Source of the DNA: Octopus bimaculoides
Taxonomy: Eukaryota
Assembly: GCF_001194135.2 (NCBI RefSeq)
Contig: NC_068985.1
Location: 17,863,824-17,927,823 of the forward strand
Reading direction: 5' to 3'
Length of the DNA: 64,000 nt
The position numbers were made by a program, and so were the translations under genes. How positions within the stretch are numbered: the stretch's first letter is position 1; each line of letters starts with the position of its first letter. A model generated the notes under the pieces. It was not told where the DNA came from, did no database searches, and saw only the letters and a program-made list of their open reading frames with translations. Below, one piece after another: positions 1 through 64,000 of this stretch.

Positions 1-684
1 ATATATATCATCATCTTCATCCTTTTTAACGTCCGTTTCCTATGGATTGGATGGGTTTATATTGGGTTGTCCGGAAAGTTCGTGCTGATTTTTAAAGGAA
101 AGAAAAAGATCAACAAATACTTGCCATTACATTTTTAATCAACCAAATATGAACCATTTTGTTGCACAATGCGTCTCCATCTTTCCTTTAACTTAAAAAT
201 ACCCTCTTCACAGAATTGAGGTGGTTTCATGGCAAATAAGTCGAAAGGTAAGCTACTATAAATCTGCATGAACTTTCCGGACAACCCAATATATATATAT
301 ATGTATATAATGATGGGCCTCTTTCAATTTCTGTCTATCAAATTCACACTTACCAGGCTTTGATTGGCCTTGGGATATAGAAGACATTTGCTCAAGGTGC
401 TGTGCAGTGTAACTGAACCGAAAACTAAATCATAGGAAAGGAAACTTCTACACCATACAACCATGCCTGCATCTATATTAATTATCCAAACCCATATCAC
501 TAACCCTCCGTAAGAGAGGGGGTAGTGATATGGATCTCTCTCTCTCTCTAGCATACATACAATTAATCCCTATATAATTTACAATAGAAAATAGTTGAAA
601 ACATATTTTAGTCCCTGCCCCTAAAGGAGTTGTGTGTAATTAATGAAATGACTTTGAGTGAATATTTTATGTAAATTAATTAAC

Positions 685-792
685 CTTGTTCTTCTAGTTC
701 TTTTTTAATTCTTTTTTCAAGCTGAACAGCATTGCTGATATTTAGCTGTTTGGCTAACATCTTTGGAGAAATTGATGGTGGATCTTCTAGAT
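685..792 (-). CDS. TADA3: TADA3 coding exon, last one visible (gene continues left of the window)
   Basis: Minus strand tttcag|...|gttaat, 108 nt, phase 1-1. Encodes (D)LEDPPSISPKMLAKQLNISNAVQLEKRIKKELEEQ(G), matching the recalled Ada3 segment LESRIKEELIAQG. Too short for the ORF track. Confidence 0.9.
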
Positions 793-988
793 CTGAAATG
801 TAAAAAACATTCATCAAATATTTCAATATTAAAACCGTTTGAAATATCAAAATAGAGCAAATCTATTCAACATTTAATCTAAGTTTTAATCTGTGAATTG
901 TGCAATTGTTGCTAAAGCAAAATATCATATAAAGTTAGTGAACAAGGGGATTATCTGTATTGTTAGAGTAAAATGCATGTTAGATAAG

Positions 989-1374
989 TTGTTGTTGTTG
1001 TTGGCACTCCGTCGCTTACGATGTCGAGGGTTCCAGGTGATCCGATCAATGGAACAGCCTTCTCGTGAAATTAGCATGCAAGTGGCTGAGCACTCCACAG
1101 ACACATGTACCCTTAACGTAGTTCTCGGGGATATTCAGCGTGATACAGTGTGACAAGGCTGACCCTTTGAATTAGAGGCACAACAGAAACAGGAAGTAAG
1201 AGAAAGTTGTGGTGAAAGAGTACAGCAGGGTTCGCCACCATCCCGTGCCGGAGCCTCGTGGAGCTTTAGGTGTTTTCTCTCAATAAACACTCACAACGCC
1301 CGGTCTGGGAATTGAAACCGCGATCCTATGACCGCGAATCCGCTGCCCTAACCACTAGGCCATTGCGCCTCCAC
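989..1374 (-). mobile_element. Full-length tRNA-headed SINE, family A (octopus OR-type; name not verified)
   Basis: Minus strand starts with a tRNA-like head (A/B-box-like motifs) and ends in (CAA)n. Perfect 11-bp TSD tgttagataag at 978-988 and 1375-1385. Confidence 0.92.
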
Positions 1375-1512
1375 TGTTAGATAAGATTCAATAAAAAAAA
1401 AAAAAAGTTTGCATTTGTATATCAATAAAACTTCAAAGTAACATCTACTTTTCCATGTTTGCATGAGTCAGATTTTCTACAGCTGCATACCGTTTCTGTC
1501 GTCAATACTCAC

Positions 1513-1575
1513 CTGTTTCCAGGCACTCAAATTTCCCATTGGAAGCTATATGATGATGTTGCTTGACTTGTGATG
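1513..1575 (-). CDS. TADA3: Candidate 63-nt cassette exon of TADA3
   Basis: cccttgtctcag|...GAAACAG|gtgagt. Symmetric phase 1-1 and open in the TADA3 frame (ASQVKQHHHIASNGKFECLET). No homology support. Confidence 0.35.
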
Positions 1576-2139
1576 CTGAGACAAGGGTGCATATACTCAC
1601 ACATACACTAATACATGCATATATAAGATGGGCTTCTCTCAATTTCTGTCTACCAAATTCACTCACAAGACTTTGATTGGCCTAGGGCAGTAGTAGAAGA
1701 CACTTGCCCAAGGTGCCATGCAGTGGGATTGAACCTGAGACCACATAGTTGGGAAGCAAGCTTCTTAACCACAGCCACACCTGTAGCAATAAATTATTTA
1801 ATGCAAATCAACATTGCTGTTTCTAAAACTGGTGAAAGGCAATGAGGAAGCTCATGTAGTCATTTGAACTGCTAGAAATAGCAGCAAAAAATCTCTCTCA
1901 AATCAAATCTAGTCTTAAATAAAGACATATTGAACAATATAGTCTCAGCTACATATAAAATGGAATGGCCATGGATGGAATGCCTTTGACCACAGGCTTG
2001 CTTAATCAGGGCAAACTTGCTGCTAAACAATATCATTAACAAAAAATATAGCGTATATGTAGTATATTCAAAACGGTGACCAAAAAATTCTTTCCAAAAC
2101 TCATTTATAAATATTTAGGACCTTAGAACTTTTGTTATC

Positions 2140-2567
2140 ATCATCATCATCGTTGTTTAATGTCCGCTTTCCATGCTAACATGGGTTGGATGATTTGACT
2201 GAGGACTGGTGAACCAGATGGCTACACCAGGCTCCAATCTGATTTGGCAGAGTTTCTACAGCTGGATGCCCTTCCTAACGCCAACCACTCCGAGAGTGTA
2301 GTGGGTGCTTTTATGTGCCACCAGCATGAAGGCCAGTCAGGCGGTACTGGCAACGGCCACGCTCAAAATGGTGTATTTTACGTGCCACCTGCACAGGAGC
2401 CAGTTCAGCAGCACTGGCAACGATCTCGCTCGAATGTCTTTACACATGCCATCCGGCACAAGTGCCAAGAAGGCGATGCTGGGCACAGGTGCCGTGACAG
2501 TTTCGCTTTCGCTTGCCCCAATAGGTCTTCGCAAGCAGAGTTTCGTTTCCAATGAAGGGGACGACGT
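2140..2567 (-). mobile_element. LINE 3'-UTR-derived repeat
   Basis: Reverse complement of the 3' UTR at 10830-11325 (ctacagctggatgcccttcctaacgccaaccac). Many shorter copies, e.g. ~6150-6290, 6730-7010, 7780-8155, 20350-20540, 23630-23820, 30410-30645, 31950-32135, 42735-42980 and 43490-43680. Confidence 0.8.
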
Positions 2568-2630
2568 TGGCATTATTAATTCAAGCAGTGAGAAAGTGAT
2601 AAAGTCAATCAACTGGAAAGTATTTAATAC

Positions 2631-2743
2631 CTTTAGTGCTAATATCTGCTGTCGTATCATCAACTGGTGCCATTACATGTTCTTCAATAAGTGCAGTAAC
2701 AAGTCGTTGAGTAAGAGGACCAAAAGGGGAATCATCATTGGAA
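2631..2743 (-). CDS. TADA3: TADA3 coding exon
   Basis: tttgtttcctttcag|...AAAG|gtatta, 113 nt, phase 2-1. Encodes SNDDSPFGPLTQRLVTALIEEHVMAPVDDTTADISTK, matching the Ada3 motif PFGxLTQRLxxALxEE. Confidence 0.92.
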
Positions 2744-4596
2744 CTGAAAGGAAACAAAAATTGCAATAACTAATTAATTGTCAAAATATAATGAGTATAA
2801 CCAATGTCTTTGAAAGAGGCATGAACATCACACAATCTCATTTCTTCTGTCTTTTAATGCTGAAATGTTATATTAATGTATGTAACTAATATTTCTCAAA
2901 CTCTAAGAAAATTTGAAGTAATTGTTTAACAAGTCAAGTCCCTGACTCAGTTTACAGATCTGGTCGTAGACAGTTCACTTTAACTTACTTCAGAAAGGCA
3001 AGATTATCATATCATATCATTCACATCTCAACCACTGCCACCCTCTGTTACATGTACATAAAGCCTTCTGTCAGTGTAACATCAAAAAAACAAAAAAAAA
3101 CAAAGAAAAAGAAAAAAAAACTCCCACTATATTCCCAAAGCTAATACAACCAGTCTTTCTGTAACTAACAGAGGCACTTTCAAGAAGAGTTAGAAGGAGT
3201 GTTTTCATTGCACAAACAATGGATGGTTAAGAATGGTCACATGACATAATAAATGTACTGACAATGAGATATTTCTTAACCAAGTGCATTACTTACTGAG
3301 ACAAAAACAGTCTTCATTCTGTGAATATATTTCCTATGATTTAGCAGTAGATAGATTTAGTGTAAATATTTAGTCAACAATACCTATGATCAAAAACATT
3401 TTAGTCATAATCATCCCATGCTTTAGATATAGTTTGCTCCTAACTACATTTTATTAAATGAGTTTTCTTTTTGAAGATGGCAGAACCAATAACAATCTAG
3501 GTAGTTCCTCCTTTCAATTAATTCCACAGGAAAAATTAGTCAAAAATTCATTTACTCTCTCCAGTTTTTAAATATTCAAAATCTCAAAGTTAAATCAATC
3601 TAGCTTAAAAAAAAAAGGATCAATCAATATGAAATTTAATTTGATACATTAATGTTGTATATTTTATTAAACAAAACAACTACAAATTATAATGAAAAGT
3701 TATTTTCTATCAATATTAGAATGCATTTCTTTTTTTTTTTTTTTTTTGCTCTCAGCGCAAAAGTGAATTTTTGAAGCATACAAGTGAATAGGACAAACAA
3801 TTGAAGCATTCAGGTGGATATGACAATTATTTAGGAGATTTGTGTGGAAGTAACAAGCAACAAGTCAATAGCAGGAAATTAAAAAAAAATCCCAAAATAA
3901 ACAAGCATGTTAGAAGGAGAAAAAAAAGAAGAAGAAAAGGTTTAATACCCAGTGCAAAGAAGATTGCTCATATGTTAATAGAAGAAATATTTGAAATAAA
4001 ATATGCTTTAAGAATTTTTTTTTTCAAAAATTCCTTACAGCTTCTTAAGAGTCTTAAATTGCATACTACATTTCAATTAAAGAATAAGTTATTGACTCAG
4101 CAAGATGATTTTAACCCTTTAGCATTTAAACAAGCCATATCCGACCCAAATATTCTACCTGATTTTTTATTCAAACTGGTCAGATCTGGCCTGTCATACT
4201 TATCCTACAATGTCATTCTAAAAATATATAATCATATCATTGAAATCTCAAAGTTACAAAATACTTAATTATGATTAATTCAAAACAATGTGAATAAATA
4301 AGCATTACATTTGACAGAAATAACCTTGATGCTAAAGGGTTAAGAAATTTCAGTTTCAAAACTTAAAAAGCTTCAATTAGACAGTGAAGGGGATGGGGGG
4401 AGAAATCTTGAGTAGAACTTGTTTTCTCTTCTCCAATTTCTTAACTGTGGAAGAAGATAAGGGGGAGGAGAAGTATTAACAAAAAAAAAAAAGAGAGAGA
4501 GAATTAGATGGAAGATAGAGGGAACAAGCAGAATTTGAGGTAAATGTGATTCCTGGTAAGGGGTGGGGGAGGAATATAAATCAAAAATATACTCAC

Positions 4597-4602
4597 CCTT
4601 TC
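4597..4602 (-). CDS. TADA3: Candidate 6-nt microexon (GAAAGG) of TADA3
   Basis: Minus strand gtaactaacaattatttctttcttgttgctcttacaacag|GAAAGG|gtgagt: CTAAC branch point, pyrimidine tract, CAG acceptor and consensus donor. Frame-preserving in the phase-2 intron. Confidence 0.45.
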
Positions 4603-5169
4603 CTGTTGTAAGAGCAACAAGAAAGAAATAATTGTTAGTTACATTGTCTGTAGTTGAGATTACTTTCATAAAATCTCACTAGTAACTAAATAATACATTT
4701 ACAAAATATATCGAGTTTTAGTGAGATGTGATAACACTCGCTTGAAAAACACAGCCTTTATACTAAGTGAAGACTGATGATATATCTGCTGAATGGTAAG
4801 TTTTCTGTTATCGTCATCAGTGTAATTTGTTAGTAAACAAAATAAAATGATGAACAGAATTGTAGCTTGTATTTTCTTCTGGTAAATAAGGAATAATGAC
4901 ATCTTCTTACGAGACTGTACAACAAGCTGAACAACTCTCTATGTTGCATTTTTTATCTTCTTCTTGCTCCAGTCATTAGACTACAGCCATACTGGGGCAC
5001 TGCACTGAAGGATTTTTAGACAAATGAAATGGCTCCAGGACTTATTTTCTTACTTTTTCTATAGGTCGCTTTTCCAGGACTGCGAAGTTACAGGGATGTA
5101 AACACACCAACACTAGTTGTCAAGCAGTGGGTGGAGGCAAACTCAGATACAAAGACACACACAAGATAT

Positions 5170-5337
5170 ATGTATATGTTCTTTTACTTGTTTCAGTCAT
5201 TTGATTGCGGCCATGCTGGAGCACCGCCTTTAGTCGAACAAATCGACCCTAGGACTTATTCTAAGTTACGGGGATGTAAACAAACCAGCATCGGTTGTCA
5301 AGCGATGGTGGGGGGACAAACATAGACACACCAACAT

Positions 5338-5379
<42 letters not shown>

Positions 5380-5536
5380 CAGGCTTCAGCTTCCATCTAC
5401 CAAATCCACTCACAAGGCTTTGGTCGGCCCGAGGCTATAGTAGAAGACACTTGCCAAAGTTGCCACGCAGTGGGACTGAACTCAGAACTATGTGGTTGGT
5501 AAGCAAGCTACTTACCATGTAGCCACTCCTCCTACA

Positions 5537-5552
<16 letters not shown>
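5170..5552 (-). mobile_element. SINE family B (tRNA-like head, internal TA/CA microsatellite, long tail)
   Basis: ctaccaaatccactcacaaggctttggtcggcccgaggctatagtagaagacacttgcc head region, plus ttgtttcagtcatttga...gctggagcaccgcc tail. Other copies or fragments at ~320-460, 1625-1782, 5600-5750, 5950-6105, 13200-13330, 48310-48460 and 59595-59790. Confidence 0.82.
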
Positions 5553-5581
<29 letters not shown>

Positions 5582-6381
5582 CACACACACACACACACAC
5601 ACAACAGACTTCTTTCAGTTTCTGTCTACCAAATCCACTCATAGAGCTTTGGTTGCCTGAAGATTATAGAAGACACCTGCCCAACTTGTCATGCAGTGGG
5701 ACTGAACCTAGAACCATGTAGTTGAGAAGCAAACTTCTTACCTCACAGCCTATGTGCAACCATGCTGAGGCACTGCTTTGAAGAAAATTTAGTTGAATGA
5801 ATTGAACCTTGTACTAAATTTTTTTTTTAAAGCCTGGTACTTATTTTATTGGTTTCTTTGCTGAACCACTAAGTTACAGGCTCTTAAACAAAGCACCACC
5901 AGGTGTCAAGATGTGGTAGGGGACAAACACAGACACAAACACACACATACATGGGCTTCTTTCAGTTTTCACCAACCAAATCTACTCACAAGTGTTTGGT
6001 TGAGTTGAGGCCATACAAGAAGACATTTGCCCAAGGTGCCACGCTGTGGGACTGAACCCAGAACCATGTGACTGGGAAGTAAACTTACCACACAGCCATG
6101 CTTGCACCGATCAATATAAAAAAATAAATTGTCATCATTATTATTATTATTTAATGTTCTCTTCCCATGTTGGCATGGTTGGATGATTAGACAGGATCCT
6201 GCATTGAACTCCAATGTCAGCCTTGGCATGCTTTCTATGGCTGGATGCCCTTCCTAGCTTCAACCTTTTTACAGTATGTAATAAATAAAAGAAAAAATGT
6301 AAACATGAATGGGTTCCACAAACAAACAAAGTTTCAATGAGAAGTACCTTAAAAAAATAAGTTACGAAACTTAAAACTTAC

Positions 6382-6475
6382 CAACTTTCAGATTTTTTTA
6401 AAAGGTTGGTAGATTCATTGGAATTTGTTGCAGTTGAATTATTGTTATTCCGTCGTTTATCAGAGATCTTGGCAC
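6382..6475 (-). CDS. TADA3: TADA3 coding exon
   Basis: ttcttcctaaaaag|...AGTTG|gtaagt, 94 nt, phase 1-2. Encodes (G)AKISDKRRNNNNSTATNSNESTNLLKKSES (LLKKSE as in Ada3). Supplies exactly the phase change needed between the 8205 and 2743 exons. Confidence 0.87.
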
Positions 6476-8204
6476 CTTTTTAGGAAGAAAAATGAAAGAA
6501 AATGGTTTAGTAATAAGATGAAAAAAAAAATTTCCAGATGAATTAAAAATTCTAATTTTACAAAAATTCAAGAATCTGCAAGACAGCTGCATAAGTCAGA
6601 TTTGAGACCAAAGAGTTATGAAGTTGAAAATCCATTTCAGTTACACTGCAACAAAATAAACCAAAAAGTTGATAACTTAAATCAACTTGGCTAATACCCC
6701 TCTCCCAGCTGAAGGGGGATTTTATTTTGCAAGTTACTTGGTGACCATGTTAGTGCTGGTACCATGTAAAAAGTAGCAGTGTTGATACCACATAAGAAGC
6801 ACTGGTGATGATGCCAAATAAAAAGCACTGGTGATGGTGCCATGTAAAAAGTATTCACTACACTCTGTCAAGTGGTTGGCTTCCAGCTGTAGAGACCATG
6901 CCAAAATAGACAATGGAACCTAGTGTGACCCCTGGCCTTTACCAGCTACTGTCAAAAAGTTCAAACCATGTTAGCATGGAAGGTAGATGTTAAATGATGA
7001 GGATGATTATGATGACAGTTCATACCAGCCAAACACACACACACACACAGGGTGTATGGTGATACTGAAATGAAGCCCCAGTTGCATTATTGTGATATAT
7101 CACTATTTATAAAATTACCAAGGATCCAAATACAAGGTATTGCTAAGAATGTTACCACAAAAAGTTTCTGCTTTGTATTGGAAGGAGGAGGAGGAGGAAA
7201 AGAAGGTGCTGCCACTGCCACCACAATTTTAAATAGCAAATCTTTATATCTGTTTATACATTTACTTTGTTTTTATGTCTGTTTTTTCCATGGCAGCATG
7301 AGTTGGATGAATATGTTATTGAGGTATGTGATTTTGGGTTCAATCCCACTTCATGGCATTTAGGCAGATGTCTTTTACTATAGTCATGGGCAAATCAAAA
7401 CCTTGTGAGTAGATATGGCAAATAGAAACTGAAAGAAGCCTATTGTATGTGTAAGTTTCTTGACTCAACATTGCACGACTGTTGTAAGTGAGCATTGCCA
7501 TCATACAGTTGTTGTTTGTTTGCAATCTTTTGTGAAAATATACCTTGGCATGGGGAAAGATTACCTCCCTTGCAAACAGGTGATGGCTGGCAACAGGAAA
7601 GGCATCTTGCCATAGAAAAATCTGCCTCAACAAAATTCTCTGTGACACATGCTAGCGTGGAAAAGTGAACGTTAAAATGATGACAATGATGATGATGATA
7701 AAGTTACACTGTAAGAAAAGAAACAAGTCATAGCAGAAGACACAGAATAAGAAATCATCTATGTCTACCAGTGAGGAGCACAAATAGATTGTATTAACAA
7801 AATTTATGGCTGGATGCCCTTTCTGTAAAATTGTTGGCAATAGGACGGGCATCCAACCGTAAAAACCATGCTAAAAGAGACCTCGCGGTTGCTGGTGTTA
7901 TGTGAAAAGCAACCAATTCACTCTGTAAAGTGATTGGTGTTAGGAACGGCATTCAACCATGAAAACCATACCAAAAGAAACTGTGCTGGTGTTTCTTGGA
8001 AAGCAGTCATGATGTTAGGAACGGCATCCAGCTGTAAAAAGCATCCCAAAACAGACAGTGGAGCTTACTATACTCCTCTGGCTAGCCAGCTCCTGTCAAA
8101 TTATCCGACCCATGCCAGCATGGAAGATGGACTTTAAATGTTGATGATGACGATGAAAACTGATATACTGAAAAGCAAACAGAATGGGAATTTAAGATGT
8201 GTAC

Positions 8205-8454
8205 CTTCTTTTTGTTCATCCATGATATCTTCTTGAGCCCATCGTTCCGAGTAATGTTTGCCCAAAGGCGGAATTTTGAAAAACTCACTATCATCTTTAA
8301 TTGTAACCAGAACTTCTTCTAGAACTTTCATATCTTCAGTACTGATTTCTGCACAGTAAGGATCAACTGATGCCCAAAAGCGATTTACAATATCATTTTT
8401 CTGGCTACGAGCTATGTCCGAGGATTCTGAAATGTCATAGTCAGGCATTTTCAC
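8205..8454 (-). CDS. TADA3: TADA3 coding exon (conserved core)
   Basis: ttttgtag|GTG...GAAG|gtacac, 250 nt, phase 0-1. Contains NRFWASVDPYCA and KIPPLGKHYSERWAQED, hallmark Ada3 motifs. Confidence 0.96.
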
Positions 8455-8607
8455 CTACAAAAAATACAAATGTTTTTTAAAAAAATTAGGAGTCATATTA
8501 TTTTGATTCTTTAATCTGCCACCTGAAAACAACATTAGAATTTTAAAAACCAAACGCGTCAACACTAATATCTATTTTTTACTTAACAAAATCCCATAAA
8601 AATTATA

Positions 8608-8890
8608 CCAACCACATGGTTCCAGGTTCAGTCCCACTGCATGGCACCTTCTACTATAGCCTTGAACCGACCAAAGGCTTGTGAGTGGCTTTGGTAGATA
8701 GAAACTAAAAGAAGCCCGTCGGATATATACACACATATGTATATGTGTGTATGTTTATGTGCCTGCGTTTCTCCTCCCACCATCGCTTGACAACCGATGC
8801 TGGTGTGTTTACATCTCCGTAACTTAGCAATTCAGCAAAAGAGACCAATAGAATAAGTACTAGGCTTACAAAAAATAAGTTCTGGGGTTC
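8608..8890 (+). mobile_element. SINE family B, opposite orientation to the 5170-6105 copies, runs into N gap
   Basis: caaccacatggttccaggttcagtcccactgc...ctactatagccttgaaccgaccaaaggcttgtgagtgg... Confidence 0.8.
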
Positions 8891-9555
8891 NNNNNNNNNN
8901 NNNNNNNNNNNNNNNNNNNNNNNNNNNNNNNNNNNNNNNNNNNNNNNNNNNNNNNNNNNNNNNNNNNNNNNNNNNNNNNNNNNNNNNNNNNNNNNNNNNN
9001 NNNNNNNNNNNNNNNNNNNNNNNNNNNNNNNNNNNNNNNNNNNNNNNNNNNNNNNNNNNNNNNNNNNNNNNNNNNNNNNNNNNNNNNNNNNNNNNNNNNN
9101 NNNNNNNNNNNNNNNNNNNNNNNNNNNNNNNNNNNNNNNNNNNNNNNNNNNNNNNNNNNNNNNNNNNNNNNNNNNNNNNNNNNNNNNNNNNNNNNNNNNN
9201 NNNNNNNNNNNNNNNNNNNNNNNNNNNNNNNNNNNNNNNNNNNNNNNNNNNNNNNNNNNNNNNNNNNNNNNNNNNNNNNNNNNNNNNNNNNNNNNNNNNN
9301 NNNNNNNNNNNNNNNNNNNNNNNNNNNNNNNNNNNNNNNNNNNNNNNNNNNNNNNNNNNNNNNNNNNNNNNNNNNNNNNNNNNNNNNNNNNNNNNNNNNN
9401 NNNNNNNNNNNNNNNNNNNNNNNNNNNNNNNNNGTACTTTATTTTATTGACCCAGAAAGGATGAAAACTGAAGTTGACCATGGTAGAACTCAGAATGTAA
9501 AGCGGGAAGAAATGTTACTAAGCAAATTTCTCAATGCAATAATGATTCTGCCAGC

Positions 9556-11684
9556 GCTCCTTTTTTTTGAAAAAATATATAAAATTTTGTTACGAGAACA
9601 TTTTTCTAGTGGCTGGTTTATGGAAAAGAAATCACCACTAGAACGTCTTGACCAGCCAGTGTGTAGGAAGGCAGTGGAAGGAGTTCAGGGAATCGTAACC
9701 TCTTGGTAAAGGGAAGATTTCTCTTTCCACATAAATGACAGAAGCAAATGTAAGAATTGTGATGCTACATGTTGGGAGACATGAATTACCTGTGTATGAG
9801 AGATTGACAACAGGATCAGTCCTCAGCTCCCTCTTATTCATCATAGTCCTCCAGACAATAACAGAGGAATTCAGGACGGGCTGCCCCTGGGAGCTCCTGT
9901 ATGCTGATGACCTTGCCCTAATAGCTATATCACTATCAGAACTAGAGAAGTTTCAGGTGTGGAAGCAAGGTCTAGAATTGAAGAGCCTTTGAGTCAATCT
10001 AGCAAAAATCAAGTCTTGGTAAGTTGGAAGACAGACAAATCACAAGTCCTTTCAGGTAGATGGCCCTGCTTGGTCTGCAGAAAAGGCATAGGTAGAAACT
10101 CCATAAGATGTACCCAGTGTAAGCTATGGACATGCAGCAATATCAAAGGAAGGTTAACTGGGAAGATAGGTTTTTGCACGTGGCAGATGCACAGGGGCAA
10201 TAAACACTGAAGGTGTTTATTGATTCCATCACATGCCAGGGGGAAAAACTAGAAGTAGTTGATAGTTTCCGTTACCTAGGTGACCAAGGCAGTAGTGGGG
10301 TGGATGCTCTGAGAGTGTAGTTGCAAGAATAAGAAAAAGCCTGGGCAAAGTTCAGAGAGCTCCTACCTTTGCTGGTAACAAGGGGCTTCTTGCTCAGAGT
10401 GAAAGGTAGACTGTAAGATGCACGTGTGCGAACAACCATGCTACATGGCAGTGAAATATGGGCTGTGACTGCTGAGAAAGAAATAAAGCTAGTATGCCCT
10501 GTTGGATGTGTAATGTCAGTGTACATACATGAGAGAGTGTAAGCGCCCTGAGAGAAAAGTTGGGCATAAGAAGCATCAGATGTGGTGTGCAAGAAAGACG
10601 ACTGCGCTGGTATGGTCATGTGTTGTGTATGGGTGAGGACAGCTGTGTTAAGTGTCACACCCTAACAGTGGAGGGAATCTGTGGAAGAGGTAGACCCAGG
10701 AAGACATGGTGTGAGGTGGTGAAGAACCACCTTCAAACGTTGGGTCTCACAGAGGCAATGAAAAGCAACCAAGACCTTTGGATATATGCTATGCTTGAGA
10801 AAACCCGGCAAGCCAGGTGAGATCGTAGCCGTAGCTGATGCCAGTGTTGCATATGAAAGTATCCTTCACTTGTCAGGCAAATATGCTGAGCTCGAGAAGA
10901 CCTGTTGAGTCAAGTGAAATCATAGCCGTGGCTGATGTCAGTTCTGCCTGACTGGCACCCGTGCCAGTAGCATGTAAAAAGCACCACTTGAGCGTGGCTG
11001 ATGCTAGTGCCACCTGGCTGACACATAAAAAGTACCATTCAAGCATGGTCAATATCAGTGCCGCCTGCTCCCAAGCAGGTGGCATATAAAAAGCACCATT
11101 CGATGGTGGTCGATGCCAGTGTTGCCGACTGGCCCCTGTGCTGGAGGCACGTAAAAAGTACCCACTACACTCTCAGAGTGGTTGGCATTAGGAAGGGCAT
11201 CCAGCTGTAGAAACCTTGCCAGATCAGATTGGAGCCTGGTGCAGCCTCCTGGCTTGCCAGTCCTCAGTTAAACTGTCCAACCCATGCTAGCATGGAAAGC
11301 GGATGTTAAACAATGATGATGATGAATATAAACACTTCACTTCTACAAGACTTTCTCAGCTTGTGCTTTGCCTTTCATGTAGGTTAACATTACATAAACA
11401 ATGGATCATAGTTACATCACTGCTGTCAATCTTTCACACAGAGATAGTTCATGTCTCCCAACATGTAGCATCACAATTCTTACATTTGCTTCTGTCATTC
11501 ATGTGGAAAGAGAAATCCTCCCTTTACCAAGAGGTTACAATTTCCTGAACTCCTTCCACCTCTTTCCTACTCTCTGGCTGGTCGAGAGGCTCTGGTGGTG
11601 GTTTCTTTTCCATAAACCAGCCAAAGAGCCACTAGAAAAATGTCCACGTAACAAAATTTTATACATTCTTAAAAAGTAGGAACA
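9556..11684. repeat. Inverted pair of ~250-bp segments (~9556-9812 and ~11420-11684) bracketing the LINE fragment
   Basis: For example gatttctctttccacataaatgacagaagcaaatgtaagaattgtgatgctacatgttgggagacatgaa matches its reverse complement on the right. Scattered mismatches and one 7-nt indel. Confidence 0.88.
9813..11325 (+). mobile_element. 5'-truncated, frameshifted RTE-type LINE (RT C-terminal half plus 3' UTR)
   Basis: GSVLSSLLFIIVLQTITEEFRTGCPWELLYADDLALIA (YADD motif), then IRCGVQERRLRWYGHV and GRGRPRKTW, typical of the RTE-clade ORF end. 3' UTR ends in (GAT)n. Confidence 0.9.
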
Positions 11685-12147
11685 ATATTAATGCAACGAA
11701 TTAAGGTGGCAAGTTGGCAGAATCGTAAGCATGCCAGACAAAATACTTAGAGGCATTTTGTCAGTTTTTATATTCTGAGTTCAAATTCCTTCGGGGCCGA
11801 CTTTGCCTTTCATCCTTTCGGGATCGATAACATAAGTACCAGTTGATGTAACTGACTCAGTTCCTCTACCGAATTTTCAGGCTTTGCACCAAAATGTGAA
11901 ACCAATGTTATTGCAGTGAATTAAAATCATGTGAATGGAGTTGGAGTTACTGGTGCAGTAAAGAGGAGGGCCATAAATTCCATTACTGAAGCTGTGACTT
12001 GATCAACTGCAGGGAGATTAACTGGGTGAAGGGTCTGATGTTAAAAGACTCGAAACCCTCCATGAGACCCCACAAACGTCACTGATGATGCATCCCAGAG
12101 TATCCATCAGATGTATTTCAGATCTAAGAAATATATAATTTTAAATT

Positions 12148-12453
12148 ACGGAGATGTACTTGCATAGCAAGTGACCTGATCTGAGATCGTGTGCTGGAAC
12201 GAAAACAATTGCAGCGTGGAAGGTGTTTATAAGCCATTTAAAATAACACACAAAAGCCGTCAGATTCACTTCAACATTTAAATTTAATTTGTCAAAATAT
12301 TTTCGTCACTTTGAGACTGCGACCTGTTCACTGACAAAATTGTGCTGCATCTTTTGTCAGTGAACAAAATTAAATTTAAATGTTGAAGTGAATCTGACGG
12401 CTTTTGTGTGTTATTTTAAATGGCTTATAAACACCTTCCACGCTGCAATTGTT
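12148..12453. mobile_element. 306-bp insertion with an internal foldback (perfect 88-bp inverted repeat)
   Basis: 14-bp direct repeat tataattttaaatt at 12134-12147 and 12454-12467. Arms 12203-12290 and 12367-12454 are exact reverse complements. Nested 15-bp IR at 12325-12339 and 12352-12366. Confidence 0.85.
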
Positions 12454-12514
12454 TATAATTTTAAATTTGTGTGTAAAATTGGAACAATTAAAATTTAATT
12501 GGAAATTTACTAAC

Positions 12515-12652
12515 TTGTGAATTTTTGTTCTTTGGCCTTCCTGGTCCACTACAATGAGTAGCTTTTCCATTGCTGTCTTTGAATTTTTTGTTTGGTTTAT
12601 CTTCAGCTCCACTGCCACCTTTCCCTCGTTTTACGACTGGCACATCAGAAGC
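12515..12652 (-). CDS. TADA3: TADA3 coding exon (basic/Gly-rich linker)
   Basis: ttttctccag|GCT...CAA|gttagt, 138 nt, phase 0-0. Ends with GPGRPKNKNSQ, like vertebrate GPGRPKSKNLQ. Confidence 0.9.
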
Positions 12653-13075
12653 CTGGAGAAAACAAAAAAATGAAGCAAAAAAAAAAAAGAAAAGAAAAAA
12701 AGACACTCCTAAATACACATATATATTCTTGTATATATATTTAAACATCAAAAAGGTCTAGAATTTGGTCTAAAAGGAAGAATATCAAGTAATAAATGCT
12801 AAATTTTCCAATGAGGAAGAAGCAGACATTATATCTGAAATACACCAAGTTATTCTTTTACTGGTTTCAGACTTTGGACTGCAGCCAAGCTGGGGTACCA
12901 ACCTTCATGGGTTTTGGTCAAACAACCCCAGTATTTATTTCAGTCTGTACTGATTTTATCAATGTCTATTTTTCGAAAGGCTAAGTTAAGTTTTTATGTA
13001 AAGAGACACAACTTGATACCTGGTAAACATTGACAACATTGACAAGGAAACCACATACATACATACATATATATG

Positions 13076-13127
<52 letters not shown>

Positions 13128-13189
13128 NNNNNNNNNNATATATATATATATATATATACATATATATATGTGTGTATATATATATATAT

Positions 13190-13220
<31 letters not shown>

Positions 13221-13944
13221 ATGGGTTTCCTCTACAATTTTTGTCTACCAAATTCCAGGCACAAGGCATTGATCAACAAAGGCTACAGTTGCTTAAGATG
13301 TCGCACAGTGGGATCAAAATGTGTCTAACAGTTCTATTTTATAAAATAGATTATTTAATTATTAAAACATACATAGCATTATCTTATCAAAACATATTAA
13401 TTAAAATCTTCAACTAAGCAAAAATGTACAGAAATTATTTGATAGGAATGAAAATTGTATGCATGTGTAGATTTTTATCTGGAATAATTAAAAGAATAAT
13501 GTATAACTTTAAAATAAAATGATGAAAAATTATTTTTTTTATATTAAAAATAATTGCATAAGAAAAGTAAAAAAAATCAAACTGAAAAGCTTAGAACTAA
13601 TTGTTGATAATTGCAATTATTAGCAAAAATTTTTAAACAGTTAACAGTGAAAAATTCAGAGAAACCTTAGAGGAAAGCAAAATGTTTTTTTCTATATCTC
13701 AAACTTCAAAAATGACCATTTAATTGGAATTACTTCATTCTAGCAAGCAGCCTGCAAATTTATTGTTAATTTTCTAATTATTATGAATTTAATTTCTTTA
13801 GCTAAGACAATGGGTAGCTCCAATGGTTATATTTTAAATGAAATTATAATTTTGAGAAAAGAATATTATAACAAAGTTGTGCAGAAACAAATTTCAAAAT
13901 ACACAAAATGTTGGTACACTAATTTGAAATCTGATAACATAAAC

Positions 13945-13989
<45 letters not shown>
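13945..13989. repeat. (TAT)n microsatellite
   Basis: Direct reading. Confidence 0.95.
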
Positions 13990-15228
13990 GTTTTTTTATC
14001 AAGTTAGAAAACAATACAAAATCATAACTGGGTTGTTAGATATGGTCTTTGTTCAAGGATGAGATGCTTTAACAGTATTCCCAGTTCTATATTTACATGT
14101 AATAGAACTAAGCCGGTCTACACCTATTTGCGCTCAGCTAGAAAGAGTGAATGATATTCGTTTTGCTGAAGCAACTGTTTAAATAGTTGAATTGCTGTTC
14201 AAGAGCCAATCATTCAGCCTTGAGTAGAAAGTGGATTTTGTTTTCTCAAGCAGACAAACAAATTTCACTGCCTGGTCCCAAAACTGTAGTATGGATTTTT
14301 GGCTAACAAACACCATAACCTTACAGTGAATGCAGTAAAAAAAGAGTTTTACATTATCATCCACAAGCATGATAACTGTCCATATACTAGAAGACTATCT
14401 GGAAATTTTAAGACAATAGGTAAAATATTCCTTAATAGCTTTAATAAGACATGACAATGCCAACATGTCATTATAAATATATCATCATACAAATTTTGTT
14501 TTCCCATATTGGCATGGGATGGAGCACGTACAGGGTCAGCAATTCCGGGGGAAGGGAATAGTTGATAATATTGACTGAAGTTCTCAGTTGGTACTTATTT
14601 TATCAACCCTGAATTGATGAAAGGTAAAGCTGACCTCGGCAGCATTTGAATTCAGAATGTAAAGATGCCTGACATGCTGCTAAGCATTTCATCTGGCATT
14701 GCCGATGATTCTGCCATCTCGTTGCCTTACTCTATTAATAGCAACCTCTATTAATATTAACCTCAGTTACCATAAGTTTTGTAATTTGTCTAACTTAACT
14801 CACTAAAGCTAACTGGATCAAATGATTGATACAAAATCTGGCTTTTTTTTTTTCACATAATATAAATTTCTAATTTTCCCAGCTCATTTTCATATCAAGT
14901 AACTTCAAAATATAATTAGCTTATTAATTGTATGGAATACTAACATTATTTAAGATATTTTCATTTATTTTCAAAGAAAATTATCATCTAACTTTTGATT
15001 GTCTGATTACTGATATTTTTAGTACGATGCCTTTACTAAAAATATTATGACGATCATTAAATTGATAGTAATTTTCCTTTTTGTGAAAATTGAGTAGTTT
15101 TAATGCTTTATAGGAACAATTTTTCATAAACACATCAGCAGAAAGACTTGGAAAATCTTTAGTAGTTTCCCAAACTAACTAATGCTAAAAACTGGAAATA
15201 CATTAATAAACACACACACACACACACG

Positions 15229-15260
<32 letters not shown>

Positions 15261-16444
15261 AGTATATATGTTATAGATATGTTTGTATATGTTAGGTTGT
15301 TATATTTGAACAGTGAAGTGCTCAATCCAGACTTAGAAATGTGTGCATATCAAGCACTATTTATTGACTCATGTGCATCAGGTGAGTTTTTCTGAAAAGT
15401 TCTCAAGAAACTGAGCATATGGTGGTAACAAGTATGGAATATTTCGGTATGCCAGGTCAGAGAACCTTGATCAGTTCTCACTCATGTAATGTTTATATTT
15501 CTTTGTTCAGTTTTTGATTTCCATACAAATCTTAAGTGCTGTACTGTTCTTTAAGTAGTCGTAATGAAATTAATGACACAATCTGTTCTACTAATCTAAA
15601 TCCCAATGTAGCTGGTTAAGATGTATTTTGTAGTGATGTCAATGCAACAGTAAAGTATTTCTTCAAGCATCTTCCTTTAGGGGAGGGGGAAGAAGAAGAG
15701 CTCCATCCTTCAGCAATAAAAACACGTTGAGATTTATATTTCTTGAACCGTTTACAATGTTTTTGCACTGTATCCTTGATAATAGAGGGACATTTCTGGC
15801 AGTCATCAGAAGCTTGTTATACTTTGTTGAACAACCAGTGCAATTTGTGGCTGTTTAGAAAAGGTTTTCTTTCACAAAGAAGAAAACTCCTTACAACACT
15901 CTTTTTCACATTGAGGTAATACTGCAGCTTTCTTCCATTTATTCGTTTTCTCAGTCATTATAAGATAGCCATATATTCTTACAGGTGAGTACTTCATTTT
16001 GTGACTTTTGAAGGTGGCTTTATCTAAGGATAAGTGACCTAGTCCTCTTAATGTCTTTACAATGATATTTCACAACACTAGGCACATAATTTGATTTTGT
16101 ATGTATATAAAATTGGTTGTAGTTTGGTTTCCTGAAGGTCTTAACTGGAGTATAACATTTACTTGTATGTAGAGAATGATGGTATCTGCTTATCACCAAG
16201 GTGCTTCGTAAAATTTCCAATGTAAAATTACAAAACCAGAGTTGTGTGACTGTACAAGTGCTATTTGCCCTATATTTTCTTCTTTTTTAAGGGGTTGCTT
16301 TTTTTTTTCTATGTTATGTTCAAGATTAGTGTTTCATTTTGCCAATGGTTCTGTTCTAGCAGTACACATACACATTAGATGTTATAAACTGCCTTGTCAA
16401 CTGATCTTCAGAAGGTAAATTCTGAAGATTAACAATAAGCTTGG

Positions 16445-16476
<32 letters not shown>

Positions 16477-16884
16477 CAAACAGATCAACCACCAAGAAAT
16501 GCCTAGGGAGAATTTATGCAGGCTTTCAATTAGTAACACCAAGCTAAACACCATGAATAAATCTCCCAATCTCAGCACCAGGAGGCATGTCATATCAGAT
16601 AAGATTTCGATGAAATTCTGTTAAGTAAATTAGATATTTGTAATCTTTCACACTGCACTAAAGCAATGAGGGTCTTCTACTGCACATGTACCAAACATCT
16701 CTTTTTTGTTCTCTTGTCAACAATAAGACATGGGGTTACTATAAATCATCCTTTTGATTGTTTTCCATTGTTTTCTTGTTCCTAGTTAGATATCATTATT
16801 TGTTCTTTACACGTCTTCTCACCATTTCCTAGAACACATTTGCTGAACACTTTCCTGTTTTTGTTCTTGATGTAAGAGACCATG

Positions 16885-17110
16885 TTAAGGCGGCAAGCTA
16901 GCAGAAACATTAGCACGCCGGGCGAAATGCTAAGCGGTATCTCGTCTGCCGCTACGTTCTGAGTTCAAATTCCACCGAGGTCGACTTTCATCCTTTCGGG
17001 GTTGATTAAATAGGTACCAGTTACGCACTGGGGTTGATATAATCGACTTAATCTGTTTGTCTGTCCTTGTTAGTCACCTCTCTGTGTAGCCCCTTCTGGG
17101 CAGTAACTGA
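16885..17110 (+). mobile_element. SINE family C copy
   Basis: aaggcggcaagctagcagaaacattagcacgccgggcgaaatg...catcctttcggggttgattaaataggtaccag. Confidence 0.8.
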
Positions 17111-17131
17111 AATATGAGACCATCATACATA

Positions 17132-17172
<41 letters not shown>

Positions 17173-19666
17173 ACAAACTCAGTAATAAACTAGGAAAAAG
17201 TTGAAATCATTTGATAAGAAGATGAGAATACTGCATAATTGAATCCTTAATATCACTAGCAAGACTTTCTTTTTTATGTTACAGTTCTAAAACTGTGGAT
17301 CACAATAGCAAATAATTAATAACAGATTTATATCCCAGTTATTATTAAACATCACACAAAAGAAAGTGTTAATTCCATTTCATTCATGCAAGGCTTGGGG
17401 TATAATCTTGGGGATAATTAGCATTATCAACATCATCATCATCCTCATCCTCATCCTCATCATCATCATAAAAGTTGTGTTTTTTTTTTTTTGATCCACT
17501 GCTTGACACAGGCCTCCCTCATCACTCCTCATTTTCCCCTAACTCCTGTTCTAGCATTCCAGTTAATCCCTGCATGGTTTATTACCTCATTCCTCCATCT
17601 GCTTCTTGGACGACCCTATGTGAGGAAATACAGAATACCAAATAACATTAATGTTATTTTTGCTAATTAGTTATTTTATTTGTTGAATTAGTAATATTTT
17701 TTTTTTTTAAAAAGCAATGAAATAATTATAACAATTGATAAAGAAATAAAAAACAGCTCTTAATATGAAAACAATAAAAATAAAGGCAAAGTAAATAAAA
17801 ATATAAAAAAAAGATGAGAGAATGAAAATATAAATAAATACAACCAACCAAAAACTTTCTAATTAATATAAAGAACCGATGAACTTGTCCAATAATTAGC
17901 TACAATACAATTAATTACACAATGCTAACAAAGTAATATTTGATTGGTACAAACACACTGGTAGTTTGGTATAAAATTTGCCCAATCAACAAATTGTAAT
18001 TTTTTTTCTTTTTTCCTTTTAAGAAATCTTTGAGATTATACAGTAGAGTTATGGTTAAGTGGCTTGAAACCCCAAACCTCCAGCAGCTGTATGAAAATCT
18101 ACAAAATAATTAATCACATGATAAATGGAGTCCCCAATAGCATCTTACAAATTGAATTAGTCTCCTAACTTTACCTTTGTGCAGCCGAAACTAGAATAAA
18201 GTAATTCAAATAGAATGGAATCATCATAGAACTATTGTTAATAAAGAAAGTTTTTTTTTTAAAGCCTGTCTCCCGTGATAAAAATGAAATATAACAGAAT
18301 AATTTGGCTGTGTTTTATAAGAAGTTTTGCTTTAACTCAGTAACTTTGGAAACTTACAAATAGTACAAACTAGTTTACTTTGTCATTTAGTTCTTTTTTT
18401 TTGTCTTATATAATACCATAATCAGAATACACATTTACAAAATTCCAAGTAAAAGACAGGTCAAATAGAATAAATACTTTTTTTTTTGTTTTACAATAAT
18501 TTTGTTTCAAATATTTAATTAATATAATATGTTGTTTGTCATAGACTGCTTTCTGAGTTGCATGGTTTACATACTAATTCGAAACAACAGACACACACTA
18601 AATAGGAACAAATAATAATAATAATAATAATAATCTACCTAATGGCATTTTACACAAATTGAAATACCTGCACATAATGAATGCAAAAAGTCAAAACATA
18701 GTGCCAAGTTATCCGAGAAAGACTGACAGTGGTAAGTTTTGAAAAAAAAAAATAACAAAAACAAACTAGCATAAAACACAAAGTGATGAAAATACCACAA
18801 ATAGCACTAAAAATACAACTGAGATTATCTTTTGTCTATAGACACAAATGACAGAACTGAAAGCAAATTTATTAGACTAAAACTGATTATGGATTAAAAC
18901 TAAGCTTGATTTTATGAAATAAGGATGGTGCTTAAATTAGGACCACTGATAACAACAGAATGGATCACTAACCATGCAAAATGTTCAAAATAAATTTCCT
19001 GTCCTTTGGACTTTATCAGATTCAGAAAAGCAAAGTAAGGACAAAGGAAATAAAAATTTATTAAAACAAGATGCTTAGATTGAGATAAAAATTATAATTA
19101 GTTTAAAAATATATATTACCAATGAAGCATGTCTAGAAAAGCTTTGATAACAAGAAAAGCAACAGCAATAATGGAAAAATAAAAAGCAGACGGTAAGGAA
19201 AGGCTTACTAAATGAGGCAAAAATAATATAGGAGTTTGCCGTAGGTTCTACGAGAGGGTTGAGAGGTGCAAGGATTCTAGCCCAAAGAAGAAAGATTTAA
19301 GTATAAAAGTGACAAAGGATATGCAAAGACAGTGCATAAAATAAATTTATAATCAAAATCTAAGAATGAGGCTAGTTAAGTGGTGTTAAAAATGCAGAAA
19401 AATTTGAATCTAAATACTTACCTGCTTCTAAAGTGACCCCCACCCTCAAAGGGATAACTGAATAGATACCTTGCTAATATACAATGTCGTACTTTGCCTA
19501 AAAGATACCTGATAATCTAGGCCAAAATTTGACACCACAAACAATGAGATAAAGTTATATATTCAAATCAAATTGCTAATAGCTTTTTACATAATAAATA
19601 TTCAACTCTTATATTCTAACTTTAATAAGATCAACTTTATCATGCTAGCAGAAAAAAATGAAATCA

Positions 19667-19704
<38 letters not shown>

Positions 19705-21049
19705 NNNNNNNNNNNNNNNNNNNNNNNNNNNNNNNNNNNNNNNNNNNNNNNNNNNNNNNNNNNNNNNNNNNNNNNNNNNNNNNNNNNNNNNNNNNNNNNN
19801 NNNNNNNNNNNNNNNNNNNNNNNNNNNNNNNNNNCAAACATATATTCTTTTCTACTCTAGGCACAAGGCCTGAAATTTTGGGAGAGGGAGGTCAGTCGAT
19901 TAGATCGACTCCAGTACACAACTGGCACTTAATTTATTGACTCCAAAAGGATGAAAAGCAAAGTCGACCTCAGTGGAATTTGAACTCAGAACGTAAAGAC
20001 AGATGAAATACCACTAAACATTTCGCCCGGTGTGCTAACATTTCTGCCAGCTCGCCGCCTTATACAAACATATATTTCAGATGAAAGACAATTAATACTA
20101 GCAGTGTCTAGACTATTAGTACCTGCCAAGAGCCCTAGTTATGGGTCAAATAGCAGATGGTATTGTGGCTGAAACATAAGGGCTCAGAGGAGGGCTGGCC
20201 TCTAGACATGTGTCACACAGGACTATTGGATGTGGACATGCCTTGATGTTGGGTGAACCAATCTTCCTGTCTTACAGTTAAATAGGCCCTGTACCTAAAG
20301 AACAAGCTTGAGAAAATAGGAGACTAAACTAAAAATAATTCCAAATAAATCATCACCATCATCATTTAATGTCTGATTCCATGCTGGTAAAAGTTGGACT
20401 GCCTCAAGTTCTACTGTTTGCGTTGGCATCGTTTCTATAGCTCTTCCTAATGCCAACCACTTTACAGAGTGTATTGGGTGCTTTTTAAGTGGTACTGGCA
20501 GTAGTGAGGCCACCAAGTAACTTGAAAGACAAGAGCCCCCCTCCTTCCATTCTCAACTGATGTATGGTGTACTATTGAGGGAGAGAAACAGGGGTCTAGC
20601 AGTAGTAGAGGAGAAACATGGCTATCTCAGGTGGAAAAAGAGAGAGAGAGAGGCAGAAATAAGATGGTGTACATATAATGGGGCATAGACTCAAGTTACA
20701 GGGAGGTGTATATAGTGAAGGGGATTTGAGAGGATGAGTAAGTTCACAATACTGCAAATGGAGAGTGAAAGATGGAGTGGGGATTAGAAGGGTATGTTGT
20801 GGGGAAGAGATTTGACAAGACATTTGTGTGCAGGTAGGATAGCAAGGGAGAGTGGGAGACAGAGGAGAAGGGGAATACTGTGGTGATGGTGAGCATGGGT
20901 GGAGGGAAAGGAGGTGTCAGGAAGATGAAACATGGGGGAGAGGTCTGCCAGGGACAGATTGTTTGTAGGGTGGTAGGGCATGGATGTAAAGGACATGCAT
21001 TTATGGCCTTGATTTTACTTGGCTGGATGTGTTTTCTCAAGCTTAGCAA

Positions 21050-22690
21050 CGTGCCTGTTGTTTTGGTCCTTTGTCTTCAACTCAATGAAGCTCAACACCT
21101 GAAAATCATCTCTCAACACTTTGTCCCATGTTTTCCTCTTGCAGAGGTTCCCCCCACATTTAGAGATTGGATCTTCTTTATGCAGCTGTCTTCATCCATA
21201 TACATCACATGACCATACCAGCGCAGTCTTCTCTCTTGCACACTACACCTGATGCCTCTTATACTCAATTTTTCACTCAAAACAATGCCAGTGTGCATGT
21301 CGAACATGCACACTGGCATTGCACATCCAGCAATTTGACACCTCTGTAATTACTTCTGTCTAAGGCATCTTCTTTACCTTGTAGCAGCTGACTATAATAC
21401 TGCTACACCAGTTATTGGGTATGACCTCTTCTTGGACAACCTGATTAATTATATGGGTGACTAGGCCACACCTCACTCTGCCAGATATTTTAAGCATCTC
21501 AGCAGTAATTCCTGATGGGCCAGGGGCTTTTCCTGTTTTTATATCCTCAATTGCTTTATCTATCATGCTGCTATCAACTTGGATAGTTGGTACTTCTGTT
21601 GTGCTCATGTTAAGAAGATTTACCTTCACCCATGCATTCTCTACATTTAGCTGCCTTTCATAATGGCACCACCAGGCCTTTTTCTTTGCAGAATCACTAA
21701 GTACAAGAGTATCATCATCCATCGAAACATACATCACAATCTTGTTTGACTAACCTCATGCCTCTGGTCCTCCTGTTATAGAACATTGACAAACTTCTTC
21801 TTTTCTGTTTCTTCCCTAGCTAAATATACCTGTTGCCTAGCTTCTCTTCCAGCTACCTGGTATAGTTCTCTGCTACCCCGACTCTTACAGACCTGTTTCT
21901 TTGTTCTTATGGTCCTATCTACTTCACTGTTCCACTACCATGTCACCCTAGGTCTGGTTGGTGCTGAGCACCAGCCATAGATTTAGTCTGTGGCCATCAG
22001 TAAGTTGCCCCATAGTAATTTCCAGTTGGTCTCTGTGTTAGGTGTTTCTATCTCCTCTGCCTTGTTGAATGCTTCAGTTAGGATGTCTCTAAAGCTCTAA
22101 CTATTCAATGGGTCCTTAAGCTTCCAAATCTTCCTTTTCCAAACTGGTTTGCTTCTTGGAGCCCTTCAAGCCTCAAATCTGAAGTTGCTAATGACCAACC
22201 TATGCTGAGGAGCACATTCCTTCCACGTGAAACTCTCTGCATTTATGAGCAACCATCTATTCCACTTTCTGGTGAGAATGTAGTCAAACTGTCTCATGTG
22301 GCCACCAGACTGATAGGTAATCAGGAGACTGGCTGGTTTCCTGAAATTAGTGTTGTAGACCATTAGGTCGTTAGCATCACAGAACTCCAGTAGCCTTCTT
22401 ACCTCTGCATTTAGGGAACCAACTCCATAACCTCCACGCACACCACTGAAGTCACCTAACTGTTACCCAACATGCCCATTGAAGTCACCAGCCATGAAAA
22501 TAAGGTCATTATCATTTGTATTGAGGTAGTCTGCAAAAAGGTATGATAAAATCGGTCAGTTTGTTCATCCTGCAGTTTCAGTTGAGGTTGTAAATGAGAA
22601 ACGAAACAAACGAGCCAAGATATTTTGTATAGGGATGACAGGAAGTTGGAGTTGGTCAACGGAAGTGACAGCCATGCTGCCACCACTGCA
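21050..22690 (-). mobile_element. Internally deleted RTE-type LINE relic (APE endonuclease, linker and C-terminus; RT core missing)
   Basis: GGYGVGSLNAEVRRLLEFCDANDLMVYNTNFRK and FDYILTRK (endonuclease), KTGKAPGPSGITAEMLK (pre-RT), then a jump to QERRLRWYGHV. Confidence 0.85.
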
Positions 22691-23209
22691 AACTAGTAAA
22701 CAAGCCACATGACTTTCATGGGATGAAAATATACGACTTTATGACAAAGACAAGATATACACATTTTCAACACATCAAAAACTTTCATTGGATGAAATTA
22801 ATGACTTTTTCCCAGAAATTTCATAGAAAGAATCAAATAAAAAGGAGGAAACCAAACACTATCCTGTCAGAGTTAAACAATATATAACTAATGTAACTCA
22901 AAGAATTCTATTTAGTTTAGCTTAACAACTGATATTGATTTGAAACTAGTTTTAACATCTTCATGCTATTCTTTTCAATTTATAAACTTTTATTTTATAT
23001 AAATTCTTATCATGTTCTCAATTCTAATAATAAAATAAAAGGGTTCTAGAATTAATGCTCATTTAACATAAAGTGAATAGAATTTGTAATTTAAGAAATA
23101 TCAACCTTGTTGCAATAAAGAAAACAATTAATTCAGAGAGCCTCTATGCAGTCACTTGACTCACCAGACAACTCTTGGAGAGAGAGGGAGAAGGAGAGAG
23201 AGAAAGAGA

Positions 23210-23254
<45 letters not shown>

Positions 23255-24508
23255 AGAGAGAGAAGTGGGGAGAGGATAAATTGGGTAATGTTGTCCCAGA
23301 TACCTCAGCCTACAAAAATGGCAAGACGGTCAATGATAGAATTCTTTTGACTATTCTTTTGACTATAAGCTGCTCTATCAGGGTTAATTTGGAATTAAGC
23401 AACAATGAACTGATGACGATTTCCGTCATTTAAATTACATAAAATAACTGATTGCTAAGAATTGTAAATTTTGAGAAATTTAACAGCTAACAGCAGTACA
23501 ATGTGATAAAAGTTTACAGCACAAAAGATGGAATGAAGAAGTAAACCTTTGAACAAAACTTTAAAAATGCTGATACTGGAATCTGACAAGAGCCACATAA
23601 AAGTGAAGACAAATATAAACTACAATTGTCATCATCATTATTTAAAGGCTGGCACCCATGTTGGCATGGGTTGGATGGTTTGACAAGGATCTGACATGTT
23701 GAAGGTTTGCATCATGCTCTGTATACTTTAGTATAGTTTCTTTGGCTAGATGCCCTTCCTAACACCAAACACTTTACAAAGTATACAAGGCGCTTTTTTT
23801 CCTGGCACCAGCTTTAATGAAGATCACATCATATCTTGCAACGTTAAGAATAGAAGCTGATTTTAGGTGGAGGGATGAGGGAATGAATAAGACGAGAGGA
23901 ATAGTCGTGACAGAGTGTAACAGAGTAAGTAGTAAAGCAGTCACTATGTATATAAAGATGTATACACTACATATGTGTGTGAAATTTAAAGAAATGATCT
24001 CTCTACCAAATTACTAAGAATCAAAATGTAAAAGGCGAAATACATGATTTATATATACATCAGCATCTAGCATGTCACATTTGTGATGAGTTAGTTTAAA
24101 TTATTTAAATACCCATTCATTAAACTTTTTTTTTTTCATAGATTTTTACATTCTGCTATGTAGATTAGCATTTTACCAGTGCAAAAATGTAATATTTTTA
24201 TATAATATCTTTAAAATTGTATTCAGCATTACAATTACAATTCATGAAGTCTTTCTTTCTTTGTATTATTTCAAACACTGGCAACAATATAATTATTCTG
24301 GAATATTACAATATACCAAAAACAATGGTTCTATTGCTTTTGTGATATAGTAACCAAGTGAAAATTAACTTTTAAAATGTTTAACAGGAAAAAATTTCTG
24401 AAATTACAAATTTGAAAACTTTCTTAAAGAAATGATAAAGAATGAAGAAAATCAGAATGAACGCTATAACTAAATTACATAGGATGTAAATATTAAAGAA
24501 ATACTTAC

Positions 24509-24556
24509 AGGAAAATTCTTCAAAGTTTCATTTTTATTTTTCACAACACTGTTCTC
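24509..24556 (-). CDS. TADA3: Candidate 48-nt exon of TADA3
   Basis: ttgtctcttgtatctttcag|GAG...CCT|gtaagt, phase 0-0 and open (ENSVVKNKNETLKNFP). Strong splice sites in a phase-0 intron. No homology support. Confidence 0.5.
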
Positions 24557-27220
24557 CTGAAAGATACAAGAGACAAAGCAAGAAACCTACAGAACTAATT
24601 CGGTGTTGCATATGACATCAGAAGGAGGTCCCTCTTTTATATGCAAGACTATAAAACTATTCATCGTTAATTAATAAAATGACTTTACATTGACAGTCAT
24701 ATTACTTGATTGAAGTCAATACTTTTACCTGAGTTTTTATATGAGAGTTAGTTTAAATCATTATTATCAAACAATTTTAGTAAACATTGTCATTAAACAC
24801 GAACATAATTAGCATCAACACATCCTAGAAGTAATGTTTTAATAAGAAAGATATTTCTAAAAACAGAAAGGCTTTTTTAATAAGTAGAATGAATAACCTC
24901 TACTTTTGACATTAAAGGAGGAAAGGTTAAGTTGATCTAAGTGCAACATATATGATGCCCTGAGATACACCAGAAGCTGCTTATTATGATCACTTCAAGA
25001 TAGACTCTTTTAAGTAACAACATCAGATGGATAACATTAAGTAGAGGATATAGCAACATAATATCCTGAGTGCGTTTATGACCGATTCATTTTGATAACA
25101 ATAACCATTTGACAATGTTATCTGTAATTATAATTAGTAGTGAATTGACAGTCATTAGAGAGTCATATAGAGTGACTCACAATATTTGTTCTGAATCTGT
25201 GCACTTTGAGTTAAAATACTGCCAAGATCAACTTTATCTTCCATTCTTTCAGGGTCGATAAAAAAATAAAAAAATAAAAATTCAGGGCAGCGGATTGGTG
25301 GAATAGTAAACGGGTCAGGCAAGATACCTTGTGGTATCTGTTTTGGATTTTTATATTCTAACAGCAATGCCTGCCATGACTAGTGCCACACTGTATTGGA
25401 TCAAGTCGATGACCTTTCCCTTGAATAAATATTGGTGACATGTAGAGGAGACATGCATACATGGGCAACTACCAGTCATCCTCAAAAATCTTGCCCGGGC
25501 TGCACATACATGTAAAGATGCATAGTCAACATATACTGATGGAATCCTTACTCAGCAGTTTGATAACATTATTCTTTTCTACGCTAGGCACAAGGCCCGA
25601 AATTTTTGGGGAGCAGGCCAGTTGATTAGCTCAACCTCAGTATGCAACTGGTACTTAATTTATCGATCCCGAAAGGATGAAAGGCAAAGTTGACCTTGGT
25701 GGAATTTGAACTCAGAACGTAAAGACAGACGAAATACCGCTAAACACCTCATAACATCACTGATTATAAAAAATGGCTTCAACTATAATATGAAAATTTT
25801 CTTTTATTTCTCTACTGTTTTCAAATCACTTTTAAAAATTGTAAGTTATCAAATACTCAATAATAATAGTTACGAAAAAGATATTAAAATAAATACCTTA
25901 CACAGAAAACTTTAAAAGAAAGAAAAATGAAAGAGAAAAAAATTAGCATAAATGACTAATGAGGAGATGGAATTGTTTTTATACAATAATATATAAATAT
26001 GACATTATTTCTTGTTTGCACATTTTTTTTCTATATATCATCACCCTGTGCTGCACCAGCAATGTTTCCTAGGGGTCATTAGGATTAAAAATCCTTTGAA
26101 TAACCAGAGATTTAGGGACGTCCTAATTGAAGCATTTGACAAGGAGAAGATGGAGACATTTAACACAGAGGTCAACATCAGGTACCCTGACCCAGGTGAC
26201 CCAGTAGGGATTGATCAAACCCTAGCTTGTGTCAAATTAGCACCACCCTTTCTAGGGCTCACACCATCTAATCCACAGCTACTTTGTGGGTAACCTCCAC
26301 TGCTTCCACACCCAACCTGATGACCTTTTGCCAACTGGCCCCTATGGTGCCAAGCATGTTCTAAGCTCTGCAGAAGGGATTGGCCTGCAAACTCACTGCA
26401 TCCTATCTCAATAGGACTGCATCCCACTGCCTGTCACCCATTGCTCAAGATTGGAAACTTGATATAATAGAAACCATAAATATGGCTGAATCTTTGACTA
26501 AAGATATATTTTCAGATGGGGATTAATAAAGCAAGATGAACATGGAAAGGTATGCAAGATGATGCATTGTGAGATAATGGTCAATAAGAGGTGAGAAACA
26601 GAGCTAAACTGGGAATGAGAAGTAGAATAGGTTGATGTTACTTGAGAAAACTCGACAAAGAACAAAGAAAATTGGTGACAGACATCAAATGATGAGAAAC
26701 ATTATTAAAGAGTACCACTTACATAACATTCACAGAGAAAAGATGTATATAAAATGATAAACTATTGGAATGTCAGATAAATTCATTGGGTTTCTTTTGC
26801 TCATTTATTTTAATCCTTATTGTTCAGCAACAATTTTAACAGATGAATTAATAATACATTCTCCTTTGTTCATGACTTCTTGCAAACAGTCCACTAGCTT
26901 ATCAATGCCTTAATGGGAGAAATCACCAGATTTAGGCTCAAACAATTCATTAAGCCACGGAAAGAAATAAAATAATTTATCTGACAATCCAATAACTGAA
27001 TGTAAATAATGAGTGCATGTATTATACATACATATAAACATACATTTGAGTCAATGAGAGGACATTTATATAAATATCTGACAATGGTGGACAAACATAT
27101 ACACTTAAATAAACAAGAACGAAATATTTAAAAAACAAAAAGGATTATCTTTGGTAGTTTTAAACACTGAGATGAACCATGCTTGGCTTGGAAATGTTGA
27201 GAATTATTGTTAGTTTAAAT

Positions 27221-27617
27221 TGTTGTTGTTGTTGTTGCTGGCACTCCGTCACTTACGACGTCGAGGGTTCCAGTTGATCCGATCAACAGAACAGCCTGCT
27301 CATGAAAGTAACGTGCAAGTGGCTGAGCACTCCACAGACACGTGTACCCTTAACGTAGTTCTCAGGGATATTCAGTGTGACACAGTATGACAAGGCTGAC
27401 CCTTTGAATTACAGGCACAACAGAAACAGGAAGTAAGAGTGAGAGAAATTTGTGGTGAAAGAGTACAGCAGGGTTCGCCACCATCCCCTGCCGGAGCCTC
27501 GTGGAGCTTTAGGTGTTTTCACTCAATAAACACTCACAACGCCCGGTCTGGGAATCGAAACCGCGATCCTATGACTGCGAGTCCGCTGCCCTAACCACTG
27601 GGCCATTGCGCCTCCAC
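27221..27617 (-). mobile_element. Full-length SINE, family A
   Basis: Near-identical to 989-1374. Perfect 13-bp TSD tgttagtttaaat at 27208-27220 and 27618-27630. Confidence 0.93.
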
Positions 27618-28086
27618 TGTTAGTTTAAATATATATTCTCAAAATATCATCAATCCCTAACCTAGTCTGTTCTGTGCTGTTCACCACCCCAATCCACTCA
27701 GGTCCCTACGTCCACAATCTCTGGTTTCTTTCAACAGTTTTTGTAGCACTCTGAGTAACTGTGAAGAGATTGTTAGACCCTTACAGAGCCCTACCACAGT
27801 GGTGCGTAAGAGGGTGGGAGAGTATAATGTGTTTACTTGCAGTTAAAGCCCATATACTAGTAATAAGAGCGAGCAAGTAAACTTAGTCTTGATGTGGACC
27901 AAGAAGGCAACTGAGATTTTTAAAAACCAGTTCAATAGTATATAATTATTAGATCAGTTGCAGTCATTTAATCAAAGATCTGTCATAAACTTCAATCTGA
28001 CAAATGTGACAAATATTTATTCATACTTTGTAGTATGAAAAAACAAAAAACAAAAAATGAAATAAAAGTTAAAGGTGTGTGTGTGA

Positions 28087-28135
<49 letters not shown>

Positions 28136-28348
28136 TACACAAAGGTATGTGTGCACACAGAGCATATCCATAAGAAATGGTACCTCTGGGCAAATACCAC
28201 AGTAAATTTGCTTTTCAATGATGTATATACATTAAGTATGATACAGAGATGGCTATTTTAATATAATCCTGCTTCTATTCTGCGACAAATTAAGATAAAA
28301 TAATGCATAAGATAAAGAAAAAAACTCATGGAATATATCTATACTAAC

Positions 28349-28524
28349 AACTTTGCCGGGTGCAGGTTTCTTCTCTTTCTTATCTTGCCAGTTGTTCAAT
28401 GTTTGTATTTCTTTTTGTAGCAGCTGTAGTCTTTTGCCTGCAGAAGCAAGAAGTGTTTCCAATTCTGTTTGTAAGCGGTCAATTTCATCTCCTCCAATGC
28501 CTTCTTCTTGAGTTCGTGATAAGA
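28349..28524 (-). CDS. TADA3: TADA3 coding exon
   Basis: cttcttccttcag|...AAAGTT|gttagt, 176 nt, phase 1-0. Encodes (V)LSRTQEEGIGGDEIDRLQTELETLLASAGKRLQLLQKEIQTLNNWQDKK, matching Ada3 LQLELETLLS and WQDKK. Confidence 0.95.
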
Positions 28525-30971
28525 CTGAAGGAAGAAGACAAGAACAGCAATGATAACACAATCACACAACGCTCCTACTCTAAGTAAGAGGTCTCTTTAC
28601 CTCCTACTGAAACTAATTAATACAGAAGATATGTAAGGTGAACAAATAAAAGAGACTTACGTTGTATTCTCCAATGGGTTTAAATGCAAGGACTGCATAC
28701 TGGAGCTTCAAGATGGCTTCTACTGTCCTCATATGCCACAGTAAGAGAACTAAAGTAGACATCCTGTCTAGGAGCTCTGGTCACTCCGCATTACCAAAGT
28801 TTATGGTATCTTGTATTCAGTAAAGAAGCAACTCAGACAATTTATTTTTTGTGTCTTCTGTATGCAATAGATCAGTGCTCCACAACCAGTATGCAGTGGC
28901 ACACTGGTGTGCTACGGGATGATGCTTGGTATGTTGTAGCGTAACCCGAACATAATTTTCCCCCTATACTTTTAGTTATAATTTTAGTTCAGGCATGCTG
29001 CTGTATTCTGAAAAGAATATGAGTATACTGCAATAGACTGACTGTTTCTGGCCTCGTTTCTTCTACCTTAAGGTAAGACACAACCATTCATACTTCTTTG
29101 TGAGATTGTGAACAGAGCAGTTGATCCAGTTCTTGAGTTTGTATAACAGTTACTGTAAATGAACATTCTTACGAAGGGAGATAATCTACTGATGCTTCTC
29201 ACTATTCATCTTTACAATCAGTTTGGAAGTGTTAGTGAAACCACCTTTATCGTAGCAACAGTAGAGGATCACAGTTACATATGAGGCTGCCAGTGTATGG
29301 CTTAGTTGCTCTTTCATCACATTATGAAGAAGTTGGCAACATCCCTTGCAATTTCAAATCTAATAATGCCAATTTTCCAAGTTATAATACACCAAGACAG
29401 ATCATTTAGAGTAACTGATTGAACATATCTTAAATGAAGACAGTAATGGGGTTTATAATTTTTACAAGGAATCAACTATTGACCATATATCTTGAAACTA
29501 TTTCAAATTCATAAACTAAAGATAAATCATATAACGAGATGTAATATTAAATATATGTAATTTTTTATTTGTTCACAAGCAATTTTGTTTTTCTAAATGC
29601 AGTTCAGTTTAATATCAGGAAGTAGAATGACATGCAATTAGAGCAGAACAACAGGGACATAAAGAAATTATTCATTTTTGGCTTGTTGCTCTCTGAAGAA
29701 AGCTTTTGATAGATGCACTTGAAGTAGTGATACAGTTACTAAGAAATTTAGGAGTAAAGGAAAAGTTGGTCAGAGTAGTGACATGTGAAATGTATGAGTG
29801 GACAGTGGTAAGGATGAAAGTGGGTAACAATGACGAATTTGAAGTAAAGGTAGGATTGTATGAGGGGTCAGTGTTAAACCCCAATTATTTGTATATGTCA
29901 TGGAGGGGTAGGCACAAAAGTTTTTATTTTGGGAGTTGTTGTATACAAGTGATATGGTGTTGACAATAGAGAGAATGGATGGCTCAAAGGAGAAGAATAG
30001 ACGGAGATAAATGTCATGAAGGTGACTACTGGAAAGACAAAAGCAATGACAGGTGATAAAGTATGTACTTAAGTGGAAATAAACCAGGAAGTGGCTATGA
30101 GCAGAGCGAAAGAGGAGCTTGGAATGAATTCCATTAAATGTGTTAAGAATTCATTACTAACATTCATTTCTAACCAGTTTTCAAAACCCTCATTACTACA
30201 CTATATTGCTGTCCAACTGAATCATCTCTTCCAATCCTATCAAGTAAAACCTTCAATTTTTCTGTATATTTCAGCAAGATTCCAGTTAGCGTTTTAGTGA
30301 TACTGATTAAAAAAATATTGTCCAGGCATTACTATTAGATAAGCTTCTCTGTTTGGTGTTTTAGAACATGACCTTTAAGCCAACTATTGAGAAGAAGACC
30401 CATCAAGTCAAGTAAAATTGCAGTCGTAGCAGATACTGGTGTCACGCAAATGGGACATGTGCCGGTGACATGTAAAAACATCCATTATACTCTCAGAGAG
30501 GCTGGCTTTAGGAAGGGCATCCAGCCGTAGAAACCATGCCAAATCAGAGTGGAGTTTGGTGCAGCCTTCCAGCTTGCCATCTCGGATCAAATCGTCTAAC
30601 CCATGCCTGCTTGGACAATAGATGTTAAATGATGATGATGATGTGTAATATGCACTAGGTTGGATCATCAGAAGAGCAATAGAGTGGAAGAATTATTAAT
30701 CAATGTGTATAATGGGAGCTACAAATGGAGGAAGTAGTATGAAGATGGTAGGTACTTCAATGATATGATGACTAGAGCAGCAGGTGGATCAGACCCATTG
30801 CTGGTAGCCAGAGCGAGATGCACTTGGAAGTTCAGGGAAATGAGTAATATGAATGAAGTGAGAGCTACTGAAACTGAATGGAATGGTGTTTGCTGTATGT
30901 GTAAGAAATAGTATGATTTATGGGTGATAAATACAGAGCAGCGAAGGCTGGAAAGAATAGTTCAGTGGATG

Positions 30972-31056
<85 letters not shown>
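30972..31056. repeat. (GA)n microsatellite
   Basis: Direct reading. A similar tract lies at ~23180-23260. Numerous (TA)n/(CA)n tracts occur elsewhere, many abutting N gaps. Confidence 0.95.
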
Positions 31057-31059
<3 letters not shown>

Positions 31060-31710
31060 GAATGAATTGCAGAGGTGGGTGTTGTAAAGAGGAATGAGAT
31101 AAGATAGTGGGGTTATGTGGTGAGGAAAGATCAAATGATTAGGTAAAAGGAATAATGAAAATGAATACTGAAGGAAGTAAAGGAAGGGAAAGACAGAAAA
31201 ACGAGGGCAAAGTGGTTGGGATGGTGAAGCTGTAGTGGAAAGGGCAAAATGGATATTTATCATGGGGCTCCCAAGGCTAACCTCTGCCTCTGCAGGAGAA
31301 GTAGTCTTAAAACACTTGTGTTCTGTATCAAATGTTATTATGCTACCATAGTTTTAAGACGCTGCTTCATTTTCTCTTCCTTTTATGTATATTTGGATAT
31401 AAAAGTTTGACCATCACCAAGTTGCTAGAGTTGCTATTATGGATTATCTGCTTAGTACAGAATATAAAAGATTTCACAATTGGAGTTATGTCAAACATGA
31501 ATGGAATTTACTTGTAAAGCAGTTTTAAGAAACAGCTACCCATTAATCTGCTTGGGATAACCATATCATCCACAGGAAGAAAAGGTAATGAAAATACAAT
31601 AAAGATAGAATTAACGAAGTAAATGGTCTAAAACACTTTAGGGCATATAAAGCTTATGCATTTCAACATACTGGGTAAACAAGACAGATATATTCATAAA
31701 GAAAACTCAC

Positions 31711-31816
31711 CTGATGAGTAAAGCGGACATGATTTTGTATGATCAACAGGTTTGAGATCTGGAAATTGGAGGGGACAATCTTTTGAGTCACCTATCCCTT
31801 TACCTTTTCCCTTCAT
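31711..31816 (-). CDS. TADA3: TADA3 first coding exon (5 nt of UTR upstream, acceptor AG at 31823-31822)
   Basis: MKGKGKGIGDSKDCPLQFPDLKPVDHTKSCPLYSS then G|gtgagt. Matches the Ada3 N-terminus KDCPLQF-D-K-VDH-K-CP-Y. 106 nt, ends in phase 1. Confidence 0.93.
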
Positions 31817-32295
31817 GATGTCTATAATGAAATAAATACCAGAACAAAAAGATATTTAGTGCTTCATTTCATTATTTTTGTTTTTTGCTCAAATATTATA
31901 ATGAATAATATAACAACCAATACAAAAAGAAAAATTAAGATGGTGAGAATAATTATGTGACAGGATCTGACTAGCCAGAGTGCTGTGTTGGGTTCCAATG
32001 TCTGCTTTGTCCAGCGGTAGAAATCTTGCCAAAGCAGACACTGGAATGTAATGCAGCCTTCTGGCTAGTTAGATTCTGTTGAATAGTCTAATCCATGCCA
32101 GCATGCAATACAGTTATGAAATGATGATGATGATGATGACTGACTAAAATTTTTCAATATAAATTTTGTCATCTCTATCATACATAAGACAAAATAACTC
32201 ATTTCAGTGGACAAATATTCTAGCTACCTGGTTTATTTGATTACTATTTCATGACACCTACAATTATGCACACACACACACACTATATACACAAT

Positions 32296-33290
32296 CACTA
32301 TCAGAACTAGAGAAGAAGTTTCAGGTGTGGAAGTAAGGTCTAGAAGTGAAGGGCCTTAGAGATAACCTAGCAAAAACCAGAGTCTTAGAAAGGAGGAAAG
32401 CAGACAAATCCCAAATCCCCTCAGGTTCTGATCGATCTGTAGAAAAGACGTAGATAGAAACTCCATAGGATGTACCTGGTGTAAGCTATGGACACATATA
32501 AGAGGTACAACAATATCAGAGGAAGGTTAACAGGGAAAATAGTTTTTGTGTGTGAAAGGTGCACAGGTACAATTAACACTAAAAAGGTACAGAAAATAGA
32601 TTCCATTGCATGCCAGCGGGGGAAACTAGAAGTAGTTGATAGCTTCCATTACCTAGGTGACCAAGTCAGTAGTGGGGGGTGGATGCTCGAAGAGTATAGT
32701 TGCTAGAATGAGAATAGGCTGGGCAAAGTTCTGAGAGCTCCTACCTCTGCTGGCAACAAAGGGCCTCTCACTCAGGGTGAAAGCCAGACCATATGATGCC
32801 TGTGTGTGAACAGTCATGCTACACCACAGTGAAACATGGGTTGCGACTGCCAAGGACATGCATAAGATATGAAGCTAGTATGCTTTGTTGGATGTGTAAT
32901 GTCAGTGTGCATGCACGATAGAGTGTAAGCATCCCGAAAGAAAAGTTGGGCATAAGAGGCATCAGATGTGGTGTGCAAGAGAGGCAGCTGCACTGGTATA
33001 GTAATATAATGCATATGGATGTGGACAGCTGTGTGAAGAAGTACCCTTATGGTGGAGGGAACTCTGTAGAAAAGGTAGATCCAGGAAGACATGAGACAAG
33101 GTGGTGAAGCACAATCTTCAAATGTTGGGCCTCATGGAGGCAATGACAAGTAACCGAGACCTTTGGTGATACGCTGTGCTTAAGAAGATCCATTAAAAGC
33201 ACCCTTCAAGCGTTAGGTGATATGCTGTGCTTGTGAAGACCTGTCGAACCAAATGAAATCATAGTCGTGGCCGATGCTAGTGCCATCTGA
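32296..33290 (+). mobile_element. Decayed RTE-type LINE 3' fragment
   Basis: Homologous to 9940-10900 (KLEVVDSFHYLGDQVSSGG), with small internal deletions and stops. Confidence 0.85.
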
Positions 33291-33428
33291 ATGCAACTAG
33301 AATATAAATCTTTCTTTATTTTGGTATGTACGTATATGTTCCTCTAATTTTGTTTTGTATATAATAGCGATTTCACTGACCTGACCTTGGTAGTTTACTG
33401 CTCAAGGATTGAACTTTAATACACACAT

Positions 33429-33460
<32 letters not shown>

Positions 33461-33640
33461 ACATAAATGGGGTCTAACTATGTCATACCTAGAACCAGCC
33501 CTGAGTCAGATCTACCAAATTGGATTTGGTACTTATATATCTACAATATCTTACCAACACCTGATACCTTCATGGTTGTTTGACCTCACTGTGAACCCTA
33601 TACGTTGATATACCTTGATTCTATTGAACCCTATAAACTG

Positions 33641-33679
<39 letters not shown>

Positions 33680-33884
33680 TATGTTGGTGCAAGCAAGAAA
33701 AATAGAACTCAAAATACGAGTATATGTATATTTTTATGATTTTAATGATTATCAGTATCTTATGATATTTACTTTGTATTACATTATACTTATTTATCGT
33801 GCATTTACTTATTAATTTTTCTATATGTGACTGTGGATTTTCAGGGATAAGTTCATGAAATTTGTTTTTTTTCTCTAAAACTAT

Positions 33885-34268
33885 GTTGTTGGCACTCCGT
33901 CGCTTACGACGTCGAGGGTTCCAGTTGATCCGATCAACGGAACAGCCTGCTCGTGAAAGTAACGTGCAAGTGGCTGAGCACTCCACAGACACGTGTACCC
34001 TTAACATAGTTCTCGGGGATATTCAGCGTGACACAGTGTGACAAGGTTGACCCTTTGAATTACAGGTACAACAGAAACAAGAATAAAGAGTGAGAGAAAG
34101 TTGTGGTGGAAGAGTACAGCAGGGTTCGCCACCATCCCCTGCCGGAACCTCGTGGAACTTTAGGTGTTTTCGTTCAATAAACACTCACAATGCCCGGTCT
34201 AGGAATCGAAACCGCGATCCTATGACCGCAAGTCTGCTGCCCTAACCACTGGGCCACTGCGCCTCCAC
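33885..34268 (-). mobile_element. Full-length SINE, family A
   Basis: Same family. Perfect 13-bp TSD tctctaaaactat at 33872-33884 and 34269-34281. Confidence 0.93.
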
Positions 34269-36004
34269 TCTCTAAAACTATATATTTATATATTTTATAC
34301 TGTGAAACTTAATTTAATTTTAATTTTTAATAAACTGAATTTAAATGAGTTTCTACCTGTAAATTTGGATTTTTATTCCTAATATTATTATTATATATAC
34401 ATAAGGATTGTATGATACTTGTGTATGAACAGCAATGCTACTTGATAGTGAGACAAGGACTGATTGCCAAGAAGGTGCAAAGACCAGAGAGGAATGAAGC
34501 TAGTATGCTGTTTGATATGCAGTGTTAGTGTGCATTTGCAACAAAGTGCAAATGTATTGGCAGAAAAATTAGGTATAAGAGAAATCACATATAGCATGCA
34601 AGATAGAAAACTGCACTGGTTTGGTCATGTGATGCATATGGATGAGGATAGCTGGATAAAGATGTACCAATTTAAATGGATGAAACTTATGGAAGAGGGA
34701 GACCCTGGAAAACATGGGATTAAGTAATGAAGGCTGATCTCAAGTTGTTGAGCCTCACGGAGAAGATATGTGCCCAAGGTCTGTTACAGTGAAAGTGAGG
34801 TCCTATAAGCCTGTGTATGCTGGGCTCTGCCCTTCACCCAATCTGTACATCAAACATCCCCTTCATCTCATCCTCTTAACACCCATCTTACTCTTCTAAT
34901 ATAGTGCTACTTAGATGTTGTAATTACTTGAGAGCAGAATCAGCACAAATTTTATCCCATGCCTTTTGCACTTCCACTTACCTCCTCCTTCCCCTAGAAC
35001 CACTTCCTATTAACATCCAACTCTCATTCTCATTACCATCCCTTCCAACACTATTTTTCATTGATCACCCACTTTCTGTGCCTTCAGTTTTCTCTCCTTC
35101 TCCTCTGAAATACATCTGAGATCTGCCATACCTCATTTTTAACACCTCTCAAAGCTGCCATCATTCTCAATACCTTCTCATAGCTGCCATCAGTGACCTC
35201 ACCACTGTTGTAGCTCCACTCACTACAGCTACCCTCATGTTCCTCTGACTTCCATCTGTCACTGTACATCTCCCAGCTTTCTGGTCTATATACAGGATGC
35301 CGCTTGCCACCCCTCTTTCTCGATCCACTTCTATCTTTCTCACCCCACCTCCATACTGACGTTTTCTACCAGCCACACCACCCTTGTACATAATTCACTA
35401 CAATCTCCTCAACCTCTATCTCTAACCATTTGTTACTCTCCTCTCACACTCTTATGAAATTAACCACCCTCTCTGGTCCACTGTCTATATTCTCTCATAC
35501 TCATCTTCTTCTAACTTGAGAGTTCACCTGGCAGTTTGTCTATCTTTATCTTCTTTCTATGTGTTTTCACCTTTATATAATGTGGAGTAACCTTTATCTC
35601 CTCTATACCAAGACACCTCTGCTTATCTCTCCATCATATTTTAGCCTCTAAACATCTGGCATAAAGCTACTTTCCCCCTCTCTCAAATACAACTCCACTC
35701 AATTGTGGAAACTTTTTCCTTATCTTTTCTTGTCTTGCAAATTATTTGACAATCTCCTAAGTGCTGGTGGCATGAAAAAAAAAAAAGCACCCAGGTCCAT
35801 CATAAATCACTGCTGTGATAACTTAGGCTATCTGGCAGGTTGGCATATGAGCTAGTCATTCACATAGTAAACCAAGTTGTACAGGAGGGTGTCGTAGCCA
35901 ATGACTGATGTAAGTATCATTGTCAACTGTTATAAGGGCAAAGATAATGCATTAGAGAGAAGAAACTAGAGGTATGAAGTTTGCAGAAAGGATTATAACA
36001 CAAT

Positions 36005-36410
36005 TGGGATCTATTTTAAAACGGGAGCCACAGTATTTTCTTAACGAAACACTTTGAAACTTGGAACACTGGTAGAATGTGTCATATAAAACATCTTTTT
36101 CTCTTAGTCTTCTTTAAAAAAAAAAAGAAATCCCTAAGTTATTCCATGTTAAAGTTGTCGTATTTCTGTAATTTCAACCAATCACTGACGTCCATTCAGC
36201 CGATATACATTAAGTGCCGACTACATAAACAAACGATTCTGAAACAATTCTATCGGTGATAAAATTATTATTTCCTTGTCAATACAAAAATATTTTTCTG
36301 TTCTATAACACAAAATAGATAAGTATACGAAGTTTGAAAGTCTTTCGGTACCAAAAACACTAAGTAAAACATTAATGAAAACTGTGGCCCCCGTTTTAAA
36401 ATAGATCCCA
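36005..36410. mobile_element. MITE, 406 bp
   Basis: 30-bp TIRs tgggatctattttaaaacggg(a/g)gccacagt at 36005-36034 and 36381-36410 (1 mismatch). Apparent 4-bp TSD caat at 36001-36004 and 36411-36414. Confidence 0.75.
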
Positions 36411-38360
36411 CAATTGATTAGGGAAAGAGTTACCATAGACATTATGCAGTTTGGTTGTTGTGCCAGGAAGAAATACAAGCCTTGTGAGACAATATAATAG
36501 AAGTATCCAGCTAGGAAGATGTCCCTATACCTGGCTTTTGTTGACCTAGAGAAAGCTTTTGATAGATTTCTCCACTCCACGATCTGGTGGTCACTAAGAA
36601 AGCTTGAAGTGGACATTAGATTTCTTCTAATGTATAGGTGGTTCTCTAGAATAAATGACAGCTTATGTTACCAAGGAGACCTAATTAGGAGTGTAAGAAT
36701 GGAGGTATTTTGAGAGTATAATTGTCAAAATAAGAACTGGGTAGAGTTCATGGAGCAAACAACTCATCTCCCTCAAATTGAAGGACAGACCGTATAATGC
36801 TTGAGTGCTATGTGCAATGTTATGTGGTGAGACTTAGATTTTGAATGCGCAGGCTAAAAATAAATGAAGCGAGCAGATGGCTATCTCTCTAGTATCGGTG
36901 TCATAAAAAACAAAAAAGCACACCCAGTACACTCTTAAAGTGTGAGGTTTCGTTGAAAACATAACACCTCTCGAGTACTGGTAACACGAAAACGAAAAGT
37001 ATCCAGTGTACTCAAAAGTGGTTGATGTTAAACCAAATAAAACGCGAGTTAGAATGGTCACCCTGACCGTCCAGGTCAGTATGCCCGTTCAACCCATGCC
37101 AGCACTGGACAGCGGATATAAAACGATGATGCTGACGATGTGTATTTATGTATCTATTTACATATATGCATATGTGTGTTCATATATATATGCAGATATG
37201 TATGTGTGTGTATATATCGGCATCATGAAACTAATTATGAAACATTGGTTTCTAATAAGATGTAAGAGGCTTTAGTTTCTCATAAAACATACAAACTCCT
37301 ATGTACCGAATGCTTCTTTTCTTCGTTTGTAAACACAGACGTTCAGGAATGCTTTTCTCTCTTTCTCTCTCCCTCTCAGTCAGACCATCGATCATGTTAA
37401 CCTGACTACTGGCCCGAAATCCAAAATAAAAACAAGTCGCACTGAAAAATATTCCTCCTTTATTAAAGGTGCGATTATTAACGTGAAAAAGTATAATCTT
37501 GATATTTTAATCGCGTCTCCGTTATAATTTCAACGAATGAGCCGGTTCACACACCTGAGAAAAAGGAATGTAAGGACTTAAAAGTTACGTGTGTTTATCT
37601 CCCTATAAAATTCGATTTTTCAGTGCATATTTCTAATCGCGCCGGGGATCGATGATACAAATCACCAGTAGCACATTGCGTCCGTTGAATACAGTGTATC
37701 CAACTTAAAAGAACAATAGGTTAACCGTAGTCAAAAGAAACTGTTATTTAACTTATTTGAAAATTGCAATTCCCGAAATGTTGTTATATTACAATACATC
37801 TCATGAAATTGAAAAGACTAAGTGGGGTAAGATAATTCAGAACCAAAAGAGAACTCCGGTGGTAGTCAATGTTATCCAGAGAGTATGTCTCAAAATAAAT
37901 AAATTGGATATGTAATTTTTCAGTAAATTTGTTTGACAACAATATTAAAACCACTTCAAATGCAAAATTGATTGCTTGTGTTCATTTTGATACACGGACC
38001 AAGTAATACTCTATTAATACAACTACAGCCCTGACGATGAAATCCATCTTTTATCAGTCTATAAAAAAACTAACTGATCAAGAAGGCTAAGCAGTTTGGG
38101 CATGATCAAGTAAATAAAACGAACAAAATGATAAATGTAAAGTTAGTGGTCAAGTAGTGCAAATTCATTAAAACAGAATTGCGGATGGCTGCACGTGGAT
38201 GTCACAAATGCAATTTTTGCAAATTCCAAAACAAATTTCTGCCAGCACGAAAGATGCAAGCTTCTTTCCTCATAGCTCATGCATAATTTAAACTTAGGTG
38301 GAAATATACAAAGTTAATAAAAAAAAAACTTCCTTGAACACAATAGATTTGTTAGCTTAC

Positions 38361-38420
38361 CTTTCTAATATGCATTGAGTCGGCCATGAAAATTAATATA
38401 CGCCAATAAAAAACAAGCTT
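38361..38420 (-). other. TADA3: Probable first (5' leader) exon of TADA3; upstream end not defined
   Basis: Strong minus-strand donor AAG|gtaagc at 38361/38360 next to the PIGV start. The ATG exon has a splice acceptor, so an upstream exon is required. The assignment is inference. Confidence 0.6.
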
Positions 38421-38480
38421 TTAACCATTATTAAAAACTAGCCAATCAAATTCCACGACCCTAATTTCTGTTGGTAAACT
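38361..38480. promoter_or_regulatory. Putative compact bidirectional promoter shared by TADA3 and PIGV
   Basis: Divergent genes. CCAAT motifs at 38403-38407 and 38442-38446. Flanks look CpG-richer than the distal introns (by eye). Confidence 0.55.
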
Positions 38481-38549
38481 ATGGACAAGTGGCAGAAAGA
38501 TATAATATATTTTTCTCTGATATATAAATTCTTCCTTCTTGCTTTGCAG
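38481..38549 (+). CDS. PIGV: PIGV coding exon 1
   Basis: ATG...TTGCAG|gtaatt, 69 nt, MDKWQKDIIYFSLIYKFFLLALQ. Resembles the recalled PIGV N-terminal segment ending LQ and splices in phase 0 to the large exon. Confidence 0.8.
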
Positions 38550-40633
38550 GTAATTTGTGTATACTTAATTATCTAAATAGTACTTATTTGTTTACTTAAT
38601 ATTTTTCTTTTGAATCTGAAGAAATATTTGTAGATTACATGTATTTTGCTGCATTCAAACAAAAAAACCGGTCTCAATGTTTCCCTTCCAGCTGCATCTA
38701 TTTCCCCCAAATCTCAATTAGCTGAGCTTATTGGGAGTTATCCCCTTGCTTGTTCTTAGACGTTAGAAACATGTTATTTCCAGGGATAATCGAAGTGTTT
38801 ATTTTTAACTCACTTTATTCGAGACCTGAAAGCTTATAACTTGTATAAAACCTTTCTGAAATACTAATAATGCATTCAGTTATTTATTTCTCGATAAAAT
38901 TATTGTAAATAGTCAGGGGGAGGTAATGAAAACAATCGAGAAAATGAAGAAAACTAAACTAACTTTGTCAGTCACGAAATATAAAAAAAAAATGTTTACA
39001 AACAGAATTGTATATTTATTTAATCGAAAGTGTTCGTTATGTATTCAGTTTAAAGGATACCAGTTACATATACCATTATATAAATTGATCCTAGCGTCAT
39101 TTTCGTGCAATTGATACTACATGAATTCATCTAAATAACTTGATAAAGGCGTACGCCACATGTTAAAAGATTGTTTACATTTTTTTCCATGTGTATCCAG
39201 GTATTTTGACGTAGACACCATTTAGTTGGGCCTATGAATTTTATATTATTACTAACAATATTCGTATTTTTTAAAAATAAATTCATCGATGATATATTTT
39301 GGAAACACTTCACTGACTTGTATTTGTTACTTGAAATAATATTTTTCTTATTTTGTCAGTTTCGTTTTCCAACTTCTATTGTTTTCATTATCTCTCGTTA
39401 CTCTGCTTTTTGGAACGAGTATTTCGACTATACTGGACTTATCTGCAACAATAAATAGAGAAGATACAAACTTTCGTAAATGTTAGCGTAACAAATACCA
39501 AAGATTAAATCACTTACACACTTTCCTTTTAGATATTTACGAGAAAGACGGAAACTTTTAAATCTAAGACATATAGAAAGAAAATCAGTTGGATCGATGG
39601 CAAACTCTAGGGGATGTTTAAAAAATGGAATTATTTAGATGAAACGCGAAACTTAGATGAGGTATTAATCTGGATTAACGGTGAACTTGTCTGCTTTATA
39701 CTGTACTTGCTTTGGTGCACTGTTGTTGGTTAGCCCCAGGTCAACCCCCTGATGAAGTAGGCCCAGCCGAGACAATCTTGTATTTTTGAGGTATGCAGAA
39801 CTACATGATCTAACGTTCTTTTCTTACTTAAAAAAAGGTATGATGCGAAGAAATTTGACTGCTATTTCTAGCCTAACGACCACGCGGTGGTTCCCTTTTG
39901 GGAAACAGGTGGCGTGGAAGGTACAAGATGTTCTTTGTGAGCTAAGTAGAGTTGTCTGTAAACCAGTCATAACTATAGTTTGGTCACTCCTACCTCCTTA
40001 GGGCTTTGTTTCCTTATAATTTTTTTAGTAATGCATATTTCTACGTAAAATTTTGTTAAGGGATATTTGAAAGGTGTAGATGATGTTTCGCCACCCTTAT
40101 TAAACGTCCATGTTCCACGCTTGCAAGGGATCTTATGGGCACAAAGACTGCATCGTACTCCAGTGTCTGCTTTGACATGGTTTCTACGACCGAATGCTCT
40201 TCCTAATACCGACCACTTTACAACCTATACTGGGTAATTTCTCTGTTACCAGCATTAGTGAGGCTACCATGCAGTTTGCAGGATTACAAACCCCATGGAC
40301 GCAGCTTTATGGTGGGAGATGAGGGGGGGGAGATGGGTAAAAGTATGAGAAAAAGGATCCGGAGCAGAGTAGGTTTCTTTCTGTAGAGGCGCCACATGAA
40401 CAAATATTTTAGGAAAGACGGTAGGAATGATTGAGTAGAGATAGAGAGCGATGGGGTGGGGAAAGATGTCAATATCTTTTCTTAACAATTCACTTAACTC
40501 GTTCATGATCATTATACAACATGCAGATTCTCCCACCAAGAAGAAAAAACAAAATAAAACGAGTTCATTATCCAGTTTGTTATTGTTAATTATCATAATC
40601 AACTTGAAAACTGGAAGGTACAAAAAAAAAAAT

Positions 40634-42319
40634 AGTACTTTTTGGTTATCTCACCCCCATCAAAAAGTTGGGTTATCTCCCCATGGCCTACTCAACGATT
40701 TTGTTTCATCTTATTTTTTATGCCTGATTAATTTCCTCTACATTATGAATTTTTTATGTCAAAGCGAAATTTGCGAAGATGAAACATCCAGTGTTTCTCT
40801 TTCTCAAGGAAAAAAAAAAAATTCTTCACCAAGAAAGGCAATGCAATAACAGTCACTTTATGGATTTCTCAGTTGGAAGTCAAAATAGATGGTGGTGTAG
40901 AATTCATGGATGCAGACATGAACAAGGAATAAGAACAGAAAATTGGTTTACTTATTCACGTTCATCTTTGCGTAAAGTAGCACTTTTCATATAATGCTGG
41001 GCACACAACGTGACTAGTATCAAATTTTGTGAATATGAACTCGAAATGAAAGCCAATTGCGTTGTTGACTCGAATAATTATTTGAGAGAAGTTTGTGTTT
41101 GTGAAGCGCACATTTCGGTTAACCCAAGAGTGATTGGAGTACCCAACATGACTTGAAATTAATGTAAGTTTGTTCACTAAAAGAAAAAAATTGTGTCGGA
41201 GGTCAACTACCTCAACAATGGATTTTTAGAGGTATTTGTAGAGAAACAACAGTGTTTCATGTTTATTGTCCCTGACAGGTCTGTGACAACACTTCTTCCA
41301 ATAATAGAAAATAATATAAGACTTGGTACTACCATCATAAGTGACAAATAGTCAGCATATAAAAATATAATATTGGTCATTGTCAACATCACACTGTTAA
41401 TCATTCTCTACACTTGGTCAGTCCTACTAATAGAGCTCACATTCAAAATATACTTTTCTGCTCTAGGCACAAGGCCTGAAATTTTCAGGGAGGGGGCCAG
41501 TCGATTAGATTGACCCTAGTACGCAACTGATACTTAATTTATTGACCCCGAAAGGATGAAAGGCAAAGTCGACCTCTGCAGAAATTGAACTCAGAATGTA
41601 AAGACAAATGAAATACCTCTAAGCATTTTATCCAGCATTCTAATGATACTGCCAGCTCGCCGCCTTAAATAATTGTTTCTACTCTAGGCACAGGGCCTTG
41701 AAAATTTTTTGGGGAAAGGGACTAGTCGATTACATTGACCCCAGTGTGTAACTGGAACTTATTTCATCGATCCCCAAAAGGATCAAGAGCATAAGTTGAC
41801 CTCGGTGGAATTTGACCTAAGAATGCAGCAGAAGACGAAATAACGCTGAGCATTTCACCTGGTGTGCTAACAATTCTACCAGCTCGCTACCTTTCACACC
41901 CAAAATATTGAAAGACTTTGGACGAGTGGTAAAGAGAAAAAAAGACAAAATGGCACTCACAGAGGTCTACTGGACTCACCTATGTGTGAGTTTATGTGGC
42001 AACAAGAAATTAGATTAAAAGGATTATATCCTTTTGATTCAGTGCTTCAACATATTGACTTTTGGCATCCTCAATAGACATGGTATGACTTGTTATAAAA
42101 ATGTTATCAGATTCAACAAGATGTTTAATTTTTTCAATTTTCTATGGTTTGTTACAAAAATATTATCGGATTCAATAAGATGTTTAATCTTTTTGTTTTA
42201 TTGAGGGTTAAACAATTTTTTTAGTTGAGGGACAAAACCAAAAGTACCAATATTTTTCATAAAACGGGAAGGGGGAGATAACCCAATTTTTTAATGGGGT
42301 GAGATAACCAAAAAGTACC
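40634..42319 (+). mobile_element. Complete but inactivated Merlin (IS1595/ISXO2-like) DNA transposon in PIGV intron 1
   Basis: ~48-bp TIRs ((a/g)gtactttttggttatctcacccc...gggttatctcccc) at 40634-40683 and 42272-42319. 9-bp TSD aaaaaaaat at 40625-40633 and 42320-42328. Broken ORF from ATG 40745 with a Cys/His-rich N-terminus, EINVSLFTKRK, QQWIFRG, TLLPII, TTIISD, HTVNHS and HTQNIERLW. Confidence 0.88.
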
Positions 42320-45300
42320 AAAAAAAATTTCCCAGTTTACCTTTATCCTATTTACTATACAAATTGAAAATTTTCAAAAATTCAAGTACTTTTGATTTGT
42401 GTTGTAATAGGCAAAAACCATAAACTGAGAAACTTTTTTGGTGCTTTCTTCCAATTTCCATGTTTATTATGAATAATGTTGATCATGATAATGTTATTTT
42501 TATGTTGGGCAATGATCACGAGCAAGTTATTGAATATTTAAGAGGCATGGATTTCTTTTCTTTTTGAGTTAAAAGAAAAAAATTCAATTTAAAAAAATGT
42601 TTCATCAAAATAATTGTCATCTACAACTTTGAAAACATATCTCCGCAAAAGGTATTATTAAAAATAATGTAAGGAAGCAAAATCTCTAGAATTGGAGTGC
42701 TGAATCTTTGACAAAGACAATATACTCTTTCCTCAAAGTGCTATATAAAAAATGTTGGTGTTGGTACTGGTACCATGTAAAAGGCACTGGTTGCTGGCAC
42801 CATATAAAAAGCATTCAGTAGATTCTGTAAACTGGTTGGTGTTAGGAAGGGCATCCAGCTGTAGAAGACCATGCCAAATCAGACTATGGGACTTGGTGCA
42901 ACGTCTGATCTTGCCAGTTCCTGTCAAGCCATCCAACCCATGGTAGCAGGGAAAGCAATCATTAAATAATGATGATGATTGGTACCATGCAAAGGTAGAA
43001 AATGCCATTGTAACAGCCATAAAATGTTAGGTTTGTCATGAACCTTTAGCACTCATAAGGCTGGAGCTTAAATTGGTTTCTGTTATGTATAAGTGATTAA
43101 GATTGCAACACTTCCCCTGAACAGTACCCCAGTCTGTCATGGGGTTAATTTCCCAACTCCTGCTAGAACTCATTTGCAACTGAGTAGACTGGAGCAACAG
43201 GAAATGAAGTGTTTTGGTCTAGAACACAATGTACCATCTAGTCTGGGAAATCAAAACCATGATTTTATGATCATGAGTGCAACACTCTCACTCCTAGGCT
43301 ATGAGCCTTCACTGTAACAACCTTAACACGATAATGAATATGTAAATGATAGGTGTTTTATTAGATTGCGAGGACTGAGATATCTGGTACCTTGCTGTAC
43401 TCAAGAAGACCTGTCCTCCACAGCAGAAGTGTTAAGGCTGCCCCACCTGATGAAGAGGATTGACCTGCAAGAGCCTTCTTCTGCTGCCACATAAAATGCA
43501 TTCATGCCACTGCCATATAAAAGCAGCCAGCACACTCTGTAAAGTGGTTGGCATTAGGAAGGGCATCCAGCTGTAGAAACCAGGCCAAAGCAGATGACAA
43601 GAACCTGGTGCAGCTCTCTAGCTTGCCAATTCCAGTCAGACCATCCAACCCATGGAAAACAGACATTTAAGGATGATGATAGGTTAGTGGAAAGCAGTTA
43701 AATAACATCAATAGCACTATGCAATAAAGATAGGTGGCCACTGAGCTGAAGTTGTGAACAGGATTCATTGCACATTGTTCATGTTAATGTCCATGGGAAG
43801 AGCTGTTGGTAGTGTTCTGGTTAGTTGACTTTTTATTTTAATATTTTAGTCCAAAGGCAAGCTGGCAGAAATGTTAGAACACCAGGCAAAATGTTTTGAG
43901 TTGAAATTCCACCGAGATCAACTTTGCCTTTCATCCTTTCAGGGTTGATAAATTAAGTACCAGTTGCATACTGGAGTCGATCTAATCGACTGACCCTGCC
44001 AACAATTTTGGGCCTTGTGCCTAGAGTAGAAAAGAATATTGTAGTCCAAAGACAATATGCAAAGCTAGTGGACTTTACAAATCCCATTTGATTGGTTGAT
44101 AAGAACAATGAAGTAAGGTTAATATGGTTTATGTCCAGTTTGAACTTTTGAAAGAAAACATAGGACAAGTACCAAAGCAGTCAAAAGTATATGGATAGTT
44201 CTGAGTGCAGGCGAGGGCATTGCATTGTAAGAAATGCGTGTTTATACAAATTCATTAGCTTTTCTTTCACAGTAAAGTGTAGATTGTACAATGTTTGTGT
44301 ATGAAGTGTGGCAGTGAGATGTAACCCCTGAAAGCAGAAGGTTTGTAAAAACCAGAACAAAATGAAGTGATTATGTGTGATGTTAGTGTGCATGAACAGC
44401 TGTTATGTACAAATGAACTGAAAGAAAAAACTGGATACAAGAGGTATCAAATGTTCTGTGCTGGTACAAGTATGGGACGTGTATAGATGACAGCTGCACA
44501 CATAAAGATGTGCTTCATGTTTAAAAAGAGGGATAGAAGCAGTTTGCCTCCCATTCAACTGCAGTTGGCAGCTATTTATGTGATTTCTACCCAAGCAGCT
44601 GTATACTTCGCTTCCAACCCAATGGCAGTTGGCCATATTACCACTCAGAATTAAGCATCCAGATCATCTTAAAGAGTTTATTACTGTGTCTGATGCAAAT
44701 CTAATTTAAGCTTTTAATGAAAATATTTCAACTTCTTGATACATGTTGAGTTAGAATGGGACGTCTGGGCATTGACGTTTTGGCACAACTGCTTTGATGA
44801 TGGACAATTTGACACTGCAACATGTGTGCGCATACACATACAACCATACCGAAGGGAGAGTAAACAGAAATATTGATTTCAGATGTTGGTACAAGGCCAG
44901 CAATTTCGGAGGAGGGGGTAAGTCGATTACATCGACCCCAGAATTTAACTGCTACTTATTTTATCGACCCCCCCCCCGCTAAAAAGAAAGACGGATGAAA
45001 TGTCACTAGCATTTTTGCCCGTCGTGCTAACGAATCTGTCCGCTCGCCGCCTTAGGACTAAACATTTTGTCCTGCACGCTAACCATTCTGCCAGCTCGCT
45101 GCAGGGTAAACAGTAATATTGGCTCCAAATCTTGGTACAAAGCTAAGCCAGCAATTGTAGAAGAGACTGCAAGTCAATTACATCGACCCCAGTTTTCAGC
45201 TGGTACTTATTTTAAAGATGAAAGGCAAACTCAGGACGTAAAGTCGGAAGAAATNNNNNNNNNNNNNNNNNNNNNNNNNNNNNNNNNNNNNNNNNNNNNN

Positions 45301-46799
45301 NNNNNNNNNNNNNNNNNNNNNNNNNNNNNNNNNNNNNNNNNNNNNNNNNNNNNNNNNNNNNNNNNNNNNNNNNNNNNNNNNNNNNNNNNNNNNNNNNNNN
45401 NNNNNNNNNNNNNNNNNNNNNNNNNNNNNNNNNNNNNNNNNNNNNNNNNNNNNNNNNNNNNNNNNNNNNNNNNNNTATATATATATATATATATATATAT
45501 TGCTCACAAGGGGCTAAACATAGAAGGGACAAACAAGGACCGACAAAGGGATTAAGTCGATTACATCGACCTCAGTGCGTAACTGGTACTTATTTAATCG
45601 ACCCCGAAAAGATGAAAGGCAGAGTCGACCTCGGCGGAATTCGAACTCAGATGAAATACCGCTAAGCATTTCGCCCGGCGTGCTAATGATTCTGCCAGCT
45701 CGCCACCCTGTATATTTTATATAATGTTGTATATATTTATTTTATTATAAATGCAAAACAACATCACGGAGGAATCGACGTAAGCTTAAATAATAAACTG
45801 CGATATGGAGAGGGATTACTGTAAAAGAAAATATATAATGCACGGATTTCAAAAGTGTAGCTATATTTAGTTTTTAAGTTGGTAATTATGAGCACCTCTA
45901 AACGTTTTTAGCTTCTGCATTCATTCATACCCAACTAATAAAAATGAGTTGTGTAGAATATGTGCACAAATACTTTGAATGATTTGGGGTGTTTGCACTC
46001 TTGTTTTGTTAATTCCAGTAAGAATATCATTGCAATAATCTAAATTAGAGACAATAAAGCAATGAATCATGTTTTGCATTTCCTTCATTCTGAAATTTCC
46101 TAACCTTGTGTAGGCTACACAGGTGGCATACAAGTACTATGAATAAGTCTTATCACCAAACTTTCAGTACCTATCAGATGTCACCACTAAACTTTTTGCT
46201 ATTGTTTATTGTTGAGACATGCATACGAGATCCAAATATTTATAGAAGCAAACCAGACAAGAACACCTTTAGTTTTATTTATACTGTATTTCATTTTATT
46301 GGATGTGAACCAGTTTAAAATGTGATCTAGAAAAGTTGACAAGAGGGAAACGTAAATCCATTGTCTGGTGTTTTAACTTGTAACTGTCAAAAATATTTGA
46401 TTATGGGTTGACATTAAAATGAGTATAGCAGAGGACCTGATACACAGCAGTTTACATTGGTCTTCTGAAAACAGCATTTTCTGGTGAGGTAAGAGTAGAC
46501 CCATTGAACTTGCATATTATGAAACCAAAAACATGACTGAAGACAAGTATAAAGATATCATGGTTAAATGTGTCAAACACCTCATGTAAATCAGAGAAAA
46601 TTACAGTTGATACATTGCCATTCCTCATCATCATCATCATCGTTTAACGTATCACCAGGTACAAAATAGGATTTGGAGAAGAAAGACATGGAAGCTGATA
46701 CAACTCTCTACTAGTATTAACTAATACTTATTGTAGGGGTTTCAAGAAAGGTATTAACTGATGCTTATTGTAGGAGTCATGAGAAAGAGACTAATAATG

Positions 46800-48030
46800 G
46801 AAGCAAAATTGGTAGTTTTTACTAGACAATCTGCTGAGGACTATAGTCCGGATTGGTTTTAGATAAACACAAGGAAACATGGTGTTGGAACAATAGTGTA
46901 GACAGAGTCATAACAGCTAAGAGCCAAGCTTGGGAAAATTGGAAGAAAGCAGGTAGAAGAGAAAAAGATCAAAAGCTAGAAGAGAAACTAGATGTCATGT
47001 ATACGCAGGAGAAAGGAAGATGTTGCTTATGTGTATGCAGAATGATAACTGCACAGTTGCTCTCACTGATGCTGAAAGAAAGTGGTATGAAAGTGTTTCA
47101 ATGAGAGGCTTTTGAACATGGAGAATGGGAGGGAGGGAGAGAGAGAGAGAGAGAATCTGCCCCAAGTAAACTCAGAAGAGGGACAGCCAGCCAAATTGAC
47201 AGTTATGTGGTTGATAGAGTGATTAAGGACATGAATGTAGGAAAACCAGCTGATTCATGAGGAGGGTCACTGAGATGCATAAAATATGAAGCAATGTAGG
47301 GTACAGACTAGTTATTTGAATAGTCAAGTCATGCAGGAATGTGTCATATCCAATGATTATCAAAGCAATGCTAATTCGAACTGCTAAAAAGACAAAGGAG
47401 ACATCTTAGAGGAGAAAACTACCAAGGCATCAAATTGTTGGATCAGGTTATGAACAGGATTAGCTTGAATGAGATTCATTTCAACTTTATCCTAGAAAGA
47501 GATGTCATATTTTCAGTGACACAGCTGCAAGGGGAGTATTTAGTTAGGAGTAAGCTCCTACCTTTAGCACTCATTGATGTGAAGAAAACTCTGACAGAGT
47601 CCTTTTGGTGTTGCTAAGCAAAGTAAAGGTAGATAAATAGCTCTTGAAAGATGTAAGGAGCTATGTACTGCTCAGTGGAAATCAGCAATGAGTCCAGTGA
47701 GTAATTTAATGTGCAAGTAAGGATCTTTCAGGGCTCAGTTCTCAACCATTTCTGTTTATCATAGTCCCCAAGCCATACAGAGGAATTGAGGACTGACTGT
47801 TCTTAAGAGTTCCTCTATGCTGATGAATTATCTCTTATAACAGATTTTGTTGAAGAACTGAAGCAGAAATTCTGGGCATGGAAGCAAGACCTGGAATCGA
47901 AGAGCCTTAAAATAAACTTAGCAAAAACATATTTTAGTAAGTAGGAAGGAAGTAAGGACACTGATACCATGAAGGAAATGGCTGTGCTCCTTATACATAA
48001 AAGGAGTTGGTAGAAATTTCGTAAATTGTG
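46800..48030 (+). mobile_element. Heavily decayed RTE-type LINE fragment (PIGV intron 1)
   Basis: HKETWCWNNSVDRVI region, then ctcagttctcaacc...ctctatgctgatga (GSVL and YADD remnants). Smaller relics of the family at ~29690-30060, 34400-34760 and 36519-36620. Confidence 0.7.
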
Positions 48031-48933
48031 CTAAGGTTAACAGAGAAAGAATTCATATGCAGCAGATACTTTTGGGCAATGAATACAAAAAATGCCTTGA
48101 GAAATAGATTCTTTCAAAAGCTCAGATGACTTTTTTTCATAAAAACCAGTCAAATTTTATGCTGATGAAATATTTAAATTGCCTGATAGATGGACATGTG
48201 TCATTAATAATAATGGAAATTATTTCAGTGAATAAGATTTATATCCCTTTTTGCATATTAAAAAATGCTCAGAGCTTTTCCTGATAACCTAATATATATA
48301 TATGCTACATGCTTCCATACAATTTTTGCCTATCAGTTCCATTCCCCAGGCATTGGTCAATCTGAAGCTACATTAGAAGACACTTAACCAGAGTGCCATA
48401 CCATAAGATAGAACTCGAAACCACTTGGCTTGAAAGTGAACTCCATATCCACACAGCCATAGATATGTGTGTATGTGTGTGTGTTTTATTGAATACTAGA
48501 AGATTTAGAAGACCAGTTTAGTGTTTATACCAATTCTGCAGTTCACAAAGGTCAATGCACTTAACTATTTGGAATTATTTGAGAGAAAATTAAGCAGAAA
48601 ATCTTTCTATAAACAAATCCAGCTAAGCTGACCTTATTCAATACCACTCTATAAATCTATCACATTTGATGTGGCTGTACACAAAGTAAGAAAATCTTGT
48701 GATGAGTTAGGTGATAGGTAAAGTAGCGACAAGAGTTCATACAGAGGGACTAATGAAAAGACTGGTGCAGGAAGACCAGATAACTCTGGCACTCACATTA
48801 CAGGTAATTTTACTTCGAATTGAACATGTGCAAGAGTGTGTATGCGTATAATTGTTATTGGTGTTGTTTGCACAATTGTCTGCATTTCTGTGTCATGACA
48901 TATATGTATTTATAGTCTATCCTTTTTTTTCAG

Positions 48934-50100
48934 ATGATTTCAAATGAAATACTTCCTGACCATGATGCTGGAGTTTTTAACCCTCCTTTTCCAGAAAGTT
49001 CTGGGATTTTTGATTCTCTCATTGATAAACTTTTTGGAGGTTTAAGACGCTGGGATGCCGTTTATTTTCTGCATATTGCAAATCATGGCTACACTTATGA
49101 AAACTGTTTGGCATTTTTCCCACTTTTCCCTCTCACAGTTTATATATTTTCATCCTGCCTGTATTTCCCTTTTTATTTTATCTTCAGTTTTTCAAGACTC
49201 CTTCTATTAACTGCTGTTTCTCTTAACATGATATTTTCTGTTCTTTCATCACTTACATTATACAACTTAGGAAAAGAAGCAACAGGGAGCCAATCATTGG
49301 CTTTCAAAGCAGCATTATTATACATCCTTTCTCCAGCTTCAGTCTTTTTCATGGCTCCATATTCTGAAAGTCTATTCAGTTTCCTCTCTTTCACCGGAAT
49401 GCTTTTACACCTGAAACAAAGACCGATATATGCTGCCTTATTATTTGGTTTTAGTGCTTTAGCACGTTCAAATGGTATAGTAGCTCTTGGATTTATCTTG
49501 CATTGGAATTTACAAAAATTTTTAAATATTACCTTTTTATGTCAAAAGAAGCTGTTAATGATGAAAGAGCATCTTAAAAACTTTATATTTACAATCATCC
49601 AAATCATAATTCTTGTAGCTCCATTTTTCTTATACCAGTTATATACTTTTCTTCTCTATTGTAAACCAAATGACTCAAAGGAACACTTAATAAAAACTCC
49701 TTTTGATATTCATGTAACTAAATATGGACATGAAATGGGCTTTAAATTTCCAGATAATTCTACCAATGTTTCAGAGTGGTGTCATTATAAACTTCCCATT
49801 TCATATTCATTTATTCAAAAACATTATTGGAATACAGGGTTCCTTAGATATTTTCACTGGAAACAAATTCCTAACTTTCTACTGGCTTCACCAATGATTT
49901 GTCTTTGTTTAGCTTCTTGCTATACATATTTTAAACTACAGAGAAGTCACTGCTTATTCCTTGGACTGACTATTCCCAGAAGAAGTAAAATATCAAATCC
50001 AAAAGCCATGAAATATGGTTTCTCTAATATGCAAATTTTTGTATTTGGTGCACAAATGCTATTTTTTACAATATTTGGATTTTTTTGTATTCATGTACAG
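48934..50100 (+). CDS. PIGV: PIGV (GPI mannosyltransferase II) large coding exon
   Basis: tttttttcag|ATG...GTACAG|gtaaga, 1167 nt. Motifs ILPDH, GGLRRWDAVYFLHIANHGY, AFFPLFP, PASVFFMAPYSESLF, RSNG, YSFIQKHYWNTGFLRYFHWKQIPNFLLASP and HVQ. Multi-pass hydrophobic profile typical of PIG-V/Gpi18. Confidence 0.97.
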
Positions 50101-50631
50101 GTAAGAAATATTTTAATCTACTGTTCTGTGTACATTAAGTGAAATAACTATCTAGGATTATTTTAGGAATAATATTAAAAATTTTCTAAAGAATTATATA
50201 CTGGGTGCTCGAAATAACCATTGTAAAGTTTCAAAAAGAAATTCTCTGTATGAAAGTGAAAAGAGTACAGAAAGTAGAGGATGCAGTGTAGTTATATATA
50301 CATACATACATACATACATANNNNNNNNNNNNNNNNNNNNNNNNNNNNNNNNNNNNNNNNNNNNNNNNNNNNNNNNNNNNNNNNNNNNNNNNNNNNNNNN
50401 NNNNNNNNNNNNNNNNNNNNNNNNNNNNNNNNNNNNNNNNNNNNNNNNNNNNNNNNNNNNNNNNNNNNNNNNNNNNNNNNNNNNNNNNNNNNNNNNNNNN
50501 NNNNNNNNNNNNNNNNNNNNNNNNNNNNNNNNNNNNNNNNNNNNNNNNNNNNNNNNNNNNNNNNNNNNNNNNNNNNNNNNNNNNNNNNNNNNNNNNNNNN
50601 NNNNNNNNNNNNNNNNNNNNNNNNNNNNNNN

Positions 50632-50932
50632 GTGTTTATTGAGCGAAAACACCTAAAGCTCCACGAGGCTCCGGCAGGGGATAGTGGCAAACCCTGCTGT
50701 ACTCTTTCACCACAACTTTCTCTCACTCTTTCTTCCTGTTTCTGTTGTGCCTGTAATTCAAAGGGTCAGCCTTGTCGCACTGTTTCACGCTGAATATACC
50801 CGATAACTATGTTAAGGGTGCACGTGTCTGTGGAGTGCTCAGCCACTTGCGCGTTAATTTCACGAGCAGGCTGTTCTGTTGATTGGATCAACTGGAACCC
50901 TCGACGTCGTAAGCGACGGAGTGCCAACAGCA
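50632..50932 (+). mobile_element. SINE family A, head hidden in N gap (PIGV intron 2)
   Basis: Reverse complement of the family A body, ending gagtgccaacagc. Confidence 0.88.
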
Positions 50933-51043
50933 AAAAAATTTGAAACAAAGACTATATGCAAAGCCTCTCTCTAGAAATATTGTAAATGAATAATTGTTGT
51001 CTTGTTAGATATAAAATATATGAAGAATATTTTCTTGTTGCAG

Positions 51044-51295
51044 GTGCTTACAAGACTTATTGCTTCCAGTTGTCCTTTTGTCTACTGGTTTTCAGCATAT
51101 GTTATTAGTATAAACACGCAAGGCGTCTCAGCAGATGAAGAAAGTGTCACCTTGAAAAAAAATAGATTTTGTGGAATTACGCAAGAAATTCTAACAAATA
51201 AATCCAATGATATTTCAAGACTTATAATCTTTTACTATCTTTCATATTGCTTCATTGGAACTATAGCTTTCTCAAATTTTTTACCCTGGACATAG
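51044..51295 (+). CDS. PIGV: PIGV last coding exon
   Basis: ttcttgttgcag|GTGCTTACAAGA (VLTRLIASSCPFVYW)...SNFLPWT-TAG. The C-terminal FLPWT is characteristic of PIG-V. Total 23+389+83 = 495 aa. Confidence 0.95.
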   Translation: MLTRLIASSCPFVYWFSAYVISINTQGVSADEESVTLKKNRFCGITQEILTNKSNDISRLIIFYYLSYCFIGTIAFSNFLPWT

Positions 51296-51854
51296 GATTT
51301 TCAGCTGTGCTCATTGAAATACTAAATATTATAATGATATAAATTAAATATTTACATGTCTATATGTACTCTGAACCAATGAAATGTAAAAAAAGAAAAA
51401 TGTTAAAAAATTCCATAAAAATTGGTCTTTCATTTTCAGTTGTTATTAACATTGGTGTCAAATTTTGGCACAAGGCCAGCAATTTCGTTGGAGGGGCTAA
51501 GTTGGCTACTGGTACTTATTTTATTAACCCTGAAAGGACAAAAGGCAAAGTCAACCACTGCAGAATTTGAACTCAGAAGATAAAGACAGATGAAATGCCG
51601 GCAAACCTGATGTGATAACAATTCTGCCAGCTCACTGCCTTTAAATTATTGTTAATAATGTAATTAAAAAAAGTATACAAATGTGATGGTGTGCATTTGA
51701 TCAAATTTTGGACTGGTTTAGAAAACACAAATACTGACTTGTTATAAAGTCAAGACATTTTATCTATTTCAAATAAAATTTCATTAATTTTTCAAATTAC
51801 ATTTTGTTAATTTTATACTCCCAGCTTGAAGTATCTCTTTTCTCTTTTCTCTCT

Positions 51855-52220
51855 TTTAATTGTTTCAGTCATTTGACTGTGGCCATGCTGGAGCACCGCC
51901 TTTAGTCGAGCAAATCGACCCCAGGACTTATTCTTTGTAAGCCTAGTACTTATTCTATCAGTCTCTTTTGCCGAACCGCTAAGTTACGAGAATGTAAATA
52001 CACCAGCATCGGTTGTCAAGCGATGGTGGGGGGACAGACACACAAACATATACACACACATACATATATACATATATACGACGGGCTTCTTTCAGTTTCC
52101 ATCTACCAAATCCACTCACAAGGCTTTGGTCGGCCCAAGGCTATAGTAGAAGACACTTGCCCAAGGTGCCACGCAGTGGGACTGAACCCAGAACCATATG
52201 GTTCGTAAGCAAGCTACTTA
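51855..52220 (-). mobile_element. SINE family B, near full length
   Basis: Same tail, microsatellite and head order as 5170-5552. Confidence 0.85.
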
Positions 52221-52754
52221 NNNNNNNNNNNNNNNNNNNNNNNNNNNNNNNNNNNNNNNNNNNNNNNNNNNNNNNNNNNNNNNNNNNNNNNNNNNNNNNN
52301 NNNNNNNNNNNNNNNNNNNNNNNNNNNNNNNNNNNNNNNNNNNNNNNNNNNNNNNNNNNNNNNNNNNNNNNNNNNNNNNNNNNNNNNNNNNNNNNNNNNN
52401 NNNNNNNNNNNNNNNNNNNNNNNNNNNNNNNNNNNNNNNNNNNNNNNNNNNNNNNNNNNNNNNNNNNNNNNNNNNNNNNNNNNNNNNNNNNNNNNNNNNN
52501 NNNNNNNNNNNNNNNNNNNNNNNNNNNNNNNNNNNNNNNNNNNNNNNNNNNNNNNNNNNNNNNNNNNNNNNNNNNNNNNNNNNNNNNNNNNNNNNNNNNN
52601 NNNNNNNNNNNNNNNNNNNNNNNNNNNNNNNNNNNNNNNNNNNNNNNNNNNNNNNNNNNNNNNNNNNNNNNNNNNNNNNNNNNNNNNNNNNNNNNNNNNN
52701 NNNNNNNNNNNNNNNNNNNNNNNNNNNNNNNNNNNNNNNNNNNNNNNNNNNNNN

Positions 52755-53061
52755 AATTAACGTGCAAGTGGCTGAGCACTCCACAGACACGTGTACCCTT
52801 AACGTAGTTCTCGGGGATATTCAGCGTGACACAGTGTGACAAGGTTGGCCCTTTGAATTACAGGCACAAGAGAAACAGAAAGTAAGAGTGAGAGAAAGTT
52901 GTGGTGGAAGAGTACAGCAGGGTTTGCCACCATCCCCTGCCGGAGCCTCGTGGAGCTTTAGGTGTTTTCGCTCAATAAACACTCACAACGCCCGGTCTGG
53001 GAATCGAAACTGCGATCCTATGACCGCGAGTCCGCTGCCCTAACCACTGGGCCACTGCGCC
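52755..53061 (-). mobile_element. SINE family A, tail hidden in N gap
   Basis: Family A body and tRNA-like head, directly followed by the 33-bp minisatellite. Confidence 0.88.
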
Positions 53062-53087
53062 GCATATGATGTAGATAGAGTGAAACA

Positions 53088-54525
53088 TTATGACGGATAA
53101 AATCCAGACCTCATGTTAACATATGATGGATAAAATCCAGACCTCATGTTAACATATGACGAATAAAATCTTGACCTCGTGTTAACATATGACGGATAAA
53201 ATCTTGACCNNNNNNNNNNNNNNNNNNNNNNNNNNNNNNNNNNNNNNNNNNNNNNNNNNNNNNNNNNNNNNNNNNNNNNNNNNNNNNNNNNNNNNNNNNN
53301 NNNNNNNNNNNNNNNNNNNNNNNNNNNNNNNNNNNNNNNNNNNNNNNNNNNNNNNNNNNNNNNNNNNNNNNNNNNNNNNNNNNNNNNNNNNNNNNNNNNN
53401 NNNNNNNNNNNNNNNNNNNNNNNNNNNNNNNNNNNNNNNNNNNNNNNNNNNNNNNNNNNNNNNNNNNNNNNNNNNNNNNNNNNNNNNNNNNNNNNNNNNN
53501 NNNNNNNNNNNNNNNNNNNNNNNNNNNNNNNNNNNNNNNNNNNNNNNNNNNNNNNNNNNNNNNNNNNNNNNNNNNNNNNNNNNNNNNNNNNNNNNNNNNN
53601 NNNNNNNNNNNNNNNNNNNNNNNNNNNNNNNNNNNNNNNNNNNNNNNNNNNNNNNNNNNNNNNNNNNNNNNNNNNNNNNNNNNNNNNNNNNNNNNNNNNN
53701 NNNNNNNNNNNNNNNNNNNNNNNNNNNNNNNNNNNNNNNNNNNNNNNNNNNNNNNNNNNNNNNNNNNNNNNNNNNNNNNNNNNNNNNNNNNNNNNNNNNN
53801 NNNNNNNNNNNNNNNNNNNNNNNNNNNNNNNNNNNNNNNNNNNNNNNNNNNNNNNNNNNNNNNNNNNNNNNNNNNNNNNNNNNNNNNNNNNNNNNNNNNN
53901 NNNNNNNNNNNNNNNNNNNNNNNNNNNNNNNNNNNNNNNNNNNNNNNNNNNNNNNNNNNNNNNNNNNNNNNNNNNNNNNNNNNNNNNNNNNNNNNNNNNN
54001 NNNNNNNNNNNNNNNNNNNNNNNNNNNNNNNNNNNNNNNNNNNNNNNNNNNNNNNNNNNNNNNNGACCTCGTGTTAACATATGACGGATAAAATCTTGAC
54101 CTCGTGTTAACATATGACGGATAAAATCTTGACCTCGTGTTAACATATGACGGATAAAATCCAGACCTCATGTTAACATATGACGGATAAAATCTTGACC
54201 TCGTGTTAACATATGACGGATAAACTCATGACCTCGTGTTAACATATGACGGATAAAATCTTGACCTCGTGTTAACATATGACGGATAAAATCTTGACCT
54301 CGTGTTAACATATGACGGATAAAATCTTGACCTCGTGTTAACATATTNNNNNNNNNNNNNNNNNNNNNNNNNNNNNNNNNNNNNNNNNNNNNNNNNNNNN
54401 NNNNNNNTGACCTCGTGTTAACATATGACGGATAAAATCTTGACCTCGTGTTAACATATGACGGATAAAATCTTGACCTCGTGTTAACATATGACGGATA
54501 AAATCTTGACCTCGTGTTAACATAT
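53088..54525. repeat. 33-bp tandem minisatellite (GACCTCGTGTTAACATATGACGGATAAAATCTT)n, mostly in N gaps
   Basis: About 16 head-to-tail units visible in three blocks, with a minor variant (atccagacctca). No spacers. Confidence 0.95.
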
Positions 54526-56565
54526 TTATGGTGCAATTTTCAGCAGATATATATCATACTTAAAATGATCAGGATCCTACATTTGAAGAGGATGCTCTTT
54601 ATTCGTCACCAACTGGAGAGTATTATCTCATTCTAATACGCTTCTTTTGTGTTTCGTATTATCATTACTGATTCGGTTTCATTCTGTTGATGGATACTCA
54701 ACTAAGGAGAGAAATGCTGAATTGTACTTTGAAATTTATTTTTAGCATTTTATTTCAACGCCAATACGAATACGTTTTCTAAAAACGTTTGGGATAGAGG
54801 ATGATACGTATGTAGTCCCCACGATGTTTGCTACGTATTTACCTTGCAGTTTCCTTTCTTGTAAGATTGATTTTCCGTTTTTGGAGATTGTAACGACGTA
54901 ACATTTTGAAATATAAATTCCATACTTAAAATATTTTCCTGTAGAACCAGAGAATAACGATCATTATGTAAAACGGATAAGTCACAAGCAAACCTATTAT
55001 TTTGAATTTATCAGAAAATTGTTTGCATTTTGATGCAGACAGAGGGGATTTTTGCGTGTTGAAGTAAAGCATTCCCTTCCGCCAGCCTTAAATGGATTTG
55101 TAAACGTTCAATGGTATGCTGAAATACTTGAATCCTTTTAAACCTGATTTTTCTAGCCGTTCCTTAACACCAGTCAAAGAGCTCTTTCAAATTTGAACAG
55201 GCTCTTTCAGATTTGAACTACATTGAAGGGAATGAATTACTGTTAAGAAATGATACTAAAATTTCTGTTGGGCAACGTACCAAGTTAATTTTATTAACGT
55301 ATTTTTAGAGGGAGAAAAGAAAAGAAAAAAAACATCAAAAGTATAAAAGATCAAATTATCGAGTAAAAAACAAAAGAAAACATTGTTACTTCACCAAGGA
55401 AATACAGATAAAGAAAAAAACGGTTGGCGGGAAATTAAGCGGCAGAAAGTGTGGGGAGGAGGTAACGGGTTGCACAGCCCGGAACAAATGGTGTGTTTAG
55501 CCGCGCCAAGCGAACATTATTGCAAAAGCATTGCCACGGAGAACAGCCACCTTATCTTGCGGGGCTCATTTCTCAGATGGATAGCAGATATCCGAATTTT
55601 GCGGAGGAAATCTGCAGTACGGGATCCGAGAACACCTGAAGCCTTGACGGCAACCGGCAAAACACTTAAACGTGACTCTCACCTACTTTTTCAATGAACA
55701 ATAATAATATATTGTAGAAGTATTGGTACCAACTGGTACTCTGTTCTCGATATCACCAAATGTATGTATTTGTTTATGTGGCATTAATTACATATATATG
55801 CAATTAAACATACATATGTATATATGTATGTACATAGGTTTACATATATTGTATCATGCCTTGATACCGTCTGGACTGGCATTCCTATTGACTGGCCGCT
55901 GATATTAAATATAGTAGCAAACACTTAAAGTATGCAAATTAGTTGCTCCAGTTCGCTGAAGCTACTAGATTTATTGTGTATGTAAACGGAATGGCTTCTT
56001 ATTTCTCTCAGATTGATAAAATTGATGTAGACAGTTCCGATGAGAACCCAATTGGGATAGAAAATCGATTAATGCTGCCGTTTCTCCGTCATTGCGCTTC
56101 ATCAACTAAGTATACGGAGTCACCGTTGATGTTCACTAAGAACTGGTTGCTCTAATATTAGAAAATCAAATGATATACTTACTGATATGTGAAAAGCTTT
56201 AACAAGCTGGAATAAATTCATTAGATACGCGAATGAAATATAGTTCTGTTCAATCATTTTAAACATGTTCATGTACATTCGGGCAAGGAAAGACATATCT
56301 TACAGAAATTGTCGGGAGAAGAAAGTCCTCTTATAGACAATATGGGTGTAAGCACTCCACTAAGTCATGAAAAGCGTCACCTACGGTGGGACGCATGCAT
56401 TTCTGTGTGAATACATTTCATCAGCGACGTATACCAAACCGTCGTTCATGGACACTAAGGGCTATTCTTTCCATGTCCTAGTGCACACGAATATGTTAAA
56501 TATAATTGTAAATAAGTATATTTTATTCAACGCTGCTTAGTGCCCCTCATATATATATATATATA

Positions 56566-56681
56566 CACTAGCGTAGCTAGAGTGTGTGCTGCCCCCGGAC
56601 CCCACAAAAATTACATATTGCCTACACCAGACCCAAAAGTGACGCCCCTTTAAAAGTTCCACCCAGGTCGGACCGCTAGTG
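56566..56681. mobile_element. Short non-autonomous TIR element inside a TA microsatellite
   Basis: (ta)cactagcg...cgctagtg(ta) inverted ends, with a GC-rich interior. Confidence 0.5.
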
Positions 56682-56682
56682 T

Positions 56683-56722
<40 letters not shown>

Positions 56723-57078
56723 CACACGTGTGTGTGTATGCCTGTGTGTGCTATATATGTTTGTATATGTGTCTGTATGTACGTTTACATGTATGTGCAT
56801 GTTTGTATGCGTGTAGTAGTAGTAGTAGTAGTAGTAGATATCCTAACGGGTCTGACCTACAAAGGGAATATGTTAACTTTGGTGATTATTGTGACACGCA
56901 TCAAAATATACAATCATTGCTCTACACATCATGTATAAACGTGTAATTTTGTCATCTTCGAATATGGTCGGTGCTGCACTTGCTTAATCAACATCTTAAG
57001 GCTTTTTACGGAGAATAGGTGTTTCTCATACGGTTAAAGGAGAGTGAAAATAATCGTGAGTGATAGACAAAGTTACAT

Positions 57079-57407
57079 CAACTGGTATTCCGTCGGTTGC
57101 GACGATGAGTGTTCCAGTTGATCCGATCAACGGAACAGGCTGCTCGTAAAATTAATGAGCAAGTGGCTAAGCACCCATAAATACGCGTGCCCTCTAAGTA
57201 GTTCCCGGAGAGATTCAGTGTGACACATAATGTGATAAGGCCGGTCCTTTGAATTACGGGTACAACTCATTTTTGCCAGTTGAGTGGACTGGAGCAACGT
57301 GAAATAAAGGTTGTCTTGCTCAAGGTGACAACGCGCCACCAGGAATTGAACTTTCAACCTTACGATCGCAAGCCGAATTCCCTAACCATTAAGCTATGCG
57401 CTTTCAC
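57079..57407 (-). mobile_element. SINE sharing the family A 3' part but with a CORE-like central domain (OR2-like)
   Basis: Shares gttccagttgatccgatcaacggaacag with family A. The centre on the minus strand reads ccttgagcaagacaacctttatttcacgttgctccagtccactcaactggcaaaaatgag, resembling the CORE-SINE domain. A more decayed copy lies at ~43065-43320. Confidence 0.7.
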
Positions 57408-58991
57408 CAGAAAATATGGACCGCTTCACGAAGTTGCGTGACAGATATGCATAATTAAAGCATCGTGAATAGTCTCCTTGATTTCACAAAGTTGATGCTT
57501 TTAGAAAATAATTTTATTTCTGAAAACAGCTAAACATAATTGATGTCTTTGCCGGAAAAAAAAAGAAAAGGAAACTAGTTTACTGATGTTTCGTAAAGTT
57601 TTGATTGAATAATATTTGACTTAATTTTCTTAACAAATCTAAATGCAAATTGAAGAGTTACTTTGATTATTACTATTATTTTATTTTATTTTATTTTTTT
57701 GAGCTAATAAGAAAACTTACTATAGTGGTGTTAATTCTCTAAATGAGGTATTAACAGTAACTGCACGATAAAGTGAAGTATATTGCCACTTAAATGTGGC
57801 TGACCCCTAGGGGTGGATGTTACTGTTGCTTTTAGCCCCAGGAGGACATCTCCTCCAGCTGGCTTATCGACACACTTTTGTGTCCTGTTTGTTTTGCCAA
57901 GGGAAGTTATCCCTCTCACGATGCTAATACAAATTTCTTTCCTATGAGAATGGATGATGCCGATTCTTTGTGCATAGAATGTTAATAAATCTATTTATCT
58001 TATTGATAACTTTATTTGTCTTTTACTTGTAACAATTGAAAAATAAGATATTTTCTGGTAATAATTAAACACAATTGATATTTCATCGGAAGTAAAGCGA
58101 TTGTTTATGTTTTGTAAGATTTGTGACTGAATCATAACTTTAATTATTAAAAAAAAATATTCATTGAAACGGTACAGTCACTATGACGAATAGTAGATGA
58201 TCCAAAATTATGTACCTTTAGAAGTTGTTCTCAATGCCGCCTTAAAACATGGGCACACTGGGCATTTGGCTAGGGGTCTCACGGAGCTAGGGGCCTAATT
58301 TTGATCCATGTATGCTAAATTCTAGGGTCTAGGGCATTGATCTTCTCGGGTAGTGGGTTATAAAGCTGCTATGACGAATCCACCAGAAGTCATTTAGCTG
58401 ACTGCAGAGCAACTGAGAAAAGGAGAAAAGTTTGTGGTTCACGATGCTAATATGAATTCCTTTCACATGAAAAGGAATGATATCGAATGTCTGGTTCTTT
58501 GTTCATAGCAACATTAATAAACTTATTTTTGTTTATGGAATAATTTATTGTAATTAATTATCTTCCTGGTAAACAATTAGTAATTAATTATCTACCATAA
58601 TATTCTTAATTGCCTTTGTGTGTAATATTTTTATCATTGTTTCTAACATATAGATAGGTTGACTTCTAGCTCAACTCTAACTGCTAAAGGAAAGCTAGTT
58701 GAGCTAAATGTATTTTTTGAGTTCTTAATTATAACATCATCCGAGAACGGGGTTACCTACCAAACAGCACGGTTTTAATCAAGGAACATCTATTCGTAAC
58801 TCCTTTCAACCTTTTTTGGGCCATACTCAGAAATATATGACACACACATATTTAGCCCTGTTTCACAGTCAGTGACTTAACTTTGTAACTTGGTTAGACA
58901 TATAATTTGGATTCACATCCAGAATTTACTCAATGGTAAAGATCTTCATTAGAATTTAGAATATATAACTAGAATTGTTCTCTGTTGATGC

Positions 58992-59412
58992 TGTAGTGAC
59001 ACCTATAGCAGACGACTGTTATATGTTCAATGTCCGGAGTTTTATCCACGCATGCGCAGGGACTAGTTCCGGAAGGAATACAGGAAGAGTCTCATGCGCA
59101 TGCGTAGAGTTCGACACCCAGCTTTGGCGCCTTTTCTCACTCTCTTCGTTCGCTGATCTCCGTTGAGCCTAGACGTCCCATCGAGCTCTCTCCAACATTC
59201 CAGCACTAGAGCTACACAAACAACCACGAACTTCATTGACGGCGTCTCAGTAACCAAAGGCGACGAGCTACCGAATTCCCTCCAAGCTTGAGCCGAATTC
59301 CACTGTAAATAAATATTGTTGTGTTGTTCAGAATCTGCGTTCCGTTGTTTCTTCAAGAAATTTAATGTACGGAAGCGGAGTACACCTAATGGTGTATAAC
59401 CACTTTCCTACA
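58992..59412 (+). mobile_element. Solo LTR (probably Gypsy-type)
   Basis: TGTAG...CTACA inverted termini. 4-bp TSD atgc at 58988-58991 and 59413-59416. 421 bp, AATAAA at 59308-59313, CpG-rich relative to flanks. Confidence 0.72.
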
Positions 59413-60298
59413 ATGCTATACGCCAAAGGAAACTGTTACTTGATATTAGTTTCTCCGTGTATCATTATCTGTTCCTTTATTCTATCTAGACAATTTTACA
59501 TACCTCCTCTTGGCAGTACATCTTGATATTGCTCTCACTTCTTATTCTGATCTTGTCTTTGTATACATAACTATTTAGTTTGCTTATAACTTTTGTCTAT
59601 TTACTTGTTTCAGTCATTGAACCGAGGACAAGTTGGGGCGCCGCCCTGAAGGGTTTAAAGTGTCGTACTTATTATGTCGGTCTATTTTGCTGGGCCATTA
59701 AGTTATGGGGCATAAACACTGGTTGTCAAGCAGTGTGTGTGTGTGTGTGTGGGGGAACAAACACAAGTACAAAGACACACGAATATACACATACATAAAA
59801 GCATACATATATGTGCACATATATACCTATATACATACATACATACATACATACATACATACTTGAATACATACATATTTACATACACGCATATACATGT
59901 GTGTGTATGTATATGTATATATNNNNNNNNNNNNNNNNNNNNNNNNNNNNNNNNNNNNNNNNNNNNNNNNNNNNNNNNNNNNNNNNNNNNNNNNNNNNNN
60001 NNNNNNNNNNNNNNNNNNNNNNNNNNNNNNNNNNNNNNNNNNNNNNNNNNNNNNNNNNNNNNNNNNNNNNNNNNNNNNNNNNNNNNNNNNNNNNNNNNNN
60101 NNNNNNNNNNNNNNNNNNNNNNNNNNNNNNNNNNNNNNNNNNNNNNNNNNNNNNNNNNNNNNNNNNNNNNNNNNNNNNNNNNNNNNNNNNNNNNNNNNNN
60201 NNNNNNNNNNNNNNNNNNNNNNNNNNNNNNNNNNNNNNNNNNNNNNNNNNNNNNNNNNNNNNNNNNNNNNNNNNNNNNNNNNNNNNNNNNNNNNNNNN

Positions 60299-60399
60299 AG
60301 CCTCGGGCCGACCAAAGCCTTGTGAGTGGATTTGGTAGACGGAAACTGAAAGAAGCGCGTCGTATATATGTATACACACACACACACACACACACATAC

Positions 60400-60430
<31 letters not shown>

Positions 60431-60630
60431 AGTTTATGTGTCTGTGTTTGTCCCCCCAACATCGCTTGACAACCGATGCTGGTGTTTACGTCCCCGTAAC
60501 TGAGCGGTTCGGCAAAAGAACCGATAGAATAAGTACTAGGCTTCCAAAGAATAAGTCCTGGAGTCGATTTGCTCAACTAAAGGCGGTGCTCCAGCATGGC
60601 CACAATCAAAATGACTTAAACAAGTAAAAG
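60299..60630 (+). mobile_element. SINE family B, 5' part in N gap
   Basis: cctcgggccgaccaaagccttgtgagtggatttggtagacggaaactgaaagaag, microsatellite, then tail ending caagtaaaagagtaaaag. Confidence 0.85.
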
Positions 60631-60689
60631 AGTAAAAGTCGGCCCTGGCGGAATTTGAACTAAACATTTTGTCAGGCGTGCTAACGATG

Positions 60690-60899
60690 CTTTTCTACTC
60701 TAGGCAAAAGGCCCGAAATTTTTGGGAGGAACCAGTCGATTCGATCGACCCCAGTACGCAACTGGTACTTAATTTATCGACCCCGAAATGATGAAAGGCA
60801 AAGTCGACCTCGGCGGAATTAGAACTCAGGCCGTAAAGGCAGACGAAACACCGCTAAGCATTTCGCCCGGCATGCTAACGCTTCTGCCAGCTCGCCGCC
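60690..60899 (-). mobile_element. SINE family C (Nin-domain-like), well-preserved copy
   Basis: Minus strand ggcggcgagctggcagaa...gtcgactttgcctttcatcatttcggggtcgataaattaagtaccag. Further copies at ~9434-9556, 11700-11900, 14530-14730, 16885-17110, 19847-20062, 25575-25745, 41452-41893 (two), 43855-44035, 44870-45255, 45500-45708 and 51450-51640. Confidence 0.8.
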
Positions 60900-61385
60900 C
60901 TCATATGAACACACATATCACTAGAAAGAAAGGAACGAGAAAAATTCGAAAGAGGATATGATGAAAACATAATGTATGCTAAGAACAACAGAAAGTAAAG
61001 CACGAACTGCAGGAACAAGATAAGAAACTTTTTAAAGATAACCTCTTGAAAATGACCTTAAGGATACATTTTCAATTTTGCTATTTAGCGATAATTACAT
61101 ACACTATTTCTTTAATTGTTTTCATCGTACCAACCTTTATATACTGTATTTAAGTAAAGTGTGGATACTTGTACATGTGTTAAATCTAAATATTTCTGAA
61201 TGTTCTAAATAGAATAACGGAATAGAATAAAAAGAAAAATATTAATGCTTCTACTGACTTATTGTTCTTTTGTGTGATATAATATATATATATATATATA
61301 TACATATATAAATACATATATATATATATACATATATATATACATANNNNNNNNNNNNNNNNNNNNNNNNNTGTTCTTTTGTGTG

Positions 61386-61431
<46 letters not shown>

Positions 61432-61519
61432 TAAATACATATATATATATATACATATATATATACATATATACATACATACATACGCATGTATGTATGT
61501 ATGTATGTATGTGTGTGTG

Positions 61520-61685
61520 TATGTATGCATATTCTCTCTGTTTATTTCTTCGTGTTCCCATCTGTTGAAGAGCGTAGGCTCGAAACGTAAAAGACTTTCT
61601 CACCTTCACGAGCGTCAACTAATACACCTGCTTGTTGTTTATACACCTGTCTTCGTCTTTTGTTTTTCTGTAAATTTCAACTGTA
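61520..61685 (+). mobile_element. Possible Penelope-like element terminal fragment
   Basis: ttgaagagcgtaggctcgaaacgtaaaagac resembles the NUGANGA...CGAAACGU motif of Penelope-like termini. No ORF. Confidence 0.35.
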
Positions 61686-61686
61686 T

Positions 61687-61719
<33 letters not shown>

Positions 61720-64000
61720 CGTATGTATGTATGTTTGTATGTGTGTGTTGTGTTTGCTTTATTGCTGTTTATTTGAGTGCATGCGTTTGTGCGTTAGAAA
61801 AAAATCTTTCTTTTTGAATGCTTAAATTTCACTTAGATGAAATCTAGATTCCCCGCTCTCGATATTCGATACTTATCCAAGAACCAAGAAAACGCTAATC
61901 CTATTTATGTATTCCTGACTTCGTAACTTCTATTGCAAGAAGATGAAAAAGTGTTGGGTTATGGTGCAATGGTTTTAGTGAGAAAGAAGAAATAAACATC
62001 AATGGAAATGCTGAAGATAGATTACAATCGCAAAATCTAGACTTTTATAAAAAATTTCTGATGATAATGCAATGAGAATAGACAACACCAATAAAATCTA
62101 AAAGAAAAGAGTCTACAAAAATCACAGAATAGACTTTGGACTTATTAATGCTATATCGCTTCTATTTTGAGGACCTATTAATTCTATGGAGAATTTTAGA
62201 ACTTGATAGCTAAAGGCTATTGCCCAAATTTTGTCTCAAGAGAATATTATGGACAGATTGAATAAAAACACTAAATATATGTGCTAAAGTCGCAACTTTA
62301 ACAGCATAATCTTGATGGTAGTTACTTCAATCTCTGTTCAATGTTGGTAACAAAGTCACTTGAGTGGATGATGAGAATGGTGAGAAAGTAGCGGTTTAGG
62401 GAGCGCTAAAAGGATACTAGATGGCGACGGAGCCGTACAGGAGGGAGGGCCGACTCTCTGTGGAAAACATCTATGTCAATGAAAAGTGGCCCTGGATAGT
62501 TGTTCTGGTGTCTTGGTGTGGAGCAGAAAACGACTTCTCAACCCGAACAGGCTACCATCGGTGAGATCACATACATGATAGCTAAACCGAAACGATCGGC
62601 CTTGTATTGGGCATCTGACAATGTATGTGCTTGAAGAACATAAACATTTAATCGATAACCAATTATCCTAGTTTCTGGAACTCGTCCTACATTAATAAAC
62701 CATCGTTGAATTCGGAATTTGATATCCAGCTCTATTCTGTGTTTTGAAATGCAGTTTTCACTATTGTCAAGAAGAATGTTGCTTGATATGCGAAAAATAT
62801 AAATTCAATCTTCATTAGAGCGAGCAGTAAGCTACCATACTGTCATAAAAGATTGCATCGTATTATTTATTATAACTGGCGTTCCTAACTTGAAAAGTTA
62901 TCTTTGAGGGAGAAAGTTTTTATCAGATCAGTAAACGACATACTAGTTTCTTTCTCAAGAAGTTATCTCGATCTGAGATACGCCGGATAAGCATTATTTA
63001 TAAGCTAGATATTAATTTGATCTAACCATATTAATAACGAAGAGAAGTGAAAAAAAAAAACAAACAAATAATTATTTTAATGCAACCCTTTATATACTTC
63101 TTGATCAAATGTAGTTTGATTGCATCTTTAACCCTATATAGGACCGATTCTCTTGACTATATCATGAAGATCAACTTCCGGCATCTGGGTAAGATCGTTG
63201 CTTCTATATGTATACTCTCGGCCAGATGTCAAGACAACCAACGGTTTCTTTATGGAAAGTTCTGTGTTTCACTCATGGTAACGCTAGCATACTGCACTAT
63301 GATGGAGGAGCTCCTCTCCAGAAACCAGTATTTGTGAAGTACTTACATTACAGAATCCAAAGCTCATCTCATATGACGGAGTCATTGTTATCGAACCAGC
63401 CTTGATGTTTGTACAAGCAACGAACAGGCAGGTATTTCTTCCTTCAACAATCTTCCACGCACTTTCCAGCCTATATCCCCGACATTATTTCCTTGCATGT
63501 GCTTACAAACAGGGCCTCCGTAACTTAGTAAGTACAGCTCATTGATATTTAGCCTTTTTACTCTCTATGCAAATTGACTGGAATTTTAAAATTCCCAAAG
63601 TACATTTCATATGATCAGCAGTACAATGCATGTAAATGGCGTCTAGAATACCTAAGAGTATCTTACACATAACCTATATGCTTATATGCATAGATACATA
63701 TATACGTACATGTGTGCATCACAAAAACTGTATGTGTGCATCACTAAAACTCGAGATCTAGCCAACCGATTTCATTCAAATTTTACACATGCCTTACTTA
63801 GGGTCCATGCCCCCCACCAAAAAAAAGAAACAGACTTCAACTTCTTGCCTAATGCGAGCCCGGAGCAATCTCTTATCTCTTACACTATTTCAGAATTACT
63901 TGTCGAAAGTGAAACAATAACATCTCTATTGTAATGTGAGATAATACTTTCAGTTTCAATGCACAAACTATTATCTCACATATATAGAAGCACCCCCCCC

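Follow-up and report, generated by a model that had tools for sequence, protein, structure and literature searches.

A candidate microexon of six nucleotides in Octopus bimaculoides TADA3, with the odds tilted slightly towards a decoy

Results

The TADA3 locus and the host intron

The window analysed here is a stretch of 64,000 nt of the Octopus bimaculoides genome (NC_068985.1, positions 17,863,824 to 17,927,823), and all coordinates refer to it. Its minus strand carries part of TADA3 (685..31816), with the ATG at 31816 and the 3' end of the gene beyond the window start. The coding exons are 31816-31711, 28524-28349, 24556-24509 (48 nt), 12652-12515, 8454-8205, 6475-6382, 2743-2631, and 792-685, all on the minus strand. 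Their spliced translation matched proteins named transcriptional adapter 3 (best E = 8e-73 in the protein search). The gene table of GCA_001194135.2 lists at the same place a minus-strand gene with PF10198 (Ada3) and a 461-aa product; in that assembly, CM046605.1 17,892,304-17,925,118 is 100% identical to window positions 28481-61295. The TADA3 fragment within the window stops short of the C-terminal Pfam domain.

The neighbour on the plus strand is PIGV, an ORF at 48916-50139 with Pfam PF04188, whose best match was GPI mannosyltransferase 2 of Octopus bimaculoides. Argonauta hians presents the same PIGV/TADA3 arrangement as the octopus, and its gene table gives a TADA3 product of 462 aa. On the ENA contig L008, TADA3 was not found within 10 kb of PIGV.

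The intron under study (2744..6381, minus strand) lies between two exons located by tblastn with the Solemya velum protein. The upstream exon (6382..6475, minus strand; ..AKISDKRRNNNNSTATNSNESTNLLKKSES + TG) ends ..TCT GAA AGT TG/gtaagt at 6382, with splice sites marked here and below by a slash. The downstream exon (2631..2743, minus strand; T + SNDDSPFGPLTQRLVTALIEEHVMAPVDDTTADISTK), for which the Logan contig L004 holds an orthologous exon, starts ttcag/T TCC AAT GAT GAT at 2743. Because the first ends with TG and the second starts with T, this is a 3,638-nt intron in phase 2, as the sequence-only reading of the window had placed it. Solemya velum has an intron at the same position and phase.

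Anatomy of the candidate site

Within this intron, the sequence-only reading had pointed to a CTAAC, a tract with TGC, a CAG, six bases and a gtgagt donor on the minus strand. All of them are present at the places it gave: a direct read of the minus strand returned aaCTAACaattatttctttcttgtTGCtcttacaaCAG/GAAAGG/GTGAGTat. The candidate microexon is GAAAGG (6 nt, 4602-4597, minus strand) and would leave 1,779 nt of intron before it and 1,853 nt after it. Its 3' splice-site region (4603..4638, minus strand) includes the CTAAC branch-point consensus at 4638-4634, with the branch A at 4635 –33 nt from the candidate exon–, the TGC at 4616-4614 in a pyrimidine-rich tract (-14 to -12 from the candidate exon), and the acceptor CAG at 4605-4603 (AG at 4604-4603). 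The AG-free zone before this acceptor is 45 nt long. The 5' splice site, AGG/GTGAGTAT (4589..4596, minus strand, with GTGAGT at 4596-4591), agrees with the consensus at 8/9 positions; the exon end is AGG where the consensus is MAG, and the AGGTRAGT pattern is unmatched. The 3' and 5' sites scored 9.8 and 11.0 bits, respectively, with a generic metazoan matrix that we wrote ourselves and that was not trained on octopus.

A self-BLAST of the intron against the window located interspersed-repeat copies at 5033..6286, with 5-9 further copies in the window, that fill the upstream third of the intron. The segment 4200-5000, which holds the candidate, is unique within the window, and this ruled out the candidate as a repeat copy. 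The Rfam scan of the whole window gave zero matches, which ruled out a known intronic RNA gene.

At the protein level, the spliced translations bore out the predicted change from SES-C-SNDD to SES-WKG-SNDD, with the frame kept and the Cys removed. The skipping form reads ..KKSES-C-SNDDSPFG and the inclusion form ..KKSES-WKG-SNDDSPFG, in frame and without a stop: upon inclusion, the split codon TG/T (Cys) becomes TGG AAA GGT (Trp-Lys-Gly), five residues ahead of the conserved TADA3 motif PFGPLTQRL. The predicted inclusion junction is ...AAATCTGAAAGTTG-GAAAGG-TTCCAATGATGA..., and the predicted junction k-mers are AAAAAATCTGAAAGTTGGAAAGGTTCCAATGATGATTCC for inclusion and AAAAAATCTGAAAGTTGTTCCAATGATGATTCC for skipping.

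Splice-site strength and chance expectation

With the generic matrix, both candidate sites outscored most of the real TADA3 sites in the window. Of the TADA3 donors there, which include GTTAGT, GTACAC, GTATTA, and GTTAAT, only that of exon 1 scored higher than the candidate's 5' site. The candidate was also by far the top AG..GT pair of 3-27 nt in the host intron, where the next-best frame-preserving pair scored 3.4/6.4 bits. Moreover, its 11.0/9.8 bits exceed the flanking donor of exon 6382 (8.3) and the flanking acceptor of exon 2743 (8.5). This speaks for a real microexon that is not neuron-specific, with constitutive, broad alternative or low-level inclusion for which the strong branch point, acceptor and donor would be enough, without eMIC. 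Annotation pipelines and aligners would miss such an exon, since 6 nt are too few to anchor a read.

The bare motif YAG-N6-GTRAGT is unremarkable (4 matches observed in the window vs. 1.8 expected), and the candidate becomes exceptional only once the pyrimidine tract enters the score. Pairs of at least the candidate's quality were expected at 0.03-0.11 per 64-kb strand by Markov simulations. An independence estimate, built on 38 acceptor-like and 9 donor-like strong sites of the minus strand, gave 0.08-0.14 per 61-kb strand and 0.005-0.008 in the host intron. Since 68/358 AG..GT pairs in the host intron (19%) are frame-preserving and stop-free, the latter falls to 0.001-0.002 frame-preserving pairs. 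For the host intron alone, the configuration is improbable by chance.

Over both strands of the window (128 kb), there were two pairs of this quality, the candidate included. The second one, AAG/AGTTGTCTG/GTGAGT at 23173-23165 on the minus strand, is 9 nt long, lies in the same gene, preserves the frame, and has an equal or better score; it directly follows a (CT)n microsatellite and has no branch point. Because this equal-or-better decoy exists in the same gene, nonfunctional pairs of this quality do arise. Both strands of 281 kb of mollusc DNA contained one decoy of equal quality, a rate of about 1 per 280 kb.

The signals could also belong to another splicing event: a step of recursive splicing, or a longer exon, cryptic or alternative, that takes just the acceptor or just the donor as one of its ends. 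Strong acceptor-like sites do lie just downstream, at 4552 (16.0 bits) and 4444, which makes this a region with many splice-like signals. However, the host intron is only 3.6 kb long, no good open-frame partner donor or acceptor turned up, and the other pairs in the intron score poorly, so that we regard this explanation as very improbable. Zero-length recursive splicing requires AG and GTRAGT to be juxtaposed. It was ruled out here, as 6 nt separate AG from GT and the ..GTTG/GAAAGG junction recreates no donor.

Value of the neural features

The sequence-only reading had also called the architecture neural-microexon-like, on the rule that microexons dependent on eMIC or SRRM3/4 have a UGC near the 3' splice site. 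The rule has support in published work (10.1101/2024.09.17.613571; PMC8797185). Microexons that depend on SRRM3/4 combine a strong 5' splice site with a branch point and a pyrimidine tract that are likewise strong but distant, and 74-79% of them present a UGC between the branch point and the AG (10.1101/2024.09.17.613571). The eMIC exons of Drosophila have a long zone free of AG, a UGC close to the 3' splice site, a tract rich in UCUC, and a strong branch point of the CUAAY type (PMC8797185).

The candidate falls within 3-27 nt, keeps the frame, has canonical AG/GT ends, and has, by sequence-level scores, a strong 5' splice site. It also has the UGC between the pyrimidine tract or branch point and the AG, but this feature does not discriminate. 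TGC occurs within 30 nt at 36/69 (52%) of the strong acceptor-like sites in the window and, therefore, carries almost no information here. CTAAC is found at 5/69 of them (7%). Regarding an extended branch point, CTAAC and the 45-nt AG-free zone fit, whereas the distance of 33 nt for the branch A is in the ordinary-exon range: the medians are 34 nt for ordinary exons and 45 nt for neural microexons (PMC12871342). The architecture is as that reading described it, but the features offered as neural discriminate only weakly here. The ordinary distance, not the extended type of regulated microexons, agrees better with a microexon of non-neural use.

A rival explanation, and the one that the sequence-only reading proposed, is a real neuron-enriched, eMIC-dependent TADA3 microexon, which would then be specific to cephalopods. 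In neurons, the UGC at -14 would be bound by Srrm234 in its eMIC-containing form, which would aid SF1/U2AF/U2 on the CUAAC branch point and the pyrimidine tract; together with the strong U1-complementary donor, this would let the two halves of the intron be removed one after the other. In other cells, the exon would be left out. The CUAAY, 45-nt AG-free zone, CU-rich tract, close UGC, and strong donor match the published code (10.1101/2024.09.17.613571; PMC8797185), GAAAGG is in frame and stop-free, and the pair is statistically unusual for its host intron. There is also a precedent in TAF1 exon 34', a 6-nt exon with neuronal inclusion that depends on SRRM4 and on UGCs at -18 and -29 in minigenes (PMC6948980). 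Octopus is among the species analysed for tissue-specific exons, microexons included, and most of the octopus ones are lineage-specific (10.64898/2026.09.05.749416). Against this explanation stand the uninformative UGC, the branch point at 33 nt rather than the neural median of 45 nt, the aligned orthologues without insertion and the bivalve intron without the site (both below), and the microexon papers found by our literature search, where TADA3 is unmentioned. On balance, we consider a neural microexon unlikely.

Comparison with other species and with the literature

Searches with the inclusion-form fragment and with the junction region (E<=10) recovered no protein with the WKG insertion among the returned proteins. 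These included no cephalopod TADA3, though the gene tables record the Octopus bimaculoides and Argonauta hians products. The sole near match was an exon-level ORF, P0048. None of the 19 orthologues aligned, from 47 TADA3 proteins returned, presented an insertion at the junction, and they had the length of the skipping form; neither did two non-cephalopod TADA3 cDNAs from the metagenome scan of metatranscriptomes. Orthologue protein sets mostly hold canonical isoforms, and for this reason their lack of the insertion is weak evidence. Constitutive inclusion predicts longer orthologues, but the orthologues match the skipping form, and we find a microexon of non-neural use quite unlikely. An exhaustive search of the 98-aa intronic ORF across the candidate against cluster representatives yielded one low-complexity match only.

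Following the proposal of looking for the site in the orthologous intron of other molluscs, we examined the bivalve Solemya velum. The TADA3 intron is shared in position and phase (3,682 nt, ..AEQ-R-NVTSPPFG), but the AG-6nt-GT site is absent: the best microexon-like pair there scored 6.4/7.0 bits and contains a stop. The host intron is thus old, but the candidate site is not anciently conserved, which leaves a cephalopod-specific exon compatible with the data.

The Logan contig L004 and the contig L005 carry P0048, an exon with 84% protein identity, and place the acceptor where octopus has it; intron sequence of neither contig could be aligned to the window. L004 comes from a more distant, cephalopod-like relative and covers 1,418 nt of the intron, short of the upstream exon. 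No AG-N(3-27)-GTRAG was found in the 1,418 nt upstream of the orthologous exon, on a contig that is possibly too short to reach the site.

In Argonauta hians (GCA_054771915.1, BAAFZT010000027.1, with TADA3 just below position 20,831,865), the locus compared via PIGV comprised the first two TADA3 exons and 5 kb of the intron that follows them. A 48-nt segment (24556-24509, minus strand) is almost identical in octopus and Argonauta, where its counterpart is 51 nt long with one AAC codon more. The octopus segment is bordered by tttcag and GTAAGT and interrupts a phase-0 intron, with an open reading frame across it (ENSVVKNKNETLKNFP). Conservation in Argonauta extends into the upstream intron for about 45 nt. 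This segment is a real small TADA3 exon, absent from non-cephalopod orthologues, and the products of 461 and 462 aa would fit the inclusion of the 48/51-nt exon. It serves as a positive control: a genuine 6-nt exon would be expected to show a comparable pattern in Argonauta, with nearly unchanged exon bases, both AG and GT retained, and 40-50 nt of conserved flank.

The literature search retrieved no paper tying TADA3 to a microexon; octopus and cephalopod microexon literature was found, without mention of TADA3.

Discussion

We evaluated a 6-nt candidate in a TADA3 intron that combines strong splice sites with a consensus branch point, and we lean cautiously towards an unused decoy, that is, a fortuitous pseudo-microexon. 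Appreciable splicing of the candidate is a serious possibility, but one that we do not expect to hold. Overall, the balance tilts slightly from a real microexon towards a decoy. Our estimates for the decoy, for real splicing, and for a neural exon already credit the candidate, to a modest degree, with its consensus branch point and its location in unique sequence.

As a decoy, the site would be a chance pairing, within a unique part of the TADA3 intron, of a strong acceptor-like sequence with a strong donor-like AGG/GUGAGUAU that follows it after 6 nt. The spliceosome would normally join exon 6475-6382 straight to 2743-2631, giving ..KKSES-C-SNDD. An exon of 6 nt would be too short for U2AF on the AG and U1 on the GU to define it jointly, and it would therefore be skipped, or included at noise level, without a dedicated activator.

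The argument for non-use comes from rough genome-wide base rates. The introns of the octopus total about 1 Gb as a rough figure, and scaling the decoy density to that length gives thousands of decoys genome-wide, several hundred of them in frame. By our own estimate, there are probably no more than a few hundred real microexons whose sites are of comparable strength. On these rough base rates, in-frame decoys of the candidate's quality would outnumber equally good real microexons by about 2 to 1, and it is from this ratio that we infer non-use of the candidate.

In favour of the decoy, we counted the equal-or-better pair in the same gene, the decoy rate, the insertion-free orthologues, and the Solemya and L004 introns without the site, together with the TGC at 52% of decoy acceptors, the ordinary branch-point distance, and the lack of TADA3-microexon literature in our search. 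Against it, we counted the chance figure of 0.001-0.002, the CTAAC at only 7% of decoy acceptors, the strong sites, the unique sequence, and a layout that fits the published eMIC cis code (CUAAY, AG-free zone, CU-rich tract with UGC, strong donor).

Intronic pseudoexons are the nearest known system to a decoy, as they also present a good acceptor- and donor-like pair within an intron, and the same gene has a second such pair at 23173-23165. However, the candidate adds a consensus branch point, unique sequence, and a kept frame, which make it better than a typical decoy.

Among real microexons, TAF1-34' is similar in being a 6-nt, frame-preserving insertion in a general transcription or coactivator subunit with UGC upstream (-14 in the TADA3 candidate). 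They differ in gene, lineage, and position in the protein, and inclusion was shown for TAF1, whereas the TADA3 candidate is known from genomic sequence alone. The candidate also shares with the eMIC exons of Drosophila and mammals the AG-free zone, the close UGC, the CU-rich tract, and the CUAAY, and with those of mammals the strong 5' site. Those exons were identified through RNA-seq and through experiments that removed or added eMIC, and their 3' splice-site regions are weak and extended, whereas that of the TADA3 candidate is compact as well as strong, with its branch point 33 nt away. Fly eMIC exons have weak 5' splice sites, unlike the strong donor found here.

Bilaterian-ancestral microexons such as those of APBB1/2/3 (6 nt) and MADD (9 nt) are of the same size class, and the paper that describes them as conserved for ~700 million years includes Octopus bimaculoides in its data set (10.64898/2026.09.05.749416). 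In contrast to these ancient exons, the bivalve intron lacks the TADA3 site, and the main text of that paper does not mention the gene.

If the candidate is a decoy, it is a caution that the whole textbook architecture of a microexon can be met by an unused site, and that the UGC criterion is nearly uninformative in the AT-rich, pyrimidine-tract-rich introns of the octopus. If it is a real exon, a chromatin coactivator subunit would join the octopus microexon repertoire as a lineage-specific microexon analogous to TAF1-34', with no new mechanism. In the neural case, octopus neurons would make a variant of a SAGA/ATAC acetyltransferase-module subunit, as a convergent counterpart of the vertebrate TAF1 microexon. 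This would be the second independent 6-nt neuronal insertion in the core transcription machinery, after vertebrate TAF1, and would bear on the convergent evolution of neural splicing programmes.

Splice-site scores and splice-like sites in TADA3

Most real donors of TADA3, the minus-strand gene for transcriptional adapter 3, are remote from the consensus: those at 28348, 12514, 8204, 2630 and 684 (-) read GTTAGT (twice), GTACAC, GTATTA and GTTAAT. Since most of the gene's real donors reach 2-5 bits on a generic metazoan matrix, one not trained on octopus, generic splice-site scores are poorly calibrated for the octopus genome.

As an empirical control for the candidate 6-nt microexon (4602-4597, minus strand), we used a second microexon-like pair of 9 nt at 23165-23173 (-), AAG/AGTTGTCTG/GTGAGT, which scored above the candidate. 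It lies in a phase-0 intron and preserves the frame; a long (CT)n microsatellite immediately precedes it, and it has no branch-point motif. We took this pair as a decoy. Closer to the candidate, two very strong acceptor-like sites, at 4552 (16.0 bits) and 4444 (-), follow its donor 50-160 nt further downstream, in a pyrimidine-rich stretch; neither has a usable donor partner.

Repeats and assembly

One third of the candidate's host intron (6381-2744) is occupied by an interspersed repeat family (5033-6286), of which the window carries 5-9 further copies, around 1500-1800 and at other places. The family looks SINE-like, judging by its size and its number of copies. In the long TADA3 intron, ORFs at 21100-22500 (-) resemble reverse-transcriptase fragments of a putative retroelement, and they matched no Pfam family at E<=0.01.

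At the assembly level, positions 28481-61295 are 100% identical to CM046605.1 of the Octopus bimaculoides assembly GCA_001194135.2, and the whole window contains ten N runs, together 3,065 bases. The gene tables list TADA3 proteins of 461 aa for O. bimaculoides and 462 aa for Argonauta.

Conserved elements of the TADA3 locus

We compared the gene with the Argonauta hians locus reached through PIGV (L006), which covers TADA3 exons 1-2 and 5 kb of the next intron. Within the long TADA3 intron, Octopus and Argonauta share a conserved non-coding block of about 650 nt (18833-19440 vs. 294-937 of L006), which is 68-80% identical and lacks an open frame. Inside the block, at 19430-19416, stands TAG/AAGCAG/GTAAGT, for which the Argonauta equivalent is TAG/ATACAG/GTACGT.

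TADA3 also contains a 48-nt in-frame exon at 24509-24556 (-), ENSVVKNKNETLKNFP, with tttcag as its acceptor and GTAAGT as its donor. Its near-identical Argonauta hians counterpart (L006, about 3600-3650) measures 51 nt and carries one additional AAC codon; in the upstream intron, about 45 nt are conserved between the two species. This exon is absent from non-cephalopod TADA3 orthologues and is probably a small exon specific to cephalopods.

The neighbouring PIGV gene (GPI mannosyltransferase 2; 48916-51292, plus strand; Pfam PF04188) is arranged head to head with TADA3 in the window, and the neighbourhood is also present in Argonauta hians. Adjacent locus tags (ScPMuIL_016403 and ScPMuIL_016404) indicate that the bivalve Solemya velum probably has the same gene neighbourhood. 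Being common to Argonauta hians and probably to Solemya velum, the PIGV/TADA3 synteny is old.
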